From: a virus
Direction: 5' to 3' (one strand)
Virus record (IMG/VR): IMGVR_UViG_3300047481_001036
Length of the DNA stretch: 64,000 nucleotides
The notes under the pieces are model-generated. The model was not told where the DNA came from. It did not search any database and worked only from the letters and a program-made list of their open reading frames with translations. Positions 1 through 64,000 of the stretch are shown in pieces. The position numbers were made by a program, and so were the translations under genes. Positions within the stretch are counted from its first letter, which is position 1. Each line of letters opens with the position of its first letter.

Positions 1-385
1 GCGTTACAGTATTTGTTGGAGTAATAGTTGGCGTTCTGGTGGCCGTAGGAGTACGAGTCGGAGTTAATGTCATAGACAGTGACGGAGTAATACTAGGAGT
101 TAAAGATCTAGTTGGCGTTACAGTATTTGTTGGAGTAATAGTTGGCGTTCTGGTGGCCGTAGGAGTACGAGTCGGAGTTAATGTCATAGACAGTGACGGA
201 GTAATACTAGGAGTTAAAGATCTAGTTGGCGTTACAGTATTCGTTGGAGTAGCAGTGGGTGTGACTGTTCTTGTAGGAGTAATAGTTGGCGTTACAGTAT
301 TTGTTGGAGTAATAGTTGGCGTTACAGTATTTGTTGGAGTAATAGTTGGCGTTACAGTATTTGTAGGAGTAGGAGTAGGAGTACC
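1..385. repeat. Coding tandem repeats: two exact 114-bp units (1-114, 115-228) plus about three 30-bp units encoding [10 protein letters not shown]
   Basis: gcgttacagta restarts at 1, 115 and 229; ggagtaatagttggcgttacagtatttgt recurs three times at about 276-365. Confidence 0.9.
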
Positions 386-1063
386 TGCCAATACCTGACA
401 ATCATTTCCGTTTATGTTGATAGGATCAAAGTTTGAGTCATAAGAAGCTAGACCCTTAGTTATTCTCAATTCATCAATATAACCTATAAATGAATTTCCA
501 TTTCCAAGACCTATTTCTGTAGGAGCACTGTTATTGCCTAATACATATATAGCATTATTTGTATGTGTAGATATACCATTAACAAATAATCGCGTAATAT
601 TATTTTTACAAGATAAGGCCACATGATACCACTGATCAGTAACTATAGGAGTAGTATTTGTAACACGATCTTGCTTAGAACCATTGTTTGTTGTAAAGGA
701 TATATTAAAATTTGCAGAATTCAGAGAACAACTTAACGACCAATCTCCACCATAATAACCAGAATATGCCCAATTGCCTAGTATAGTATTATTATTATTA
801 AATGTTAAATTAGTAAAATAAATCCAAAATTCTATAGTAAAATCTTCAGTACTAGATATAGTAGACAAATTATTTATTCTAATAACAGAATAACCGCTAG
901 TAAAATAAGCACTACCGGAACCAGATTTTTTAGTAGTACTATTGATAGTAGGAAATGAGTTTCCAGCTACTGATATGGTCCTATTATAAGCAGACTGGTC
1001 TGAAAATATAGAGGAACCATCTGTTCCGTCCATATTCATTTTTAATAATACATCGCATGGCAT
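2..1063 (-). CDS. LamG/concanavalin-A-like lectin domain protein with Thr/Pro-rich repeat stalk (3'-truncated by window edge); probable tail fibre/virion protein
   Basis: Not in the ORF track; hand-translated from ATG at 1063: [13 protein letters not shown]...[10 protein letters not shown]...QWYHVAL...RLFVNG...[13 protein letters not shown] (LamG motifs), then [15 protein letters not shown] repeats. Confidence 0.85.
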
Positions 1064-1091
1064 TTCTTAAAGTCCTCTAAGTCCTTAAATT

Positions 1092-3785
1092 TTAATTACA
1101 TTCTGGTCCGCATCGTACCACTACAAAATTAGTAGCCTGAGCATTAGAAACGCTATTTGTTACTCTACATTCTAAAATAGCTTGTTCTCTATTGGTTAAG
1201 CTAGTAGACATAAGAGCCATAATAGAACCAGCTCCATTCTTATTTAATAGTACAGTACCACTACTAGGAGATAATACTATATTATTTGATGCTGATATCC
1301 AGTTATAACTATGAGATTCTCCAGGAACAGCACCAGTGACATTAGCAGAAATTAGTCTCGTACCAGAACAGCAATTAAGTGGTAAGGTTAATATAGGAGA
1401 TCCAGATATTGCCACAGACAAATTAGTTTCTGGTAAACAATTATTACAAACTACAGAAAAATCTTCACTGATAGTTGGTGGAGCATCACAATTCTTAGGT
1501 TCTATACTCATATTAAGCTTAAAGAATTTTTTATCTGAATTTTTATATAAGCTATTGCTTCTATAATTTAGATAAACATCTCTACTATCTATAGCACAAG
1601 ATCCGCTAGGAAAACAGAAACTAAGATCAGTTTGTACTAATTTATTAGAAGTAACAGCCAAGAACTCTCCTGACTGCTTAGATACTACCATAGGCCAATT
1701 GCCGTCTAATCCGGTAATAGTATATGTATACTCTTGACCAGGAATTAAATTACTAACAGTAGTAGTAAGCTGATAGTTATTATTGCCGGGCCCAGACAAT
1801 GTTTCTCCTAATGATCCATGATTGATACTAATTTTGGGCAAACAATCAACACACATAACCATCATTTCATTACTACTATATGTAGCATTATCACAATCTG
1901 TGGGTTGAATTTCTAATTTTAATCTTGTATGTTTATCGCTATCAACCATAGCAGCATAGCATGATGCATCTAGGTTATTGGTGAGAACTTTATCATCTGT
2001 TGGAGGACATACGCCGGTAGATACACAGAAAGTTAGCGATGCTGGAATACTCTCTTCTGTACGATCAGCTACAAAAGATCCACTAACAGGATAAATAGCG
2101 GCTGGCCAATTAGCTTCTATGCCTCTAAAATTATAGTTATATGTGGTACCCGCCACAAGATTGGACAGATTTGCTGTAAAATTCAATATATTTTTGGATG
2201 TCTTATCCAAAGCAACCAAGGAAGGTAATACTGCTTGTGCTTTTGGTATACAATCATCACATACTAAATATAATTCATTACTATCAACGGAAACAGTATC
2301 TTCACAACCAATTTGAGTAATCGTTAATTTACTTCTTACAATTTTATCTAAGCAATTATTATCTATAATATATTCCAAAACATTCTCATTAGATGATGGA
2401 CAAACGCCCGTGCTTCTACAAAAAGTAGCCGTAAAAGGAATAGTGATATCGGAAGATTTAGCAACAAAAGTACCGTTCGCAGGATATAATATGAGAGGCC
2501 AATTAGCATCAGTACTAGTGAATTCATAGTTGTATGTTGAACCGACAACTAAATTAGATACATTTGCAGAAAAATTGAAAGTATTTTTAGTATTCGAATC
2601 TAGCTTTTGTGTTGCAGGAATGTTGGCTGTGAGTTCGGGTATACAATCGTTACATACCACCATAAGCTCATTACTACTAAAAGACACAGGGTCATCACAA
2701 TCTAGTTGTGTAATCTGTAATTTAGTACGCACTAATTTATCTAAACATTCATTGTCTAATGCATAAGATAGGGTATCATCATTAGCACACAAGCCTGTAG
2801 CTCTACAAAACATAAGCTTGGTAGGAATATCTACATTGGCTGATGCTGAAGAAACTATGCCACTAATTGGGTATACAGTGACTGGCCAATTAGAATCAAT
2901 ACTACTAAATACATAAGAATACGATGCTCCGGGAACCAATCCTCTTAGTTCTGTATTAAATGAAACTTTATTAGTATCATTCAATTCTAATATTGTTGGT
3001 ATAGATGCTGATGGTTTTTTAATACAATCTTTACATACAACAGAAACATTGCTTTTTGTTGATGTTTGAAAACTGTTGCCTCCAACAGTCTCCACTGTTA
3101 ATTGTAATACTGAGTATAGTTCTTCTTTATTAGCACAATTCTCTAGAGTTCTATATGGTAATGTTACAGAGTCAGAGCATCCATCTATAGAAGGACAAAA
3201 AGATACAATAGCATTAATAGTATAATCACTATTCGGTGTTTGAATATATCCAGACATTGGTAAAATTTTCACGGGCCAATTAGCATCTAGACCAGTAAAA
3301 GTATATCTATATAGTTGATTAGGAATTAAACCAGAAACCGTAGTAGATAATGTAGTACTATTTCCAGATACATCATCTAGAATAACATTATCAGATGATG
3401 CTCCTAGTTTCGGTAAACAATCATCGCACTCTACTGAACAAGGATAGGTAAATACAACTTTACCTGTGGATTTTTCTGTGACAGACAAGCCCATGACAGA
3501 GTACAGACTCTCTGGACCCACATCCAATCCCGGAACCGAAATGTCCGTATTAGGAGTATTAAAAAATACTGTTGGATCAGTGGGAGGACAATAGCCTGTA
3601 GCTGGACAAAAATAGGCAAAAGTTTTGATGTCGTATATGGTATCTTTATTAGTGACAAAAAATTCACCAGACAGCGGGGATACTCTAATAGGCCAATTCC
3701 CTCCTTTATTAGCAAAAGAAAAGGAGTATTGCTCATATGGTTTTAATCCACTTACTCTAACATCGATAGGTTTAACGTTTGACAT
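1092..3785 (-). CDS. Virion/tail protein made of about 7 Cys-rich ~130-aa repeats
   Basis: 897 aa; repeated NWPxxxxPxSG ... FCxxxGxC ... CxDC units. Confidence 0.75.
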   Translation of the reverse strand: MSNVKPIDVRVSGLKPYEQYSFSFANKGGNWPIRVSPLSGEFFVTNKDTIYDIKTFAYFCPATGYCPPTDPTVFFNTPNTDISVPGLDVGPESLYSVMGLSVTEKSTGKVVFTYPCSVECDDCLPKLGASSDNVILDDVSGNSTTLSTTVSGLIPNQLYRYTFTGLDANWPVKILPMSGYIQTPNSDYTINAIVSFCPSIDGCSDSVTLPYRTLENCANKEELYSVLQLTVETVGGNSFQTSTKSNVSVVCKDCIKKPSASIPTILELNDTNKVSFNTELRGLVPGASYSYVFSSIDSNWPVTVYPISGIVSSASANVDIPTKLMFCRATGLCANDDTLSYALDNECLDKLVRTKLQITQLDCDDPVSFSSNELMVVCNDCIPELTANIPATQKLDSNTKNTFNFSANVSNLVVGSTYNYEFTSTDANWPLILYPANGTFVAKSSDITIPFTATFCRSTGVCPSSNENVLEYIIDNNCLDKIVRSKLTITQIGCEDTVSVDSNELYLVCDDCIPKAQAVLPSLVALDKTSKNILNFTANLSNLVAGTTYNYNFRGIEANWPAAIYPVSGSFVADRTEESIPASLTFCVSTGVCPPTDDKVLTNNLDASCYAAMVDSDKHTRLKLEIQPTDCDNATYSSNEMMVMCVDCLPKISINHGSLGETLSGPGNNNYQLTTTVSNLIPGQEYTYTITGLDGNWPMVVSKQSGEFLAVTSNKLVQTDLSFCFPSGSCAIDSRDVYLNYRSNSLYKNSDKKFFKLNMSIEPKNCDAPPTISEDFSVVCNNCLPETNLSVAISGSPILTLPLNCCSGTRLISANVTGAVPGESHSYNWISASNNIVLSPSSGTVLLNKNGAGSIMALMSTSLTNREQAILECRVTNSVSNAQATNFVVVRCGPECN

Positions 3786-3811
3786 ATTAATTTTCTCTGG
3801 TTTGGGAACTA

Positions 3812-5212
3812 TTATTTTATAATAACAGGATTATAGGGTTGCACACAGTCCGTACATTCTAAAGCCAATGTATTAGAAACGTACTCAACATTAGAATCTA
3901 TATCTTTAACTACTGCTTGTAATATAATAGAAGGCTTATATATCTCGTCAAATTGTCTATATAAAGTATCTACCATAACATATGGTAGTACACCTTTTTG
4001 GCCGCTAGGACAAATTCCGGAATGTACACAAAACATGCCGTCTAAACTAGCATAAGACAAGCTCGTTGGATCATTTTCTGATACATATAGTATATCTTTA
4101 TCTGGCACAACAATAAAAGGCCAATCAGACCTAAGTGCTCTTAACTCATAAGTATATGCTATATTTTTAGGTAAATTATTAAGATTAATTTGTAGAGGTA
4201 TTTTTTGGTTAGTAGCAAACGACTTTGTTGTGTTTGGAGCAATCATACTATTATTGGTAGTCGATTGAACAACGTTAGGTGACGTATACAATGAAATGGT
4301 AGGTCTAACAACACAATCATCGCATCTAACAATCATTTGATTACTATAATACGTAGGCTCGAATGATGAGTGAGGTTCTAGTTTAACTCTTAAAATAGCT
4401 ATCATATCCATATCTTTTGATGGATCACAATTAGTAAAAGCATATTCTGGTCCGCCACTAGGAGCACTTAAAATACTGAAATCTAGATTATCCAAATCCG
4501 AAGGATCTATAGGATTTGGACAAAATCGTAACTTCGTTGGGATAGTAATATTATCTGTGTTGGCTACTATTGTTCCGCTCACTGGAAATACTGAAACTGG
4601 CCAATTACTCATATCATTAGTAATAGTATAATTATATTTACTGCTTCTCCAAGTATTAGATTTGAGATTAGAGATTTCGATATCGAACTGACTAGTCAAC
4701 TTGTCTGTATCAAAATCTGTAACAGTCTCTGAAACCAATGATAAAGCACCCAAGCCGGAACCACTAGGCTTAGGAGTAGTACTTGATGGAGTTGCATTAG
4801 AAAATGTTTTACCAGAATTTAATGATAAAAATGATGGGATAGTTACAATAGGCTGAGTTATACAATCTTGGCAATCTACCAATTTTTCTTTAGAAAACAC
4901 AGCATCAGATCCACTAGTTCCTTTTTCAAAAATCTTAGCTCTAATTATAGTAAACAAATTATTATTATTAATCATAGAACTATAGTCTATATTATAGTTC
5001 ATAACATCAGGATTAGAGTCTGGACATACAGAAGCATCGGAACAAAATAATACCTGAGCATCAATAGATCCTGTTTTAGATGAAGCTACGAATGAGCCAG
5101 AAGACGGAACAACCACAACAGGCCAATTGCCTCCTACGCTCTCTATTTCATAGCTATAGTCTAATCTTCTGATAAGACCTTTGTATTCTAGTTTTACACC
5201 TGATGGTTTCAT
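3812..5212 (-). CDS. Virion protein with 3 copies of the same Cys-rich repeat
   Basis: 466 aa; NWP/DWP and CxDC motifs x3. Confidence 0.7.
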   Translation of the reverse strand: MKPSGVKLEYKGLIRRLDYSYEIESVGGNWPVVVVPSSGSFVASSKTGSIDAQVLFCSDASVCPDSNPDVMNYNIDYSSMINNNNLFTIIRAKIFEKGTSGSDAVFSKEKLVDCQDCITQPIVTIPSFLSLNSGKTFSNATPSSTTPKPSGSGLGALSLVSETVTDFDTDKLTSQFDIEISNLKSNTWRSSKYNYTITNDMSNWPVSVFPVSGTIVANTDNITIPTKLRFCPNPIDPSDLDNLDFSILSAPSGGPEYAFTNCDPSKDMDMIAILRVKLEPHSSFEPTYYSNQMIVRCDDCVVRPTISLYTSPNVVQSTTNNSMIAPNTTKSFATNQKIPLQINLNNLPKNIAYTYELRALRSDWPFIVVPDKDILYVSENDPTSLSYASLDGMFCVHSGICPSGQKGVLPYVMVDTLYRQFDEIYKPSIILQAVVKDIDSNVEYVSNTLALECTDCVQPYNPVIIK

Positions 5213-5223
5213 GTTATTCCTAA

Positions 5224-6423
5224 TTAGTTAATATAACGAATGTTAATGGGTTTACTGTAAATTGTTTCAGAATCGCAATCAGTTTTGGTCAATGAAGCCT
5301 GTAAAATAACACTATAGATAGCTGAGCCAGTTAAAAACTTAGGATAATTAGGCACAGAATAATTTGGTACGCCGTTTTGGTTCGGTGGACATAATCCTGT
5401 AGTAGGACAAAAAACTATCTTTCCTCCGATAAAGGGAATATCAGTAGATGATCTAAGCTTGATAGTGCCACTAGTAGGAGCAGCAAAAACCACAGGCCAA
5501 TCTGCTTTTACTACATTGATAGTATAGTTATATGTTTTTTCTATCTCTAAATTAGAGAAGCTTAAAGAGAAAGGATAATTAGGCAAGTCTGCATTGTCAT
5601 CTTCTGACTCTTTGATCTCTGTGATTTCTGGTCCCACAATAGATACAGCTGCTTTAGGTAAACAATCTTTACACTCTATGGTAAACTGATTACTAAGTAC
5701 TTCTGGGCCTTCATATGAAACCGGAGAAATTGACAATTGCATAGTTATAGATTTTTCATTAGAACTGGACAAAGAGCATACGGGAGGTAATTGATACGGC
5801 AAAACATTAGTATCGCAATTGCCAGTAGTAGGACAAAATCCTATTACCGCATCTAACGTTGTTGTAGATGATGCTGGTTTGATTATTCCAGATATGTTAT
5901 TTATACTGACGGGCCAGTTGGAAGATACTGTTTTAAACTCGTACTTATATTCTTCATATGGCTGAAGATTTTCAATTTTGGGAGCAAATGCATACTTATA
6001 CTGAGAAGTTAATCCTGTTCCCATAACACTGCTAGGAGCAACAACAGGTAATACTCTGGCGTCGGTGAATCCTAGTAATAATCCACCAATGGCAGGAATA
6101 CGCAGAGGGATAGCACTATCTTCTCTAACTATAAAATAGTATGCTGATTTAGAATCTAATTGAGTTAAATCAGAATCAGGATGAGGAACATAATAATATT
6201 GTGCATTCCCAAGAGAATCCACAATTTGAATTCTTTGAGTCCAAAACTTAGGAATTGTGCCGTCTAATTTTTGACTACCATATATAGTGTCAATAGACTG
6301 AATAAATCGGTCATATTCTACTCTCTGAGCAGATCCTGGCTGTAATGAAACGGGAACTTCTTTTAGTTTTAACGGCTCTTTGCCAGTATAATATGTGATA
6401 AAAAATTGGCTATTTATAATCAT
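5224..6423 (-). CDS. Virion protein with 2 copies of the Cys-rich repeat
   Basis: 399 aa; SNWPV and ADWPV units, each followed by FCPTTG. Confidence 0.7.
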   Translation of the reverse strand: MIINSQFFITYYTGKEPLKLKEVPVSLQPGSAQRVEYDRFIQSIDTIYGSQKLDGTIPKFWTQRIQIVDSLGNAQYYYVPHPDSDLTQLDSKSAYYFIVREDSAIPLRIPAIGGLLLGFTDARVLPVVAPSSVMGTGLTSQYKYAFAPKIENLQPYEEYKYEFKTVSSNWPVSINNISGIIKPASSTTTLDAVIGFCPTTGNCDTNVLPYQLPPVCSLSSSNEKSITMQLSISPVSYEGPEVLSNQFTIECKDCLPKAAVSIVGPEITEIKESEDDNADLPNYPFSLSFSNLEIEKTYNYTINVVKADWPVVFAAPTSGTIKLRSSTDIPFIGGKIVFCPTTGLCPPNQNGVPNYSVPNYPKFLTGSAIYSVILQASLTKTDCDSETIYSKPINIRYIN

Positions 6424-6499
6424 AAAAAACTGATTACAGCTCCCTTATAAAATGAATTATATTACTAATTACACCATTAGATCTCGACCATGATCTTTA

Positions 6500-7405
6500 T
6501 TATGATATTGCTTGCGAAGCACAAATAGAATCGCGCATTACTCTTCCTCCCAATTTAATAATGCTAACGTCTGGAATAGGCATAGGATCATCAGAAGCCA
6601 ATAATAATGAGGAATTTTTAATTGGCAATAATATAACAGTATCGGAATTTTGGTCAATATCAAAAGGCACAAATCTAGTTATTAATTTATTATTAGCTAT
6701 ATATGTCCAATTATTAGATTGATCTAATACAGTATAAGTTGATATTACGGATCTTTTTAATAAAGTATTAGGATCCACACATCCTGTTTGTCTAATAAAT
6801 TCGAATGTGCCTGTACTACTAATATTGTTAGGTATAGTTATAGACTTATTTAATTCAACATCTGTAGCATTAATAATAGTAGTAATATAATATATATCAT
6901 TTGTTGGTATGCCGGGACCTTTAACGATCATACCTATATCTAATTGTGCAGTATTGCCTGATAGACTTCCGTTAGTGATAGTATTTAATCTAACAATAGA
7001 ACCTCCTTTGGGTCCCAAATTATTAGTACTATTTATTGGTAATAAAGTAGCCGATAGTTCTGTCACTGACTGAGGCACACAAATAATCATTGTATAATCG
7101 CGATATAAAATTGTATTTAATACATCTTTTATAGTTAATCTGATTAATGTTTTGGTCTCGGCTCTATGCAAAGACTTAATCTTTACAAAAGTTTTTGGGG
7201 CTAAATTTTGTCTACCAAAAATAACATAAGAACCATTAGATGGTTCGAATGAAACTGTAGTCGGTGGATCTGTGGGTAAGGATACAGGAGCATCAAATGT
7301 TAATACATATTGATCTTTTGGAGCTATGCCTCCTGATGGAAGAGTAAAAGGTAAAACGAAACCCTTTTCTCCTTCTTCTAAGCTATATTTGATAGTTCTA
7401 ATCAT
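6500..7405 (-). CDS. Hypothetical tail-region protein
   Basis: 301-aa beta-rich ORF in tail operon. Confidence 0.6.
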   Translation of the reverse strand: MIRTIKYSLEEGEKGFVLPFTLPSGGIAPKDQYVLTFDAPVSLPTDPPTTVSFEPSNGSYVIFGRQNLAPKTFVKIKSLHRAETKTLIRLTIKDVLNTILYRDYTMIICVPQSVTELSATLLPINSTNNLGPKGGSIVRLNTITNGSLSGNTAQLDIGMIVKGPGIPTNDIYYITTIINATDVELNKSITIPNNISSTGTFEFIRQTGCVDPNTLLKRSVISTYTVLDQSNNWTYIANNKLITRFVPFDIDQNSDTVILLPIKNSSLLLASDDPMPIPDVSIIKLGGRVMRDSICASQAIS

Positions 7406-7419
7406 AAATTTACCATAAA

Positions 7420-7995
7420 TTATACATTAGTAGATAGGCATTTTAAAATAATAATTTTTTCTAATAATTTCTTATTATCTGTTTTAGAAGATACAGCAAA
7501 CTTAAATATACTAATATCATTTTGATTATTGGCTATGCTTAAATTAATAGGAACAGTAGCTTTACGTACTGTTCTGGTTTGCGGAGAAGAGTTCCCTCCA
7601 TTAGCATTTGGGGGGATTGTCATAGCGTAATCCACATATTGTGGAGTTTGAACATTAATATCCGAAGCATTGCTATTATTAGTTAGTTCTGTTAGTTCAA
7701 ATGTATATTCATGAGGGTCTACTTTTAAAGCAGACACCACGAATACCAGGATTGCTCCGGAACAACAAAAATTATCGACATTATCATTCGTAATCAGATT
7801 ATTTTCATAGTATAAATCGATAGTCGGTAATGGATCAAAACAGATTTTTTGACCAATAAATTCGATAATAGAACCGTCAACGATCTTAGTATAAAGTTTG
7901 CCTGTTACACTATTCATAACCAATTCTCCGACGTCTAGCTGATCTGGACTAGGAAAGCCAGTACTGGTTGAATCTCTCTTTAATAATAATTTCAT
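7420..7995 (-). CDS. Tail-fibre-like protein with N-terminal phage fibre attachment motif
   Basis: Likely start MKLLLKR at 7995 (4-bp overlap with upstream stop); LKRxxxxxxxPxxxQLDVGELVMNxxxGKLY resembles fibre/Mtd-type N-termini. Confidence 0.6.
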   Translation of the reverse strand: MKLLLKRDSTSTGFPSPDQLDVGELVMNSVTGKLYTKIVDGSIIEFIGQKICFDPLPTIDLYYENNLITNDNVDNFCCSGAILVFVVSALKVDPHEYTFELTELTNNSNASDINVQTPQYVDYAMTIPPNANGGNSSPQTRTVRKATVPINLSIANNQNDISIFKFAVSSKTDNKKLLEKIIILKCLSTNV

Positions 7996-10532
7996 AGTTG
8001 ACACACTCCTGTGAATAATACAGATCCGAAGTCCCAATTGCTTAATACATCATTGCGTTTATCTTCTTCTTTTTTCTCTTCTTCTGGATCAATTTCTATA
8101 ATTAGATTACTAGCACTCTTTAGATAAGCATATGCTCCTTGACCATTATTATTCCATGCTGAGATTCTATAATAATAGTCTATAGCAGAGACTGATCCTG
8201 TGATTAGTTCTCCGACTTCTGTTATCAATGCGCTTGGTTCATTATACCAATACCAAGTATTCCCATTATCAATAGATTCTTCAATAGTATATCCTAATAT
8301 CACTCCATCAGATCCAGCTTGTGGCTGATCCCATGTTAACTGAATATTAGAAAATTCTGTTTCATCGAAAGCTCTACTAGCCACAAAATTTGGAGGAGCT
8401 TTAGGTACAGAACTTCCAACCACTATTGTATTAGAAGAATCAGAATAATTACCAACTCCAACCTTATTTTGCGCAGCAACTCTGAACCTATACTGAACTA
8501 ACTGTGATAATCCTGTAATGGTGGCCGATAGAGTAGTGGGGGAGGCTGAGTTTACTCCATATAAATTATTGGGTATATCAGTCCAAGACTCTCCGTTATT
8601 AATAGAAAATTGTATTAGATAAGCGATGACTTTTTCTCCGCCATCAGAAACTGGTGCCGACCAGACGATTGAGGCTTCTCCATTACCTATACCATTTTGG
8701 TGGCCTGGATCTAATCTTACATTTAATGGTTTGCCTGGAGCAGTCGCATTGGTTTTTGGTATTCTCGAAATAATCTTTCCAGATCTGTCTAAAGTTAATA
8801 GAGCATTAGCAATGTACTCTCCTTGATTATTCTCTAATGGTTTGGGTCTAAGATACAACCCTTCCGTAATAATATTATTACTATATAACACACTACCAAT
8901 AGTCACATCTGCATAATAACTAATATATCCCGTAGCCGTCACATTATTAACCACACCAGTACCGGAAGGTATAGTATCAATAATATAAGGATCATTAGTA
9001 TTAATACTAATCTTAGCATTATAATCGAAATCCCAACCCGTTGGAGTAACCCTGGATCTATCTATATATTTGCTAAATATAACACCAGAACTAATATTAC
9101 CGCTCACAGCATTTGGAATATTGGCGTGTACTCTGAAAGCAGGAATTAAACCGGTTGGGGTGCTGGAATCGTCTAGATCAAATAAGCTTTCTTCATAGTT
9201 ATTAAATTGGGTTTTTCTTTCTCCATATATAATAAAATCAATATTTTCTGCTAACTTATTAAATGATGTATTAACATTTGGTCTAATACTAATAGTGTTC
9301 ATAGTACTAGGTTTAAACTTAAATACCGGACTTTGTTCCGGATTGGCTGGGATGGTGGCCGGATCGTCTGGATCTACGCAATTAAATCTATACTTAGCAT
9401 CTTTACCAAGCTGCATATCCAAGTATCCTCCCCGATTTACAGACCAAGCATAACCATTACCAGAACCAATAGGAGATCCAGTATTATTGCCTCCGGCCCA
9501 TGTGGCATTAATAGGCTCTGGAGGACATAATTTAACAGCTAGTCCGTCTTGCAGTGGGGCTTCTTCTCCTAGTGGATCATAAGGGTCTTTAAATTGTACC
9601 TCTTCATACAAAAAAGTAATAGGAGTAGTGATGTCAGGATTAGTGTCATCTACAATATATCTGATCTGTGAAGCAAACTTAACATAACCAGATAATCTAT
9701 CGTCATCTCTTAAAATTTCAATTGTATCTTTACCATCGCCCATTTCGATATCTAATTTTTCAACAGTTGGAGCATCGACCCAATCTTGAGCCCAGTCTGG
9801 CTTACTTAGATAAAAGATCATTGTATTTTTATCTTCATCAAACTTTACTGGTCTTTTTGGATATCGATTCCATAAAACTCCGTCTGCCTTGAGATACGGA
9901 GCGGGCACCCATTTCGCTGGCTCATCTTTACCCATATGAGTTAAGATGCTATCTTTGTATCCTGCTAAATTAGGATATATTTGCACATCTTGTTTAAAAA
10001 TAGCATTACCATCTATTTCTACTTTGGCAGGAATCGTCGTTGCGGATTCTCCTGAACCTACTACTGTTTGTGGTATAAATTGCACGGGAGTGAATACTGA
10101 TAATGCCTTAACATCTCCAGACGGTATACCTAGTGCTCCAAAAGGCTGCGAAGGCATAGTTAATTTATTAATGCCAGTATTATATACTAACAAATCTCCC
10201 GGTATGCCCGCCGCATTCTCATCGTCCGCCTTGTATAAAACGGCGCCTGTTGGACCAGGGTAAATAGGCACAATATTTCCACTATAATCTATCTTATGAT
10301 AACGAATAGCATGAGCATCATGCGCACGAAAACCACTAGCATCTACTGGACCAGTGCTAATTAAACGAATACCAGAACCTCCCACTAGCCACATAATGCC
10401 ACTAGCAGATAGTTGTACGTTTTTATCTCCTAAAATATTAAAATATTTACCATCAACTTTTTTGTTGCCGGTATTGATATTAACGCCGTCCCAATCTTCG
10501 GGACCAAGTATTGTATACCATTCGTTACTCAT
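7992..10532 (-). CDS. Tail protein with two C-terminal fibronectin type III domains
   Basis: APGKPLNV...IVWSAPVSDGG...YLIQFS...YRFRVAAQNKVGVG and a second YYYRISAWNNNGQG. Confidence 0.8.
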   Translation of the reverse strand: MSNEWYTILGPEDWDGVNINTGNKKVDGKYFNILGDKNVQLSASGIMWLVGGSGIRLISTGPVDASGFRAHDAHAIRYHKIDYSGNIVPIYPGPTGAVLYKADDENAAGIPGDLLVYNTGINKLTMPSQPFGALGIPSGDVKALSVFTPVQFIPQTVVGSGESATTIPAKVEIDGNAIFKQDVQIYPNLAGYKDSILTHMGKDEPAKWVPAPYLKADGVLWNRYPKRPVKFDEDKNTMIFYLSKPDWAQDWVDAPTVEKLDIEMGDGKDTIEILRDDDRLSGYVKFASQIRYIVDDTNPDITTPITFLYEEVQFKDPYDPLGEEAPLQDGLAVKLCPPEPINATWAGGNNTGSPIGSGNGYAWSVNRGGYLDMQLGKDAKYRFNCVDPDDPATIPANPEQSPVFKFKPSTMNTISIRPNVNTSFNKLAENIDFIIYGERKTQFNNYEESLFDLDDSSTPTGLIPAFRVHANIPNAVSGNISSGVIFSKYIDRSRVTPTGWDFDYNAKISINTNDPYIIDTIPSGTGVVNNVTATGYISYYADVTIGSVLYSNNIITEGLYLRPKPLENNQGEYIANALLTLDRSGKIISRIPKTNATAPGKPLNVRLDPGHQNGIGNGEASIVWSAPVSDGGEKVIAYLIQFSINNGESWTDIPNNLYGVNSASPTTLSATITGLSQLVQYRFRVAAQNKVGVGNYSDSSNTIVVGSSVPKAPPNFVASRAFDETEFSNIQLTWDQPQAGSDGVILGYTIEESIDNGNTWYWYNEPSALITEVGELITGSVSAIDYYYRISAWNNNGQGAYAYLKSASNLIIEIDPEEEKKEEDKRNDVLSNWDFGSVLFTGVCQL

Positions 10533-10544
10533 AATTATTTCCTA

Positions 10545-13500
10545 TTAATTAAACCACGTTGGACCATTGTTAGGATTATCACACCACCAAGGAGTATTAT
10601 TACTATCTATTAAATCTTGATCGGTACATAAAGCAGCAACATCTGAATCTAATCTTAATGGTTTAGCATTAAATGAGCAACCATCTGATACGCAACTTAC
10701 ATGATCTTCATAAACAATAGCGTTAGGATTGTCCCATTGTGGTTGTAAATTGGTTCTTGGTACCACAAGAGTACCATTAGGAGCAACCTGACCAGACGTA
10801 TCCTCTTCTGTTGGTGCTGTTATGTTTGTAAATTTTCTTGGAGATCTAATAGTACCGTCACCAACTATGATATGATCAACGTATAACCATCCACTAACAC
10901 TTAAGTTGGCAAATAAAGAAGCGGGTTGTTTTGTAGTATTTTCTGTTCCAGATGCTACTAAAAACGGCTCGTTTCTTTTTACTGTAACCGCAGATGTTCC
11001 TCTGGTAGATAAAGTATCTACCGGAGAATAATAAGCGGCTTTATGCCATTCGTTTAAGTTAGGTAACCAATATTTTCTATATGAAGACTTAACTACATTA
11101 TATGATAAATCTCCAATATATAATACATTATATGCACCAATGTCAAGATTATAATCTATATTGTCTTCTAATAAATTTAAATTAGCTCCATTATGCAACC
11201 AGTTAATGAATCTAATACAACTAATATAATTCACAAATAATACTGGCTTATTGCTCATATTTGGTTTCGTAGTATACACATACTCATTATTATCGTCCGT
11301 TATTCTGAGTATACCTCCCTGAGAATCAGAACCCATTCTACTATCGTATAGTCCTCTGTCATTAATTTTTGCTACAGCATTTAAGAATATACAATATTGA
11401 TTATTAGTGATTTCATTGCGGCCTATTCTATAAGTGTTAGGAACTACCCCTAAATCATTAATAATAACTGGAGAATATGAATTATTAACTTTCAAATATG
11501 TTGTAGAGTCATCGGATCTGTTCTGAGGATCAGCAACACTAACAAAAGATAATCCTAGACCAGTAGTGCTGATAATGTTGGCAGAGTCCGTGATATTGAA
11601 TAAAGAAGCGATTCTAAAACCTACATAATTATATCCCGAACCGCGGACCAGCGATTCTATATGTTTAAGACCACTAGGTCCAATCGGAGCAGAACCGCCA
11701 GTAGCCAGAGGAGTTAGGTATGAGCCTCCACAAACAAACTCTTCTATGTCTCTAGATTCTATTACGGAAGGCTTATCTACCCACTCAGAAGCATTACCAT
11801 TTTGGTCATAAGTACCGTAATAAGAAGGTCTACCATTTGATCCTACATCAGAAACTATACCACTAAATAAATTAGTATTATTATAGTTATAGTTAAAATT
11901 AGCAGAAGAGAATGTGTTGGATAGTCCTATGCCGCTAGAATTAATGATAATTGGAAAAACATCAGATTCTGTGGTTGCAAAAGGGGCGTATTCTCCTGAC
12001 TGAAAACTTAATCTTCCAATATTTGCTTTAATATTTAGGGCTGGCTGAGGATCAATACCATATATAGTAAAATCAATATCTTTTCGTCTAGTATTAAAAA
12101 CAGTATTAGTTAATGGTCTTATGCTAAGAATATTTTCACTGGCATCGGAAATAATTCCATTATCAACCTTTTTACTTATTGACAAAAAACCAGCTTGCGT
12201 AATAGACAAGACAGTAACTTCTGCCACAGTAGTTTGAGTAACAATTTGATCTAGTAATAAACCTGTAATTTGATCAGATGAGGAATCTATTCCTACTATT
12301 CTACGATAAAAATTACCATCATATGAAGTAATAACAACTTGATCTCCCACTACGAATTCGGTAGATGATACCGGATTATCAAACGTTATTTGTCTCAAAC
12401 AGACAGATGCTGATCTAGGATTATATTTATTCCATATAATGTCTTCTTCGGTTAAAAAATAATCATCTAAATTATAGATACCTGTAATAGCGCCATTTGT
12501 AGTTGTAGTTAAGAATCTATTAGCGGGAATTGGTAATGAGATAGTGCCCAAACTATTTGCTGATAAGGTATTACTGCCTACAATCTGATTGTCACTATCT
12601 ACAACTAATATGCTGCTTGGTGCTATATTAGGCACTACCATTGTGGTAGACTGAATATTAGATGATGATATTGAGTTAGCAATTAATGATCCTGGTATAT
12701 TAGTATTAGACTGACCACTACCAATAGAAATATTAGATCCTTGAAGAGAAATAGTATTACTATTTATTGTTGTTGAACTAGTTCCTAAATTAATGCTATT
12801 AGACGCATTTTTAAGTTGTACAACATTAGTATTGCTATTAATAGATAAATTAATACCACTATATCCCACTTTAACAGAACTAGGGTCGGCAGCTAGTATA
12901 TTAATACCGGTATTATTAGATCTAATATTTATATCAAAAGCGCCCTTTGGGTTATTTAGATCTACGGCCCTAGCTTCTAAAGATACATAGTCTATTTTAT
13001 TATTATTGCCATCTTTAGCCGCTAAATTTATTTGTCCTACAACACTATTAGGTAATATAGTAGTTGACGGCTTGTGATATAGTGTCATATTTGCTGGATG
13101 ACAACTATTACGATTTTCTAGTCTAAAACCTTCTTGGCATATATTATTTACAACGTGAAAAATAGTTGATGGTCTAGCACCAGAAGGTATGTTAATGCCT
13201 AGTCTGCCATCGTAGGCAAAAAAGAGATTTCTGTTGCCACTACCATAAACTATAAAATCTCCATTGCTTTTGCTATTATTAAATACCGTATTACCAGAGG
13301 AGGGAAGTATCACATTTGCATCAGCAATACTATCACTGCCAATAAGCATTTGACTATTTAAAGAATCCCAATAAGCTTCTGATCCTAATAAATCATTACC
13401 ACTTTTATATTGTAGAGATTGATCGTCTCCTTGAGGGCTGCTCATGGTTTGCAACACAGTTTCAGAGCCATCAAATAACGACTGTGTTCCAACTACAATA

Positions 13501-14114
13501 TTCGATTCTGTTTGACGATCTACAATTATCCATTGTTTGCCATCACTAGCAATCTTTATATATTCATTAAGCGTCAAATTTGCTACAACACTATTATTAG
13601 AATCTCTAACTAATAGATGATGATTTCCCGATCCTATAACTTTACATTCTACTACAATATTAGATGCTATAGAAGCAGAAGGTAATGACAGATTAATGTC
13701 TTGATTGGTGCAGTCTGCTAGGTAGAGGGCTTTAACTGAGTTAGCTTTATAATCTTTATCTAATACAACGGTATTATGTATAGAGGCGTCAAAAATTTGT
13801 TGATTAGCAAATAAGTAAAACTCATTTTTGTCTGATGTATTATCAAAATTAATAGGACTATTATTATTGGAGCTATAAACTATATTTAATCTAGAGACAA
13901 CTATGTCTCCTTCATTATTTAATTTGACTTCCCCAACTCCGGTCTCTATTTGTTGATTTTGAACATTACGGGCTAAATAAGGGATATAATATCCAATATG
14001 ATTATGAGATAAATAATTAAATCCGCTAATAATAGCGTGTTTAGTAAAACTATTATTTTTAGTTATAAATGTAAAACCAATATTATCAAATATTTTTGTA
14101 ATTTTATTAGACAT
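10545..14114 (-). CDS. Tail/receptor-binding protein with circularly permuted FGE-sulfatase (SUMF1/CLec-fold) domain
   Basis: YGTYDQNGNASEW...GGS...GFRIAS followed by YRIGRNEITNNQY...KPVLFV...WLPNLNEWHKAAYY. Confidence 0.75.
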   Translation of the reverse strand: MSNKITKIFDNIGFTFITKNNSFTKHAIISGFNYLSHNHIGYYIPYLARNVQNQQIETGVGEVKLNNEGDIVVSRLNIVYSSNNNSPINFDNTSDKNEFYLFANQQIFDASIHNTVVLDKDYKANSVKALYLADCTNQDINLSLPSASIASNIVVECKVIGSGNHHLLVRDSNNSVVANLTLNEYIKIASDGKQWIIVDRQTESNIVVGTQSLFDGSETVLQTMSSPQGDDQSLQYKSGNDLLGSEAYWDSLNSQMLIGSDSIADANVILPSSGNTVFNNSKSNGDFIVYGSGNRNLFFAYDGRLGINIPSGARPSTIFHVVNNICQEGFRLENRNSCHPANMTLYHKPSTTILPNSVVGQINLAAKDGNNNKIDYVSLEARAVDLNNPKGAFDINIRSNNTGINILAADPSSVKVGYSGINLSINSNTNVVQLKNASNSINLGTSSTTINSNTISLQGSNISIGSGQSNTNIPGSLIANSISSSNIQSTTMVVPNIAPSSILVVDSDNQIVGSNTLSANSLGTISLPIPANRFLTTTTNGAITGIYNLDDYFLTEEDIIWNKYNPRSASVCLRQITFDNPVSSTEFVVGDQVVITSYDGNFYRRIVGIDSSSDQITGLLLDQIVTQTTVAEVTVLSITQAGFLSISKKVDNGIISDASENILSIRPLTNTVFNTRRKDIDFTIYGIDPQPALNIKANIGRLSFQSGEYAPFATTESDVFPIIINSSGIGLSNTFSSANFNYNYNNTNLFSGIVSDVGSNGRPSYYGTYDQNGNASEWVDKPSVIESRDIEEFVCGGSYLTPLATGGSAPIGPSGLKHIESLVRGSGYNYVGFRIASLFNITDSANIISTTGLGLSFVSVADPQNRSDDSTTYLKVNNSYSPVIINDLGVVPNTYRIGRNEITNNQYCIFLNAVAKINDRGLYDSRMGSDSQGGILRITDDNNEYVYTTKPNMSNKPVLFVNYISCIRFINWLHNGANLNLLEDNIDYNLDIGAYNVLYIGDLSYNVVKSSYRKYWLPNLNEWHKAAYYSPVDTLSTRGTSAVTVKRNEPFLVASGTENTTKQPASLFANLSVSGWLYVDHIIVGDGTIRSPRKFTNITAPTEEDTSGQVAPNGTLVVPRTNLQPQWDNPNAIVYEDHVSCVSDGCSFNAKPLRLDSDVAALCTDQDLIDSNNTPWWCDNPNNGPTWFN

Positions 14115-17100
14115 TATGCCATTCCCATTATTTTAGATGAATCTGGACCAAATACGCCAGCGTCTAGATTACCCACACCCTTATTTACTCTTTGAAAAGC
14201 ATTATTCATTTGATTTTTTGTATTTTCAGCCATTGTTGGTCCTAGAGTATTTAATACATTATTTGCTGCTTCTAGACCATTAAATCTATGGTCTGTTTCA
14301 ACTCTACCGGTAAACTTAACTTCTGGTGCAAACTGGTTTAACTCTGTGCCAACTTGAGCTAGATTTGATGAAGCTCCTGTCATGCCATCTACTACGGTTT
14401 GTCCAATACTACCGAAATTACCAATGGCTTCATTAAACATGGAGGCTACTTCTTTAACTTGTGAAATTTGGCCAACAATATTGCTTAATCCAGCCATAGC
14501 AGCATTTATAGCATTCCCAATATCAGTAGATACACCACTATTAGCTGAGCCCGTATTAGTAACTTGACCTCCTTCTTGATAATATTTAGGAGGACTAACT
14601 AAACCACCATTAGCCAAATATTGTACAATACCACCACGATTATAATAGCCATTATTAATAGCATTTAATACTGGCATGTGTTGTTGAGCGGCTTGTCTAT
14701 TGACTACAAATTCGCCCGGAGTTAGCATAGCAGGAACAGTATCGGTGCCTTGTCTAGCAGCTATTAAGGCTCCATTATTAGCATAAACTATACCTCCCTT
14801 ATTCATTTTAGCTGCTGGAGAAGGATTAATGTCTGGTCTTCTTCGTTTGAGTGTTTTTTTACTAAACTTAGTTCCTCTGATCCAGGCTTCCATCAGATCG
14901 TCGTGAGTATATCCCATTTTAAGTCCCAAATTATATCGTTCTAAAGCAGCTGGATCAGAAGCCAATTCTATGATCTTATTCAATTTTGTCTGTAAACTAG
15001 GATCTAGTTCCCTATTAGAAGGTAAATCTGGATGTAACCACTTACTGCCTTGTCGTTGTAATGTTCTAACATCATCAGGACTAATAGACTGTCCTGCTTT
15101 AGCTCCAACTATATCATATATAGTAGCTTGCTTTTCTGATAATTGTGATATTAGAGATTCTCTTGTTCTATTTTCCTGTTTAGGAGATGAACTACTAGCA
15201 TTGATTTGCGCCTGCTCTTTAGCCTTAGCAGCAGATGCTTCTTGTTGTTGTTTTAATTTATTCTCTTGTGCTTGTTTTAATTGTGCTTCTTCAATTTGTT
15301 TTTGTTTTGTAGCTGCTTCTGCTCTCTGTTTTGCTTCTGATGCTTGTTGTTGTTTTAATTGTTCTGCTTTGATTCTTTGCTCATCTAATGACTTTTGTTT
15401 AGCTATTGATTCGGCTCTTTGTTCAGCTTCTTTTTTGGCTGTTTTAGCTGATTCCGCCGCTCTAGTTGCTTTCTTTTGTGTCTCTGCCGATTCTGCTGCT
15501 TCTTTAGCCCTAGCTCTAGCAGCGTTGGCTTGTAGTGGATCTACTAAATCATCAGATGATGTTTTTGCACTACTTCGTGTAGGATTAGTAGAAGAAGCAA
15601 CACTGTCTACTTTACCGGTAGCAAAAAACGGATCCCCAACAGTACCTGTCGGTGGATTGTAGTTTACTCCTCCTGGCTGTCTCATAGAGTCTAGTTGTGC
15701 TTTAGTTGAGGAGTCTGATACCACCTGACCTGATCTTGGTGGTACAGTAAACGGGTCTTCTTTTGTTCCTAGTCCTCTGATACCTTTTTGAGATCTCAGA
15801 ACTTCTGATACTTTGGTAGGATCTCCTCCTGTTAGCTGTGAATACATTTTAGCTTTAGCCATATCTGCTTCTCTCATCTTCATGGCTTTTTCTAAAATTT
15901 CTTTACGGTGATATTTCATAGCTGCTTCGGGAGATAGCTTGCCTCCAGCAATAGATTTACGAGCACTATCAAAATAGTCGTCAATAGATCCAATATTACC
16001 ATAGGCTACATCGATATCTGCCCTAGCTGGTCCTCGTAAAAATACACTATCTTTTACAGCATTAAATGTTCCAATCATATCTTTCCCAAAGTCCGTATCT
16101 GCCATAGATTTAACACCTTTAGCAGCTTTACCTCTAATGAATCCCAGACCAGAAGATAGCATATCAGATACCGGGGCGGTGAAAGAGGACAGTCTTCCTC
16201 CTGTGACTCTATTACCTATAGAACCTAGTGCTTTACCAGCGAAGCTGGTTACTGTTCCAGGAGAAGTAGCTAAATTATCTAGTGCGCTAAATGCTCTTGC
16301 TGATTTTTCTAAAATTCCAGCACCAGGAGCTGGATTAGTTAAGCCTGCTACGGCAGGAGCTAGTTGACTAGCAACATAGCCTGTATTTTGAAAAAATCTA
16401 GTAGCTCCGCCATATGGTCCTGCTTGCTGTACTCTTTCATCATCGCCTTGATGTAACCATGTTTTATCTCCCGTCATAATTGGGCCTTGACCGGCTACGG
16501 CCTGAGCCGCTTCAACGGCTGTATATGCTCCTTGTGCCATGGCGTTAAGTCCTACAGAAGCTGCCGCTGCTGTTGATGATTCTCCTTTATAATCTGATGC
16601 TTGAGCTTGTGCTAAAGCAGCATTTTGGTCTGATCCCTGTGGTCCCAATACTCCCATAGCTGCTTGTTTTTCTTGAATAGCTCTGGTTTGAGCTGCTAAT
16701 TTTTCTCCTCTGGCAACTTCTTCTGCACTGTTGCCAGCGAAATATCCAATAACCGGACTAGCAGCAACTGTAGCTGCACCGGCCACAACATTAGCAGCAC
16801 CATAAGCCATTTCTCCGGTGGCTTGACCCAACCCACCCAGATAACCTAGACCAGCCGTCAATGGATTGCTACTATTAATCCATAAACTATCTTGCTTAGC
16901 TTTTGCTTCTTGTGCTACTTTAGCTTGTTGCGCAGCAGCTTGTTCTGCTTGTCTCTTTTCCGCATCTGCTTTAGCTTGTGCTGCTTTTTGTTCTGCTGCT
17001 TGTTGAGCCGCTGCGGCTTGAGCTTCAGCTTTGGCAGCAGCATCTTTATCTGATGCGTATTTATCAATACTCTTATCAGCCATTGCGGCATTTAGAGTAT

Positions 17101-20100
17101 TTTGTCTAACTGTTGATGCTAGTGACTCGTTAGATCGTACAATAGAACCCTTGGTCTGATCTAGTGCTGCTTGTGTTTTTGTACTACTAGTAAACGATGC
17201 TGCTCTTTCTTCTAGTTTAGCTGCTTGGTTTCTATATTCCTCAATAGTTTTGGTACTATCTACATTTTTGATACCAGCCAAGTTATCTGCCGCTTGTCTA
17301 TAAGCCGCTGCCTGATTCTTAATCTGTGTTATATTATCTTCGGAAAGTCGTGAATCTACAGGATCAACAAAGGTAAATACTTTATCGTTAATATCTTTTT
17401 GAGCAGCTCCTAGCTGTTGACCAAAGTCCTCATTGATCAGGGCGGCGACAGTTGTGTCTCGTTTTTTAGCTTCATCTTTTTGTGCTTGTCTTTGTTGCTT
17501 AAATTCTTCATTAAACTCACCGGTTTTAGCATCAGTATTCTTCTTAATGAATTCACTAGCATCTTTTTCGTACTTAAGGGCAAGTCGATCTTTTTCTTCT
17601 TGTTTAACTACTCCCTCCTGTTGTTCTGCCCAGAATTTACCTAAAGCAGCAGTATCTTTGATTCCTGCTTCCATATTAGTAGACAAGAAATTCTCAAATT
17701 GGGCGGTCTGTCTTTGTTCTTCTATCTTTGATAGGTTCTTTTGATCAATGCCGTATTGTACACTGGTTTTATAAGCTTCTGCTGTGGTTTTTGCACGATC
17801 TAGGGTCTTGGTATTATTCTCTGCTGCTCTTTCAGCGTCAGATAAAGTTTTACCGAATGCTTCTTCTCTTTGTTTAACTTCGGCAATAACTGCTTTTCGT
17901 CTGTCTCGTTGCTGTGTTTCATAATCGAATAGAAAATCAGAATCGGCTTGAGACAACGAATCAGGGTCTTTTTTAGACAATACGTCGAAACGCTTATCGT
18001 CTCTTGCGTATTGTTTTTGTTTTTCTTGTTCTACAAACTGATCCGCAGTAATACTACTAGAAATTCTACCTTTAGCTAAATCATCTTCATACTTTAGCTG
18101 TAAATATCTATTCTGTTGATCTGGTGTTCTTTGTGCCTGGGGAATATTTGCTAATGATCTTCTGGCTGCGTCTCTAGATGCTATTGATGTGCGAGATAGT
18201 GCTGTCGCAGATTCTGATGAGCTGGTTGGGGCATATTGAGGCATAGTGGCTGGCCTAGATCCATCCGCAGTCGGAGGCATAGTAGTCGATGACTTTTCAT
18301 CTTTACTAGCTTCTCGCATTTTTGTCTGTTGATCATACTCTGCCTGTGATGCCGCTGCATAAGCGGCTTGTGATCTGTCTCTCTCTTGTCTGAAAAAACT
18401 AAGTCGATGTTCACTAGTAAATCTATCACTACTCCATAAACCCGTAGCTTCATCTGCTTTTCCTTTTTCAGCAACATAAGCGTCTCTTCTCGCTGTGTAA
18501 TCCTGGTCTAGTTGTTGAAATCTAGGTAAATTCTTCTGTGTCTCAGCATTCTGTTGCTCCTCCGTCATACTGCTCCATTTAGATCCAAATTGTTCTTCTG
18601 TCCATTGTCTAGCAGATGTGTCTACCATAGCCCCATTGGTAATAAACATCTGTTCTTGATCTGCTGCAATCCTTTCATTTTGTAGTCTAACTAACTCTTG
18701 TTGATCTGCTGGAGAAACCCCATTGTTAGCTACCTGCTCCTCTTTCTTTGGTTGTCCACCACTAGCCAAATAAACCACACCGCCCTTACTCATGGTTTTT
18801 GATACCATAGCATCAGATCCACTATTAATAGCCTTCAATAGTGGTAGGTGTTGAGCAGTAGATCTAGCATTAACAACGAATTCTCCGGGAGTCAACATCG
18901 CTGGAACCGTGTCAGTTCCTTTAGGAGCAAAATCTATTAATTTACCCGTACTAGCATATACAGTATCAGATTTTAAAGAATCTATTCCCCAGATTCTATT
19001 ACGTTCCGCTTTAGCTGCTACGATACTCATTAAGATTCTTAATGCATTCTGTAGTTGTGCATCAGAGTAGCTTGATGTATTTTGACCACTATCTAAAACA
19101 GATTGAATTTGTTGTATAATTTCTAGGATTGATGCTCGTTGTCTTTGTGACGGTTCTCGTAGCGTTCCTGAACTTAAAAGTTCATTTTCTAAACCTTCTC
19201 TAATTTTAGGATTATATCTATTTAGATAAGCCTGTTGTCTTTCAAAAGCAATCTCATCAATAGTCATACCACGAGCCACGCCTTCTCTATACATACCAAC
19301 TTCTGCCATATTTCTAGGTCCACGCATAACAGGTATTGTAGCAAGAGTTTGATTAATTTGTTCGTTAGATGCTCCTTGACTCCTCATACTGGATGCTAGT
19401 CTTCTTCTATCTCTATCAGTCATAGGAGTATTCATAGCTCGTACAATAGGTCGAGCCTCCTCCATATGAGCATTTATTGCTGCTTCGTTTCTAGCAATAG
19501 GAGATGCTGGAGAGAGAGACAAATTCATAGCACTAGTTGTGGTAACTTCCTCTGCTCCAGGAATACCGTCTATCGAAATTGGTCTTGTTGTTCTTCTTTC
19601 TGAGTAACCTATATTCTTATAAGGACCTTCATTACCGAATCTCATAGCCTCTAAATTATAAGCAGATGATTCGTATTTGTTGATATCAGATGGATCCTTA
19701 TAGATCTGTTCGGCCCTAATACTTCCGTCTATTTTCTTACCAGATTTGTCCCTAAACATACCAGTAGGATCAGCTATATAAGTAGCACCATCTCTAGTAG
19801 TATATGTTTTGCCCATACCTTGATTAAAAGCAAAATTGAATCTCTGATCAACTAATTCTCTAGTATTATTTAGTCTACGAGCCCCCATTTCTGTATCTGC
19901 TGCTTTTGCTGCTGCTTCTGCTTGATCTCTTCTTTGGCGAATATAACTATCTACTTGTTCTTCTGTAGCAATACCATCTGCGCGCCCGCTAGCTGCTCGT
20001 CTAACTTCCATGTCTTCTGGCGTTAGTGTTTTTTCTCCGGTAGCTATTTGTCTATCTTCTTCCAAGCTTCGTCTAACACTTAATTTATCTGCTTCTAATT

Positions 20101-23100
20101 GTTGACTAGGAGTTCTATAGTCCATACCCTTAGCTTCTCGCTCTTCATATTGTTTTCTTAAAGAGTAAGCCTGATTAGATGCTTTAATAGACTGTTCTCG
20201 ACGATCCTGAATATTTTTATCTATTTGTTCTTGAGATAGTGCTCCTGCTCCAAGATTATCGGGGTCTGCTCCATATCTCCATGTTTGTTTAGTATTAAAG
20301 GCAGAGCGAGCCTGATCCATAAATGGTGCGACCTTCGCTTGTCTTTCTTCTGGAGACATATTAAGCCATTCTATCCTATCTTGATTCATCACATAATCAT
20401 TAGCTGCTTGTTCTGGTGTTGTGGCATCAGAAGACAGGAACGAATATTCGCGATCAGCGTTACCGGCAGCGCTCTCAGCAGCATCTAACTGTTGTTTAAG
20501 AGCTTCTTTACCTCCTCCTGTTAAGTATGCTTGATTAGCTTCTGTTACTCTCTGATCAAAAAAGGTTTGGTCTTGATCTAAAGTTTTATCCTTTCTAAGC
20601 GAATTGGCTAACCATCCTCCACGACTTAAGTAAACCAATCCTCCCTTTCTCATAATTGTTGGCACTATATTAGATCCACTATTAATAGACTTTAATAATG
20701 GCAGATGTTGTGCTGTAGATCTTGCATTAACTACAAATTCTCCAGGAGTCAACATTGCTGGTACAGTATCTGATCCTCTAGGAGAAAAATCAACTAAAGC
20801 TCCCTTAGAAGCTCTCATAGGTTGAGATGGTCTAGGCAATCCAAAGTTTAAAGCTACCATCTCTTGACCAGCAGCATTTTGTTTAGCATTAGCTACTTTG
20901 CCATCTAAGCCCATATTAGCATTAATAGTATCAGTTAAGTTTTTAATACTTAAATTTAAATCATCAGTAGCAGTAGTTAGCAATCTTTGAGCATTAGCTA
21001 GTTCTAAACGGCCTTGTTCTTCTGTGGCTTTAGCTTGTAAGCCAACAGTTTGTAAAAACTGCTCAGCAGCTCTTTTCATAGCAGGATCGGCATTAGGATC
21101 TAATTTGGCTGCTATTGCTTGTTGAACCATAGGATTGCGACTCATTCCACTCTCTACGGCCATTTGCCTCATAAGAGTAGCTTCTTGCTGTCTAAATCTT
21201 TGATCAATTTGCTGATCAGACATGCCCTGATTCTTCATATTTAATGTGAGCATAGCTCTAAAACCAGGATCTTGCATTAGTCCTAATGTTTCTTTACGCT
21301 GGTTGGCTAATACAGTATTACCTGCTTTGGAAGCTTCTCTGACACTACCTGTGCGTCGTAATGTTTCATTAAATGCTTTACGCGCATCTCTCTGGTTATC
21401 CGGATTATTTAATCCACCAGATAGATTTCTTTGTAATCTAATCATTGCCTTATTAAGATTTTCCATCTCTTCAGGCGTACCAGTTAATAACTTATTCACA
21501 AAGTCTTCACGACCTTGTTGTAATCCTTTGATATTCTTAACTTCATCTAAAGCTTTTTGTGCCAACTCAGCACTATCTGCTAATTTATCTAATGCTTCTC
21601 TATTATTATTAAGAGCAGTATTAGTAGCAGTTAAATTTGTCGTTAGTTTTTTGGCTTCGTCAACATCTCCGGCATCATTAGCTTTTTTAAGATCCTCTTG
21701 CTGTTGTTGTCTTTGTTGTTCTAGATTTTGTATATTTTGACGAATAGCTGTTGGATCGGTAATACCACCTGTTAGATCTCCTACTTCTTGATCAAATCTA
21801 GCCTTGGCTTCTTCAAAGCTTTCTCCCACACCAGTTTGTGCTTCTCTAAGATCCATCTTTCCGCGATATCTAATCTTATCAGCGCTCTTAAAATAATTTT
21901 CAGCTAATTTAGCTGCTTTTGCTGCTTCTTGAACATTTTCGATGAATTGATTAAATGCTCTTTGTCTTTCTTTTAGTAGAGCTGCTGATTCTGATACTGC
22001 TCGCGCTCCAATTTCTCCTAAAGACTTGCTTGTATCTCTAATAGATTCTATAAACTTATCTAAGGCTTCTTGAGGATTACCTCCTGACTCTTCCATATCC
22101 TTACTAAGTTGCTGTTGACTAGACTTAATATTGCCTTCTAATTGTTTTATTAATTGATTAGTAATTTCTGGTGGTAAATTAAGACTTTTTATCTCTTCTG
22201 TACCTTTTGTGATAGCGATCTTAGCAGCCTCTTCTGGACTTAATCCAGCATTACCCTTAAGTTCTTGAGCAATAGCATTGGTCATTTTATCAGGAAGTTC
22301 CACAGAAGCTATAGCGGCTCCTCGTAGCATTTGACCTTGTTTGCCACCTAGCATATTCGCAGCACTATCAGCTGCTTCTCTAAACGCTTTAGGATCATTT
22401 TTATAGGCTAGTGGATTTTCTAATACATTAATAGCTTTTGAATCAAGCTGTTCAATACTAGCATTTCCTCTAAGAGCATTCACACTAGATTGAGCAGCTT
22501 GTTGTCTAGCTTTGGACTCAAATTGTATTCTATTAATAGATTGACCAATAGTATCATATAATTGATTAAAGCTAAGAGCTAGTTGTCTACCAGCCCTATT
22601 AGCCTCTTCCATTGCTTTAGCTAATTCTATAGATTTTTTAGCGGCTTGGATAGAAGCATTGTTTTTAATCATCTCAGAAATAATAGCTTCTCTATTTGCT
22701 TTAACTTCGTCAGCGGCTGCTTCATTGCCTGATTTTCGTAATTCTTCCTCTCTGGCCATTAAAGGTAGTATTTTTTCTAATGCTTGTCTATCAGATCCTA
22801 TTATAGCCATTCTTTCATTAGCATATTCTGGTGCTGTTGCTAAATCTTTTCCTTCTTGACCGCTTAAAGCAACCCCAGAACGAAGAGCACGTTCAATACT
22901 CATCATTGCTGCTCTATTGGCTTCTTGATATTTTGGAGCCATATCTTTGGCCATAGTCTCATAATCTTTACCAGTTAAAGAAAAACTGTTAATTGACTCT
23001 GGCTTAAATGTAGTATCTCCATATCCTAACAAAGGGGCAATAAAACTAGATTCTCCAGCCCACTCCATCAAAGTTCTTTCTGATTTTGTACGCTCTATAA

Positions 23101-26100
23101 CTTTATTGCGAGTATCAGCAAATTGATCATTAAATACTTCACTATTATCTTTAATATTTTCTTGTAATCTAGTCTTAACCAAATTTTGTAAATCAACATT
23201 ATTTACATCTTTAGATAAATTATCCAAAGCCTTCCCTAATGCTTCAGCAGAATTTTCTGCTTTTCTATTAGACTCTCTTAATGCAAATTCCAAAGCGGCT
23301 TCTGTAGCAGCTTTGACTCCATCGGTCCATGCTTTTATAGCAGTAACACCTAGTACCATCGCTGCTATGAATGGACCAACCCCTGGTATAGCCGTTAAAG
23401 AGCTGGCCGTTGCTAATCCTGTGGCAACGGTAGATGTTCCGGCCTCGAATGCTGCAACTCTTGATGCATTATTAATATTAGCATCTTTCTTACCAAAAAA
23501 GCTTTCACCTTGACCAGCTAACATACCAACTGCCATACTACCGTAAAAGCCAACGTTACCACCAACCACACCTCTCATTCCCCTACTAAAACCTGATTGA
23601 TCAAGCTTAGACATAGCCATTTGAGCTTTATTCATAGCTGCTCTGGTATTGTCCATAGCTCTAGATAATAAAGATGAGCTTTGTTCAGCTGTTTTTGTTC
23701 GTCTATATAAACCACCCCAAGCATCTGCAACCTGTCTTTCCGCCGCAGATAGTGCTTCTTGCATAGATATACTATTATCTATGGATCGAATTTGTTTAGC
23801 TATAGCTAATGCTTGTTTCCTTTGAGCGTCAGCAACAGAATTAGCTGCTTTTTGATCTCCTGTTTCAGCAGCTCTCATAGTTGTAAAGTCTGCTTGCGTA
23901 ACTTGATCTTTTGCCTGAGCATATGCGGTATCAAAACCTACCGAAGGATTGATAGCTATAATATCTTTAATTATTTTATCCATCAACTGTTCTACAGCAG
24001 CCTCTAATGCTTTCTCCGTTTTTGCCGATACCGGATCAAAAGATCCAACAGCCTCAGCCATTTTTTCTGGTGTTCCACCCTTAGCAAAACGCTGAACAAC
24101 ACCTCCTTTATTAAATCCTTGAATTTTATCTGCTCTATTTAATGTATGTAGTCTAGCAGATCCTATTCGTTGTGCTGCTTTTTTATTTATAACAAATTCG
24201 CCAGGAGTTAATAATGCTGGTACAGTATCCTCAACACTTCCTCCTACAGCATACTTGATAGAATTGTCATATTTTGGATTAAATTTAGCATCTACTGGTC
24301 CTTTGAGCATATTAGCTAGTGCTAATTGATTAGCAGTAGCTCTAGGAGTTTCAGGAGTAATAGCGCTTAATAGACTAGCAGGATTCATTCTTAGTCCTGC
24401 TTTATTTTTCTTTCTCTGAATGCTTTGTGCTAAATAAGTTTTAAACTCATCCATACTAAAATCATTAGTATTAGCAAATTTTACCAACTCATTAAATTCT
24501 GGGTTGGATAATCCACTTCCTTTTTGCAGATCATAGACTGATCCGCCTAATTTAAATCTTTGTACTAAGCCTCCTTCTGCAAATTGTGAACGACCAAGTT
24601 TTTTTCGTGCTTCTAATCGGCCTCTATCAAATTGACCTTTTGTTACTTTCCTTTTAGCATTATCCATAGAAGCCATATTAGTTACGTCTGTCATAACACC
24701 AGGATCAACACCTAGTAATGAAGCAACTGGACTACTAAGACCTCCTAAAAAGTCTATAGAACTTGATGAAGGATCGTAATTGCCACTAGCTAGTCCTAAG
24801 CCTTTTTCAAAAATAGATCCGGCTATATCTTCTAAATCTTTACCGGCTATATTACGCAAAGTTTTACGATTAGGTTGTATAGAGGTGCCTGCGGCTTTTG
24901 CTATCTGTCTGCCAACATCATTCACTAATCTTTCTACATTATTACGAATTAGTGCTTGTACTCTTTTAGCTACTCCAGGAGGCAGTGATCCTGTTTGTAG
25001 TGTGGCAGGAACCGCTCTTACAGAAGCTCCGGTTTCTTTATCTGTAGCGCCAACAGTCTTAACTTCTGAAGATGATCGTTCTCCTGATATTCCAACAACT
25101 GCTATTTTTCTATTTTGTGCGATAGCACTATCTACTGCCGCTGACTGTTGCTCACTAGACATAGCATCAACAATAGACTGTATAAAAGACTGTTTAGTAG
25201 CTGACTCTAAAGAGGATAATGGGGTTTTACTACTTGCTCTTTTACCTAATATATCATATATATTAACTGGCTTAGCGATACCATACTTAGAAGCTAATCC
25301 CAATAGTTCGGATCTGCCTTTGGACGCTACTTCGGCGAAACCTCCAACAGATAATTTTTGAATAAAGCCGCCTAAATTTTTACGTTGAACATCAGTAAAA
25401 TCTAATGCATATTTGTCTGGTTCTGCTTGTGCTAATCTAGCTAATATCTCATACGGCCTAAATGATCCTATGCTTTTAATCTTTTGTTTTTTTGCTCTTA
25501 GTTCTTGTAGTGCTTCTACTTGGGTGGCATATTCCGGATCTGTCTGTGCTCGTTTAGTATCTATTCTCTTAATTCCTAACTTATCTATTTCTTTATCAAT
25601 ATCTTGTAAAGATACAGCTTCTGTTTTTTGTGATTCTGATATAATTTCTGGTAATACATTAGATCTATTTTGTAATTTACTTAAATTTTTAAGTATAATA
25701 CCATAAACACCAGGAGACAAGACTTCTTTTAATTTTCCTGTTTGACCAGAAAGAATAAGATCTCTGACCATAGTACCACTAATACCACCAGTTCTTTCTA
25801 TATTGGCTACTCCGTATCCTGCGGCTTTATATTTTTCTGTTTGTTCTGCTGTCTTATCTGCTACGAAAGCTTTGCTTCCCTTTTGGGGCAATAGTACTTT
25901 ACGACGGCCACTACCAGGATCTGTAATATCAAACGCTTGTGGTACTTCAAAATCTCTAGGCTTAGGCAATACTCTAGCTCCCCTAGTACCAGCACCAGCT
26001 TTAGCCAACATAACTCTAAAGTCTTGATCAAATACTGCTGTTCTATAACTAGATGGATCACCACTTTTAATACCTTCATTAGATCCGACTAAATATAGAA

Positions 26101-29100
26101 AATCTTCTGGCGGAATACCCATAGCAGCCGCGGCATCCATAATACTTTCATGGCCAGCTGTCATTGGAGAAAAACTACCCCAAGTGAAACCTATTTTTTT
26201 CTTTATGGTTTCTACTAATTCATTTCCTTTTTTACGTCTTAGTCTACCAGAAGTTGATCTACCAAGAACTACAGATTTTTTACCTAATGCATCTCCTAGT
26301 AAAGCCTCTCCTACAGCAGTGTCTGCTGATACCCCTGTAGTAGTTCCAGGCTTACGTCCTTCTAATCCAACTCCAGTAGTATCTCTAGCACTTCTCTGAG
26401 ATCTTACTCGTTCTCTTTCTGCTGAAGTAGTACTACTCAACGTATATGCTCTATCTACGCTAGATAAGTAGTCATCCATTTTAGACTTAGAAACACTGCT
26501 ACTCAATATCAAAACTTCGGTAGCTTTTGAAACATCTTCAGGACTTAAGATAGGAAATCTTTCTGTTTGTCTTAATTTCCCTTTGTCTGTACCTTGTCCG
26601 CGAGCTAATGTAGTTTTTCCAGAACCAGCTACCCCATAAACTGCGCTTAGTTTGTTTAAACTATTAGCTTTACGCGATCTAACAGCTAATTGAGTTAAAT
26701 AATCAGCATATAATCTAGGGCCAGTAGTACCAGAAGATTTCATCCCGGCTTCAACAATATTTTTATTAGCTTCATTAGCTATAACATCATAATCTATATA
26801 CCCAACCCGTCTCTGTACCGAGCCTCCTACAGCAAATTTCTGTCGAGATCTTTTAGCCTCTAATTGTCCTGCTTTAAATTGTTCTATAAATTTTCGTTTC
26901 TCTACCTCATCAGTCTCATAAACTAATGCTTCTCCTAAGTCAATAGCTCTAGGGCCAGCATCTCTTTTCTGAGTAAATTTCCATGTATTTTTAGGTTGTA
27001 ATAATTTATGTCTTAATTTTTTACTTAATATATGTTGATAACTAACTGGTCTATCTGTAAACTTAACTTCTGCAAAATCTCCATCACTACTATATAAATC
27101 TAAAGGATAACTACCTCCATAATCTTTATTGGAACTAGTAGTTTTCCATTGTTTACCTAATCTTTTAGTCATTAAATTTTCAAAAGCTGTTCCCCAAACA
27201 TTTTTATTTAGATTCTCTATGCTTCCTTTAAATCTTTTTTCTCCAGGCTTGAATCGATTGGGATTAAGACTTTGCTTAAATAAGTATTTTTTGTCGGCTT
27301 CTGATAGTGAAATTTTTTGTCTTTTTTCGGTAGCAAATACCTCGTCAGCATACTGAATAATATCTGAATTATCTCTTTGTGCTTTCTTTATAAATGATCC
27401 GCCTTTACTAGATTCAGATAGTTTTTTAATAGAAACTTTTCCTCCTCCAGCATATTTGTTCATTCTATGCAATCTATTCATTCCTATAGCTTGAACAGCT
27501 TTTTTTCTAATCACAAACTCTCCGGGTTCTAACATAGCTGGAACAGTATCGCCATCTCCTACTCCTGGTACCACACCACCGCGAGCAAATTTCTTGATAT
27601 ATCCACCAGAATTTACTTTTTGTTTTTTGCCGAACCCTCCAATAAATCCAGCAGTAAATTGTGTCAGAGCGGACGCTCCTTTAAATGCTCCTAAAACTCC
27701 TAAAACCGGAATAATACCTTTAATACTATCTGCAACTTTAATCATAGCACTAGTTAAATCTAGTGCTCCTCGTATCATAGTTTGAAAACCTTTTGAATTA
27801 CCAATCTCTCTAAACAAAGCAAAAAATTCTTCTTTTACTTTAGTAATTTTATTAGCTAAAGATTCTTGTGCTTTAGCAGCATCCAAGGCTAACGATCCTT
27901 GGCCTCTTTGTGCTACTTTTAAGGCTTCTTGTGCAGTTGTGAATTGTTGAATAAGAGGAATAACCTTACCAATCTGTCTAAAACCACCTAATTCTTCTAC
28001 AATTTGTGAGAATTTCAAATCTCTAGGATCTAGCTTACTAAGTCCACTAGACAATAGTTCTACAGCCTTATAGGCTCCTACGAATTTACCCTCTGCATCT
28101 GTAAGATCTACTCCGAATTGCTTAAGAGCATTTATTGTAGCTCCTCGTTGTAAACGAGTAAAAATGGTTCTTAAGCCTGTAGCAATAGTCTCTGCGCTTT
28201 CACGAGTAGTAGCTCGTACACTAGTAAATACAGAAATAAATTCATTTAGCGCATCTGTTCCTTCAGACACTCCTTTACTGGCAGCGGCAAACACACCACC
28301 AGTACGCTGAATAGCAGTAATAATATCACTAGACTCTACTGCAAACTGAGCTGCTACTGAATTAACTGAGCCTAGGGCTTTTTCTAAATCTCCTGCGCTA
28401 ATACCAAACTGTCTCATTAATGCAATACTGCCTTCTACAGTTTGATTCATATCATCGAAAGATGGAGTCAAAGAACTTAGTGCCAGAGCCTTAAGTGCTT
28501 TTTCTGTATCTCTAGCACTTAAACCAGCCTGTGCTAATGTTGAAGCTACCTCTGTAATATCAGATGAAGCAACACCTAGTCCTGTAGACAGACCAGTTAT
28601 AGTATCAGACAATCCTTTTAGTCCTGCGGCAGATTGACCTGTGACTTGTTGTAGTTTTACAAATTGTTTGTCATATTCAATAAAAGCTTGAATACCTGAT
28701 GTAATGGCATTAGTAACACCGAAAATAACACTAGTGACACCGGTAAATGCAGCAAATCTACGAACAGCCAGATAAGCCTGTTTACCGAATTCTTGCATCT
28801 CTGTTGTAGCGCCAGCTAGACTATTGCCGCTATTTGCCGCTGTACTATTTAATTTATTGATACTAGCAACTGTAGCGTTAATTTGTTGAGGCACATTTTT
28901 GATATTTACGCTATTAATAGCGGAACCAAATGATCTAATGGCTCTAGCAGCATTGGTAGCATTAGTTGTAGTGGATCCTAATGTAGTATTAAGATTACGT
29001 AAAGCAGAATTAAGTGCTGATGTATTTCTAACAGCTGTTGGATCTAGACGAAACTGCACATTAGCATTAATCGTTCCAAGATCTCGTCTAATATCAGCAA

Positions 29101-29167
29101 CAATCTTCTTAACATTAGATGGTCCTCTAAGATTAAGTTGTGCTGTTAAGTTAAAAGCCTGTGCCAT
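14114..29167 (-). CDS. Giant tail tape measure protein (5017 aa) with inserted enzyme-like domains
   Basis: TP901-type TMP core in first ~500 aa; lies after tail tubes/chaperones; 5 DTVPAxLxPGEFV motifs; P-loop, HIGH-type, PD-(D/E)XK and HPD motifs. Confidence 0.9.
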   Translation of the reverse strand: MAQAFNLTAQLNLRGPSNVKKIVADIRRDLGTINANVQFRLDPTAVRNTSALNSALRNLNTTLGSTTTNATNAARAIRSFGSAINSVNIKNVPQQINATVASINKLNSTAANSGNSLAGATTEMQEFGKQAYLAVRRFAAFTGVTSVIFGVTNAITSGIQAFIEYDKQFVKLQQVTGQSAAGLKGLSDTITGLSTGLGVASSDITEVASTLAQAGLSARDTEKALKALALSSLTPSFDDMNQTVEGSIALMRQFGISAGDLEKALGSVNSVAAQFAVESSDIITAIQRTGGVFAAASKGVSEGTDALNEFISVFTSVRATTRESAETIATGLRTIFTRLQRGATINALKQFGVDLTDAEGKFVGAYKAVELLSSGLSKLDPRDLKFSQIVEELGGFRQIGKVIPLIQQFTTAQEALKVAQRGQGSLALDAAKAQESLANKITKVKEEFFALFREIGNSKGFQTMIRGALDLTSAMIKVADSIKGIIPVLGVLGAFKGASALTQFTAGFIGGFGKKQKVNSGGYIKKFARGGVVPGVGDGDTVPAMLEPGEFVIRKKAVQAIGMNRLHRMNKYAGGGKVSIKKLSESSKGGSFIKKAQRDNSDIIQYADEVFATEKRQKISLSEADKKYLFKQSLNPNRFKPGEKRFKGSIENLNKNVWGTAFENLMTKRLGKQWKTTSSNKDYGGSYPLDLYSSDGDFAEVKFTDRPVSYQHILSKKLRHKLLQPKNTWKFTQKRDAGPRAIDLGEALVYETDEVEKRKFIEQFKAGQLEAKRSRQKFAVGGSVQRRVGYIDYDVIANEANKNIVEAGMKSSGTTGPRLYADYLTQLAVRSRKANSLNKLSAVYGVAGSGKTTLARGQGTDKGKLRQTERFPILSPEDVSKATEVLILSSSVSKSKMDDYLSSVDRAYTLSSTTSAERERVRSQRSARDTTGVGLEGRKPGTTTGVSADTAVGEALLGDALGKKSVVLGRSTSGRLRRKKGNELVETIKKKIGFTWGSFSPMTAGHESIMDAAAAMGIPPEDFLYLVGSNEGIKSGDPSSYRTAVFDQDFRVMLAKAGAGTRGARVLPKPRDFEVPQAFDITDPGSGRRKVLLPQKGSKAFVADKTAEQTEKYKAAGYGVANIERTGGISGTMVRDLILSGQTGKLKEVLSPGVYGIILKNLSKLQNRSNVLPEIISESQKTEAVSLQDIDKEIDKLGIKRIDTKRAQTDPEYATQVEALQELRAKKQKIKSIGSFRPYEILARLAQAEPDKYALDFTDVQRKNLGGFIQKLSVGGFAEVASKGRSELLGLASKYGIAKPVNIYDILGKRASSKTPLSSLESATKQSFIQSIVDAMSSEQQSAAVDSAIAQNRKIAVVGISGERSSSEVKTVGATDKETGASVRAVPATLQTGSLPPGVAKRVQALIRNNVERLVNDVGRQIAKAAGTSIQPNRKTLRNIAGKDLEDIAGSIFEKGLGLASGNYDPSSSSIDFLGGLSSPVASLLGVDPGVMTDVTNMASMDNAKRKVTKGQFDRGRLEARKKLGRSQFAEGGLVQRFKLGGSVYDLQKGSGLSNPEFNELVKFANTNDFSMDEFKTYLAQSIQRKKNKAGLRMNPASLLSAITPETPRATANQLALANMLKGPVDAKFNPKYDNSIKYAVGGSVEDTVPALLTPGEFVINKKAAQRIGSARLHTLNRADKIQGFNKGGVVQRFAKGGTPEKMAEAVGSFDPVSAKTEKALEAAVEQLMDKIIKDIIAINPSVGFDTAYAQAKDQVTQADFTTMRAAETGDQKAANSVADAQRKQALAIAKQIRSIDNSISMQEALSAAERQVADAWGGLYRRTKTAEQSSSLLSRAMDNTRAAMNKAQMAMSKLDQSGFSRGMRGVVGGNVGFYGSMAVGMLAGQGESFFGKKDANINNASRVAAFEAGTSTVATGLATASSLTAIPGVGPFIAAMVLGVTAIKAWTDGVKAATEAALEFALRESNRKAENSAEALGKALDNLSKDVNNVDLQNLVKTRLQENIKDNSEVFNDQFADTRNKVIERTKSERTLMEWAGESSFIAPLLGYGDTTFKPESINSFSLTGKDYETMAKDMAPKYQEANRAAMMSIERALRSGVALSGQEGKDLATAPEYANERMAIIGSDRQALEKILPLMAREEELRKSGNEAAADEVKANREAIISEMIKNNASIQAAKKSIELAKAMEEANRAGRQLALSFNQLYDTIGQSINRIQFESKARQQAAQSSVNALRGNASIEQLDSKAINVLENPLAYKNDPKAFREAADSAANMLGGKQGQMLRGAAIASVELPDKMTNAIAQELKGNAGLSPEEAAKIAITKGTEEIKSLNLPPEITNQLIKQLEGNIKSSQQQLSKDMEESGGNPQEALDKFIESIRDTSKSLGEIGARAVSESAALLKERQRAFNQFIENVQEAAKAAKLAENYFKSADKIRYRGKMDLREAQTGVGESFEEAKARFDQEVGDLTGGITDPTAIRQNIQNLEQQRQQQQEDLKKANDAGDVDEAKKLTTNLTATNTALNNNREALDKLADSAELAQKALDEVKNIKGLQQGREDFVNKLLTGTPEEMENLNKAMIRLQRNLSGGLNNPDNQRDARKAFNETLRRTGSVREASKAGNTVLANQRKETLGLMQDPGFRAMLTLNMKNQGMSDQQIDQRFRQQEATLMRQMAVESGMSRNPMVQQAIAAKLDPNADPAMKRAAEQFLQTVGLQAKATEEQGRLELANAQRLLTTATDDLNLSIKNLTDTINANMGLDGKVANAKQNAAGQEMVALNFGLPRPSQPMRASKGALVDFSPRGSDTVPAMLTPGEFVVNARSTAQHLPLLKSINSGSNIVPTIMRKGGLVYLSRGGWLANSLRKDKTLDQDQTFFDQRVTEANQAYLTGGGKEALKQQLDAAESAAGNADREYSFLSSDATTPEQAANDYVMNQDRIEWLNMSPEERQAKVAPFMDQARSAFNTKQTWRYGADPDNLGAGALSQEQIDKNIQDRREQSIKASNQAYSLRKQYEEREAKGMDYRTPSQQLEADKLSVRRSLEEDRQIATGEKTLTPEDMEVRRAASGRADGIATEEQVDSYIRQRRDQAEAAAKAADTEMGARRLNNTRELVDQRFNFAFNQGMGKTYTTRDGATYIADPTGMFRDKSGKKIDGSIRAEQIYKDPSDINKYESSAYNLEAMRFGNEGPYKNIGYSERRTTRPISIDGIPGAEEVTTTSAMNLSLSPASPIARNEAAINAHMEEARPIVRAMNTPMTDRDRRRLASSMRSQGASNEQINQTLATIPVMRGPRNMAEVGMYREGVARGMTIDEIAFERQQAYLNRYNPKIREGLENELLSSGTLREPSQRQRASILEIIQQIQSVLDSGQNTSSYSDAQLQNALRILMSIVAAKAERNRIWGIDSLKSDTVYASTGKLIDFAPKGTDTVPAMLTPGEFVVNARSTAQHLPLLKAINSGSDAMVSKTMSKGGVVYLASGGQPKKEEQVANNGVSPADQQELVRLQNERIAADQEQMFITNGAMVDTSARQWTEEQFGSKWSSMTEEQQNAETQKNLPRFQQLDQDYTARRDAYVAEKGKADEATGLWSSDRFTSEHRLSFFRQERDRSQAAYAAASQAEYDQQTKMREASKDEKSSTTMPPTADGSRPATMPQYAPTSSSESATALSRTSIASRDAARRSLANIPQAQRTPDQQNRYLQLKYEDDLAKGRISSSITADQFVEQEKQKQYARDDKRFDVLSKKDPDSLSQADSDFLFDYETQQRDRRKAVIAEVKQREEAFGKTLSDAERAAENNTKTLDRAKTTAEAYKTSVQYGIDQKNLSKIEEQRQTAQFENFLSTNMEAGIKDTAALGKFWAEQQEGVVKQEEKDRLALKYEKDASEFIKKNTDAKTGEFNEEFKQQRQAQKDEAKKRDTTVAALINEDFGQQLGAAQKDINDKVFTFVDPVDSRLSEDNITQIKNQAAAYRQAADNLAGIKNVDSTKTIEEYRNQAAKLEERAASFTSSTKTQAALDQTKGSIVRSNESLASTVRQNTLNAAMADKSIDKYASDKDAAAKAEAQAAAAQQAAEQKAAQAKADAEKRQAEQAAAQQAKVAQEAKAKQDSLWINSSNPLTAGLGYLGGLGQATGEMAYGAANVVAGAATVAASPVIGYFAGNSAEEVARGEKLAAQTRAIQEKQAAMGVLGPQGSDQNAALAQAQASDYKGESSTAAAASVGLNAMAQGAYTAVEAAQAVAGQGPIMTGDKTWLHQGDDERVQQAGPYGGATRFFQNTGYVASQLAPAVAGLTNPAPGAGILEKSARAFSALDNLATSPGTVTSFAGKALGSIGNRVTGGRLSSFTAPVSDMLSSGLGFIRGKAAKGVKSMADTDFGKDMIGTFNAVKDSVFLRGPARADIDVAYGNIGSIDDYFDSARKSIAGGKLSPEAAMKYHRKEILEKAMKMREADMAKAKMYSQLTGGDPTKVSEVLRSQKGIRGLGTKEDPFTVPPRSGQVVSDSSTKAQLDSMRQPGGVNYNPPTGTVGDPFFATGKVDSVASSTNPTRSSAKTSSDDLVDPLQANAARARAKEAAESAETQKKATRAAESAKTAKKEAEQRAESIAKQKSLDEQRIKAEQLKQQQASEAKQRAEAATKQKQIEEAQLKQAQENKLKQQQEASAAKAKEQAQINASSSSPKQENRTRESLISQLSEKQATIYDIVGAKAGQSISPDDVRTLQRQGSKWLHPDLPSNRELDPSLQTKLNKIIELASDPAALERYNLGLKMGYTHDDLMEAWIRGTKFSKKTLKRRRPDINPSPAAKMNKGGIVYANNGALIAARQGTDTVPAMLTPGEFVVNRQAAQQHMPVLNAINNGYYNRGGIVQYLANGGLVSPPKYYQEGGQVTNTGSANSGVSTDIGNAINAAMAGLSNIVGQISQVKEVASMFNEAIGNFGSIGQTVVDGMTGASSNLAQVGTELNQFAPEVKFTGRVETDHRFNGLEAANNVLNTLGPTMAENTKNQMNNAFQRVNKGVGNLDAGVFGPDSSKIMGMA

Positions 29168-29197
29168 AATATTTTATATGTCCTTTAAGCTATTTAT

Positions 29198-29244
29198 AAA
29201 AAAAATACTCCCAGCATAGAACTTATATCTATACTGGGAATATT
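29198..29244 (-). terminator. Intrinsic terminator-like hairpin just upstream of the TMP gene
   Basis: Minus strand AATATTCCCAGTATAGA-loop-TCTATGCTGGGAGTATT running into a T tract. Confidence 0.65.
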
Positions 29245-29272
29245 GTTATATAATCCAACCAAGTAAAAGTTA

Positions 29273-30172
29273 TTAAGAGACTGAGGGATTAGGCGAAGCG
29301 GGAGCGTCTGCGACCACTGGCTTATCTTCTGGCTCTGGTTTACTTTCTTGTGGTTTAACGTCATTGGTTTTGTCTTCTTCTAAGATAACGGGATTTCCAT
29401 TTTCATCTAAAAAGGGCTCTGGCTCAACAACATAATCCCCTTCGGCATTAACTCTGTTACCATACTTATCCACAAAATTGCCATGCTCATCGATAAATCG
29501 TCCGCTTTCATCTATAAGTCTACCCTCTACGTCAATTAATCTTCCCTTCTTATCTACGAATCGCAGTTTATCATCAACAAATTTATATTTCTTTAAAAAT
29601 CTGTTTTCTGGCAAATTCGACTCATAGTCATTATCCAATCCATATAGCATGTTGGCCAAATTTTGAGCACCCAATATAGCTACCGTATCAGATGACCTGT
29701 TTAGGTAGTCTTCCATATTATTAAAATACGGCTGTTTAGTATCATTATACACCACACATACACTAACTAAATAATTAAATCTAGCATTATCAGCTTGACC
29801 TTCTGCACTATGATTATCTAAACTAGTTCTGACACTAATGAGATCTCGAATTTCGTCTCGAATGCTCTTCATTTTAACAGCAAGGTCTTTGGCTTCATTA
29901 AGACTAAAACCACCCTTAGCGAGCCTTTTTTCGCCGTCCAATAAATCCTTTTGCAGAGAGGTGAATCTGGCTTGCTTTTCATCGTTCCATAGCCCCTGAT
30001 CTTGTAGTAGATCGTCTAGTTTAGCCCTAACAACGCTTTTACTCTTTACGGCATCCGTAAAGGCCTGATTATAGATCTTTTGGGCCTCTCTTTGATCGTT
30101 TAGTGATGGGGTCTTAACTAAAAATTCTCTTTCTACATTATCAACTGTGGCCTTAAACGTTTTGGTTTTCAT
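29273..30172 (-). CDS. Probable tail assembly chaperone
   Basis: 299 aa, immediately upstream of TMP; C-terminal 7-aa (R/N)(F/L)(V/I)DxxG repeats. Confidence 0.55.
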   Translation of the reverse strand: MKTKTFKATVDNVEREFLVKTPSLNDQREAQKIYNQAFTDAVKSKSVVRAKLDDLLQDQGLWNDEKQARFTSLQKDLLDGEKRLAKGGFSLNEAKDLAVKMKSIRDEIRDLISVRTSLDNHSAEGQADNARFNYLVSVCVVYNDTKQPYFNNMEDYLNRSSDTVAILGAQNLANMLYGLDNDYESNLPENRFLKKYKFVDDKLRFVDKKGRLIDVEGRLIDESGRFIDEHGNFVDKYGNRVNAEGDYVVEPEPFLDENGNPVILEEDKTNDVKPQESKPEPEDKPVVADAPASPNPSVS

Positions 30173-30456
30173 TAGTTCTCTCCTTGGTCCTTATTGTTAA
30201 ACTTATAAGTATACTTGGTTTTATATTGGTTAAATAATATCTTAGATAACTCATCCAATGCTGATCTCATTTGTCTATTGCCATTATTAAGTATAGAGTT
30301 ACGGGTGTATTCCCATAGATCAATATATTCTTGTTGATCTGGACCTTCCTCTTCCCATAAGTGGCCAAAAGACTCTTCAAATCTGGCTAATGCCCCAATC
30401 ATAGTTGTTTTAAATTTTGTTTCTATTTCAGCTAGAAGTTGATTATTGTAGTGCAT
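30172..30456 (-). CDS. Hypothetical protein
   Basis: 94-aa ORF, stop/start overlap with next gene. Confidence 0.6.
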   Translation of the reverse strand: MHYNNQLLAEIETKFKTTMIGALARFEESFGHLWEEEGPDQQEYIDLWEYTRNSILNNGNRQMRSALDELSKILFNQYKTKYTYKFNNKDQGEN

Positions 30457-30493
30457 TATGATCCCATGCCTTTTCTATATAATAGATAATAAT

Positions 30494-31492
30494 TTATTTC
30501 TGTAAAGATTCATGTATATCTGGTAATTGACTATGTTTTAATTCTTTATGTTTATCTAAACTACTAAATCTTTCTCTAATAGCGGCCATGGCTTCTCCAG
30601 AATTCATATCAATAATTTCAGAAGCTGACTGCGCATTATCTGTGAATACGAACACTTCTTGAGCCTTACCTAGCTTAGGATTAGATTTTAATAGTTCTTC
30701 TTGTTGCTTATTCTTCTCATTGGCTCTAGATTGAGTAATCATCCATCCGTCCAGCATATCATCATCTGCTATAACAGAATCTGCTGGTTTTTCTGGATGA
30801 CTAAAAACACTGTCATACATACTACTAAAGCCAGCTAACGATCTTTGTTCATCTGTCCATTCAGAAACAGGTCCCTCGAATATATCTCCTTTACTAATAG
30901 TCCAATATGATCTCCATAGATCTGATCTAGCAAGTTGCCTATATGACATTGGGCTAATTGTTTGTTGATTAATTTCTAATAGTAATGCGCTAAATAATGT
31001 ATAAGAATTAGTTATAGACTTAAACACTTTGCGTTTTTTATAGTAAAGAGTATTAGATACTATAAATTCATTCCTTACGCTATCAGCATAACCTTCTAAA
31101 GTTTGAGCTTTATATGTTTGTTGTGTCATATAAATATTATTAACTCTATCTCTAATATTCGATAGTTGATTCCTGATACGTTTAGACTGATTACTATTAT
31201 ATCTATTAGTATAAAGAGCAACCTTAAGATCTTCTATTTGTTTATTAGATTTATTAAGATAATTAGACATTTCCCTATCCCATACTCCTAAAAATATCAT
31301 ATATCTTTCTAAATTTTCTTCTCTAATCCATTCATTATATTTTTCATCATTAATAATATTATTATAAAGTATACTTGACTGATATTTGATTTGATTGGAT
31401 GGTTGTGTCAAACAATATTCTTTACCATCATATGAAAAAATCAAACGACCAGTTAATATTCTATATAAAGTAGATTCAATTTCGTGGCTCAT
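30494..31492 (-). CDS. Probable tail assembly chaperone-like protein
   Basis: 332 aa between tube genes and TMP; HPEKPxxxVIxDDDMLDGW motif. Confidence 0.5.
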   Translation of the reverse strand: MSHEIESTLYRILTGRLIFSYDGKEYCLTQPSNQIKYQSSILYNNIINDEKYNEWIREENLERYMIFLGVWDREMSNYLNKSNKQIEDLKVALYTNRYNSNQSKRIRNQLSNIRDRVNNIYMTQQTYKAQTLEGYADSVRNEFIVSNTLYYKKRKVFKSITNSYTLFSALLLEINQQTISPMSYRQLARSDLWRSYWTISKGDIFEGPVSEWTDEQRSLAGFSSMYDSVFSHPEKPADSVIADDDMLDGWMITQSRANEKNKQQEELLKSNPKLGKAQEVFVFTDNAQSASEIIDMNSGEAMAAIRERFSSLDKHKELKHSQLPDIHESLQK

Positions 31493-31652
31493 TAACTATT
31501 TGATTATCCTTAGAGGCTGATACTATCTTTGTTTTTAGTAAAGATATTTCGTTATCCTTGTCCTTAACCTGTTTTTGTAGAGACTCTATGTATTTTTGAG
31601 TATTGTACATATCTACATACAGTCTTCCTATAACACTAAATAATTCGTCCAT
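31476..31652 (-). CDS. Small coiled-coil protein (58 aa)
   Basis: Hand-translated MDELFSVIGRLYVDMYNTQKYIESLQKQVKDKDNEI...; AGGA upstream; fills the gap. Confidence 0.6.
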   Translation of the reverse strand: MDELFSVIGRLYVDMYNTQKYIESLQKQVKDKDNEISLLKTKIVSASKDNQIVNEPRN

Positions 31653-31701
31653 ATTAGTCCTAATCCTATATTAAAATCTTATAATCTTGTACTTAATCTA
31701 A

Positions 31702-32802
31702 TTACAGAGCCGATGTGTTAGCATACGAACCAGAAGCATTAATGTAAAAATCATTATAGTTTCTAAAACTATAAGTAATAGTAGCATTACCTCCGCCCGT
31801 ATCTCCTCCTGTATAATTAACAGAAGTTAGCTGGTTACCAGAACCTAAGTATAGATTGAGACTACCATTTCCACTACCACATACATTAATATTAATTGGC
31901 AAGGGTCGTAGGTTACTATAATTAACATTACAACCGCTTTCTGCTAAAAAGTCTTTGGCGGTGACTAGATCTCCTACGGTGCCCATAACCTCAAACTCCG
32001 ATGTAACTTCTACTGGAAATGTTACATAGCGAGTTCTAGGAGCAAAAGATCCTAGTTCATTGATGCTTTCACGACCAAGACTTGCACTAACTGTAATATT
32101 TTGAAAATATAAACCACCACTAGCTTTAGGATATATACCTCCTACACCAGTTGGTAAAACCGATCCCTCTATATTTACAAATTGTCTACGAGCTAACTTT
32201 TGTGCTGTTTTTGATGATTCAGTCTGGGTGAATGCTGTCATAGCACCCATGCCGCTATCATTCATGCTCCATTTTTTACTGTTACCAACAAGAGTTAATT
32301 CTTCCGTTGCTGTGCCGTCTATCGGGAATGTAAAATTTAAATTAGATACATACATTCTTTCGCACAAAACATACGAATCAGTAGTGCCGTCTGTTGTACT
32401 TTTGGTATCATCATAAATACCTAGTCTAAAATCCACTACATTGTTAGCTAATCCGCCAAAACCTTTAGTCTGTTGTTCGGCTGTAGAATATACATTACTA
32501 AGATTAGCTCCGGCAACACCAGAAACTCCACCCATGCACATAAGATATAATGGAGCCCTGCCATCTACTAGTTTACTAATTGTAACTTCTACGTTTGGTA
32601 AGTTTTCTGAAATATTATATAGATCGATAGCTCCTAATTGAAAAGCTTGTTCTGTGTCAAAGTTAGTAGTCATACCAACGCTTTGTACGCCTGGAGGCTG
32701 ATACCAAGTAGTATAATAAGAAATGGAACCATTACTAGCAGGAGTTCCTGGCTTAACTTGTGCTACCTGTGATCCGTAAAAAATTCTATTATTATTAGCC
32801 AT
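31702..32802 (-). CDS. Major tail tube protein paralog 3
   Basis: RIFYxSQ...GVQSVGMTTNF...GGDTGGGN shared with two neighbours; position between neck genes and TMP. Confidence 0.7.
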   Translation of the reverse strand: MANNNRIFYGSQVAQVKPGTPASNGSISYYTTWYQPPGVQSVGMTTNFDTEQAFQLGAIDLYNISENLPNVEVTISKLVDGRAPLYLMCMGGVSGVAGANLSNVYSTAEQQTKGFGGLANNVVDFRLGIYDDTKSTTDGTTDSYVLCERMYVSNLNFTFPIDGTATEELTLVGNSKKWSMNDSGMGAMTAFTQTESSKTAQKLARRQFVNIEGSVLPTGVGGIYPKASGGLYFQNITVSASLGRESINELGSFAPRTRYVTFPVEVTSEFEVMGTVGDLVTAKDFLAESGCNVNYSNLRPLPININVCGSGNGSLNLYLGSGNQLTSVNYTGGDTGGGNATITYSFRNYNDFYINASGSYANTSAL

Positions 32803-32823
32803 GTAAACTTCTCCGTTAATTAA

Positions 32824-34053
32824 TTAGGTAAATGTAGCTTGTGAAGACAAGTCTATGGAACTAGCATCAGAGAACTCTGTAAAGTCTGCATATGAACCAA
32901 GAGGTATAACATTAAGTTTATTAAATGTCTGGAAGCTGAACGTAGTAGTAACATTACCACCACCAGTATCTCCTCCGGTATAATTCACTGACGTTAGCTT
33001 ATTCTTTTTGCCAAGGTCAATAACTAGCGAATCAGAATCAGTGCTTCCACATACTTTAATAACAATTTCTTTGTAATCTAAATTAGAAAAAGATGTTGTG
33101 CAACCAGAGGCTTCGTCGAAACTATCAGCATCGACTAGATCTCCACTAACTGAAATAATCTCGAATTCGGACGTAACTTCAACAGGAAGTGCCGTATATT
33201 TATAATATGGTCCAAAAAATCCTAATTCGTTAATATTTTCTCTATTCAAACTAGCATTAATACTAATACTTTGAATAATAGGTTTTTTCTCAGCAGCACT
33301 AGCGCCCACAATAGGAATACCTCCTCTTGTGCCTGTTGGCAAAACACAGAAATTGATAGATGCAGGAGAATCTAATTTACCATCAGCATCTCTGGACGGA
33401 GCTGCAACATCTCCTCCTGTTATAGCAACATACTGTCTGCGAGCTAAGAAACTAGTACCACTACCATAAGGAGTAGCATTGTCATCAGTTAATAAATCTG
33501 ATGCTTGACCGGGAACATTTCCTCCCTTAAGCCATGTTTTATTAGTACCTACAAGAGTTACCTCTTCTGTGGCATTACCGTCTACTGTAAAATTATATCC
33601 GATACTAGATAGATACATGCCGCTGCACATCGTATGATAAACAGCAACACCGGTAGCATAAGGTTCTGTATCAGAGAATACTGCAAATCTTACATTAACC
33701 ATACTATTTGCAGCTTCAATAAGATCTTTATTAACAGTTTTAAGATTTGATCCGTCCGGAGTAGCAGTACAAATAGAGTATAAAGGAGCGGTGCCATCAA
33801 TAAGTTTAGATAATGTTACTTCTACTTCAGGAGCTGTTTCTGTTTGAGAATAAATTTTTAGTGTTCCTAATTGAGACACAGGCTCTGTATTAAAATTAGT
33901 AGTAATACCAGCGCTTTGTAATCCTCTTGGCTGTACCCAAGAACCATATGCAATATAGTCGCTTGGCTGTCTATAGTCGTGAGCGTTACCAGTTGTTACT
34001 GGTTGTAAATGAATGCCCTGAGATGCATAAAAAATTCTTTTGTTGTCTGACAT
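32824..34053 (-). CDS. Major tail tube protein paralog 2
   Basis: Same motifs as neighbours. Confidence 0.7.
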   Translation of the reverse strand: MSDNKRIFYASQGIHLQPVTTGNAHDYRQPSDYIAYGSWVQPRGLQSAGITTNFNTEPVSQLGTLKIYSQTETAPEVEVTLSKLIDGTAPLYSICTATPDGSNLKTVNKDLIEAANSMVNVRFAVFSDTEPYATGVAVYHTMCSGMYLSSIGYNFTVDGNATEEVTLVGTNKTWLKGGNVPGQASDLLTDDNATPYGSGTSFLARRQYVAITGGDVAAPSRDADGKLDSPASINFCVLPTGTRGGIPIVGASAAEKKPIIQSISINASLNRENINELGFFGPYYKYTALPVEVTSEFEIISVSGDLVDADSFDEASGCTTSFSNLDYKEIVIKVCGSTDSDSLVIDLGKKNKLTSVNYTGGDTGGGNVTTTFSFQTFNKLNVIPLGSYADFTEFSDASSIDLSSQATFT

Positions 34054-34068
34054 TATTAATCTCCAGAA

Positions 34069-35262
34069 TTATTGATCTGTGTTGAAATAGTTATAAGATA
34101 CTGCTGGTGCAACTGGGGCAGACTCGGGCAAGCTTTGCATACTTAGAGTATTACTAGCAATATTGAGACCGTCTTTGTATGTTCCGCTAGCTTGAATAGT
34201 AAAATTATTGAAATTTCTAAAGCTATATGTGACCATAACATTTCCACCACCAGTATCCCCACCTGTCTGATTGATAGAAGTTAAAGTATTTTTGTAGCCA
34301 AGATCAAATGCCATAGTATTAGATGCTGTAGTAGAATCTCCATCACAAATTACAACCCTAATAGGATGCTGTTTTAGATTACTTTTTGAACCATTGCAGA
34401 ATGATTGACCAAGAAAGTCATCAGCATCCACACCATCTCCATCTGTTGACATTACTTCAAATTCTGATGTTACTTCGATAGGAAAGTTAGTATAACGACA
34501 ATAAGGAGCAAAACGCCCTAGTTGATTAATACTTTCTCTTCCTAGAGATGCGCTAATAGTAATGTTCTGGAAGTGTGGCATTTTATCTCCGCCGGGTTGT
34601 CTAATGCCGCTCGGACCAATAGGTAAAGTAGAATTTACAATATCAACGTATTGTTTTCTGAGAATTCCGCTAGCTGTTGTGGGAGTAATTGCTCCTACTG
34701 TTGTACTTGGATTAAAAATATTCCCGACATTAAAAGAGGAATCTCCTAAGAAAGCTCCAGTATTCCATATTTTATGGTTACCAACAAGAGTAACTTCTTC
34801 TGTAGCATTACCTTCGATAGGAATAGTATAGTTAAAACTAGATAAATACATACCACTACAAACAACATACTGAGATGCAGTATTAGAAATAAATTGATTA
34901 GCACTTTCATAAATACCAAGTCTAAAATTTACTCTATTATTTGCTAATGATACTAACTGTTTATTTTCGGCTCCGTCAACTCCGTCCTTGCCTCCCATAC
35001 ACATAAGATATAGGGGTGCTGTTGTATCTATAACTCTGTTAAGAGTTACTTCTACTTCTGGGATAGACTCAACATTATCATACAGTTCAACGGTGCCTAA
35101 TTGGAATGCTGGCTCCAAAGCAAAGTTTGTTGTCATAGACACGCTTTGTAGACCGAGAGGCTGATACCAACCACTATAAATATCAGACGAAGATGTTGGC
35201 GTGGCAGTTTGTGGTCTTAGTTGTGCTGTTTGTGAGGCGTAATAAATTCTACTGTTAGGCAT
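34069..35262 (-). CDS. Major tail tube protein paralog 1
   Basis: Same motifs as neighbours. Confidence 0.7.
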   Translation of the reverse strand: MPNSRIYYASQTAQLRPQTATPTSSSDIYSGWYQPLGLQSVSMTTNFALEPAFQLGTVELYDNVESIPEVEVTLNRVIDTTAPLYLMCMGGKDGVDGAENKQLVSLANNRVNFRLGIYESANQFISNTASQYVVCSGMYLSSFNYTIPIEGNATEEVTLVGNHKIWNTGAFLGDSSFNVGNIFNPSTTVGAITPTTASGILRKQYVDIVNSTLPIGPSGIRQPGGDKMPHFQNITISASLGRESINQLGRFAPYCRYTNFPIEVTSEFEVMSTDGDGVDADDFLGQSFCNGSKSNLKQHPIRVVICDGDSTTASNTMAFDLGYKNTLTSINQTGGDTGGGNVMVTYSFRNFNNFTIQASGTYKDGLNIASNTLSMQSLPESAPVAPAVSYNYFNTDQ

Positions 35263-35313
35263 ATTTAGCTCCCATATTATGGATTGTATAGAGTATACTA
35301 CACCAAAAATTGT

Positions 35314-36060
35314 TTAATAGCTTAGTAGTGTCTCAGATTCTGTGCGAATAGCATCTAAAAGATTATTGTTTATAGATTTAGCTACTATATAGTTTTGTAC
35401 ACTAATAGTTAAACCATATAAATTATCAAGATTTTTAACCATAGCAATGTGAGGCATTTGATGTAGTACTACTGATTCATTAATGTTTAATAGGTCTGTA
35501 TTTAAATGCTCGTAATCTGAAGATTTATACACCAAAAGATATGAGCATTGTGATTTAGATAAGTTAGTAGACAATACATGATCTATACTATCATTTAGGC
35601 TCATATCTTCCAAGAAATTATGTATTTTCCAGGTTGTATTTGGTATTTTTGATGATATATTATCGTAAATAGTGTCTATCGTTTGGTTAGATTTATTTCT
35701 AAATAACATAGACATAAATTTGGGATGAAAATTAGACTGTGACAAATGGTCAATAATAAGGCCAACATCCGGTCCTTCTGGCACACAATCCATAATTAGA
35801 TAGATGGGCAGTTTAGCATTATTATCTATTTTAGACAATAGGTCAATTTTATCAAATTCTTCCTTATGTTTTTCGTAGATCTCTTTAGAGAAACCAAATC
35901 TACATGCATAATTATGTATAGTATTATAATTACTAGAGTCTAAAGTAATATCTTTATGGTCTATAATTTTTTTAATAATATCTCTTTGACATCCTGCTAT
36001 TTTTTTATCATCAAGAACCTGATTAGCAAACATACATTGAGAACAATTGGTATTAACCAT
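35314..36060 (-). CDS. Hypothetical protein with N-terminal CxxC
   Basis: 248-aa ORF in operon. Confidence 0.6.
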   Translation of the reverse strand: MVNTNCSQCMFANQVLDDKKIAGCQRDIIKKIIDHKDITLDSSNYNTIHNYACRFGFSKEIYEKHKEEFDKIDLLSKIDNNAKLPIYLIMDCVPEGPDVGLIIDHLSQSNFHPKFMSMLFRNKSNQTIDTIYDNISSKIPNTTWKIHNFLEDMSLNDSIDHVLSTNLSKSQCSYLLVYKSSDYEHLNTDLLNINESVVLHQMPHIAMVKNLDNLYGLTISVQNYIVAKSINNNLLDAIRTESETLLSY

Positions 36061-36069
36061 AATTATTTC

Positions 36070-37008
36070 CTAGGGTAAAATTTCCATGGACCATCTTACA
36101 ACACCATTATAAAGAGAAGAACTCAATGTGTTAAGTTCTACTATAGTGCTATTTTTAATCATTACCCAATTATTTTTATATAAGCTAACCGCTTCTGGAT
36201 AATTAATTCCGCTAGGATTTATTTCTCCCGAAATTTTTAGTTCTGTTTTGTTAGCTTTAACTATTTGATTAGTATCATATAGCCAAAAGGTATTATCTTT
36301 TTGTACTAATAATGTATCTATAATAGAATTTCTTTGATTAGCATTTTGCGTAAAAATATGTAATAACAAATCTTGAGTTACTATGTTTTCTGTAGTTCCT
36401 AGCTCATAAGGAGACAATATGGTTCTAGGAATTAATTCTATTACAATAGCTGGTAATTGAACCCTATGATTGGCTGCAATACTATATTCGTTTGTTTGTT
36501 TAAAATTATCCGGATTGTAGGTTTCTTTCTGTACTTCTTTCCACCAAGCAGCATCACTAGATTTATATATTTGAATATATTTATGAGAATAAGCAGCTAC
36601 TACAGTAGAAGATGGCGCTACATTAAAGCTAAAATTAATTCTACCTAATGGATAATTAATACTATAGCCATAACTACCACTACCGGTAGGCGCTGGTAAA
36701 AATGTATTATTCAAATAGACACCGGAAAATATAGCTGGTGAACTACCATTATAATTAACGCCGGATTCGTATACCCAATCTTTTCTAACAGCTTCCCATA
36801 TTCTACCAGATGGTACAGATGGATTGCTTACGGGTTTTAACACAGAAAAATTATTACTGGTATTAATACCACTAGTAGGAATAGATACATTAACATAACC
36901 TCCAATATTTAAGAAAGACCAATCTAGAAAACTTTTTATATTGTCTTCCAGACTAGACACTCTATCTTTAGACCCTATACTAGATACATGTTGAAATTGA
37001 TTGCTCAT
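36070..37008 (-). CDS. Probable tail terminator/neck protein
   Basis: 312 aa; QLPAIVIE motif and position before tube genes. Confidence 0.5.
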   Translation of the reverse strand: MSNQFQHVSSIGSKDRVSSLEDNIKSFLDWSFLNIGGYVNVSIPTSGINTSNNFSVLKPVSNPSVPSGRIWEAVRKDWVYESGVNYNGSSPAIFSGVYLNNTFLPAPTGSGSYGYSINYPLGRINFSFNVAPSSTVVAAYSHKYIQIYKSSDAAWWKEVQKETYNPDNFKQTNEYSIAANHRVQLPAIVIELIPRTILSPYELGTTENIVTQDLLLHIFTQNANQRNSIIDTLLVQKDNTFWLYDTNQIVKANKTELKISGEINPSGINYPEAVSLYKNNWVMIKNSTIVELNTLSSSLYNGVVRWSMEILP

Positions 37009-37649
37009 AAATATTTCTCTATAGTATTTTGTATGAGATTATAAATAGACTTATCTATAGTAGATACTGCTCTAGTAGTCCAGTTATCATTTTGCGACCC
37101 TGCAAACTCTGGAGGTACTCTCCAACTATCTTTAGACGGTACCATAATTGCCATTCCGGATCTAGAATACGGTGATGATCCGTATTTTACTGAATAATTC
37201 TTAACTATAGGAGTATTACTACGCAATAGTAACCACTCTAACCAAGGTAAAGAATATCCTTTAGCATCAACTACTGAGCTGATATTAGCATATATTACTC
37301 CTCCAAGATCATCAGATTTCATCATAGTCATGACAAAACCTCCTTTAATCCCGTTATTATTTGATGACAATGGTTGCTTGCTTACTTGTATAGTATTGAC
37401 TAAAGCATCAACTACAAGATCTACTACAGAAGAATCTGGTATGCCTAATTCTGCTTTAAGTTTACCGCTAATTAATGAGGCATATTCTGGTTCTTGTTTT
37501 AAAGCTTCTTTTACTATGCTTTTTATACCTTCGGTAATAGGAGATAAACTTTTATCAATAACAATAGAAAGCTTGTCTATGATAGATTTCAATATCATAG
37601 ATTTTATTTGATCATCAGACTCTAATAAATTAAGACTGAATTTCATTTT
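37005..37649 (-). CDS. Probable neck/tail-completion protein
   Basis: LPWLEWLL...WRVPPEFAG...NWTTRA; synteny; start uncertain (37658 or 37646). Confidence 0.45.
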   Translation of the reverse strand, partial: KMKFSLNLLESDDQIKSMILKSIIDKLSIVIDKSLSPITEGIKSIVKEALKQEPEYASLISGKLKAELGIPDSSVVDLVVDALVNTIQVSKQPLSSNNNGIKGGFVMTMMKSDDLGGVIYANISSVVDAKGYSLPWLEWLLLRSNTPIVKNYSVKYGSSPYSRSGMAIMVPSKDSWRVPPEFAGSQNDNWTTRAVSTIDKSIYNLIQNTIEKYL

Positions 37650-38179
37650 CTTTTCCACATAGTAATAATATAACCATTATTTCCGAAACCAACTGGTTCA
37701 GGATCTCCTGCTTTTTCATAGGTATAGTTTCCAGAGTCTACAAGAGAAGTATCTATAACTATATCGGTAGCAGCTCTTATTTTAGATAATAAATCTATTT
37801 TACATAGCGTCTGCACCATACCGTTAGGTATGTTAAGATTAATATTAGCTACTTTATTTATCCAATATTTACTATCAAAAATACAAGCCAAATAAACATC
37901 GTCTTCTACATGATCTATATTATATGATCCCATACCCATACATACAGGACATATAGAACCTTCTGCGAATGGATTGGGGCCGGTACCGTTGTATATGTTG
38001 GCGGACAATCTTGATATAGGGTCAAATACGCAATTATTACATAAAGTAGTATTAAACTGATTAGAATATCTTAATTTACATCTTCTTGTAAGAGCAGAAT
38101 CTTGCAGCAATGCATCGATAGCATTGTTAAATAATTGTTTAAATTCAGGACTGATAATGTTGTTAAATGTATTACTCAT
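37643..38179 (-). CDS. Probable head-closure protein with two CxxC motifs
   Basis: CNNC...CPVCMGMG; synteny. Confidence 0.5.
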   Translation of the reverse strand: MSNTFNNIISPEFKQLFNNAIDALLQDSALTRRCKLRYSNQFNTTLCNNCVFDPISRLSANIYNGTGPNPFAEGSICPVCMGMGSYNIDHVEDDVYLACIFDSKYWINKVANINLNIPNGMVQTLCKIDLLSKIRAATDIVIDTSLVDSGNYTYEKAGDPEPVGFGNNGYIITMWKRK

Positions 38180-38366
38180 TAATTGTAACTATTTCGGAGT
38201 TAAGCTCGGGAGACATGATACTATCTGTATAAGTTAGTGAATAATTATCAACATATTGTGTATCTCTAATTGTAATTGTATTAGATATAGTATTGTACTC
38301 TAATAGCTCTTTCATTTGTAGTCTAATATCTAATAAATACTGATTGATAATAGATGTTAAAATCAT
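38172..38366 (-). CDS. Hypothetical protein
   Basis: Fills gap; likely start MILTS overlapping upstream stop. Confidence 0.4.
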   Translation of the reverse strand: MILTSIINQYLLDIRLQMKELLEYNTISNTITIRDTQYVDNYSLTYTDSIMSPELNSEIVTINE

Positions 38367-39367
38367 AAGTCTTCTGCTGGTGAATGAGTTAGAATTAATT
38401 TCCAAGAATCTATTAGTCCAGATCCTATTGGATCAGTATCTTTCACAATCAAGTTCCATGTTCCTGTTACTGGCACTCCAAATAAATGATCGAAGCTAGA
38501 CAATAATGTTTCATTAGAAAAATTAATATCAGATTTTTTATCATAAATATTAATTAATCCTCCGTTGGTTGTATTATGTAAATAGTCTGTATCATTTGCT
38601 TTATTTGAGAACATAAAGCTAAAGTTATTATTATAATTTTTAATTTTGCTATTAGCAGATAACAGTATTTTATCTCCTGATGGAGGAGCCAAAACAAATA
38701 CTAAATCTGATGGACTTTGATGTTGTAATTTATTTATAGCTAATTCTATATTTTCAATTGGCCTAGAGTCTGTGGTATTTATACTACCACTAACCAAACA
38801 TAAGTCTGGTAATACCAAAGAAGATCCTGTGTGAACTACCGAGTATACATCTAAATCTATACAGTCGTCTGGTAAACATAAATCAGAGTTTTCTGGAGTA
38901 GTTGATACAGTAGGTGTGACTTGATTATCTGAAGGAGTTGGTGTTAAAGTGACAAGATTTATATTAGGATCTAAACTAGCAGGACAACTGGATGCGAGTG
39001 CCAGATTTCTTTTAACTAAAGTAATAGTACCAGTAGACAATCTAACATTTCTAAGCTTATTATTTAGAGAAATAATATCTAAATCGTAAACGGCAGTATC
39101 AAAATTATAGTTTTGTGTTAAATTAGCGGATATTCTAAATCTAATTCTACCTCTATTATCTGCTGTTAATGACCAATCATGAAGATCATATTGGGCTAGA
39201 GCAGATGTAGAAAAAACTTGTTTATTTGTTTTTGCACTATCAATCCACTGCAAAACAACACATTTATCACTTAAATTTATAGGATTATTATTAGCATCAT
39301 TGTATTGAAAAAAAATTTCAAAATCTGATCCTTGCTCTAATAGAAAATTGTATGTAACTGCTGGCAT
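38363..39367 (-). CDS. Virion protein with C-terminal proprotein-convertase P-domain
   Basis: HQSPSDLVFVLAPPSG...GTWNLIVKD...GLIDSWKL; N-terminal EQGSDF...AVYDLDI module; Thr/Pro linker. Confidence 0.7.
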   Translation of the reverse strand: MPAVTYNFLLEQGSDFEIFFQYNDANNNPINLSDKCVVLQWIDSAKTNKQVFSTSALAQYDLHDWSLTADNRGRIRFRISANLTQNYNFDTAVYDLDIISLNNKLRNVRLSTGTITLVKRNLALASSCPASLDPNINLVTLTPTPSDNQVTPTVSTTPENSDLCLPDDCIDLDVYSVVHTGSSLVLPDLCLVSGSINTTDSRPIENIELAINKLQHQSPSDLVFVLAPPSGDKILLSANSKIKNYNNNFSFMFSNKANDTDYLHNTTNGGLINIYDKKSDINFSNETLLSSFDHLFGVPVTGTWNLIVKDTDPIGSGLIDSWKLILTHSPAEDL

Positions 39368-39392
39368 AAATAAACTCTTATATTAAAAAAGA

Positions 39393-39902
39393 TTAATAAA
39401 CTTCTCTATTCCGCATATATGTAGACAGTGATCTTGGATCGAACTTGTTGCCAACAAATGGACTAAGTATTGCTCTAACAGCCGTAGCTTCCTTAACATC
39501 CCAATGAGAAGCTAGTTCGTCATATGCTGCACAAGGGCCTTTATCTAAAATTAAATTCCAACCCGCTAAACTACCAGCAACACTTAATTGCGCCGGTCCT
39601 AGCGCAGCTCTGATACCTTCTAATGCTGCTCTGGTTCTCAAGGTGCTTTGATCTATTATACAAGCAGCTTTGAGACTAACTAAGCTGATAAAAATACTAT
39701 CGTCATTCGCTGTTGGATCCGGAGATATGCTACTATTGACAACATTAATTGTATATGTATTATCTAAAGACACGTCAAACTGAACATATTTAGCTGCTAC
39801 TGTGATTACTTGTAGTAATCTAGAATCGCTATAAACTGGCTGATCCCCAAGATCATTAATAAGAGTTCTAACAATAATTGGTATTTCTATAGTCCAGCTC
39901 AT
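39393..39902 (-). CDS. Probable head-tail adaptor
   Basis: VRTLINDL...YSDSRL; follows major capsid gene. Confidence 0.55.
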   Translation of the reverse strand: MSWTIEIPIIVRTLINDLGDQPVYSDSRLLQVITVAAKYVQFDVSLDNTYTINVVNSSISPDPTANDDSIFISLVSLKAACIIDQSTLRTRAALEGIRAALGPAQLSVAGSLAGWNLILDKGPCAAYDELASHWDVKEATAVRAILSPFVGNKFDPRSLSTYMRNREVY

Positions 39903-39998
39903 TTTTGACCTATCTGATATAGAATAATGGTATTAATACAATAAATTATACACCTTCACACTTCAATATGCTTATCGCTATACAATCACAATTATAAT

Positions 39999-40029
39999 AA
40001 AAAAAGGGCCGGGGTTTAACCCAGCCCTT
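39999..40029 (-). terminator. Intrinsic terminator after major capsid gene
   Basis: Minus strand GGGCTGGG-TTAAAC-CCCGGCCC followed by T7. Confidence 0.85.
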
Positions 40030-40058
40030 CTTTATTGATGTTATAAACTATCTAATTA

Positions 40059-41069
40059 TTATAGAGAACCGACGAGCACTCTACGGTTGTCTAGAACAGC
40101 AAAGCCGAGTTCGGCCCATCCATAAAATCCAGCTCTCTTTTGACGATGAAGAGTATCATCTTCAAAGATCTGAACTTCTTGGCGAACAGGCATAATAAAG
40201 CTGTCGCTCTTGCGAAGATCTAGACCAACCACGATCTCAGTATCACCAGCAGGTAATGATCCGCCTAGTGTAGAACTATAGAATAGTTGATACTGTTGAC
40301 CAACACCTAGTTCGTCAAGATCATGTAGATTGATGCCGAATACTCTGTTGAGAGTGCCATCAGCGGCAGTATAGATCTCTCTACGAGTAACTTCATCAAC
40401 TTGCTCAAGACCCCACTGACGAATATCTTCCATAGCTTCTGGAGAGATATAAAGGTCGGTTAACATACCACGATTAGCACTAGTACTGTTACCGCCTCCG
40501 TTACGACGCATAACGGTCTTCATGAGACTAACGAGTCTCTTTGTGAACTGATTAGAACCAGCATCACTATCATAAACTACGATGTTGCGATCAACACCAG
40601 CAGCAAGGATTGTGTGCCAGCCATCATCGTTCATCTTCTTAACGAATGAAGCTTCTAGAACTTCCATAGCACGACCAACAACGTCCCAACGGGCATCGCG
40701 AGCATACTTGAGGAGATAGTCGATGGATGCTCCAACATCATATGTTGGAACCATCACATAGTCACCCTCAACATGGCGCTCTGGAATATAGCCATGGTTT
40801 GGAATAGTATAGGCAACAAAGTCTTTCTCTGTGCCAGGAGCTAGAAAATCAAGAGGAAATTCTGGAGTAGCACTTTGAGCTAATTGGATTGGCTCGAAGA
40901 TACCATCTAGAATATCGCCACTTAAAACACCCTGACGTAGGGGAAGCTCTAGAGCCTTAGCAAATTCTGCATTAGCAGCTAGGGCCACCTCTCTGTTGGG
41001 TGAACCAGAACGAACTAGAAGATCTGTTAATTCTGGTGTTGGTTGAAATCTTTCGGTTTTGGCTGACAT
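40059..41069 (-). CDS. Major capsid protein (HK97-fold expected)
   Basis: 336 aa after scaffold and decoration genes; strong RBS; terminator downstream; C-terminal GFYGWAELGFAVLD. Confidence 0.8.
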   Translation of the reverse strand: MSAKTERFQPTPELTDLLVRSGSPNREVALAANAEFAKALELPLRQGVLSGDILDGIFEPIQLAQSATPEFPLDFLAPGTEKDFVAYTIPNHGYIPERHVEGDYVMVPTYDVGASIDYLLKYARDARWDVVGRAMEVLEASFVKKMNDDGWHTILAAGVDRNIVVYDSDAGSNQFTKRLVSLMKTVMRRNGGGNSTSANRGMLTDLYISPEAMEDIRQWGLEQVDEVTRREIYTAADGTLNRVFGINLHDLDELGVGQQYQLFYSSTLGGSLPAGDTEIVVGLDLRKSDSFIMPVRQEVQIFEDDTLHRQKRAGFYGWAELGFAVLDNRRVLVGSL

Positions 41070-41097
41070 GTGTTTATCTCCCTGTTATATAAGTGAT

Positions 41098-41556
41098 TTA
41101 TAGGTTAACTGATACTTTTGCGTAGCCGTCGCTATCTTTAGCACTCAAGAATTGACCAATCTTGACAGCGTTTGTTGAGCTAGTTCCAATGAGGCCGCTG
41201 GCGCCAACATAAGCATCAGCACCTGCCGAGGGCGTTGTGCCTGCTACAAGTTGATTGGTTGTGACTTGACCTTGACGTAAGAGAGTCACTTTACCACCAA
41301 CCTGTACTTCGTCTTTATGCCAGTTGATGTGTTGTCTTGTAAGATCAAGATTAACAACATCATTTAATAGCACACCAACAGGCTTAGCTCCGGAAGCAAC
41401 TGCGGCATAAGCGACCACAGCATTGGCATCATCCATAGATACGCCAACACCACTGGTAGCGGTAACCACACTAGCAACACCACCACGCTCAGCTGTTGTG
41501 TTCATGAAAAAAGAGATATCAGTTAAAAGTTCTACGCGATCTGGTTTTAGAGCCAT
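41098..41556 (-). CDS. Capsid decoration/cement protein
   Basis: 152-aa Gly/Ala/Val-rich, directly before MCP. Confidence 0.65.
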   Translation of the reverse strand: MALKPDRVELLTDISFFMNTTAERGGVASVVTATSGVGVSMDDANAVVAYAAVASGAKPVGVLLNDVVNLDLTRQHINWHKDEVQVGGKVTLLRQGQVTTNQLVAGTTPSAGADAYVGASGLIGTSSTNAVKIGQFLSAKDSDGYAKVSVNL

Positions 41557-41582
41557 TTTATTTCTCCATTATAATGGGTTAT

Positions 41583-43133
41583 TTACTTATTAGTTTTTTT
41601 GCCTAGTTTGCTATACACAAATTCAACCAAAGCTGCTCTAGTAGAATCCATTTCGGACTCTGCTTCGCCACCAATTGAAAGATTTACATCTTCCTGTACC
41701 TCAACAGAATCTAGAACAGCAGGATCAGCATTTTGAGATGCAGACTCGGTTGCTGTGTTAGTTTCGGTCTCTACTTCTTCGCTAGCTACTGCTTCTTTTT
41801 TTGATGTTAGAGTCGCAAAAACAGAAGCCATAGTATCGAAAGCATCGTCCGACATTGATTCAAATTTACTAACAACACTATCAGCAGTGTCATTATCTAA
41901 GCCCTTCTCAACTAGGGCGGCTTTTCTCTTTAGCATTTTTTCTTTTTTGAGCATTTCTTCTTCTTTGGTTTTGTATCCAGCTAATACTTCATTAAGAGAG
42001 CTAAGTTCTGTTTCCATAGACTCAATAGCAGCCTTCATTTTCTTAACTTCTTCTTCTTTGTGTTTTAGCTCTGTATCTTTCTTAGCTGCTTCTTCTTTAA
42101 TGGCATTAATCTCATTTTGACTAGCCTCAGTAAGAGCAACAATATCTGCTTGAAGTTTATCGTTTAATGACTGAAGAGATTGAACATCAACTTCAGCTTG
42201 AGCGACTACTTCAGTATTTTCTGTTGTGACTGTTGTCATTTCGGCATTCTCTGTATTTGCTACAGCGTTTTCTTCTTTGGCTAAACTCATATTTAAATTC
42301 TCCGAATTAATGCTGGATTGAAAATTTAATACACCTGATTCGATATTTTTTTGATTTTTTTCTGGTACCAATATTTGATCTGATTGATTACTGAAAGATT
42401 TTATATCTTTTTTACTAAAGATTATACTATCTTCATTAGCTGGTTTGTCAACAAAACCTTTACCAGTAAAAGTAATGTGTCTTAAAACTCTACCTATTTT
42501 ATAGTCTTGATGTTCGCCAATTCCGCCGTATGCTCTAAGATATTTAGTTAAATATGCGGTTTCATTATTTCTATTTAAAATTTTATACTCACCAGTCTGT
42601 TTATTGAGTACACCATAATCAAATCCTTTGAAAAAACATTCCATACTAACATACTTAGTTTGATTCTCTATTTCTGCTATAAGCTTAGAAGATCTTTCTC
42701 TTAAAGCAGGATTACTGAAGCCCTTATATATAACAGAACCCGTTAGAATATGGTACTTTTCAGGTAAATTCTCTACTGGAGTATTTTCGTCTATTAAAAT
42801 TCCTTCTTCTGTAATTGGCCAATTAGATATAATATGTCCTATAATAGTATTTTCATCATGCTCTAAATTTGTAGGCTTGTGTTCTGGAGTATTTTTAGCT
42901 TGCCATACTTCAGCTTTATCAAAAATATCATCATTTTTATTCCAAGAAGATGAGACCAAAATAGACTGTACATAGTATAGGTCTTCATCATCAAAAGAAG
43001 CAATACTTTTTAGATATTTGATTTGTTTGTTTTCTTGTACACAAGGCTCTACAAAACTAGCATAGGATACAGAGGCTTTGGTTTTAATAACCTCTTCTAA
43101 TCCGTCTTGTTTTTCTGATTCGTAAATAAGCAT
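41583..43133 (-). CDS. Prohead protease fused to scaffold
   Basis: NxEHD...IIGHI...VSMEC...GFVDKPAN, then acidic coiled-coil C-half. Confidence 0.75.
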   Translation of the reverse strand: MLIYESEKQDGLEEVIKTKASVSYASFVEPCVQENKQIKYLKSIASFDDEDLYYVQSILVSSSWNKNDDIFDKAEVWQAKNTPEHKPTNLEHDENTIIGHIISNWPITEEGILIDENTPVENLPEKYHILTGSVIYKGFSNPALRERSSKLIAEIENQTKYVSMECFFKGFDYGVLNKQTGEYKILNRNNETAYLTKYLRAYGGIGEHQDYKIGRVLRHITFTGKGFVDKPANEDSIIFSKKDIKSFSNQSDQILVPEKNQKNIESGVLNFQSSINSENLNMSLAKEENAVANTENAEMTTVTTENTEVVAQAEVDVQSLQSLNDKLQADIVALTEASQNEINAIKEEAAKKDTELKHKEEEVKKMKAAIESMETELSSLNEVLAGYKTKEEEMLKKEKMLKRKAALVEKGLDNDTADSVVSKFESMSDDAFDTMASVFATLTSKKEAVASEEVETETNTATESASQNADPAVLDSVEVQEDVNLSIGGEAESEMDSTRAALVEFVYSKLGKKTNK

Positions 43134-43156
43134 TTTATATGGCCTTTCGTATTAAA

Positions 43157-45349
43157 TTATTGATCAGATTCATTATACACCATAGAATAGAAAGAAGATT
43201 TAGCTTGTTTTACTTCATCAGTAGTTAAATCTCTTCCTAGATCCGATCTTAAATCTTTTAACCATAAATAAAAGTGATCAATATGATTTGTATTGGTATG
43301 CATACCACTAATATTTGCTTTGATATAATCTTCTGTAATATCACTAAATGGTTTTAAATCAAATAAAATTTTACTCTTTACATCTTCTAAATAGCTATAT
43401 TCTGCACTAGATAAACTGCGTAAATTTTTCTTATTATAAAAATCTAGAATAATAGGATTTATAATATTACTAATTTTTTCTTGAGCACCGTTTGCCCATA
43501 TATTAAGCTTGGCACCAGTTCTTGGACTAAAAGTTCTTTGTTTTCTAGGACCGGTATCTTTTGATAGTTTGGGTCTGCCTTCTCCTGGCTGACCTGATAA
43601 TCCATCATTAGTAACCGGCCGAGTATTAGTAGGAGCAGCTGGAGTCTTAAGCTCTATGGCTGTTTTTTCTCCTTTTTTCTTTTTTTCTAAATCTAAACCA
43701 ACCTCACTAGGAGTAACAATTCCTGATTGTAGTGCTATTTTCTTTAAAGCATTATCTATTTGAGGATCAAACCAAGGGCCTGATTTTTGTACCATACGAT
43801 TACTATCTCTTTCCCTATACTCCCTATTTAATCTAGACTTCTCCATATCTGGATCAATACCAAATTTGGTTTGTAATAATTCATCACTAATTAAATTACG
43901 ATCAGCTAATTGAACTAATAATGCCTTCTCTGAGTCTTCGTTAGATAAGTCCATTCTATCAAATTCTATTTTAGCCGGATGATTGAATCCCATAGCCTTC
44001 TGTACTAAAGCTATCTCTTGTTCCCAAAACTCTACTAATATATCTCTGCCATATTGAAGTCTTTGAGTTAAAGTTTTTAATGAGATAAAATTATTAGTAG
44101 TACCAGATGCTCCAAATGTTCCGGTAAGAGTGGGAGGAATACCAAGACCAGCATATACAGAATTAAGATGCGGAGTATACTTGCCTTCTCCTAGAAAGTT
44201 ATGTACATTAGTATTAGACTCCAATAGTTCTATGTCCGGACCCCAAATTAAATCCATAGTACCACCACCAACATTATTACCAAGTATAGAAGCTAATTTA
44301 GCTGTAGCGGCTTTAGTAGGTGCTATTTTATGTTCTAGACTTCCCAATTTAAAAATTCTAATGTTTGAGATAGCTCCGTCTAATGCTGCCATATCAGCTA
44401 GTTTTAATTTTTCTATTACAGCAATATCATCCATAATAGCATATATCATAGGATACGCCCATGACTGCCAATCATCTTTTTTATAATGGAATACTAGTGT
44501 TTTATTAGGATCTAAAGGATAACCTTTCTTAGTTTTTGCAGCTTCTATTATTTGAGCTGGTAGACCATCTACTACTTGTTTTTCTGCTGGTGTTTTAGGA
44601 TTGTTAATAGTTTTACGAAGTCCAGCGGGAAGTTGGATCTCATAAGTTTTATTCGTTATAAAAGAAGCTAAGGAACCAGCTGTGACTTCTACAAATACAG
44701 GATCTATAAAAGTATATTTCCAGGGAATCTCTCTTTTTTCTAATTCTGGTTCTGGTAAATCCGCTAGCTGCATATCAGCCGCCCCTAAAGATCTATATAA
44801 TTTATCTGTTCCTTTTAAACTTATCTTAGCTGTTCTACGATCTATAATAATATTACCGCTTTTATATAAATTATTTAAGAATCTTTCACTACGGTCTTTG
44901 CCATTAATTTTTTTGAACCATCTTCTATAAAATCTTTCTATTCTCTTATTACGATGTACTAATCTAATTCCCTGACTAGCAAAATCACCCATAAGATCTA
45001 CAACATTCTTAACTAAACCCACTCTTTGATATATATCTTCTGCTCGTCTCAATATGGCTTTGATATGAACAGGAGGGGCTTCTTGCGGTCTAAATTGATA
45101 GTAATCACTTTTAGTTAGTCCGGGGCGACTACCAGTATTACCATCTAGAGAAGAATAGTCTAAAGAATATCTTCTAGCGCCAAAAGCAGCAGTAGTCTTG
45201 TCTATTAATGTAAATTCATCTAGTGATGCAGAAGATGTTTTGAGCGCTTCTTGCTTGCTCTGAAGATCGTCTCCCCATGTTACGTAAGCTTCTTCGGGAA
45301 CGATATTGGCGTTATTTATGACGTCGTTTTTGGTTCTTTTTTTGCTCAT
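43157..45349 (-). CDS. Portal protein
   Basis: 730 aa between terminase and protease; LGIPPTL, C-terminal GRPK. Confidence 0.8.
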   Translation of the reverse strand: MSKKRTKNDVINNANIVPEEAYVTWGDDLQSKQEALKTSSASLDEFTLIDKTTAAFGARRYSLDYSSLDGNTGSRPGLTKSDYYQFRPQEAPPVHIKAILRRAEDIYQRVGLVKNVVDLMGDFASQGIRLVHRNKRIERFYRRWFKKINGKDRSERFLNNLYKSGNIIIDRRTAKISLKGTDKLYRSLGAADMQLADLPEPELEKREIPWKYTFIDPVFVEVTAGSLASFITNKTYEIQLPAGLRKTINNPKTPAEKQVVDGLPAQIIEAAKTKKGYPLDPNKTLVFHYKKDDWQSWAYPMIYAIMDDIAVIEKLKLADMAALDGAISNIRIFKLGSLEHKIAPTKAATAKLASILGNNVGGGTMDLIWGPDIELLESNTNVHNFLGEGKYTPHLNSVYAGLGIPPTLTGTFGASGTTNNFISLKTLTQRLQYGRDILVEFWEQEIALVQKAMGFNHPAKIEFDRMDLSNEDSEKALLVQLADRNLISDELLQTKFGIDPDMEKSRLNREYRERDSNRMVQKSGPWFDPQIDNALKKIALQSGIVTPSEVGLDLEKKKKGEKTAIELKTPAAPTNTRPVTNDGLSGQPGEGRPKLSKDTGPRKQRTFSPRTGAKLNIWANGAQEKISNIINPIILDFYNKKNLRSLSSAEYSYLEDVKSKILFDLKPFSDITEDYIKANISGMHTNTNHIDHFYLWLKDLRSDLGRDLTTDEVKQAKSSFYSMVYNESDQ

Positions 45350-45403
45350 ATTATTAATAGTAATGTAATCGAATTATAATGCAACTATCCTTTAGTATAC
45401 ACT

Positions 45404-47422
45404 TTATCTATAAATTCCTGTATAAATATCATCATTAGCTCCTCCTGTAAACCAGTCTGGTCCTTTATACATTTGTCCGTCTGTTTTGACCGAATTCCTA
45501 GCATCCGCACCTATTACATCATACTCTACTGGTCCTAACGTTCTGTTAATTTGTCTAGCTATCATATTAGCTATTAATAGCGCACTATATCTATCTTTAC
45601 GCAGTCTTCCTTTTTTGTTGTGTCCTGCTTTAGTTTCCGGAGTATCCCATCTGTCTCTGGAATTTGATGATTGACTAGTTTGAGTCATAACAATAGTGGT
45701 TAATTCATTTTTTAATTCTTCTATCTCTAGGATACATTCACTTAAGCTATCATATAAAGGGTTAATTTCATCTAATATTTCTTTGCCTTCTGATTCCATG
45801 GCTAGTCCTAGTGTTAGATTATCAAAAGCAGGAAATAGCAGAGCTTTATCCTCTAGGTCTTTTCGTAATCCGTGATTAGCTTGACTGGTCCATTCCGCTT
45901 TAGCAAATTGTATTAATTCTAGAATATGTAAGCCTTGTTGACTATCTGTATCTTTAAATTTATTAGCATCAATAATAGGCCATATTAATTGCTCTCCATT
46001 TTCTAATTTATCTGGATCGTGTAAAGCTTCTTCGATAGCAATACCACCTCCCTGAGCGTCTATTCCTATCCTCATCGGAGGAAAACTTTTCATCAAATTT
46101 CTAATTTTACGAACACAGAATCCATAGAAATCATGTTCATTGACTAATCCGGTTCTTTGTCTCTCTTTAAAATTAGCTCTGTTAGTAGTCCAACAATATA
46201 CGATTCTGGAATGATTCGGATGAGCCTCTAGTATTACTATACTGAAATTATCTTGCTCTGACGCCGGATCAATACCATAAATATATTGCTTATTAGTATC
46301 TCCTTTTATTGTAGCGTCAAACTTAATAATATGTCCATCTATAGTAATAGTGTTATTTGAAACTACACAACTCTCTATTAAACTACGTCTAAAAAATCCT
46401 TCACTATCTTTAACGAAACATGCGGCATACTCCATATTGTATATTCCCGCATGAATAGTGGCTTTGGCTCTAGATACTTGTTTATCATCCATGAATCCTT
46501 TAGGTATTAATTCATAAGGAATACGAATAATAGAATAGTCTTTCCAATTAAAATTTGCAGGAACTTCACCTTTAAATAGTTCTCTAAGTTTACGTTCATC
46601 TCCTTTACTTTCGATAATACCCTTATATCTTTTCCAATACTGAGCGAAATGCTTAAAGTCATAGTCTGCTGTACCAGATATTACGGCTTGATTACCCATT
46701 CTTTTATTTATTGTATCTAATTCGTCATTCCATACTCCAGCATCTATCATAGCTTGTCTCTTAGCTTCTTCTTTTACATTTTGAATGGGACTAGCGGATA
46801 CGGCTGCGAATCCAGAAACGACGGTTTCGTATATGTCTGGAGATATAGAACTAAACTCGTCAGCAAGAATAATATGTGCTCTTAAACCTCTAATCTTATC
46901 TCCTGTACCCATAGGAATAGCTATTGCCCAACTATCTCCTAATCTTATAGTGCATCTATCAACATCTCTTCTAGGACCGTCGTCATTACCAGAAAATATA
47001 CTTCGTAGAATAGGGCTGCCTTTCCACATATTTTCCATATACTCGAAAATAATCTTGCTCTGACGAAAGGCTGCACCAACAATAACTATTTTGGTACCAG
47101 GATAAAAAATACATTTTAATATAGCGTATAAGGCTAGCGTAAAACTTTTAGAGAATCCTCGACTACCAATTAACATAGGAAAAGGTCTATTCCAAATTTC
47201 TTGGAGTACTGCTATCTGAATAGGATGTAATTCTAGATTAAAAAGCAGTTTACATGTTGATCCTAAGTATCTAGGATCTCGTAATAGTTTTATGAGATGT
47301 AAATCTGGATTTTCTATGTCTTGTTCTGTCCTATGTATCATAGGATTATTACTTAGATTTAATGCACTTAGCTCTCCTAGTCCTAGCCAAGCATCATCGA
47401 AATTAGTTTTACCCATAATCAA
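45404..47422 (-). CDS. terL: Terminase large subunit
   Basis: GSRGFSKS Walker A-like, IRGLRAHIILADE Walker B, YGIDPA and KDRYSA nuclease motifs. Confidence 0.9.
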   Translation of the reverse strand: MIMGKTNFDDAWLGLGELSALNLSNNPMIHRTEQDIENPDLHLIKLLRDPRYLGSTCKLLFNLELHPIQIAVLQEIWNRPFPMLIGSRGFSKSFTLALYAILKCIFYPGTKIVIVGAAFRQSKIIFEYMENMWKGSPILRSIFSGNDDGPRRDVDRCTIRLGDSWAIAIPMGTGDKIRGLRAHIILADEFSSISPDIYETVVSGFAAVSASPIQNVKEEAKRQAMIDAGVWNDELDTINKRMGNQAVISGTADYDFKHFAQYWKRYKGIIESKGDERKLRELFKGEVPANFNWKDYSIIRIPYELIPKGFMDDKQVSRAKATIHAGIYNMEYAACFVKDSEGFFRRSLIESCVVSNNTITIDGHIIKFDATIKGDTNKQYIYGIDPASEQDNFSIVILEAHPNHSRIVYCWTTNRANFKERQRTGLVNEHDFYGFCVRKIRNLMKSFPPMRIGIDAQGGGIAIEEALHDPDKLENGEQLIWPIIDANKFKDTDSQQGLHILELIQFAKAEWTSQANHGLRKDLEDKALLFPAFDNLTLGLAMESEGKEILDEINPLYDSLSECILEIEELKNELTTIVMTQTSQSSNSRDRWDTPETKAGHNKKGRLRKDRYSALLIANMIARQINRTLGPVEYDVIGADARNSVKTDGQMYKGPDWFTGGANDDIYTGIYR

Positions 47423-47907
47423 TCAGACTCTTTTTCTTTTTTTACTGTTTCTATATAATGTATCTTTTTAAAAATATACTCTGCTAATTTTTGAGCATTA
47501 CTAGCATTACCACAAAATACAACATGTATATTATGTTGTAATTGTAAATCTAATATGTTTTTAATTAAAAAGGCTGGACTAATTTTAACTTTATCCCACA
47601 TTTTTTTGGGTACTGTAGAGCCTATTGGATAAACTAGTAAATCTTCTAAGTCAAATTCTAATAGTAAAAATGAATATTTAAGCTGACTCAATCGCATAAT
47701 TACATCACTAAATCTAGACTCAACAATATTTGTAGCAAATTCACTAGAGCTTTTTTTTCTTTCTATGCAAACAATGTCTTCTAGTCCTTCTATACTATAA
47801 TCCCCAGTATCTAGTTTTCTATGAGCCGTAGTGTGATTAACAAAAGACCAGGGTTGCTGCTCTCTTGTGTCAATAATGACTGTAAAATTGTTATAATTAT
47901 TTGTCAT
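47419..47907 (-). CDS. ERCC4/XPF-domain nuclease
   Basis: IIDTREQ...LDTGDYS...IERK motif. Confidence 0.85.
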   Translation of the reverse strand: MTNNYNNFTVIIDTREQQPWSFVNHTTAHRKLDTGDYSIEGLEDIVCIERKKSSSEFATNIVESRFSDVIMRLSQLKYSFLLLEFDLEDLLVYPIGSTVPKKMWDKVKISPAFLIKNILDLQLQHNIHVVFCGNASNAQKLAEYIFKKIHYIETVKKEKESD

Positions 47908-48172
47908 GATTATTCTTTTTAGTACTAACTATTTTTAAAAATACTGCCTCATAGATATCTTCTAGTCCTCGAATAAATTTATGATGATAATAACATAGTG
48001 TAATTCCGTTACTAACTTCGAATCTTAAACTAGGATAATGAGCCCATGTTTTAATATGATGAGCATTTAAACGTTTATTAACAGAACATCCAGGCCACTG
48101 ACATTGATGTTTGTCTCTAGTATATACTGCTTTTCTCCATTTTTTATATTGAGGGTCATTAAAATTACGCAT
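47897..48172 (-). CDS. HNH endonuclease
   Basis: RDKHQCQWPGC...AHHIK...NGITLCYYHH; likely start MRNF. Confidence 0.85.
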   Translation of the reverse strand: MRNFNDPQYKKWRKAVYTRDKHQCQWPGCSVNKRLNAHHIKTWAHYPSLRFEVSNGITLCYYHHKFIRGLEDIYEAVFLKIVSTKKNNHDK

Positions 48173-49151
48173 ATTTATTAATATCACTATTAACCATATC
48201 TCTAACTAAACTCTCAAAAGAAACTGTTGGTACCCATCCTAGATGTGATCGAGCTTTAGAACTATCTCCTTTGAGATAATTAACCTCGCATGGTCTATAT
48301 AATTCTGGATCTATCATCACATGATTTGTCCAATCTAAACCAACGAGATCGAAAGCTTTTTCTAGGAAATTTTGTACGGTATAGGTCTCTCCAGTACTTA
48401 GTACAAAATCATCTGCAACATTTTGTTGTAGCATTAAATACATACCATAAACATAATCTTTGGCATGACCCCAGTCTCTACTAGCTTCTAAATTGCCTAA
48501 TTTAAGCTTAGTGTCTGGACTGATAACTTTATTGATCAGTTTACCAATATAGCATGTAATTTTTCTAGTAACAAAATTTTCGCCTCGTCGTGGACTTTCA
48601 TGATTAAACAAAATGCCCGAACAAGCATATAAGTTATAGGCTTCTCTATAAATTTGTACCATACGATGACTAGCCATTTTGGCTACCGCATAAGGACTTT
48701 GAGGCAAAAACATTGTGTCTTCATTCTGATATTTATCATTATTTTTTAAGGTATAATTAGCTCCAAACATTTCGCTGGTGCTGGCTTGATAGAATCTAGT
48801 ACCAGGAGAAAATCTACGAATATTTTCTAATAGATTAATAACTCCAACAGTATCTATTTCGAATGTGGTAGTAGGCTGTTTAAAACTAGTTCCTACATGA
48901 CTTTGAGCCGCAAGATTATAAAGTTCGTCCGGCCTATATTTATCAATAATAGATGCTATATCACTAGGGTCTGTTAAATCAAATTCGTCAACAGAAAATT
49001 GAGGAGATGAAATATGAGAAATTCTATCAAAATTCAATGAACTACTGCGTCTATATAATCCGACTACATTATAATTTCTAGATAGTAATAACTCTGCTAG
49101 ATAAGATCCGTCCTGTCCTGTGACTCCGGTAATAAGTGCTGTTTTAGTCAT
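48165..49151 (-). CDS. gmd: GDP-mannose 4,6-dehydratase
   Basis: ALITGVTGQDGSYLAE, NLAAQSHV, FYQASTSEMFG, SPYAVAK, FNHESPRRGENFVTRKI, RDWGHAKDYV. Confidence 0.97.
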   Translation of the reverse strand: MTKTALITGVTGQDGSYLAELLLSRNYNVVGLYRRSSSLNFDRISHISSPQFSVDEFDLTDPSDIASIIDKYRPDELYNLAAQSHVGTSFKQPTTTFEIDTVGVINLLENIRRFSPGTRFYQASTSEMFGANYTLKNNDKYQNEDTMFLPQSPYAVAKMASHRMVQIYREAYNLYACSGILFNHESPRRGENFVTRKITCYIGKLINKVISPDTKLKLGNLEASRDWGHAKDYVYGMYLMLQQNVADDFVLSTGETYTVQNFLEKAFDLVGLDWTNHVMIDPELYRPCEVNYLKGDSSKARSHLGWVPTVSFESLVRDMVNSDINKYA

Positions 49152-49965
49152 TATGTACGCTTTCTGGTGTTAATAGGGGTTGGTCTACTACTCCGTCCTG
49201 ATAAGTATGATATTCACTTAATTTAGCCCTAACCTTATCTGTGGCCATAGCTAAAATTTCCATTTCTCGTCCTTCACGTTCTCTAGTTTCTTCGTCTTCC
49301 AACATTCGTATAAGACCGACCCAAGAGCTTTTGCCGTCCTCGATTCTTTTGATACGTTGCTCTCTGGTAGCTTTGAGGTCTTTACTTATTTTTTGCTGTT
49401 CGTTAAGAAGCTTGGTATACTCATTAGTATAGTTCGCTATGCTATTTCTAGCAAAGCTTAATTGAGTTTCCATATTTGCTAGTTTGGGAATATCTCTTTG
49501 GTCTTCGGGCTTAAGGTATTCGGCATCTACAAGCTTTTGTAATTTTTCAGTTTCGCTAATATGTCTTTTGCGTTCTTTCATAGAACGATTAATAAGAATA
49601 TCTATGGTTATAAATTGTTTAATCTGTAATTCTTCTGCTGGTAAAACGTCTTCTCGGAACTGTTTTATTAAACCTACCCATGTATCCTCAAAATATTGAA
49701 GTTCTCCGCTATCAGCATCAAACTGACGCTTGATTTCTAGCCAAAAGGTTTTGGTATGCAGTTTTTGTTTTAAGATATCATTTTCACTATGATCTGCTAT
49801 AATTGCTAGATTATTTTCTTCTGCATATCGTCGTACAGGATCAACATTACGATTAATGTTATCTGCTATTTGCTGCAAAGTTAAGGACTGAAAATTCTCA
49901 CGAATATATTTCTCTTCATCTAAGCTTAGTTGTCCTCGTTTTTTTGGAATGATTCTTTTTTCCAA
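49144..49965 (-). CDS. Hypothetical helical protein with N-terminal HTH (terminase small subunit candidate)
   Basis: LTLQQIADNINR HTH-like segment, coiled coil; lies upstream of terL. Confidence 0.4.
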   Translation of the reverse strand: MEKRIIPKKRGQLSLDEEKYIRENFQSLTLQQIADNINRNVDPVRRYAEENNLAIIADHSENDILKQKLHTKTFWLEIKRQFDADSGELQYFEDTWVGLIKQFREDVLPAEELQIKQFITIDILINRSMKERKRHISETEKLQKLVDAEYLKPEDQRDIPKLANMETQLSFARNSIANYTNEYTKLLNEQQKISKDLKATREQRIKRIEDGKSSWVGLIRMLEDEETREREGREMEILAMATDKVRAKLSEYHTYQDGVVDQPLLTPESVHND

Positions 49966-50591
49966 TTGTTGTCCTCCATTAGCTTAAAAATGTGAGCTTG
50001 TAATTTTGTTAGGTCCGCTTTGGGTACTTTAGCTCCATGCTTTAATTTTAAATATGTTTCTCTGTATTCTGATTGAATATTAGCGTCTAAAAATTGTATT
50101 AGTTCATTATTGGCTACTAAAGAATCTAAGTTTGTGTGACTTTCTGCGGAATTAAAATTATTTTCTATATATGATGGTTGTATAATATTCTTTTTAATTT
50201 CATTACGCTTAGCCCATGCTGCATATGGTACACAATCTTGCTTATTGGTAAATTGTGAACATTGATTAGTAGAATTTTTGCATAATTTATCATAAAAAGG
50301 ACAAGTATGACAAGGCTTATCGGGCCTTTGATAGTTGTTACGTTTATAGTTAAATAACCTATTCCTAACGTGTGTCCATAAAAAGTTTTCCAACGGTCTT
50401 TTTTTGTCGTAATTTTGAAGGCCTTCCAAAGCAAAAATAGCAGCTTGCTGTTTCATATCCTCTGTGCTGTGATATGCGAATCTAAACTTATTAGCTAATC
50501 TTTTGCTGATATTATCTAAAACTAATAAAAACTCTTCTGTGGATACTCCATTAGGTAGTTGGTTTGGTATTTGTAGTTTCTTTTTCTTCAT
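49926..50591 (-). CDS. Sigma70-family (ECF-like) RNA polymerase sigma factor with Cys-rich insert
   Basis: EDMKQQAAIFALEGLQNYD...LENFLWTHVRNRLFNYKR (region 2-like); CHTC...C...C...C. Confidence 0.7.
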   Translation of the reverse strand: MKKKKLQIPNQLPNGVSTEEFLLVLDNISKRLANKFRFAYHSTEDMKQQAAIFALEGLQNYDKKRPLENFLWTHVRNRLFNYKRNNYQRPDKPCHTCPFYDKLCKNSTNQCSQFTNKQDCVPYAAWAKRNEIKKNIIQPSYIENNFNSAESHTNLDSLVANNELIQFLDANIQSEYRETYLKLKHGAKVPKADLTKLQAHIFKLMEDNNWKKESFQKNEDN

Positions 50592-50721
50592 GTAGTAATT
50601 GCGCTATGGTTTTAGTTTCTGGACAATTCATATCGGATGATACATCACATATTGAGCCTGATGCACAAACCTTTAATGTGGAATTGGCCATATTTAATTG
50701 AGAAAAATCTAGATTGTTCAT
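50551..50721 (-). CDS. Possible small protein (56 aa)
   Basis: AAGGAA RBS, MNNLDFSQLNMANSTLKVCASG... Confidence 0.35.
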   Translation of the reverse strand: MNNLDFSQLNMANSTLKVCASGSICDVSSDMNCPETKTIAQLLHEEKETTNTKPTT

Positions 50722-50754
50722 TTTTTATTCCTTGCTTCAAACTTGCCAACTGTT

Positions 50755-50785
50755 ATTATAGTATGTTTTGTGTGGATATTGTCAA
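50755..50785 (-). promoter_or_regulatory. Sigma70-like promoter for the leftward (sigma/gmd/terminase) operon
   Basis: TTGACA-16-TACTAT (TATAAT at 19). Confidence 0.5.
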
Positions 50786-50813
50786 CTTAAATTGTAGGAA
50801 GGGAAATTAATTT

Positions 50814-51047
50814 ATGGCTAATTATAAGAAATGGACCGATGTGGAACTATCATATATTCAGGATAATCACTCGTTATTGTGTGATGAGAGTCTAGCCGCT
50901 TCGCTAAGCAAAATTACTGGTAGTCCTGTTAGTACCGCTATGGTAAGACGTCAAAGACGCAAACTGTCGCTAAAAAAGAGCAGAGGTCGCCCTAAGAAGA
51001 CTCCTAATGTTCAATCACCAGTACAGTCTAGTGAAGCTGTTTCTTGA
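50814..51047 (+). CDS. Small DNA-binding protein (Myb/HTH-like with RGRP AT-hook)
   Basis: KKWTDVELSYI...AMVRRQRRKL...RGRPKK. Confidence 0.65.
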   Translation: MANYKKWTDVELSYIQDNHSLLCDESLAASLSKITGSPVSTAMVRRQRRKLSLKKSRGRPKKTPNVQSPVQSSEAVS

Positions 51048-51072
51048 ACCTTTAATGACTCAATCTTTATGC

Positions 51073-51109
51073 AGAAAGAAGCTGGTTAGCGTATAGCCTG
51101 CTTCTTTTT
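51073..51109 (+). terminator. Intrinsic terminator-like hairpin
   Basis: AAAGAAGC...GCTTCTTTTTG. Confidence 0.55.
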
Positions 51110-51141
51110 GTATTTAAATGGCCAACCCCAGGAAATATCCC

Positions 51142-52090
51142 ATGAAAGTTTTAATTTCAGGAGCGAGTGGATTCTTAGGTAGTAGAGTAGTTGACCAATT
51201 AAAAAAAGATAATCATAAGATCAAAACCTTTAGGTCAGTAGAGACTGATTTGATTAAATATGACCAAACTATAGCTTTGGTAGCTTCTTATAAACCTGAT
51301 GTTGTGATACATTGTGCTGCAAAGGTGGGAGGAATAGGGGCGAATATGGCCAATCCTGCCGACTTTATATATAGTAATTTGACGATGGGATGTAATCTTA
51401 TTCAGGCTAGCAGTGTTGTGGGGGGTGGATAAATTTGTAATGGTGGGTACGGTATGTTCTTATCCTAAATTTTGTAGTGTGCCTTTTAATGAAGAAGATT
51501 TATGGAATGGTTTTCCAGAAGAAACTAATGCTCCTTATGGAATAGCTAAAAAAACATTGGGGGTTATGTTAAAAGCATATTATAATCAGTATAATTTAAA
51601 AAGTATAATACTAATGCCTTGTAATTTATACGGGCCTGGCGATAATTTTGATGATAAGTCTAGTCATGTTATTCCAGCGTTAATTAAAAAGTTTGTTCAT
51701 GCTAAGCAAAACAATTTAAAGTCTGTGCATTGTTGGGGCGATGGTAGTGCTACTAGAGAGTTCTTGTATGTAAATGATGCTGCACGAGCTATAGCTATGT
51801 CTATAAACAACTGTGGTGATGCAGAGATCGTTAACCTGGGGTCTTCTGGGGAAATTAGCATACGGGAATTAGCCGAAATGATTAAGTCTATAGTTGGATT
51901 TGGTGGTGAAATAATTTGGGATAAATCTATGCCTAATGGTCAGCCTAGGAGATTGTTGGATACTACCAAAGCCAAAAAAATATTGGGATGGGAACCTAAA
52001 GTAGAGTTTACGACGGGACTGACCGATACTATAAACTGGTGGATCAATCAACAATCAAAGGAAGAAAAATATGAAAACAATAATGAATAG
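51142..52090 (+). pseudogene. fcl: GDP-L-fucose synthase split by a 1-nt frameshift in a G6 run (51420-51425)
   Basis: MKVLISGASGFLG...AAKVGGIGAN in one frame; GTVCSYPK...PEETNAPYGIAKK...NLYGPGDNF...SHVIPALI...WGDGSATREFLYV in the next frame. Confidence 0.85.
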
Positions 52091-52400
52091 TATAATAGTA
52101 ATACTTTGTTTATCTTTTATGATGCAAGAAAGCTATGGTCAGGGATGGGTGGCATCCTATGAAAGATACAATTTTGTTCCTGCTGTTGCGGTGCCTGTGG
52201 CTCCTACAGTATATGGGGAAAATAGGCCAATGTTAGTATATTATGTTCAACCTATTCAGTATAATACTACATATTATAATTATTATTATGTTTACCCATA
52301 TGGTCCTATGGTATCTCCGTACTCTAGTCCTTATTTATATGCTCCTGGTGTTCCTGTTTATATTCAGGCACAACCAAGGTGCAGACTTTTTAAATACTAA
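52071..52400 (+). CDS. Secreted Tyr/Pro/Val-rich protein
   Basis: Signal-peptide-like N-terminus, low-complexity YP-rich body. Confidence 0.6.
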   Translation: MKTIMNSIIVILCLSFMMQESYGQGWVASYERYNFVPAVAVPVAPTVYGENRPMLVYYVQPIQYNTTYYNYYYVYPYGPMVSPYSSPYLYAPGVPVYIQAQPRCRLFKY

Positions 52401-52484
52401 TCCTAAAACAGGGTGTTGACTTTGTAAATTTGTCTGCTAAATTCGAGTCCTAGGTAGATAAATTCTCACCCGAAAGGACTCGAT

Positions 52485-53750
52485 ATGAAAAAGCATGGAT
52501 TGTGTGTAGAATCGTTAGAGACTAGATCTTTATTAACTCCTATTGTGGCTATTATTGACAGTGGCATAGATCTTAATCATCAAGCACTACAGCAATATAT
52601 TTGGAATAATCCTAATGAATTAGCAAATAATAATATTGATGATGATAATAATGGTTATATAGATGATATTCATGGATGGAATTTTGCCAATAATACTAAT
52701 ATTGTGCAGGATGGGTACGGTCATGGTACTCATGTGGCCGGAATAGTGGCAAGTTATGGTCCAGTCTCTTTGATGGCTTTAAAATTTCAAGATGATAGTG
52801 GATTAGGATTTACAGGGGCTGCTATCTCTGCTATAAATTATGTTATAATGATGAAAAAAACATTTGGATTAGATATAGTAGCTATCAATGCTAGTTGGGG
52901 AGGAACTACGGGAACTTCATTTATGTTAGAAAGAGCTATTCAACTAGCTAATGATGCTAATATAGTATTTGTATCCGCTGCTGGCAATAATGCTTCTGAT
53001 AATGATCTAACTCCAAGATATCCTAGCGGTTATGATGTGCCTAATATTATAGCAGTTGCTGCTGTAGGATATGACAATCAGACTTTGGCGGGATTTTCTA
53101 ATTATGGGAAAAATAGTGTAGATTTGGGGGCTAAAGGAACTGCTATATATTCTACATTACCAGGTAACCAGTATGGATACTTGAGTGGTACGAGTATGGC
53201 AGCTCCTCAAGTTGCTGGTGCGGTAGCGGCCATATGTAATAAGTATGGAAATTTGAGTGTAGCAGAAATAAAAGAAAGAATCTTTTCTACTGTTACGAAA
53301 AGTATATACCTAACTGATAAAGTGTATACTGGTGGATCGCTTAATATTACAGGAGCTTTATCTTCAAATGTTACTGTTGTAGTAAATCCTCCAACTCTTC
53401 CTAGTCCTCCTGCTCCTCCGATTGTGGTGAAGAGCTGGGATGAAAGGATTGTGGGGCGAACGGATATATTCAATATTAATAGAGTTAGAGGATGGGCGGT
53501 TGATACTGATCATGTTAATGACAGAGTAAGAGTTAAAGTAGTTATAAATAATCGTAGCGTTGTGGTTGTCGATGCTAATCAGTATCGTAGTAACCTAGTT
53601 AACTACGGAGATAGGCGTCATGGGTTCGATATTCGATTAAGTCGTAAAATGTTTAATCGAGGATGGAATGAAGTAAAGATATTTGCGGAAAATAAAGATA
53701 CTGGTGAACTAAAAATGATAGCTACCAAAAGAATCAGAAGAATAATATAA
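52485..53750 (+). CDS. S8 subtilisin-like serine protease with planctomycete-type ExLExRxLL N-terminal motif
   Basis: IIDSG, HGTHVAG and GTSMAAPQV catalytic triad; LCVESLETRSLL; Pro linker and C-terminal beta domain. Confidence 0.92.
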   Translation: MKKHGLCVESLETRSLLTPIVAIIDSGIDLNHQALQQYIWNNPNELANNNIDDDNNGYIDDIHGWNFANNTNIVQDGYGHGTHVAGIVASYGPVSLMALKFQDDSGLGFTGAAISAINYVIMMKKTFGLDIVAINASWGGTTGTSFMLERAIQLANDANIVFVSAAGNNASDNDLTPRYPSGYDVPNIIAVAAVGYDNQTLAGFSNYGKNSVDLGAKGTAIYSTLPGNQYGYLSGTSMAAPQVAGAVAAICNKYGNLSVAEIKERIFSTVTKSIYLTDKVYTGGSLNITGALSSNVTVVVNPPTLPSPPAPPIVVKSWDERIVGRTDIFNINRVRGWAVDTDHVNDRVRVKVVINNRSVVVVDANQYRSNLVNYGDRRHGFDIRLSRKMFNRGWNEVKIFAENKDTGELKMIATKRIRRII

Positions 53751-53856
53751 TGGCTAATAAACTGGCCAATTTATATAGGGGTCGCTTACTATGTTTATAC
53801 CACCGGGAGGTTTTTCGACATTTCAGCCCAGTATCACGTAAAATGAAAAAACCCCC

Positions 53857-53933
53857 TAAGATGTTGTGGCATAAGTACTTAGGTGCTATTGTATCGCGAA
53901 ACTTGACGTAAGTACTTGTGAGATAATGACTTA
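53857..53933. repeat. Double-palindrome element R1
   Basis: TAAG ATG TT GTGGCAT AA GTA CTTA -27 bp- TAAG TAC TT GTGAGAT AA TGA CTTA. Confidence 0.9.
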
Positions 53934-53940
53934 GAATAAA

Positions 53941-53955
53941 TGGCACGATATTTGC
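53941..53955 (+). promoter_or_regulatory. Sigma54 (-24/-12) consensus match
   Basis: TGGCACG-ATAT-TTGC. Confidence 0.5.
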
Positions 53956-53992
53956 TGTCAGAAAAAATTCTCAAAAAAATTTTTCTAAGGTA

Positions 53993-54021
53993 TTGACACG
54001 GGTTTGGCCGATATGTATAAT
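53993..54021 (+). promoter_or_regulatory. Consensus sigma70 early promoter with CCGATA box
   Basis: TTGACA-17-TATAAT. Confidence 0.9.
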
Positions 54022-54040
54022 ATGCTCAACACAAGAGGAG

Positions 54041-54274
54041 ATGACGAAAATGATTGCGCTGAACACTGTGGCTGAGTTGACCGGGTTTCTGAACAACAAC
54101 TCTACTCTTTCGACCCTTGTGGGCGAAGTGGTTTTCTCTGGTGATCTGCTCGACCATGTTCGGGCTAACGGTAACGTGATCAACATCGACGAGGAGATCG
54201 GTTTCTGTGATGATGGTGGAGAAATCGTTATCGACGATAACGGGAATGTTGTTAGCGATATGTATATTCCGTAA
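54041..54274 (+). CDS. Acidic hypothetical early protein
   Basis: GAGGAG RBS downstream of promoter; track start 53993 is the -35 box. Confidence 0.75.
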   Translation: MTKMIALNTVAELTGFLNNNSTLSTLVGEVVFSGDLLDHVRANGNVINIDEEIGFCDDGGEIVIDDNGNVVSDMYIP

Positions 54275-54330
54275 GGTATTGACAACCTAAAAATTAGTTG
54301 CTAAAATAGGCTCAACACGAAAGGACGAAT

Positions 54331-54480
54331 ATGGACAGCGTAATTACCGTAATTTTTTCTTCTGATTGTTGTGGGGCTCATATGACTTTTGCACAGGCAG
54401 ATTATGAGATTTGCCCATCTTGCCTAGATCATTGCGAAGTAATTGGTGAAGAGGTTATCGAAGATCGAGGAGAATATTGA
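54331..54480 (+). CDS. Small Zn-ribbon-like protein (49 aa)
   Basis: SDCCGA...ICPSCLDHC; own promoter TTGACA-17-TAAAAT (54279-54307); AAGGA RBS. Confidence 0.75.
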   Translation: MDSVITVIFSSDCCGAHMTFAQADYEICPSCLDHCEVIGEEVIEDRGEY

Positions 54481-54483
54481 TCG

Positions 54484-54561
54484 TAAACCCTTGCTACTAA
54501 AGCACTTAGAGAAAGGTATTGCGGCAAAACTTGACGTAAGTACTTAGCCCGTAATGACTTA
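54484..54561. repeat. Double-palindrome element R2
   Basis: TAAA CCC TT GCTACTA AA GCA CTTA -28- TAAG TAC TT AGCCCGT AA TGA CTTA; 3 bp after a stop. Confidence 0.9.
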
Positions 54562-54625
54562 GGTATACTAAAAATTTTTTATAGATTTGGCATGAAATTA
54601 TTTTTATTTTTCTAAAAGTTTTCTC

Positions 54626-54654
54626 TTGCATTTGGTCGATAATATTGGTAGAAT
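54626..54654 (+). promoter_or_regulatory. Sigma70 promoter with TCGATAAT box
   Basis: TTGCAT-17-TAGAAT. Confidence 0.75.
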
Positions 54655-54682
54655 CAAGTATCAAAGAAAGAGAGTGATAGAG

Positions 54683-54907
54683 ATGGAAAAGAGTATGAGT
54701 GTGAATGGTTTCCTTGCTACGCTTCCTAAGATTGTGCAAAAGAAAGTGTGGAAGGTTACGGATTCCACTGGTACGGTTGTACAGTATGTAGGCTCTACCG
54801 ATAATCGGAAAAGTACTGCTCAGGTGTACATCAACAGCAAGTATCCCGGTCAAAACTTGACCCTTACGTTTTCTCACTTCAACGGAATGATTGCTATCCC
54901 CCGATAA
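54683..54907 (+). CDS. Hypothetical early protein
   Basis: Start MEKSMS after purine-rich leader. Confidence 0.7.
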   Translation: MEKSMSVNGFLATLPKIVQKKVWKVTDSTGTVVQYVGSTDNRKSTAQVYINSKYPGQNLTLTFSHFNGMIAIPR

Positions 54908-54967
54908 GAGGGGTTGACGGGCGGGAAAAGTTTGGTATAATACTGGAAAGAGAAAGAGAGAAAGATT

Positions 54968-55180
54968 ATGAGCAAGAATGAAGTGATGATGATTGTGGAA
55001 AAGATTTTCGGTGATGATGCTAACCGTGTTCGCGTCAACATGAGCGGTGATTGCTACCGTATCGAATGGGAAGATGGTTGCCATTCGGTTAGGGTTAACG
55101 AAAAGAATGCGTTTGACAAGATTAACGATCTCTACTATGATGTTGCTTGTGAGAATGCTTCCGAGTTTGGTTGGTCTTGA
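54968..55180 (+). CDS. Hypothetical early protein
   Basis: Own promoter TTGACG-16-TATAAT (54914-54941). Confidence 0.75.
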   Translation: MSKNEVMMIVEKIFGDDANRVRVNMSGDCYRIEWEDGCHSVRVNEKNAFDKINDLYYDVACENASEFGWS

Positions 55181-55195
55181 ATAAAGGGTAAGAAA

Positions 55196-55306
55196 ATGAT
55201 TTTCAGTGATTATGTTCTCTTGACCGGTTTGCTTGCTGCCTGTGCATTTGTTTCGTATCTTGTGCATGAAATCGGCAACGCTATCAATTCTTATCTGAAC
55301 AGCTAA
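55196..55306 (+). CDS. 36-aa membrane peptide (paralog of 58923-59033)
   Basis: MIFSDYVLLTGLLAACAFVSYLVHEIGNAINSYLNS. Confidence 0.75.
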   Translation: MIFSDYVLLTGLLAACAFVSYLVHEIGNAINSYLNS

Positions 55307-55317
55307 AGGCTATAATC

Positions 55318-55488
55318 ATGGTTTTCTATATGTATCGTGCTGTTGACGCTAAACGCTTAGGTACAGTATATGCTATTGATTGGGTGGAAGCCCGCACACT
55401 AGCTACCCAAAAGTGGGGGTATAAGTTTGGCGAAGTGTTCGCATGTACAGCCCCATTGCCAGAGGAAGGCGGATTAGTGGTTTGGTGA
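55318..55488 (+). CDS. 56-aa protein of the GxV...EA...A...[YW]G family
   Basis: MVFYMYRAVDAKRLGTVYAIDWVEARTLATQKWGY... Confidence 0.7.
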   Translation: MVFYMYRAVDAKRLGTVYAIDWVEARTLATQKWGYKFGEVFACTAPLPEEGGLVVW

Positions 55489-55491
55489 ACG

Positions 55492-55568
55492 TAAACCCTT
55501 ACTGCATAAGGACTTAGGGCAAATCGCGGGGCCGAATTCGACGTAAGTGGTTGGCATATATAGACTTA
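55492..55568. repeat. Double-palindrome element R3
   Basis: TAAA CCC TT ACTGCAT AA GGA CTTA -27- TAAG TGG TT GGCATAT AT AGA CTTA. Confidence 0.9.
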
Positions 55569-55633
55569 CGACAACTCTATTTTTCTTCTCATTTGGCACA
55601 CGATTATTTTTCGGTTTTTTTCAAGAAAGCCTA

Positions 55634-55661
55634 TTGACTTGGCCGATAATCTCTGTATAAT
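55634..55661 (+). promoter_or_regulatory. Sigma70 promoter with CCGATAAT box
   Basis: TTGACT-16-TATAAT. Confidence 0.8.
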
Positions 55662-55694
55662 AATGGCATAAGAAAGAAAGCAAAGGATAAGAAA

Positions 55695-55844
55695 ATGAAG
55701 AATTGGATTTGCTATAACCTTTTTGGTGAAAAGGCTGATGATGTTGGCACTTTCGGAATGATTAGCGGATGTGCAATTATAGCCTTTCTTCTTTCGTCTG
55801 TTTTCTACTTTTTTGTTTATATTCCTCTTGTTTATTTTGGGTGA
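55695..55844 (+). CDS. 49-aa membrane protein
   Basis: MKNWICYNLFGEKADDVGTFGMISGCAIIAFLLSSVFYFFVYIPLVYFG. Confidence 0.65.
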   Translation: MKNWICYNLFGEKADDVGTFGMISGCAIIAFLLSSVFYFFVYIPLVYFG

Positions 55845-55847
55845 AAT

Positions 55848-56036
55848 ATGAATAGCCTTGATAAGATTCTTTCTGCTATGCGTACCGGTAAGTATGGTAG
55901 CGTTATTGACCCAAAGGGTAATGTGCATGTTGGCCTAATCAACTGCATCATGCGTGAGGATGGTAGTGGGAAGAACTGGATCGTTACGGTGACCAACCGT
56001 ACAGTAAGCGAACGGGTGTTCATTCACGCCAAATAA
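55848..56036 (+). CDS. Hypothetical early protein
   Basis: 62 aa, IMREDGSGKNWIV motif. Confidence 0.75.
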   Translation: MNSLDKILSAMRTGKYGSVIDPKGNVHVGLINCIMREDGSGKNWIVTVTNRTVSERVFIHAK

Positions 56037-56043
56037 TCGAACA

Positions 56044-56121
56044 TAAGTCCTTGCTGCTAAAGGACTTAGAGCAAGGCGGTGCGGCCAGTTTTGACGTAAG
56101 TACTTATGCAGTAAGAGTTTA
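56044..56121. repeat. Double-palindrome element R4
   Basis: TAAG TCC TT GCTGCTA AA GGA CTTA -28- TAAG TAC TT ATGCAGT AA GAG TTTA. Confidence 0.9.
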
Positions 56122-56191
56122 CGCTCTGTATTTTTTCTAAACTAATGATTGGGGATTGGCCGATAATCTATATATAGAAAGAGAGGCCAAA

Positions 56192-56368
56192 ATGTACGAT
56201 GTGGTTTTTTTGATTACCTTCATGGGATTCGGTATAGGATTTGAGGGGTGCGATGAGGGAAAGATGTATTTTGGGACGTATACGCCAAATAGGGAATATG
56301 GTTGGGTTGTAACGGATAAGGAAGTTTATTTGGATACGATTCTAGAAAAAACAAATGTTCAGTATTGA
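56192..56368 (+). CDS. Hypothetical early protein
   Basis: GAGG RBS, start MYDVVF. Confidence 0.65.
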   Translation: MYDVVFLITFMGFGIGFEGCDEGKMYFGTYTPNREYGWVVTDKEVYLDTILEKTNVQY

Positions 56369-56421
56369 CGCTTAAAGATTTTTCTGTATAATGCCGATAT
56401 AAGAAAGTAAGGAGAAAGAAA

Positions 56422-56571
56422 ATGCAGTTTGCTCTTGGCGATAAGGTGAAGGTTGATGGGAAGTTTGGCCGAATCATTCTCTGGCATTTTGATGAAGGGA
56501 ATGTTTGGCATGTTGAGATTGACGGGGAAGAGTATGAGTGCTATGATGAGGACATGGAATTGATCTCCTGA
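56422..56571 (+). CDS. 49-aa SH3/KOW-like protein
   Basis: MQFALGDKVKVDGKFGRII...YDEDMELIS; AAGGAG RBS; promoter at 56365-56392. Confidence 0.7.
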   Translation: MQFALGDKVKVDGKFGRIILWHFDEGNVWHVEIDGEEYECYDEDMELIS

Positions 56572-56588
56572 AAATAAGGAAAATAAAA

Positions 56589-56741
56589 ATGGAAAAGATG
56601 ATCGACGAAAACGGAGAAGAGTGGATGATGGGCTTTTTTGAAGATGAGGGTTGGGATCCGATTATGGGAGATGCGGAAGACTGGGTGGAAACGGATGATG
56701 AGTGGCTGGACGATTTCCAGGGTGAAGAAGACTTTGCCTAA
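56589..56741 (+). CDS. 50-aa highly acidic Trp-rich peptide
   Basis: MEKMIDENGEEWMMGFFEDEGWDPIMGDAEDWVETDDEWLDDFQGEEDFA; its stop is the TAA of R5. Confidence 0.7.
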   Translation: MEKMIDENGEEWMMGFFEDEGWDPIMGDAEDWVETDDEWLDDFQGEEDFA

Positions 56742-56816
56742 AGCGTTGCGGAGTAAAGACTTACGTCGCGGCGGGCCGCGAAAATTTGACGTAAGTACTT
56801 GTGGAGACTAGGTTTA
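56739..56816. repeat. Double-palindrome element R5
   Basis: TAAA GCG TT GCGGAGT AA AGA CTTA -28- TAAG TAC TT GTGGAGA CT AGG TTTA. Confidence 0.9.
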
Positions 56817-56875
56817 CGACACATTTCTCATCATACTAGATGTCCTATCAGAAGCCTCAAAAAAAAGACTCTCTC

Positions 56876-56900
56876 TAAACCTATATCTCATAAGGACTTA
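56876..56900. repeat. Solo third palindrome arm after R5
   Basis: TAAA CCT AT ATCTCAT AA GGA CTTA. Confidence 0.7.
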
Positions 56901-56988
56901 AGAACAATCTGGAATTTTTCTAAAGATTGCATTTGACTTTTGACGATAATTTATCGTATAATCTAGCATAAGAAAGAGAGAGTGAAAG

Positions 56989-57183
56989 ATGGAAAAGTTG
57001 ACTGTGACCGAAGAAATTGTCGTGTCTGCCCTGTTGAAAACCAGTGAGGACAACATGAGTTCCCTGATCGAAAGCGGTGTGAGTGAATCTCTTACCAAAA
57101 TGCTGATCGAGGATTTGCAGGCTCTTCGCGTAATCCGTCGCAAACTGGGTTTGGATTGCTATACCCCTCACGATAGGGGTTGA
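56989..57183 (+). CDS. Hypothetical early protein
   Basis: Promoter TTGACT-18-TATAAT (56933-56962). Confidence 0.7.
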   Translation: MEKLTVTEEIVVSALLKTSEDNMSSLIESGVSESLTKMLIEDLQALRVIRRKLGLDCYTPHDRG

Positions 57184-57233
57184 CACCAATAGAAAGTTTT
57201 TGCTAGAATACGACCAACACGAAAGGAACAGTT

Positions 57234-57575
57234 ATGAAGCAGAAGTTTGAGATCATCGAAAATGCTAAGCGTCAAGCCCGTATGTGCTTTCTGGGGATTG
57301 CCATTCCTCACCAACCCTCTCTTGCCGAAGGGGTTTACGGCCCTATTCGCTCGGAAAAGGTTCTGAAGTTCAATCGAAAGGCACTTCGCAATTTGGGCAA
57401 AGTACAGAAAGAAAAGACGAATCCCCGTCTTATTGGGGGTGAGGATACCATGATCGTGAAGGCTGGAAAGCCGGGTTCATGGGAAAGGGTTGAAGCACTG
57501 GCTCACCAATATGGTGCGATTTTGGCGTGTGGTGAGGAAGTTTCTCCATTCGCATTCAAAGCAAGTGATGAATGA
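57234..57575 (+). CDS. Hypothetical early protein
   Basis: Promoter at 57180-57209; AAGGA RBS; KPGSxERV motif. Confidence 0.75.
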   Translation: MKQKFEIIENAKRQARMCFLGIAIPHQPSLAEGVYGPIRSEKVLKFNRKALRNLGKVQKEKTNPRLIGGEDTMIVKAGKPGSWERVEALAHQYGAILACGEEVSPFAFKASDE

Positions 57576-57603
57576 TTGTTCACTACTGAACAAAAGCTTG
57601 ACG

Positions 57604-57680
57604 TAAATCCTTACTATCACAGGACTTGCGTCAAGTTGCTGGGCCCGACTAGCTCTAAGTACTTATCCTACAACAACTTA
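57604..57680. repeat. Double-palindrome element R6
   Basis: TAAA TCC TT ACTATCA CA GGA CTTG -27- TAAG TAC TT ATCCTAC AA CAA CTTA. Confidence 0.85.
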
Positions 57681-57691
57681 GATACATAATT

Positions 57692-57706
57692 GCAAATCAT
57701 ATGCCA
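57692..57706 (-). promoter_or_regulatory. Sigma54 (-24/-12) consensus match, reverse orientation
   Basis: Minus strand TGGCATA-TGAT-TTGC. Confidence 0.4.
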
Positions 57707-57832
57707 AACTATAAAATTTCTAAGATTTTTCTGTCAAAATTTCTTGACAATATTTTTTCGATTTTTCTCTTGAAAATTCAAGATTGAGACGATATAATGT
57801 CGATATAAGAAGTAAGAAAGAAAGAGGAAACG

Positions 57833-58039
57833 ATGAATAGCAAGACGATTGCAAAAGAGTTGCAGAAACTGGGTTACACGCTCAAGCGGACTTCTGACGT
57901 TGAAGCCCGATGGATGGTTCGCTCGGATGTGCTGACCTACCATTGGGACTTCAAGGACTTGAAGGGGGTTGAGCGATTTATGGTAGATGAGCGGGCTATG
58001 TATCGTTATGCCAAAGCCAACGGAGCAACCCTACGATAA
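57833..58039 (+). CDS. Hypothetical early protein
   Basis: GAGG RBS; promoter TTGAAA-17-TATAAT (57770-57798). Confidence 0.75.
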   Translation: MNSKTIAKELQKLGYTLKRTSDVEARWMVRSDVLTYHWDFKDLKGVERFMVDERAMYRYAKANGATLR

Positions 58040-58095
58040 AGGGGTTGACACAAAAACACTTTTTGATAAGATACAACAATAAGAAAGGGATAAAT

Positions 58096-58407
58096 ATGAC
58101 ACATGCTGAAGCAGTTTCTATGGTTCGTGGCAAGCGTAACGCAACTCGTCGCAAGGTTGGCAACAACACCTATGCGGAAATCCTGCATGACGGGAGCGTG
58201 GGTATCATGCTGCATAGTACCTATGTGGTAAAGATTCATGAGGATAATACCTACACTCTAAATAGTGGAGGCTGGCAAACTCTGACCACAAAGGATAGAA
58301 TCAACCAGTATAGCCCGCGTTATGTCTATCAAAAGAATTTCGAATGGTTTGTAAAGATCAACGACAAATCCTATCCATTTATGGATGGTATGGTGGTGGG
58401 AAACTGA
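58096..58407 (+). CDS. Conserved-looking phage hypothetical protein
   Basis: Start MTHAEA; LNSGGWxTxTTKDRIN...VYQKNFEWFV motif; promoter at 58045-58072. Confidence 0.75.
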   Translation: MTHAEAVSMVRGKRNATRRKVGNNTYAEILHDGSVGIMLHSTYVVKIHEDNTYTLNSGGWQTLTTKDRINQYSPRYVYQKNFEWFVKINDKSYPFMDGMVVGN

Positions 58408-58410
58408 TCG

Positions 58411-58488
58411 TAAAGCCTTATCCCTAAACGACTTAGGGTGAGGCCGCGCCCCCCGCAGCGTCGTAAGTGCTTATGCAGCAACACTTTA
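58411..58488. repeat. Double-palindrome element R7
   Basis: TAAA GCC TT ATCCCTA AA CGA CTTA -28- TAAG TGC TT ATGCAGC AA CAC TTTA. Confidence 0.9.
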
Positions 58489-58582
58489 TGACGAGAAAAA
58501 TATTTTTGGATTTTTTTTAAGAATACCCTATTGACAGGACGATAATCTATGGTAGATTAGCAGTATCCAAGGAGAAAAGAGA

Positions 58583-58870
58583 ATGAATGCCACGAAGCGA
58601 AATATGGTTGAGCGGATCGCGGAGAAGGTGGGGGTGACGGGTTTGCAGGCCAGAGAAATCGTGCAGGCCACGTTGGATGATCTGGTCGCAACGCTCGCGG
58701 CGGAAGGTCGCATCGAATTGCGTAACTTTGGCGTGTTTACGGTCAAGGTGTCCGCTCCGCGTAAGGCTCGCAACCCACGAACGGGTGAGACTGTGATGAT
58801 CGGTGAGCGTAAGGTAGTAAAGTTCAAGGCCGGAAAGGCTATGGAGAATACCGTAAACCGACAAGGCTGA
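58583..58870 (+). CDS. HU/IHF family DNA-bending protein
   Basis: GRIELRNFGVFTVK...RKARNPRTGE...VKFKAGK; promoter TTGACA-16-TAGATT (58531-58558). Confidence 0.95.
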   Translation: MNATKRNMVERIAEKVGVTGLQAREIVQATLDDLVATLAAEGRIELRNFGVFTVKVSAPRKARNPRTGETVMIGERKVVKFKAGKAMENTVNRQG

Positions 58871-58922
58871 GACTTGACAAGTTAGATTTTTAGGATACAA
58901 TGCACCTTGAGAGGAGTTTGCA

Positions 58923-59033
58923 ATGAACGCTATGGATTATATTTTTCTTTTTGGTTTGCTTGCTCCGTGTGCTTTTATCAGCTATACTGTGCATGAAATT
59001 GGAAATGCTATAGCGTCCTATCTGAACGATTAA
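58923..59033 (+). CDS. 36-aa membrane peptide (paralog of 55196-55306)
   Basis: MNAMDYIFLFGLLAPCAFISYTVHEIGNAIASYLND; GAGGAG RBS. Confidence 0.75.
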   Translation: MNAMDYIFLFGLLAPCAFISYTVHEIGNAIASYLND

Positions 59034-59047
59034 AAAAGGTTAAAAAT

Positions 59048-59146
59048 ATGATAGGGGTTATACTAGTGCTATTAGGTTTGCTTGTATTGGCTACGGTTGG
59101 CGGAGTTGTTTTGGCTATCATGGATATTTCAGCCGAAAATTATTAA
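59048..59146 (+). CDS. 32-aa single-TM peptide
   Basis: MIGVILVLLGLLVLATVGGVVLAIMDISAENY; AAGGT RBS. Confidence 0.6.
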   Translation: MIGVILVLLGLLVLATVGGVVLAIMDISAENY

Positions 59147-59161
59147 TATAAAGGATCACGG

Positions 59162-59257
59162 ATGGTCGATATACAAATAGATTGGATGTGGATGGGTGTG
59201 GGATTTGTTGTTGGCATTGGTAGTGCTTGGCTTGTTTCTGACTTGGTTTTCCACTAA
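59162..59257 (+). CDS. 31-aa single-TM peptide
   Basis: MVDIQIDWMWMGVGFVVGIGSAWLVSDLVFH; AAGGA RBS. Confidence 0.6.
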   Translation: MVDIQIDWMWMGVGFVVGIGSAWLVSDLVFH

Positions 59258-59272
59258 AAAATAGAAATAAAA

Positions 59273-59344
59273 ATGAGTAAAGAAATTCTTTGGGCTGTTT
59301 CTTTTATTCTCGGTTCTGTAGTAGCTTTATTCGCTAATATCTAA
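59273..59344 (+). CDS. 23-aa single-TM peptide
   Basis: MSKEILWAVSFILGSVVALFANI; ends 8 bp before R8. Confidence 0.5.
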   Translation: MSKEILWAVSFILGSVVALFANI

Positions 59345-59352
59345 ACTAGCTC

Positions 59353-59430
59353 TAAACCCTTGTGGCGTAAAGACTTACGTCATAAAGGGCCCGCCCCGCG
59401 ATACCTAAGTCGTTGCAGCATAAAGACTTA
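59353..59430. repeat. Double-palindrome element R8
   Basis: TAAA CCC TT GTGGCGT AA AGA CTTA -28- TAAG TCG TT GCAGCAT AA AGA CTTA. Confidence 0.9.
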
Positions 59431-59448
59431 GGATCAATCTTTACACAC

Positions 59449-59463
59449 GCAAATACTGTGCCA
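59449..59463 (-). promoter_or_regulatory. Sigma54 (-24/-12) consensus match, reverse orientation
   Basis: Minus strand TGGCACA-GTAT-TTGC. Confidence 0.45.
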
Positions 59464-59548
59464 TAAAATTTTTGTTTTTCTCCAAAGTTTGAACTTGCAT
59501 TTGGTCGATAATTAGTGTAGACTCAGAGCATCAAGAGGAGGAAGAATC

Positions 59549-59707
59549 ATGCTCAACGATTTTGATGATGTGAATCGGATTCTTGCAGAGATGGCCGACG
59601 ATGGTATGATTGAGCCTATTGATGATCCCAATGTCGAAATTAACTTTTGGGATTGGGCAGATGTGGTGGGGTGTGTAGAAGATTTTGTCCCCGAGGAGGC
59701 GTTTTGA
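59549..59707 (+). CDS. 52-aa acidic protein
   Basis: MLNDFDDVNRILAEMADDGMIEPIDD...; GAGGAGG RBS; promoter at 59495-59523. Confidence 0.7.
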   Translation: MLNDFDDVNRILAEMADDGMIEPIDDPNVEINFWDWADVVGCVEDFVPEEAF

Positions 59708-59790
59708 TGTTGGATTTGCTCTTGACGGTATGCGGAGTCGTGCTATACTTCGGATTCCTTTATTTGAACCTCACTCTGGAAAGGAACTAA
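59707..59790 (+). CDS. 27-aa hydrophobic peptide
   Basis: TGATG coupling; MLDLLLTVCGVVLYFGFLYLNLTLERN. Confidence 0.5.
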   Translation: MLDLLLTVCGVVLYFGFLYLNLTLERN

Positions 59791-59791
59791 T

Positions 59792-60070
59792 ATGAGTCAC
59801 CCAGATCCCCTTTTTGATCCTGATAACTCTTATGAGGATGATATGAATTACGACTATTATAACGATTACTTTGACGAGGATAGTAGTAACTATCATCCGG
59901 ATGCGGATCATGAGATTTCTACTCATACTGATGATGATTATGAGAACGAGGAAGAAGATGTTTGGAATGATGATGTCGATGATAGTATGGATGGAGATTT
60001 CGACAGTGCCATGCGAGATGCTGGATTTGGGACAGACGAGGATTATGGCTATTATGGAGAAGATTTCTAA
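59792..60070 (+). CDS. Hyper-acidic 92-aa protein
   Basis: About 35 D/E, one Arg, no Lys; C-terminal AGFGTDEDYG. Confidence 0.8.
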   Translation: MSHPDPLFDPDNSYEDDMNYDYYNDYFDEDSSNYHPDADHEISTHTDDDYENEEEDVWNDDVDDSMDGDFDSAMRDAGFGTDEDYGYYGEDF

Positions 60071-60273
60071 TGTTGACGATAAAAGAGTTTCGACAGTTGG
60101 TAAATGCTGAACTGAATAAACAGTGTGGTCTCTCTCTTGGTGATCTGCCAGATTTTGATCTGTACAATTACTATGATCCAGAACTGAATCCGCAAGAAGC
60201 CAATGATATTGCAGTGGAAGCGGCACATGATTTGCTCTATGAGGAAGGCTTTCCTCTGGAAGAAATGGTGTGA
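60070..60273 (+). CDS. Acidic hypothetical protein
   Basis: TAATG coupling; GLSLGDLPDFD motif. Confidence 0.75.
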   Translation: MLTIKEFRQLVNAELNKQCGLSLGDLPDFDLYNYYDPELNPQEANDIAVEAAHDLLYEEGFPLEEMV

Positions 60274-60275
60274 TC

Positions 60276-60353
60276 TAAACCGTTGTGGCGTAAGCACTTA
60301 CGTCGCGGCGGGCCGCAAAAACAAGCCATAAGTCTTTATATGACAAGACTTTA
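60276..60353. repeat. Double-palindrome element R9
   Basis: TAAA CCG TT GTGGCGT AA GCA CTTA -28- TAAG TCT TT ATATGAC AA GAC TTTA. Confidence 0.9.
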
Positions 60354-60417
60354 GAGACAAAATATTTTTTCTGAAGTTTTCTCTTGACTCTGACCGATAA
60401 TAGAGTAAGATAAGCGT

Positions 60418-60576
60418 ATGATGAAAAAGCAAAAAATCAAACTGGAAGTTAAGCCAATCTGGGCAATTGGCAAGGGTCATAACGTCCACAATAGCGGCTC
60501 GGGTCAGCACGACAATAGACCCAAGAGACTCCGTACCCGTCAATCAAGGAATAATCAGGCTATAAATGACTGGTAG
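60418..60576 (+). CDS. 52-aa basic peptide
   Basis: MMKKQKIKLEVKPIWAIGKGHNVHNSGSGQHDNRPKRLRTRQSRNNQAINDW; ATG 6 nt after -10, probably leaderless. Confidence 0.65.
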   Translation: MMKKQKIKLEVKPIWAIGKGHNVHNSGSGQHDNRPKRLRTRQSRNNQAINDW

Positions 60577-60578
60577 TC

Positions 60579-60624
60579 TCTGCTAATCTTATGGAATCGG
60601 CTGGTGTGGCTGTAGTCAGCGAAA
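60579..60624 (+). repeat. Second intergenic motif, copy 1
   Basis: CTGCTAATCTTATGGAATCGGCTGGTGTGGCTGTAGTCAGCGAAA. Confidence 0.6.
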
Positions 60625-60685
60625 ATATAGCGGTCTTGACAATCAAAAATTACAGTGTAGAATCTATAAAAAGAAAGGATTGGTT

Positions 60686-60982
60686 ATGGCTGGTATGACT
60701 CTGCAAGATTGGATTAATGCTTATATTCCCAAGGAGAATGAGAAGAATATGGTGAAGGTTAATGTTACTCACACAGATACTTTTGGTGGTGAACCTAACT
60801 ATGGTTGGGTAAAGCGTCATGAGTTTACCATTCATAAACATGCTTCGCAACGTAATATCGTTCGCAAGGCTAAGGCTCTGGCTGGAATGACGGGGGTTAA
60901 GGCCGATACTTATGATTACGGAGATAGTTATACCGTAAAGCCTAGAGGCTATCATCAGGTTATTTTTGTGGATTTTGAGTGA
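60686..60982 (+). CDS. Hypothetical early protein
   Basis: TDTFGGEPNYGWVKR motif; promoter at 60636-60663. Confidence 0.75.
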   Translation: MAGMTLQDWINAYIPKENEKNMVKVNVTHTDTFGGEPNYGWVKRHEFTIHKHASQRNIVRKAKALAGMTGVKADTYDYGDSYTVKPRGYHQVIFVDFE

Positions 60983-60991
60983 ACATCACCC

Positions 60992-61068
60992 TAAACCCTT
61001 GGTGCTTCGGCACTTAGGGTGGCGGGTGCGGCCGAGCTGGTCGTAAGTTCTTATTTCTCAACACTTTA
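60992..61068. repeat. Double-palindrome element R10
   Basis: TAAA CCC TT GGTGCTT CG GCA CTTA -27- TAAG TTC TT ATTTCTC AA CAC TTTA. Confidence 0.85.
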
Positions 61069-61099
61069 TAGCTAAAATATTTTTTTTAAGTTTTTTCTC

Positions 61100-61127
61100 T
61101 TGACAAGCCGATAATATATGGTAGAAT
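61100..61127 (+). promoter_or_regulatory. Sigma70 promoter with CCGATAAT box
   Basis: TTGACA-16-TAGAAT. Confidence 0.85.
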
Positions 61128-61152
61128 CCAAAGATGAAAGAGAGAGTGAAAA

Positions 61153-61341
61153 ATGAGTAGATATTATGAGGATCGTTGGAATCCGTATAATCGTCATGAT
61201 ACGGGTATGTATGTTGTCTATCGTAAGAGTGACAATAAGCACCTAGGAACGGTAGTGGATTGTCATACTGCTAGCGAAGCCAAACGTAAGGCTTATGACG
61301 AATATGGTTGTGAGTGCTATGTAAGTGAGATTGAGGAATAG
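61153..61341 (+). CDS. 62-aa protein of the GxV...EA...A...[YW]G family
   Basis: YVVYRKSDNKHLGTVVDCHTASEAKRKAYDEYG. Confidence 0.75.
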   Translation: MSRYYEDRWNPYNRHDTGMYVVYRKSDNKHLGTVVDCHTASEAKRKAYDEYGCECYVSEIEE

Positions 61342-61346
61342 TTAGT

Positions 61347-61556
61347 ATGAAAAAGTTGAGTAATATGGATCTGGATGACTTGCAGTTCGATGCTCAGTTG
61401 ATGGGTTTTAGAGTTGTGTACCTGGAAAAGCCTCTTGACTGGAATCATTTTGTGTTGTATCATCTTATGCCACAGTTGACTTATGTTGGTCACTATAGAA
61501 CTTTGAACGATGTGCGTATGGATATGCAACAGCACTATGTACCAGCAGGAGTTTGA
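61347..61556 (+). CDS. Hypothetical early protein
   Basis: GAGG RBS, tandem in unit. Confidence 0.7.
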   Translation: MKKLSNMDLDDLQFDAQLMGFRVVYLEKPLDWNHFVLYHLMPQLTYVGHYRTLNDVRMDMQQHYVPAGV

Positions 61557-61557
61557 A

Positions 61558-61821
61558 ATGAACGGTTATGAACTGATTGCTCAACTGAATGAGATTGTGA
61601 AGGATATAGTACTGGTTCCTAATAGTTTGCTTCCTGAAAACTTTCAAGATCATAGAACTGATAGTGTGAGTTTGGCCGATCTGGAAGACAAGTGCGATAG
61701 TATGGAACGTAGTGAAACTGACCACGAAGAAGAGAAGAGGGAAAAGGCTCGTCGTGTTGAGTTGTATCGTGAGATGATGCATAATGGGCGGGAAATATCC
61801 TATCTACGGAAGGGGCTGTGA
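61558..61821 (+). CDS. Hypothetical early protein
   Basis: AGGAG RBS, start MNGYEL. Confidence 0.7.
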   Translation: MNGYELIAQLNEIVKDIVLVPNSLLPENFQDHRTDSVSLADLEDKCDSMERSETDHEEEKREKARRVELYREMMHNGREISYLRKGL

Positions 61822-62114
61822 TGAACGGTAATAATCCGTATTGGCCTTATTGGTTGAGTAATACTCTAAACTTTACCTACCATGGTAAGAATGTTTGGGG
61901 TACTATTATGAGATTTGGTAATGGCTTCGTTACCATGATTACGAAAGATGGTTATCGTAATTATTGTTGGAATAAGATGGGTCCTATTATATTGTATCAG
62001 TGTGCTGTGCAGGAGCTTATAAAAAATTACCAGTATCACAATGATCAAAATTTTAAATATTTATATGATTTTTACGGACCTTATGTGCAGCCTTATCCTT
62101 GGAAAGAGGATTAA
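61818..62114 (+). CDS. Hypothetical early protein (aromatic-rich)
   Basis: Overlapping start; ends 4 bp before R11. Confidence 0.7.
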   Translation: MMNGNNPYWPYWLSNTLNFTYHGKNVWGTIMRFGNGFVTMITKDGYRNYCWNKMGPIILYQCAVQELIKNYQYHNDQNFKYLYDFYGPYVQPYPWKED

Positions 62115-62118
62115 TCTC

Positions 62119-62196
62119 TAAAGTCTTGCAATTAAAAGACTTAGAAGCAAGCGACACCGCCGGATTTGACGTAAGTTCTTACTCCTTAATGCTTTA
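62119..62196. repeat. Double-palindrome element R11
   Basis: TAAA GTC TT GCAATTA AA AGA CTTA -28- TAAG TTC TT ACTCCTT AA TGC TTTA. Confidence 0.9.
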
Positions 62197-62280
62197 CGAT
62201 CAAAAAAATTTTTTTAAGATTTTTCGCTTGACAAGCCGATAATAGTATTGTAGGATAGAACGCAAGAAAGAGAGGACAGT

Positions 62281-62502
62281 ATGCAACACCGTTTCTTTGA
62301 TATTGTGGTCGAAACTGAAAGTGGTGAGGTTGGGGTGGATAAGGAGTTTACACTGGATATTCCTGAGCATGACACTAGTAATGCTATGGAACGTGCAGAA
62401 TATCTGGGGATTATGATGGATACGCTGGTTGCGACAAGCGGACTTGCTGTATGCTCTTTCCGCAGCGAGATTGTGGAAAATTTTGCTCAAGTTTGCTCTT
62501 GA
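62281..62502 (+). CDS. Hypothetical early protein
   Basis: Promoter TTGACA-17-TAGGAT (62228-62256); GAGGA RBS. Confidence 0.75.
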   Translation: MQHRFFDIVVETESGEVGVDKEFTLDIPEHDTSNAMERAEYLGIMMDTLVATSGLAVCSFRSEIVENFAQVCS

Positions 62503-62568
62503 CAATTGATGATAATAGTGTAGAATGTTGGAAACGTCATGGTTAGATTTCTCTAAGAAAGGTTTGAT

Positions 62569-62976
62569 ATGAACGATACGACGATTACTCTTGTTGCGGT
62601 TGGTGTTGGCGTGGTGTTTGCTGTGGGTTTCTTTCTGTTTAGTGCGATTCGTGGTGTGCATGGTTCTCTTGCTAATGCCAAGGTTGGAGATATTTTCAAC
62701 TTTGAATATGAGCAACCACATCATGGTGATCCCGAGCGTGTTCTTGCCAAGGTTATCGAGCCGGTTTATACGCTGGACGATCTCCAGATTCGCAGGCTCA
62801 ATGCTCGCAGTCGGTATCGGGCTAATGACCCTAATTTCAAACGTACTAAGCATCTGGTTACTTGCCAGACGAATGATGGTAAGATTCGCAATTTTTATGC
62901 AGAGCGTACTAAGAACGTGCGTAGGTTGCCTATCTCTCATCCCTTGTTTCGTAAGGTAGCCGCGATGGTTCTCTAA
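62569..62976 (+). CDS. Membrane-anchored protein, possibly WYL/SH3-like C-domain
   Basis: N-terminal TM; FEYEQP...ER...LVTCQTNDGKIRNFYAER. Confidence 0.7.
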   Translation: MNDTTITLVAVGVGVVFAVGFFLFSAIRGVHGSLANAKVGDIFNFEYEQPHHGDPERVLAKVIEPVYTLDDLQIRRLNARSRYRANDPNFKRTKHLVTCQTNDGKIRNFYAERTKNVRRLPISHPLFRKVAAMVL

Positions 62977-63006
62977 AAATTGAGCGTCCATAAAAACCCC
63001 TAATCC

Positions 63007-63084
63007 TAAGTTGTTGCTATGGCAGAACTTAGGACGGGGCGGCGCCGCTAAATTTTCCATAAGTGCTTATCTAATATAGGGTTA
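63007..63084. repeat. Double-palindrome element R12
   Basis: TAAG TTG TT GCTATGG CA GAA CTTA -28- TAAG TGC TT ATCTAAT AT AGG GTTA. Confidence 0.85.
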
Positions 63085-63101
63085 CGATAACTAAATTTTT
63101 C

Positions 63102-63129
63102 TTGACAAATTGCCGATAATAGATATAAT
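63102..63129 (+). promoter_or_regulatory. Sigma70 promoter with CCGATAAT box
   Basis: TTGACA-16-TATAAT. Confidence 0.85.
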
Positions 63130-63147
63130 CAGGCTAAGGAGAAAGTG

Positions 63148-63291
63148 ATGCACACTTGGCGAGTTTGGCAAAATAATCGGATTGTTGGTTATATAACCGC
63201 AGTATCCGAATACGAAGCATACGCAAAAGCCACTGATAAATACGGACGGTATCTTTGGGTTGAACGAATACTAGATAACTGTCCTGCCTAA
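63148..63291 (+). CDS. 47-aa protein of the GxV...EA...A...[YW]G family
   Basis: MHTWRVWQNNRIVGYITAVSEYEAYAKATDKYGRYLWVERILDNCPA; AAGGAG RBS. Confidence 0.75.
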   Translation: MHTWRVWQNNRIVGYITAVSEYEAYAKATDKYGRYLWVERILDNCPA

Positions 63292-63329
63292 TCCTACGGA
63301 TTTGGGTTGTGTGGGTGTAGTCAGCGAAA
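63284..63329 (+). repeat. Second intergenic motif, copy 2
   Basis: CTGCCTAATCCTACGGATTTGGGTTGTGTGGGTGTAGTCAGCGAAA. Confidence 0.6.
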
Positions 63330-63343
63330 CTTAGAGGACTATA

Positions 63344-63523
63344 ATGAGTGCAATATCGAATGCTGTTGAATCTTTATTCAAAACTAAAAATGTAGAATTT
63401 TCTCAGTTTGAAATATGTATGCTTATTGCTGGTCTATATCTTTTGAAGGATAAACAAGAAGAATTCTATAAAGGAATGATTCACAATCTAATCGAAAAAG
63501 TTTCTAAAGTTGAGGACACTTGA
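63344..63523 (+). CDS. 59-aa hypothetical protein
   Basis: GAGGA RBS; MSAISNAVESLF... Confidence 0.65.
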   Translation: MSAISNAVESLFKTKNVEFSQFEICMLIAGLYLLKDKQEEFYKGMIHNLIEKVSKVEDT

Positions 63524-63557
63524 CAGCCGATAATGGCTATGCTAGAATCTAAAATCT

Positions 63558-63731
63558 ATGGTAGACTACTCTGACGATACGTTTAGCATTGTGGAGATGA
63601 TTGCTAACGGCAAGGGACTTGCTCTGGTTTGTCATTATCACTACGAGTTGCATAATGGCGATGAGGTGGTATACTGGTCGTACTACTTGCACGATATTCT
63701 AAAGTTTTTGAGGAACTATAAAAATGCCTAA
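63558..63731 (+). CDS. 57-aa hypothetical protein
   Basis: Follows promoter TTGACA-17-TAGAAT (63520-63548). Confidence 0.55.
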   Translation: MVDYSDDTFSIVEMIANGKGLALVCHYHYELHNGDEVVYWSYYLHDILKFLRNYKNA

Positions 63732-64000
63732 CTGGTGCCTGAATAAGTTGACCGTTTCCCATGCAGATAAGACTGCTATGGATAGGTTTGTGGAGTCTTA
63801 CAATAAAGGAACTGTTTGTAATGAGTTTCTACCTATACCAAGCGATATTGGCGATGGATGGTACGATTGGTGCGTAAATAACTGGGGAACAAAGTGGGAT
63901 ATTGGTGCGGACTTAGGAACAGAGAGAGAAGAGTTTCATGGTCTAAAGGCCACTGTGGTGGACAATGAGGCTTGTTGTTCATTTGACAGTGCTTGGGCTC
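63724..64000 (+). CDS. DUF1281/YubB-like ferredoxin-fold protein (3'-truncated)
   Basis: MPNWCxNxL...WYDWCVNNWGTKWD...FDSAW. Confidence 0.8.
   Translation, partial: MPNWCLNKLTVSHADKTAMDRFVESYNKGTVCNEFLPIPSDIGDGWYDWCVNNWGTKWDIGADLGTEREEFHGLKATVVDNEACCSFDSAWA

Follow-up and report, generated by a model that had tools for sequence, protein, structure and literature searches.

A predicted kinase-nucleotidyltransferase cassette within the giant tape measure protein of an uncultured phage

The tape measure protein and its embedded cassette

The window analysed here, a stretch of 64,000 nucleotides from IMG/VR virus record IMGVR_UViG_3300047481_001036, carries on its minus strand an open reading frame (14114-29167) whose translation runs to 5,017 aa without an internal stop. 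The encoded protein matches PhageMin_Tail in Pfam (PF10145, aa 188-393, E 8.4e-23) and tape-measure families in PHROG (best 1.9e-30), its relatives match tape_meas_TP901 (TIGR01760, 1.6e-36), and by these sequence matches it is a tape measure protein (TMP). A portal gene lies within the same window, and the TMP is followed by large ORFs of tail type that carry FGE-sulfatase and fn3 domains. The features of the locus, all on the minus strand, are as follows.

14114..29167 (-): tail tape measure protein hosting the cassette; single open frame, 5,017 aa
26822..26836 (-): upstream linker FAVGG (aa 778-782), from the sequence
25379..26821 (-): whole kinase-nucleotidyltransferase cassette, 481 aa (aa 783-1263), from AlphaFold2 and homologue coverage
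26207..26821 (-): P-loop kinase-fold domain, zeta-toxin-like (aa 783-987), from model and structure comparison
26609..26635 (-): Walker A motif GVAGSGKTT (aa 845-853); K851 in 79/79, G845 and G850 in 76/79
26321..26383 (-): Gly/Arg-rich loop TGxGLxGRxxGxTxGxxxD (aa 929-949), from conservation
25649..26203 (-): HIGH-class nucleotidyltransferase domain (aa 989-1173), from structure comparison and profiles
26150..26167 (-): HIGH-type motif PMTAGH (aa 1001-1006), from conservation
25763..25783 (-): ISGTMVR (aa 1129-1135), the ISxTxxR ATP-phosphate motif, equivalent of KMSKS, from conservation
25388..25684 (-): C-terminal helical hairpin of the cassette (aa ~1162-1260), from the AlphaFold2 model
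25340..25378 (-): downstream linkers NLGG (aa 1264-1267) ... SVGG (aa 1273-1276), from the sequence

A preliminary description of this DNA had recognised a kinase followed by a HIGH-family transferase, in the order opposite to that of NadR, inside one linker-bounded segment of the TMP, and this arrangement is borne out. The three motifs on which it relied, VYGVAGSGKTT (aa 843-853, 26609-26641), GFTWGSFSPMTAGHESI (aa 993-1009, 26141-26191) and GGISGTMVRDLI (aa 1127-1138, 25754-25789), are found in a single ORF where it had placed them, with an error of one or two residues at most. The interval 26609-26635 given there for the first motif covers GVAGSGKTT only, the full VYGVAGSGKTT reaching 26641. 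The segment does lie between GG linkers, but the interval assigned to it was too short: because a conserved helical hairpin comes after the transferase, the functional unit extends 3' to window position 25379. In the AlphaFold2 model, the two helices of this hairpin span module residues 380-415 and 429-466, and its end, ...P(D/E)KYGL, is kept in relatives. There, GGhhQKFAxGG or GFIPNFA stands ahead of the cassette, directly before RxxGYIDxDV, and the equivalent linkers GGLIQKF or GFIPNFA come after it.

Predicted folds of the two domains

The 481-aa cassette is modelled by AlphaFold2 with a pLDDT of 89.6 and a pTM of 0.81. Both folds expected from the preliminary description, a Rossmann-like HIGH fold and a P-loop fold, are modelled at high confidence and have counterparts among solved structures. 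In structure comparison (VIA), the transferase domain aligns with the NMNAT 1f9a at Z 13.3 (rmsd 2.8 Å, 155/164 aligned), with further matches to NadM (12.9), PPAT (12.8), NadD (12.7), TmcAL (10.0) and NadR (9.2-9.8). Among its first 24 structural matches, 23 belong to the HIGH-signature superfamily, and 11 of the top 14 are NMN/NaMN adenylyltransferases. PPATs are the best matches among named enzymes both in Foldseek (E 1.6e-5) and in profile searches against PDB sequences (1.3e-3), the latter also returning MJ0951 (1.1e-5). With Pfam, HIGH_NTase1_ass is matched by 14 of 22 cassette members and CTP_transf_like (PF01467) by four (best 7.7e-6). Against PF01467, whose gathering cut-off is 21 bits, the sequence itself reaches 14 bits and its relatives 15-19 bits in the per-genome search. 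No equivalog family was matched, only the generic cyt_tran_rel and CTP_transf_like. Judged from the model, the C-terminal half of the cassette is thus a HIGH-class nucleotidyltransferase of the NMNAT/PPAT/NadD structural class. Its HIGH motif has the PPAT-like TxGH form as opposed to HxGH, and is well kept (P1001 in 78/79 sequences, T1003 in 75/79, G1005 in 77/79, H1006 in 79/79). So is ISGTMVR (S1130 79/79, T1132 78/79, R1135 79/79), which aligns with GISGTKIREAI of MJ0951 and belongs to an ISGTxxR...G...P tail similar to archaeal NMNAT and TmcAL-type motifs.

The TxGH motif and the PPAT matches would suit a pair as in CoA synthase, with a phosphopantetheine adenylyltransferase and a dephospho-CoA kinase, and several dephospho-CoA kinases do occur among the kinase matches (Z 4.7-6.1). 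Such a pair seems distinctly improbable, as coaD (TIGR01510) is matched by a single one of the 22 members (E 0.015) and not by the sequence itself, and an hhalign comparison to E. coli CoaD aligns the HIGH region only, TAGH with PITNGH, at 5% probability. Moreover, we know of no need for CoA during phage entry.

Modelled alone, the kinase domain reaches a pLDDT of 88.3. Nearly all of its top structural matches are P-loop kinases, the best being 6epg_B (VIA: Z 8.4, rmsd 3.7, 152 aligned). Zeta toxins match over model residues 4-204, N-terminal helices included, at Z 8.2-8.6, values that are middling by the calibration of the tool and lie about 2 Z units above other kinases (VIA): UMP/adenylate kinases (6.3-6.6), AvrRxo1 (6.2), dephospho-CoA kinase (6.1) and PNK (6.0). 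Foldseek pairs the domain with zeta toxin at a probability of 0.98-0.99 and E~0.01. In profile searches, no family-level sequence match was found, and Pfam Zeta_toxin (PF06414) was matched neither by the sequence itself (E<=1) nor by the 22 members (E<=0.05). The predicted fold is best described as a compact P-loop kinase, closest to zeta toxin. Besides the Walker A motif, it contains a Gly/Arg-rich loop, modelled at lower confidence (pLDDT 64-77), in which R938 is present in 78/79 and D949 in 73/79 sequences, with the adjoining R928 in 77/79. This loop is a candidate lid.

The resemblance to zeta toxins and AvrRxo1 also raises the possibility of poisoning, whereby the kinase would phosphorylate the 3'-OH of UDP-GlcNAc or of NAD+/NaAD to a dead-end product. 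The targeted nucleotide-sugar or dinucleotide might be made by the fused transferase, and wall synthesis would be weakened at the entry site or host metabolism arrested. Gonococcal zeta1, with its N-terminal helices, is the top kinase match, PezT and epsilon/zeta are found alongside AvrRxo1 among the others, and zeta-like kinases are known from injected polyvalent proteins (PMC5512222). Yet the Z-scores and the Pfam results above speak against this reading, which leaves the invariably fused HIGH transferase unexplained and faces the same copy-number objection as NAD+ synthesis (see below); we regard it as unlikely.

Conservation and mobility of the cassette

The cassette is found again as a whole in 98 protein clusters (clustered at 50% identity, representatives at E<=1e-3), nearly all of them giants of 2,000-7,279 aa, and most full-length matches span about query residues 2-476. 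Across the conservation set (79 sequences including 78 homologues, identity 25-73%, median 37%), K851, H1006, S1130 and R1135 are each present in 79/79, and the complete core catalytic set is retained in 73/79. The motifs are not a product of chance, because they are near-invariant in the 78 homologues and placed as expected in the predicted folds. They bear likewise on the idea of a non-catalytic spacer or plug, in which former enzyme folds would be retained for the length or the tail filling they provide: the module does sit in a length-determining protein, but invariance concentrated on these catalytic residues at a median identity of 37% is a pattern unexpected for a spacer, which makes this idea hardly credible.

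The position of the cassette varies between residue 13 and about 3,000 among proteins, and its neighbours differ. In two relatives (P0031 and P0027) it is 61-63% identical, whereas the bulk of the protein outside it gives a poor alignment or none. At the level of sequence, it is thus one of several linker-bounded cargo cassettes shuffled among giant TMPs of uncultured long-tailed phages. An ADP-ribosyltransferase (ART) cassette (PF03496) is found in eight module-bearing giant TMPs and in a short fragment (P0006), and lies directly upstream of the module in 4 of these 9 proteins; this 5,017-aa TMP carries none. In another relative (P0041), the cassette is followed by FDFDDTL, which resembles a DxDxT motif.

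A tail contains only a few copies of its tape measure, and a folded module of 481 aa would be a tight fit in the lumen of the tail tube, which speaks against the working proposed below. An enzyme in few copies would suit a macromolecular target, with a PNK-like domain and a transferase or ligase acting on a protein or on a nucleic-acid end, such as that of the entering genome or of a damaged tRNA. PNK structures turn up in the kinase comparison (Z 4.6-6.0), the similarities of the transferase extend to TmcAL, MJ0951 and citrate-lyase ligase, whose substrates are tRNAs or carrier proteins, and FDFDDTL would fit as well. This seems very improbable, however, since no nucleic-acid-binding domain was identified and the TmcAL match is weaker than those to NMNAT and PPAT.

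Proposed working and comparison with known systems

The cassette is a real and probably active cargo, and we think it reasonably probable that aa 783-1263 form a self-contained, catalytically intact kinase and transferase carried by the TMP for a two-step chemistry. From the behaviour of tape measures in model phages, the cassette is probably delivered into the host: the TMP would exit the tail before the DNA, and the cassette would meet cytoplasmic ATP. The transferase could then take AMP from ATP and attach it to the phosphate group of some small phosphorylated metabolite, and the kinase could phosphorylate a hydroxyl on the precursor or on the dinucleotide product, a logic as in NadR, CoA synthase and PAPS synthase.

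Our leading guess is an NAD-linked substrate. The kinase might convert nicotinamide riboside (NR) to NMN and the transferase adenylate the latter to NAD+, perhaps as a local supply for a co-delivered ADP-ribosyltransferase; alternatively, NAD+ might be turned into 3'-NADP. A NadR/NARP3-like role, restoring NAD+ in the face of Sir2, TIR or further NADase defences, is possible though doubtful. It agrees with the preponderance of NMN/NaMN adenylyltransferases among the transferase matches, with the ISGTxxR...G...P tail, with the NAD+-consuming ART cassette that adjoins the module in four relatives, and with the functional precedent of Bas30_86. Yet several findings weaken the NAD-related substrate suggested in the preliminary description. 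The domain order is reversed, and the kinase is zeta-like: AAA_28 (PF13521, the RNK family of NadR) has no match at E<=0.01 in the TMPs of this record and of three relatives, and NadR is absent from the top 50 structural matches of the kinase. The motif is TxGH, not HxGH, this TMP lacks an ART, and neither PnuC (PF04973) nor Nampt was found as a partner, whether in this record (58% complete) or in the three relatives, whose completeness is estimated at 100%. The few TMP copies per virion could moreover hardly refill an NAD+ pool. We put forward only tentatively that the TMP may act as a vehicle, with NAD+ or a related ADP-linked dinucleotide made at genome entry, before phage gene expression, either feeding a co-injected ADP-ribosyltransferase or locally blunting NAD-targeting immunity.

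The means by which phages are known to counter NAD+-depleting immunity (NARP1, NARP2 and NARP3) are soluble enzymes produced once infection has begun, whereas an enzyme pair within the tail ruler would, if this holds true, work from the first second of infection. TMPs would then be modular injection carriers of cytoplasmic, ATP-dependent enzymes, beyond their wall-degrading motifs, and in the case of NAD+ or a dinucleotide this would be the first known cofactor-synthesising enzyme pair travelling in a phage tail. Whatever the substrate, the cassette defines an unnamed HIGH nucleotidyltransferase subfamily and a compact zeta-like kinase, in a large family that is easy to express and assay.

The phage NadR-like protein Bas30_86 (NARP3; PDB 9X6H/9X6F) rebuilds NAD+ against Sir2-HerA, a proven counter-defence, with an NMNAT at residues 1-166 and an RNK at 167-351 (PMC13464706). 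Like NadR and Bas30_86, the cassette combines a HIGH-class adenylyltransferase and a P-loop kinase in a single polypeptide, and its transferase resembles the NMNAT domain of NadR (Z 9.2-9.8). It differs in having the kinase first, and not of the AAA_28/RNK family, in TxGH instead of HxGH and in the PnuC partner, which was not found; Bas30_86 is, besides, a soluble early gene product, while the cassette forms part of a virion protein. With CoaD and the archaeal/NadM NMN adenylyltransferases, the transferase shares the whole-domain fold (Z 12.8-13.3) and ISxTxxR, with PxTxGH as in PPAT, but identity is 12-19%, no equivalog model is matched and a C-terminal helical hairpin is added. With the zeta family (gonococcal zeta1, PezT, AvrRxo1), the kinase has in common a Walker A motif followed by conserved Asp and Arg residues, and its modelled P-loop core and N-terminal helices resemble theirs at a middling Z of 8.2-8.6, but the domain is smaller, shows no sequence-family match, comes with no antitoxin and is always fused to the transferase.

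As for the carrier, tape measures with muralytic motifs are known relatives in kind. ARTs and zeta-like kinases are among the domains of the polyvalent proteins described from phages and conjugative elements by Iyer et al. (2017; PMC5512222), a paper in which tape measures are mentioned 0 times. Here, by contrast, the carrier is a tail length ruler, its cassettes are separated by GG linkers, and neither an MPTase nor an ArdC hub domain was found. Like a polyvalent protein, the TMP would be a virion-borne giant polypeptide that holds several unrelated enzyme domains for the first moments of infection.

Setting of the cassette in the tape measure gene

The window derives from an IMG/VR virus record of 83.6 kb, estimated to be 58% complete, whose longest gene (14114-29167, minus strand; 5,017 codons in an uninterrupted frame) encodes the giant tape measure protein (TMP). 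Over its first 530 residues the protein matches PF10145, a tape-measure domain (Pfam, E 8.4e-23), as well as many PHROG tape-measure families; a portal gene lies further along on the same strand, and the TMP gene is followed by large tail-type ORFs. A 1,189-aa protein after the TMP (10545-14114, minus strand) carries an FGE-sulfatase/C-type-lectin-like domain (E 9.4e-9) and an 846-aa protein (7992-10532, minus strand) an fn3 domain; both probably belong to the distal tail or bind the receptor.

The preliminary description had noticed motifs of a P-loop kinase and of a HIGH-class nucleotidyltransferase inside this protein, an observation that we confirm, as all the strings it named are found in the TMP translation. 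A chance GxxxxGK[ST] match was considered for the P-loop and rejected.

Features of the TMP (window coordinates and strand, TMP residues)
27509-27550, 24188-24229, 20729-20770, 18872-18913 and 14702-14743 (-): five copies of the DTVPA(M/L)L(T/E)PGEFV block
26837-27397 (-), aa 591-777: segment upstream of the cassette
aa 778-782: FAVGG linker preceding the cassette
25379-26821 (-), aa 783-1263: the cassette, kinase half followed by transferase half
aa 843-853: VYGVAGSGKTT
aa 993-1009: GFTWGSFSPMTAGHESI
aa 1127-1138: GGISGTMVRDLI
aa 1264-1276: NLGG and SVGG linkers following the cassette
24584-25339 (-), aa 1277-1528: first downstream linker-bounded segment
24254-24541 (-), aa 1543-1638: second downstream linker-bounded segment

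PHROG models matching the DTVPA block do so at a single place near the C-terminus of ordinary tape measures (e.g. 1344-1393 of 1465; 1822-1944 of 2006), against five copies here, which suggests that the giant TMP may be a concatenation of several tape-measure-like units. A J-domain (HPD), proposed in a separate preliminary description near the TMP C-terminus (14930-15124, minus strand), is so far without sequence-model support: when aa 3472-5017 were scanned against Pfam, no family matched at E<=0.01.

A discrete and mobile module among other segments

An exhaustive HMMER search of 1.84 billion cluster representatives with TMP aa 783-1263 yielded 98 matches at E<=1e-3, of which 74 reach E<=1e-30. 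Almost all lie in proteins of 2,000-7,279 aa, which carry tape-measure domains where their N-termini are present. Most full-length matches cover approximately query residues 2-476, and thus nearly the whole cassette, at identities down to ~30%. The cassette starts anywhere from residue 13 to ~3,000 of its host protein and has varying neighbours, yet always begins with RxxGYIDxDV directly behind the linker GGhhQKFAxGG (or GFIPNFA in another clade); its last residues, P(D/E)KYGL, are followed by another linker. In two homologues, P0031 and P0027, the identity of the cassette is 61-63%, but outside it the bulk of the protein aligns poorly or not at all. The constant boundaries, the shifting position and this contrast in identity mark the cassette as a discrete, mobile and unusually well conserved module. 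One short match, P0007 (327 aa on a contig of 1,157 nt), joins the P-loop part to chorismate-binding (anthranilate synthase-like) sequence at GSGKTTLA, and is most likely an assembly chimera.

IMG/VR contigs bearing the cassette reach 238 kb. A tblastn search of 50,697 deposited phage genomes was negative, no prophage copy was detected in the 185,579 prokaryote species genomes scanned, and PHROGs holds no family for the cassette. Full-text searches of the literature brought up no report of a tape measure containing a kinase or nucleotidyltransferase, and a survey of polyvalent proteins does not mention tape measures (PMC5512222). From what is established in model phages, we can soundly infer that the cassette would be delivered with the tape measure.

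Other segments of these proteins behave similarly. The two downstream segments match no Pfam family. They reappear in 7 (aa 1277-1528) and 20 (aa 1543-1638) further giant TMPs, where their distance from the cassette varies, and have the look of additional cargo cassettes subject to shuffling. The upstream segment (PLDLY...DFAEVKF), without Pfam or PHROG match and PD-(D/E)xK-like by eye, adjoins the cassette in only three other giant TMPs, again directly upstream. An ADP-ribosyltransferase cassette (PF03496) accompanies the module in nine proteins, eight giant TMPs plus the short fragment P0006 (E 1.2e-6); P0008, P0022, P0050 and P0017 are among the others. It lies directly upstream of the module in four of the nine, and the window's own TMP has no such cassette. 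In P0041, a homologue of 3,504 aa, we observed FVFDFDDTL, which resembles the DxDxT motif of HAD phosphatases, behind the linker FAEGG just after the cassette; a pairing of kinase and HAD would recall T4 polynucleotide kinase-phosphatase.

Predicted folds and active-site residues

Structure searches confirmed the fold assigned to the transferase and reasonably supported that of the kinase. An AlphaFold2 model of the cassette (22-row alignment) reached a pLDDT of 89.6 and a pTM of 0.81, and module residues 207-391 (TMP aa 989-1173) matched the NMNAT of M. jannaschii with Z 13.3 (rmsd 2.8 A, 155 of 164 residues), followed by NadM (12.9), PPAT (12.8), NadD (12.7), TmcAL (10.0) and NadR (9.8); by Foldseek, PPATs rank first (E 1.6e-5). 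Sequence comparisons agree with this fold at the superfamily level only: the family profile matched the PDB sequences of MJ0951 (1.1e-5) and PPAT (1.3e-3), Pfam HIGH_NTase1_ass was found in 14 of 22 members and CTP_transf_like in four (best 7.7e-6), and NCBIfam gave the generic cyt_tran_rel (4.7e-6), with coaD, citrate-lyase ligase, ribF, nadD and nadM models marginal only. The motif reads PxTxGH, which we take from established family signatures to be the form of PPAT and citrate-lyase ligase, as opposed to the HxGH of NMNAT and NadD. With hhalign, the cassette profile aligned to E. coli CoaD and NadR in the HIGH region only (~5% probability in both), which did not tell the two apart. A profile search with the domain alone found nothing beyond fragments of TMPs, and named stand-alone relatives were absent; the domain's ESM Atlas look-alikes are stand-alone viral CTP_transf_like proteins of ~200 aa with no assigned function. 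Given these generic or marginal matches, the transferase domain represents a new subfamily within the HIGH superfamily and belongs to no named enzyme family.

The kinase half (module residues 1-205), folded alone at a pLDDT of 88.3, was best matched by the gonococcal zeta1 toxin (Z 8.2-8.6, rmsd 3.7-4.0 A, 152-159 residues) across model residues 4-204, N-terminal helices included. About 2 Z lower came UMP/adenylate kinases (6.3-6.7) and AvrRxo1 (5.5-6.2), together with dephospho-CoA kinases, which reached at most 6.1, and polynucleotide kinases, at most 6.0. Foldseek gave zeta toxin a probability of 0.98-0.99, with an E of only ~0.01; ESM Atlas look-alikes (AAA_33, PRK, Zeta_toxin) scored 0.81-0.83, under the level that counts. 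No kinase family was matched by sequence, and a single-sequence search of PDB sequences returned Walker-A-level noise only. The model points to a P-loop kinase fold, zeta-like, and the evidence reaches no further.

Conservation of core residues among 79 sequences (25-73% identity to the query, median 37%)
K851, Walker A: 79/79
H1006, HIGH motif: 79/79
S1130 and R1135, ISxTxxR motif: 79/79 each
T1132, ISxTxxR motif: 78/79
R938 and R1125, conserved Arg: 78/79 each
R928, conserved Arg: 77/79
D878 and D905, kinase half: 76/79 each
T1003, HIGH motif: 75/79
D861, kinase half: 73/79

The whole core set is retained in 73 of the 79 sequences. Judged from the alignment, this pattern is that of two predicted working active sites rather than of a spacer, and the cassette is likely to be catalytically competent.

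Comparison with NadR and NARP3

Fusions of a P-loop kinase with a HIGH transferase, such as NadR, animal CoA synthase and PAPS synthase, catalyze consecutive steps of cofactor synthesis. The cassette may work on NAD, and the ADP-ribosyltransferase cassette, directly upstream of it in four of the nine proteins, consumes NAD+. The NAD-linked, anti-defence role suggested in the preliminary description nonetheless has a minority probability, from unlikely to possible according to the breadth of meaning given to "NAD-linked". Since a tail contains only a few copies of its tape measure, it is implausible that the cassette refills a depleted NAD+ pool in bulk; such copy numbers would be easier to reconcile with a local supply, a product of the poison type or a target present in few copies.

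A phage NadR-like enzyme, Bas30_86 of the NARP3 pathway, together with a PnuC-like importer, rebuilds NAD+ and defeats Sir2-HerA (PMC13464706). In this record and three relatives (150-238 kb, estimated complete), we found neither PnuC nor Nampt/NAPRTase, and AAA_28, the model of the RNK family, does not match the TMP. A separate AAA_28 (NadR-kinase-family) protein of 175 aa (L019, G002:C1:180224-180682) is encoded in a complete 197 kb relative, far from its TMP. The order of kinase and transferase is opposite to that of NadR, as the preliminary description had stated, and likewise reversed with respect to Bas30_86. Together with the AAA_28 mismatch and the missing partner genes, this reversed order places the cassette outside NARP3.

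Follow-up and report, generated by a model that had tools for sequence, protein, structure and literature searches.

Several phage and bacterial promoters are assisted by IHF, among them lambda pL, Mu Pe and sigma54 promoters, and IHF sites also occur in att regions. Other bending dimers act at strong UP-element promoters, as do Fis, whose sites precede rrn and tRNA promoters, and CRP at class I sites. Dispersed sites for a phage protein are known from temperate phages, where the stoperators of mycobacteriophage L5 and the C1 operators of P1 are single short asymmetric or simple repressor sites. In the BIME/RIP elements of E. coli, REP palindromes flank an IHF site, and a role in DNA topology has been proposed. 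We know of no promoter phasing in BIME/RIP. In the canonical IHF site, WATCAA-N4-TTR is accompanied by two AA steps with a spacing of nine bp, which lie at the points of proline intercalation (PMC1874591). T44 of the TTR element is placed 6 bp from the kink (PMC5829579). In T4-like phages, the PeSL motifs place a terminator stem-loop upstream of early promoters (PMC4122927; Arbiol 2010, cited therein).

The DNA discussed here is a window of 64,000 nucleotides from an uncultured freshwater long-tailed phage (IMG/VR record IMGVR_UViG_3300047481_001036). It carries a repeated 78-bp element made of a pair of palindromic putative protein-binding sites. An earlier note had described twelve copies and had left two readings, attC-like sites at which gene cassettes are excised or shuffled and a paired operator for one dimeric protein. 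The element looks like a DNA-bending promoter module of the IHF type that uses a host factor, and not like an integron-like recombination site; of the two readings the first falls away, and the second stands in kind and in a sharper form. The elements of the window are as follows.

53857..53933, plus strand: element 1, arms at 53857-53881 and 53909-53933, 52 bp apart, with a -35 at 53993
54484..54561, plus strand: element 2, arms 53 bp apart, stop codon 3 bp upstream
55492..55568, plus strand: element 3, arms 52 bp apart, -35 TTGACT 65 bp past the arm
56044..56121, plus strand: element 4, left arm a perfect palindrome, TAAGTCCTT-N7-AAGGACTTA
56739..56816, plus strand: element 5, TAA in the left arm serves as stop codon for ORF 56589-56741
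56876..56900, plus strand: lone extra arm, 84 bp beyond the right arm of element 5
57604..57680, plus strand: element 6, -35 TTGACA 63 bp past the arm
58411..58488, plus strand: element 7, 42-bp gap to the -35, heads the unit that begins with the HU/IHF-like gene
59353..59430, plus strand: element 8
60276..60353, plus strand: element 9, 30-bp gap to the -35
60992..61068, plus strand: element 10, 31-bp gap to the -35
62119..62196, plus strand: element 11, 31-bp gap to the -35
63007..63084, plus strand: element 12, 17-bp gap to the -35

The double 25-bp box is present at all twelve positions given earlier, with arm starts 52 bp apart in four elements and 53 bp apart in eight. The N7 centres are variable and the core is GC-rich, as had been noted. 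By the ORF list, nine of the twelve elements do begin no more than 10 bp from the stop codon before them, and in element 5 the stop is indeed the TAA of the left arm; this proximity arises because the flank TTGACG-TAA itself contains TGA and TAA stops. The arms are longer than the 25 bp first assigned to them and extend over about 37 bp (yTTGmCs-TAArnnCTT-N7-AAgnnyTTA-sGkCAAr). Their centres are 53 bp apart, which is five helical turns, and a stiff GC-rich linker of 16 bp separates the two sites. The element is polar, with ACTTA-GGGCAAG as the left inner flank and TTTGACG-TAAGT as the right, and the inner flanks differ with promoter direction.

The exact pattern TAAR-N3-TT-N7-AA-N3-YTTA has 26 matches in the 83.6-kb record, all confined to the early region, and the reversed control has none. 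The whole-phage scan that the earlier note had called for was made with paired arms and gave 21 elements in the contig, the 12 reported and 9 past the end of the window (64218 to 75330 in the numbering of the window). A further 342 copies were harvested from about 100 IMG/VR contigs. Over 100 related phages carry the element, always in one array of 10-20 kb in the early region; in each of the five complete relatives a single array extends over 9-20 kb and contains 11-14 or more copies. In the sequence logo the fixed positions hold 1.5-2 bits, the positions between them are variable and the inner half-sites reach about 13 bits, values to be read with the fixed positions as partly pre-selected, since elements were harvested and oriented by pattern rules, and with many copies as orthologous and therefore not independent.

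In 217-235 copies there is no base-pair covariation at the variable positions, either within the arms or across the whole dyad, and pairing is at or below that of shuffles, often less. The arms are therefore not hairpins. Conserved fixed positions, with variable ones unpaired beyond shuffles, fit a protein site on double-stranded DNA, as far as sequence can tell. It could be argued that the element works in the transcript, where it would terminate transcription, be processed by an enzyme of the RNase III type or form a stabilising 3' hairpin of the early units, as it adjoins the stop codon of the preceding gene, its dyad sequences fold at -24.7 kcal/mol against -18.2 for shuffles, and the region is otherwise without intrinsic terminators. 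We give this hardly any credence, because in addition to the lack of covariation the predicted folds vary between copies, no U-tract lies directly 3' of the GC stem, an Rfam search of the element gave no match, and the phasing to the downstream -35 described below is a property of DNA. A rho-independent terminator was rejected as a class, the GC core having no consistent stem and no adjacent T-run. Canonical intrinsic terminators in the region number 11 against 8.2 expected, which is not above chance, and a terminator stem-loop of the PeSL type was set aside on this count and for its lack of a conserved stem.

The integron attC class was also rejected. The attC ends RYYYAAC ... GTTRRRY are absent, the 342 copies ending in TAA(A/G) ... 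(C/T)TTA. Structure over sequence with variable length, as in attC, is contradicted by the fixed 52-53 bp spacing, the conserved sequence and the absence of compensatory pairing. IntI with promoterless cassettes is contradicted as well, as there is no recombinase and each module has a promoter. The search for a recombinase, which in the earlier note had ended at the window, was extended to the contig and 10 relatives of 90% completeness or more; profiles for tyrosine (PF00589) and serine (PF00239) recombinases found none in these 11 records. Gene adjacency is kept in 66 of 82 cases across elements and in 65 of 83 elsewhere.

Recombination in a broader sense, with elements that excise or shuffle cassettes as attC sites do or by homologous exchange as with the T4-like PeSL motifs, has several observations in its favour. 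The early genes are mosaic among relatives, adjacent genes have their best matches in different contigs, elements, promoters and ribosome-binding sites are places where metagenome contigs from related strains end or are joined, and the PeSLs provide a precedent (PMC4122927). The proposal that breakpoints should be compared with the elements has been followed up, with a divided outcome: in a comparison that includes no very close genome pair, homology breakpoints are enriched about 2-fold within 30 bp of an element, but those inside it amount to 6.3% against 5.1% in the null and have no focus there. Many elements also keep fixed places between conserved genes in about 20 relatives. With the missing recombinases and covariation, the absence of any extrahelical-base logic, adjacency that is equally conserved across and away from elements, and a promoter phasing that serves no recombination role, we regard these elements as very improbable recombination sites. 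Sporadic homologous exchange at the repeated sequences is possible as a by-product.

The relationship of the element to the promoters is a new result. The element lies upstream of most strong early promoters, which are of the sigma70 type, and every module has its own promoter, in agreement with the earlier description. Measured from the right arm to the first TTGAC, the gaps cluster at 20, 30-31, 41-42, 51-53 and 61-63 bp. They are phased at 10.75 bp (Rayleigh R = 0.60, p ~1e-34, and ~1e-24 after 80% de-duplication), and 163 of 218 fall inside windows that together make up about a quarter of the range. The promoter-linked words GATAA and TAGAA share the phase of the gaps, and unrelated words do not share it. 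T-tracts in the spacer recur every 10-11 bp. In this window the gaps to the -35 are 17-20, 30-32, 42 and 59-65 bp, and the extra single arm after element 5 brings the gap to the -35 at about 56933 back into phase, at 32 bp. The spacer length thus varies only by whole helical turns, so that both sites have the same helix face relative to RNA polymerase. Such helical phasing with the sigma70-type promoter downstream makes the element a stereospecific upstream promoter element.

The arms also have the geometry of IHF sites. Both halves of TAA-N4-TT-N7-AA-N4-TTA fit, and two AA/TT steps nine bp apart are found at the centre of both arms, with frequencies of 0.91-0.96 at T7-T8 and 0.92-1.00 at A16-A17. 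Compared with WATCAA-N4-TTR, both halves read (C/T)AA-N4-TTA; a C precedes the AA in 63% of right outer halves, and WAT is unconserved. Judged on its sequence, each arm is, in layout, a symmetrised (palindromic) copy of the canonical IHF site. Sites phased with the promoter and a site geometry of the IHF/HU family are what support the paired operator of the earlier note. We consider it probable, though by no means certain, that the element is a protein-bound upstream module on double-stranded DNA which serves the strong early promoter of the sigma70 type next to it, and that the binder belongs to the IHF/HU family. However, the information in the inner half-sites exceeds that of usual E. coli IHF sites and could indicate a base-reading regulator.

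A candidate for such a regulator is found at the head of the array.

50814..51047, plus strand: P0001, 77 aa, three-helix HTH/Myb-like domain with a basic RGRP tail and a weak AT-hook match

P0001 may be an alternative binder or regulator. Orthologues head the array in all six genomes compared, it is no less available a candidate, and it is modelled with confidence as a three-helix bundle that carries a basic tail. The element could then be a paired operator of a phage-encoded regulator, such as the HTH/AT-hook protein P0001, that shuts off or times the early promoters in the manner of dispersed repressors. The information-rich inner half-sites are in keeping with this, and two same-face, promoter-phased sites would also suit a looping or polymerase-contacting repressor. 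Nevertheless, all fold and profile matches of P0001 are non-significant, and the sites do not overlie the promoter but are found 30-110 bp upstream of its -35. The half-site centres are 16 bp apart within an arm and are therefore on opposite helix faces, an uncommon arrangement for an HTH dimer if the DNA is straight. We regard this operator as unlikely.

For a binder of the IHF/HU family the phage itself offers a gene inside the array.

58583..58870, plus strand: HU/IHF-family gene, 95 aa, Pfam PF00216 at 1e-27, PDB matches to IHF and HU

The protein has an RNPRTGE arm with the intercalating proline and is a candidate auxiliary binder of the arms. In relative G017 the HU/IHF gene likewise lies within the array. 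However, G017 is the only one of 24 related records searched in which the gene was found, not counting the phage of the window, and is absent from all 10 near-complete relatives, which speaks against the phage protein as the general binder. Since most relatives do not have it, a host factor is implied. The nearest cellular homologues of the phage gene are from Planctomycetota MAGs (50-56% identity). In 201 Planctomycetota genomes the arm palindrome has 57 matches against 8 for the control, an enrichment of about 7-fold, and in 201 Pseudomonadota genomes 5 against 4, which is no enrichment. In one Planctomycetia MAG it adjoins tRNA genes, beside direct repeats and integrase genes, the kind of place that IHF sites have in att regions. 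The enrichment points to a cellular factor and thus away from P0001, but it could stem from integrated phages instead. The host is probably a member of the Planctomycetota, going by these sequence matches.

Some elements are accompanied by a sigma54-type -24/-12 motif, which in the contig is found beside 5 of the 21.

53941: TGGCAC-N5-TTGC, sigma54-like motif 6 bp downstream of element 1
54588, plus strand: relaxed sigma54-like motif of element 2
55594, plus strand: relaxed sigma54-like motif of element 3
57692, minus strand: sigma54-like motif of element 6
59449, minus strand: strict sigma54-like motif of element 8

Among 235 elements, TGGCAY-N5-TTGC occurs in the spacer of 30 (13%) against about 0.03 expected, and never upstream. 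It has to be considered whether the element serves sigma54-dependent promoters as their enhancer or IHF module, with the sigma70 promoters as a separate layer. The arm centres of elements 2 and 3 would lie near -64 and -116 of the inferred sigma54 start, and RpoN is encoded in candidate host genomes. This reading has a slim chance, as the motif is absent from most elements, the enhancer-binding ATPase (PF00158) was not found in any of 10 near-complete phages, and 24 of the 30 motifs are directed back into the element, so that the element lies downstream of their start.

Returning to the IHF-type promoter module, the analysis establishes the repeat family with its single early array, the absence of covariation as hairpin or RNA, the helical phasing and the IHF-like geometry; we infer the identity of the binder, the host and the sign of the effect (activation or repression). 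A homodimeric IHF/HU-family protein would introduce two in-phase sharp bends upstream of the promoter. These would wrap or curve the upstream DNA toward the polymerase and set the strength or timing of early transcription, and the spacer with its phased T-tracts would provide an UP-like curved stretch between element and promoter. The modules may also give topological insulation between adjacent, very active units. The binder would be mainly a host protein, probably from Planctomycetota, with the phage's own copy as a supplement in a few phages. A wider proposal, which is possible rather than probable, is that in a clade of large freshwater siphophages, probably on Planctomycetota, each main early promoter is a fixed "double U-turn" module with two symmetric sites for a host IHF-like protein, separated by five turns and in phase with RNA polymerase, and with an antisense sigma54 promoter in some copies. 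If true, this would be a promoter architecture without a described counterpart, and would offer a way in, for the first time, to the DNA specificity of a nucleoid protein from planctomycetes and to the hosts that these phages infect.

Among the known systems, the L5 stoperators and P1 C1 operators resemble this array in having dozens of sites for one protein in intergenic gaps, tied to transcription units, but those are not phased doublets upstream of promoters, and neither a repressor nor an integrase was found in this phage. BIME/RIP likewise form a composite extragenic palindrome with an IHF-type site at the 3' ends of transcription units. They are chromosomal and not phage-borne, and the order is reversed here, with two IHF-like sites that flank a GC core. 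The Fis and class I CRP sites share the use of several bending-dimer sites with whole-turn spacing that are effective on one face only; they differ from the element in sequence and in the spacing of half-sites (the Fis core is 15 bp long and A/T-rich at its centre, the CRP site is 22 bp long), and those sites are not a fixed doublet.

The PeSLs are also repeated composite motifs between small early genes, directly before near-consensus sigma70 promoters in the most plastic region of the genome (PMC4122927; Arbiol 2010, cited therein). Their upstream part is a terminator stem-loop, whereas the element has no stem covariation, a fixed 78-bp geometry, helical phasing and the logo of a protein site, and breakpoints are not concentrated at it. 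With the IHF-assisted promoters the element shares AA/TT steps 9 bp apart and AA-N4-TTR at matching offsets (PMC1874591, PMC5829579), a site of about 35-37 bp that precedes the promoter and keeps to one face of the helix and, in some copies, sigma54-type motifs. In contrast to these, the element has a putative binder, a higher information content and 11-21 repeats per genome; its sites are always doubled, 53 bp apart around a GC-rich linker, and each arm is fully palindromic, with the consensus on both halves.

The earlier note described twelve elements, starting at 53857, 54484, 55492, 56044, 56739, 57604, 58411, 59353, 60276, 60992, 62119 and 63007. Each is a 77-78 bp pair of 25-bp palindromic arms around a GC-rich core, and all twelve are present. 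The window is taken from an IMG/VR virus record of 83.6 kb (minus strand), whose completeness is estimated at 58%. A paired scan found 21 elements, of which nine are past the end of the window, and one unpaired arm at 56876. The exact box pattern has 26 matches in the record versus 0 for the reversed control, and all 26 are confined to the small-gene region. When IMG/VR was scanned with a 17-base version of the pattern, at least 119 stretches were matched, many with 5-13 matches each, and 342 non-overlapping copies were collected among the matches listed. In each of five complete relatives (150-233 kb) the copies form one array, 11-14 or more of them over 9-20 kb, and virtually none are found outside it. 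In about 20 relatives the elements keep their places between genes that are themselves conserved. Logos were made from the 235 copies that could be oriented by a TTGAC present on one side only. T-A-A, T-T, A-A and T-T-A are fixed in place at 1.5-2 bits, and the letters between them vary freely. The element has a polarity, with ACTTA-GGGCAAG as the promoter-distal inner flank and TTTGACG-TAAGT as the proximal one. Elements abut the preceding stop codon because the flank TTGACG-TAA provides TGA/TAA stops in a tightly packed genome.

The late genes, including those for the large terminase, portal, likely major head protein and tape measure, are located on the minus strand at 1-50.6 kb. From about 50.8 kb rightwards all genes are on the plus strand; they are very small and are preceded by sigma70-type promoters. 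The following features were found in these two regions:
14114-29167, minus strand: tape measure protein of 5017 aa, matching tape-measure families only at residues ~50-620
51118-51432 and 51413-52090, plus strand: NAD-dependent epimerase/dehydratase in two overlapping ORFs, one matching the N-terminal half of PF01370 and the other the C-terminal half
53750-53911, plus strand: 53-aa ORF with homologues in three related contigs, overlapping element 1 in its left arm and core
55208-55307 and 58935-59034: paralogous membrane mini-genes of 36 aa in two different modules, 71% identical in DNA

The 5017-aa tape measure implies an extremely long tail, and a frameshift, a broken gene or a programmed shift could account for the split epimerase/dehydratase. 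The ORF at 53750-53911 is the sole coding sequence that overlaps an element. More hydrophobic ORFs of 30-50 aa are grouped at 58923-59345, and a dispersed 42-bp motif, CTAATC..TA.GGA...GTGTGG.TGTAGTCAGCGAAA, has copies at gene ends (60583-60624 and 63288-63329) that are 83% identical. Megablast with the region gave no matches among GenBank phages and TerL is only ~25% identical to that of Bacillus and Microcystis phages, thus there are no cultured relatives. No relatives of the subtilase were confirmed in IMG/VR.

The position of the element relative to the promoter is not random. Measured from where the proximal arm ends, gaps to the -35 peak at 20, 30-31, 41-42, 51-53 and 61-63 bp, which gives a Rayleigh statistic of 0.60 at a period of 10.75 bp (p ~1e-34), or 0.55 (p ~1e-24) once copies more than 80% identical are removed. 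Five narrow windows hold 163 of the 218 gaps of 80 bp or less. The phase is common to other promoter words and absent from unrelated words, and T-tracts in the spacer repeat at 10-11 bp. The gaps in this contig are 17, 19, 19, 20, 20, 30, 30, 31 (five times), 42, 42 and 59-65 bp, and the module of element 5 has an additional lone arm that brings the gap back to 32 bp. The phasing means that a protein bound to the element must occupy a defined helix face relative to RNA polymerase. Functionally, the element is part of the downstream promoter and not of the upstream gene. One of two readings offered before was a paired operator or nucleoid-organising site for one dimeric protein; the helical phasing supports it and refines it to a promoter-linked module. 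The element is helically phased and is probably an IHF-type architectural module of early promoters.

The promoters at 53993-63130 fall into two classes. Those linked to an element carry UP regions with T-tracts, and CGATAAT is conserved in their spacer, 9-11 bp after TTGAC. Internal promoters (e.g. 54914, 57180 and 58045) begin GGGGTTGAC and have an extended -10 (TGn) without an element. At some loci of the family (e.g. L011, L063, L066 and L118) the -35 downstream of the element is within the palindrome TTGTCAA-N6-TTGACAA, which sits about 25 bp from an antisense sigma54-like motif. A sigma70 promoter within the arm itself (TTGACG and a -10) was rejected, as the spacing leaves no usable -10. 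An RNA polymerase fused to the tape measure protein and having its own motifs has been described for P23-45-type phages (10.1101/2022.12.01.518664). This was also rejected, as the promoters here are plain sigma70-type and the N-terminus of the tape measure matches tape-measure families only.

The IHF-type assignment comes from the geometry of the arms. With their flanks the arms are 37-bp palindromes, and their conserved letters form a TT and an AA step at a distance of nine bp; outward of each come four free bases and then TTA. A canonical IHF site has WATCAA, TTR four bp on and two AA steps nine bp apart, at which prolines intercalate (PMC1874591), and the T of TTR is six bp from the nearer kink (PMC5829579). 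Both arm halves fit these offsets, therefore each arm can be read as a symmetrised, predicted IHF-type site, as would be expected for a homodimer. The half-site centres are 16 bp apart and on opposite helix faces, which would suit a DNA-wrapping protein better than an HTH dimer on straight DNA. With a spacing of 53 bp and a GC-rich linker of 16 bp, the two sites would leave just enough room for two dimers, which could introduce two sharp bends in phase. The inner half-sites (TAAGTnCTT) carry more information than typical E. coli IHF sites. Fis, CRP, NtcA and MotA-box readings were rejected because the half-site spacing or the composition of the centre is wrong.

Two phage proteins are of interest as binders:
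58583-58870: HU/IHF-family gene inside the array of this contig
50814-51047, plus strand: P0001, 77 aa long, whose HTH/Myb-like domain of three helices is modelled at pLDDT above 90

The HU/IHF gene is likewise inside the array in G017, a related phage record, and is found in none of ten near-complete relatives. If the IHF-type model is right, a host protein must act in those ten. P0001 is a rival candidate for the binder. It heads the early array in all six genomes compared, and its confidently modelled domain is followed by a basic, AT-hook-like tail with RGRP. Neither a fold search nor a PDB profile search gave a significant match. A GcrA-like hint from the Atlas, at a score of only 0.86, counts as a lead and no more. 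Searches of Pfam and PHROGs found no DNA-binding family among the conserved early proteins.

For an IHF-type protein, the nearest cellular homologues of the phage HU/IHF protein point to a possible host. These are from four Planctomycetota MAGs (50-56% identity). Copies of the strict arm palindrome TAAGT-NN-TT-N7-AA-NN-ACTTA number 57, spread over 35 of the 201 Planctomycetota genomes searched, compared with 8 for the reversed control; in 201 Pseudomonadota genomes the counts are 5 and 4. The closest homologue is from the Planctomycetia MAG G026, where five arm-like sites are 0-14 bp from tRNA gene ends, each adjoining a different set of short direct repeats (e.g. TTAGGTAG four times), and integrase genes are 1-3 kb from three or four of them. 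Arm-like 25-bp palindromes near tRNA ends are at loci L158, L159, L161 and L162 in G026 and also at L178 and L180. By analogy these layouts resemble att regions in which one host-factor site is shared and the arm sites are element-specific, and integrated phages could explain part of the palindrome enrichment. The link to a Planctomycetota host is circumstantial. One contig of G026 packs about 35 tRNA genes into 3.6 kb (G026:C35:20486-24108); a tRNA array of phage origin, or a phage contig binned with the MAG, may explain this. A cyanobacterial host, suggested by weak cyanophage-like matches, was rejected: it is at odds with the sigma54-type motifs, and the evidence for Planctomycetota leads in another direction.

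Several elements are accompanied by a sigma54-type motif. The 83.6-kb record has only two copies of TGGCAC-N5-TTGC, located 6 bp past element 1 and 18 bp past element 8, and a relaxed form brings in elements 2, 3 and 6. The -24/-12 motifs of the window (TGGCAY-N5-TTGC and relaxed forms) are 6-26 bp past elements:
53941-53955, plus strand: sigma54-type motif
54588, plus strand: sigma54-type motif
55594, plus strand: sigma54-type motif
57692, minus strand: sigma54-type motif
59449, minus strand: sigma54-type motif

For the 235 oriented copies, the strict motif is found 30 times within 110 bp downstream, with ~0.03 expected, and never upstream. The opposite strand holds 24 of the 30, typically 10-15 bp from the arm, thus transcription starting there would go back across the element. 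None of ten near-complete phages encodes an enhancer-binding ATPase, and RpoN is encoded in all four candidate host genomes. IHF and sigma54 are classical partners, and such a partnership would fit the motif geometry.

The other reading of the earlier note, attC-like cassette shuffling, is rejected, as it fails every defining feature tested. Watson-Crick pairing at variable positions, within an arm or between arms, is never above the shuffled expectation and often below it. Minimum-energy folds vary between copies and an Rfam search gave no match, so hairpin, cruciform and RNA structures were rejected on these three grounds. No tyrosine or serine recombinase was found in this contig or in ten relatives that are at least 90% complete. 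Among junctions whose two neighbours both have homologues in one related contig, adjacency is kept across the element in 66 of 82 cases versus 65 of 83 elsewhere. Nucleotide homology ends within 30 bp of an element at about twice the random frequency, though ends inside the element are not enriched (6.3% vs 5.1%). Contigs of freshwater metagenomes join or break off at elements, at promoters and at ribosome-binding sites; as a sign of recombination these were discounted, since repeats common to co-occurring relatives explain them. Homologous exchange between repeated promoter modules has been proposed for the PeSLs, promoter-early stem-loop motifs of T4-like phages (PMC4122927), and by analogy it may occur here occasionally, as a by-product.

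The promoter-linked module offers a testable rule for how abundant, uncultured freshwater phages of 125-230 kb drive host-takeover genes. Its signature flags early regions and promoter orientation on metagenomic contigs, and a tempting but wrong "phage integron" reading is removed. The host evidence would tie these phages to a phylum, Planctomycetota, for which, to our knowledge, almost no phages and almost no promoter or nucleoid-protein specificities are known. Upstream sites for bending proteins and promoter-linked phage repeats are known kinds of thing. For the fixed doublet, the strict phasing across hundreds of promoters, the likely planctomycete link and the antisense sigma54 motif, a literature search found no earlier description, and all four appear to be new.
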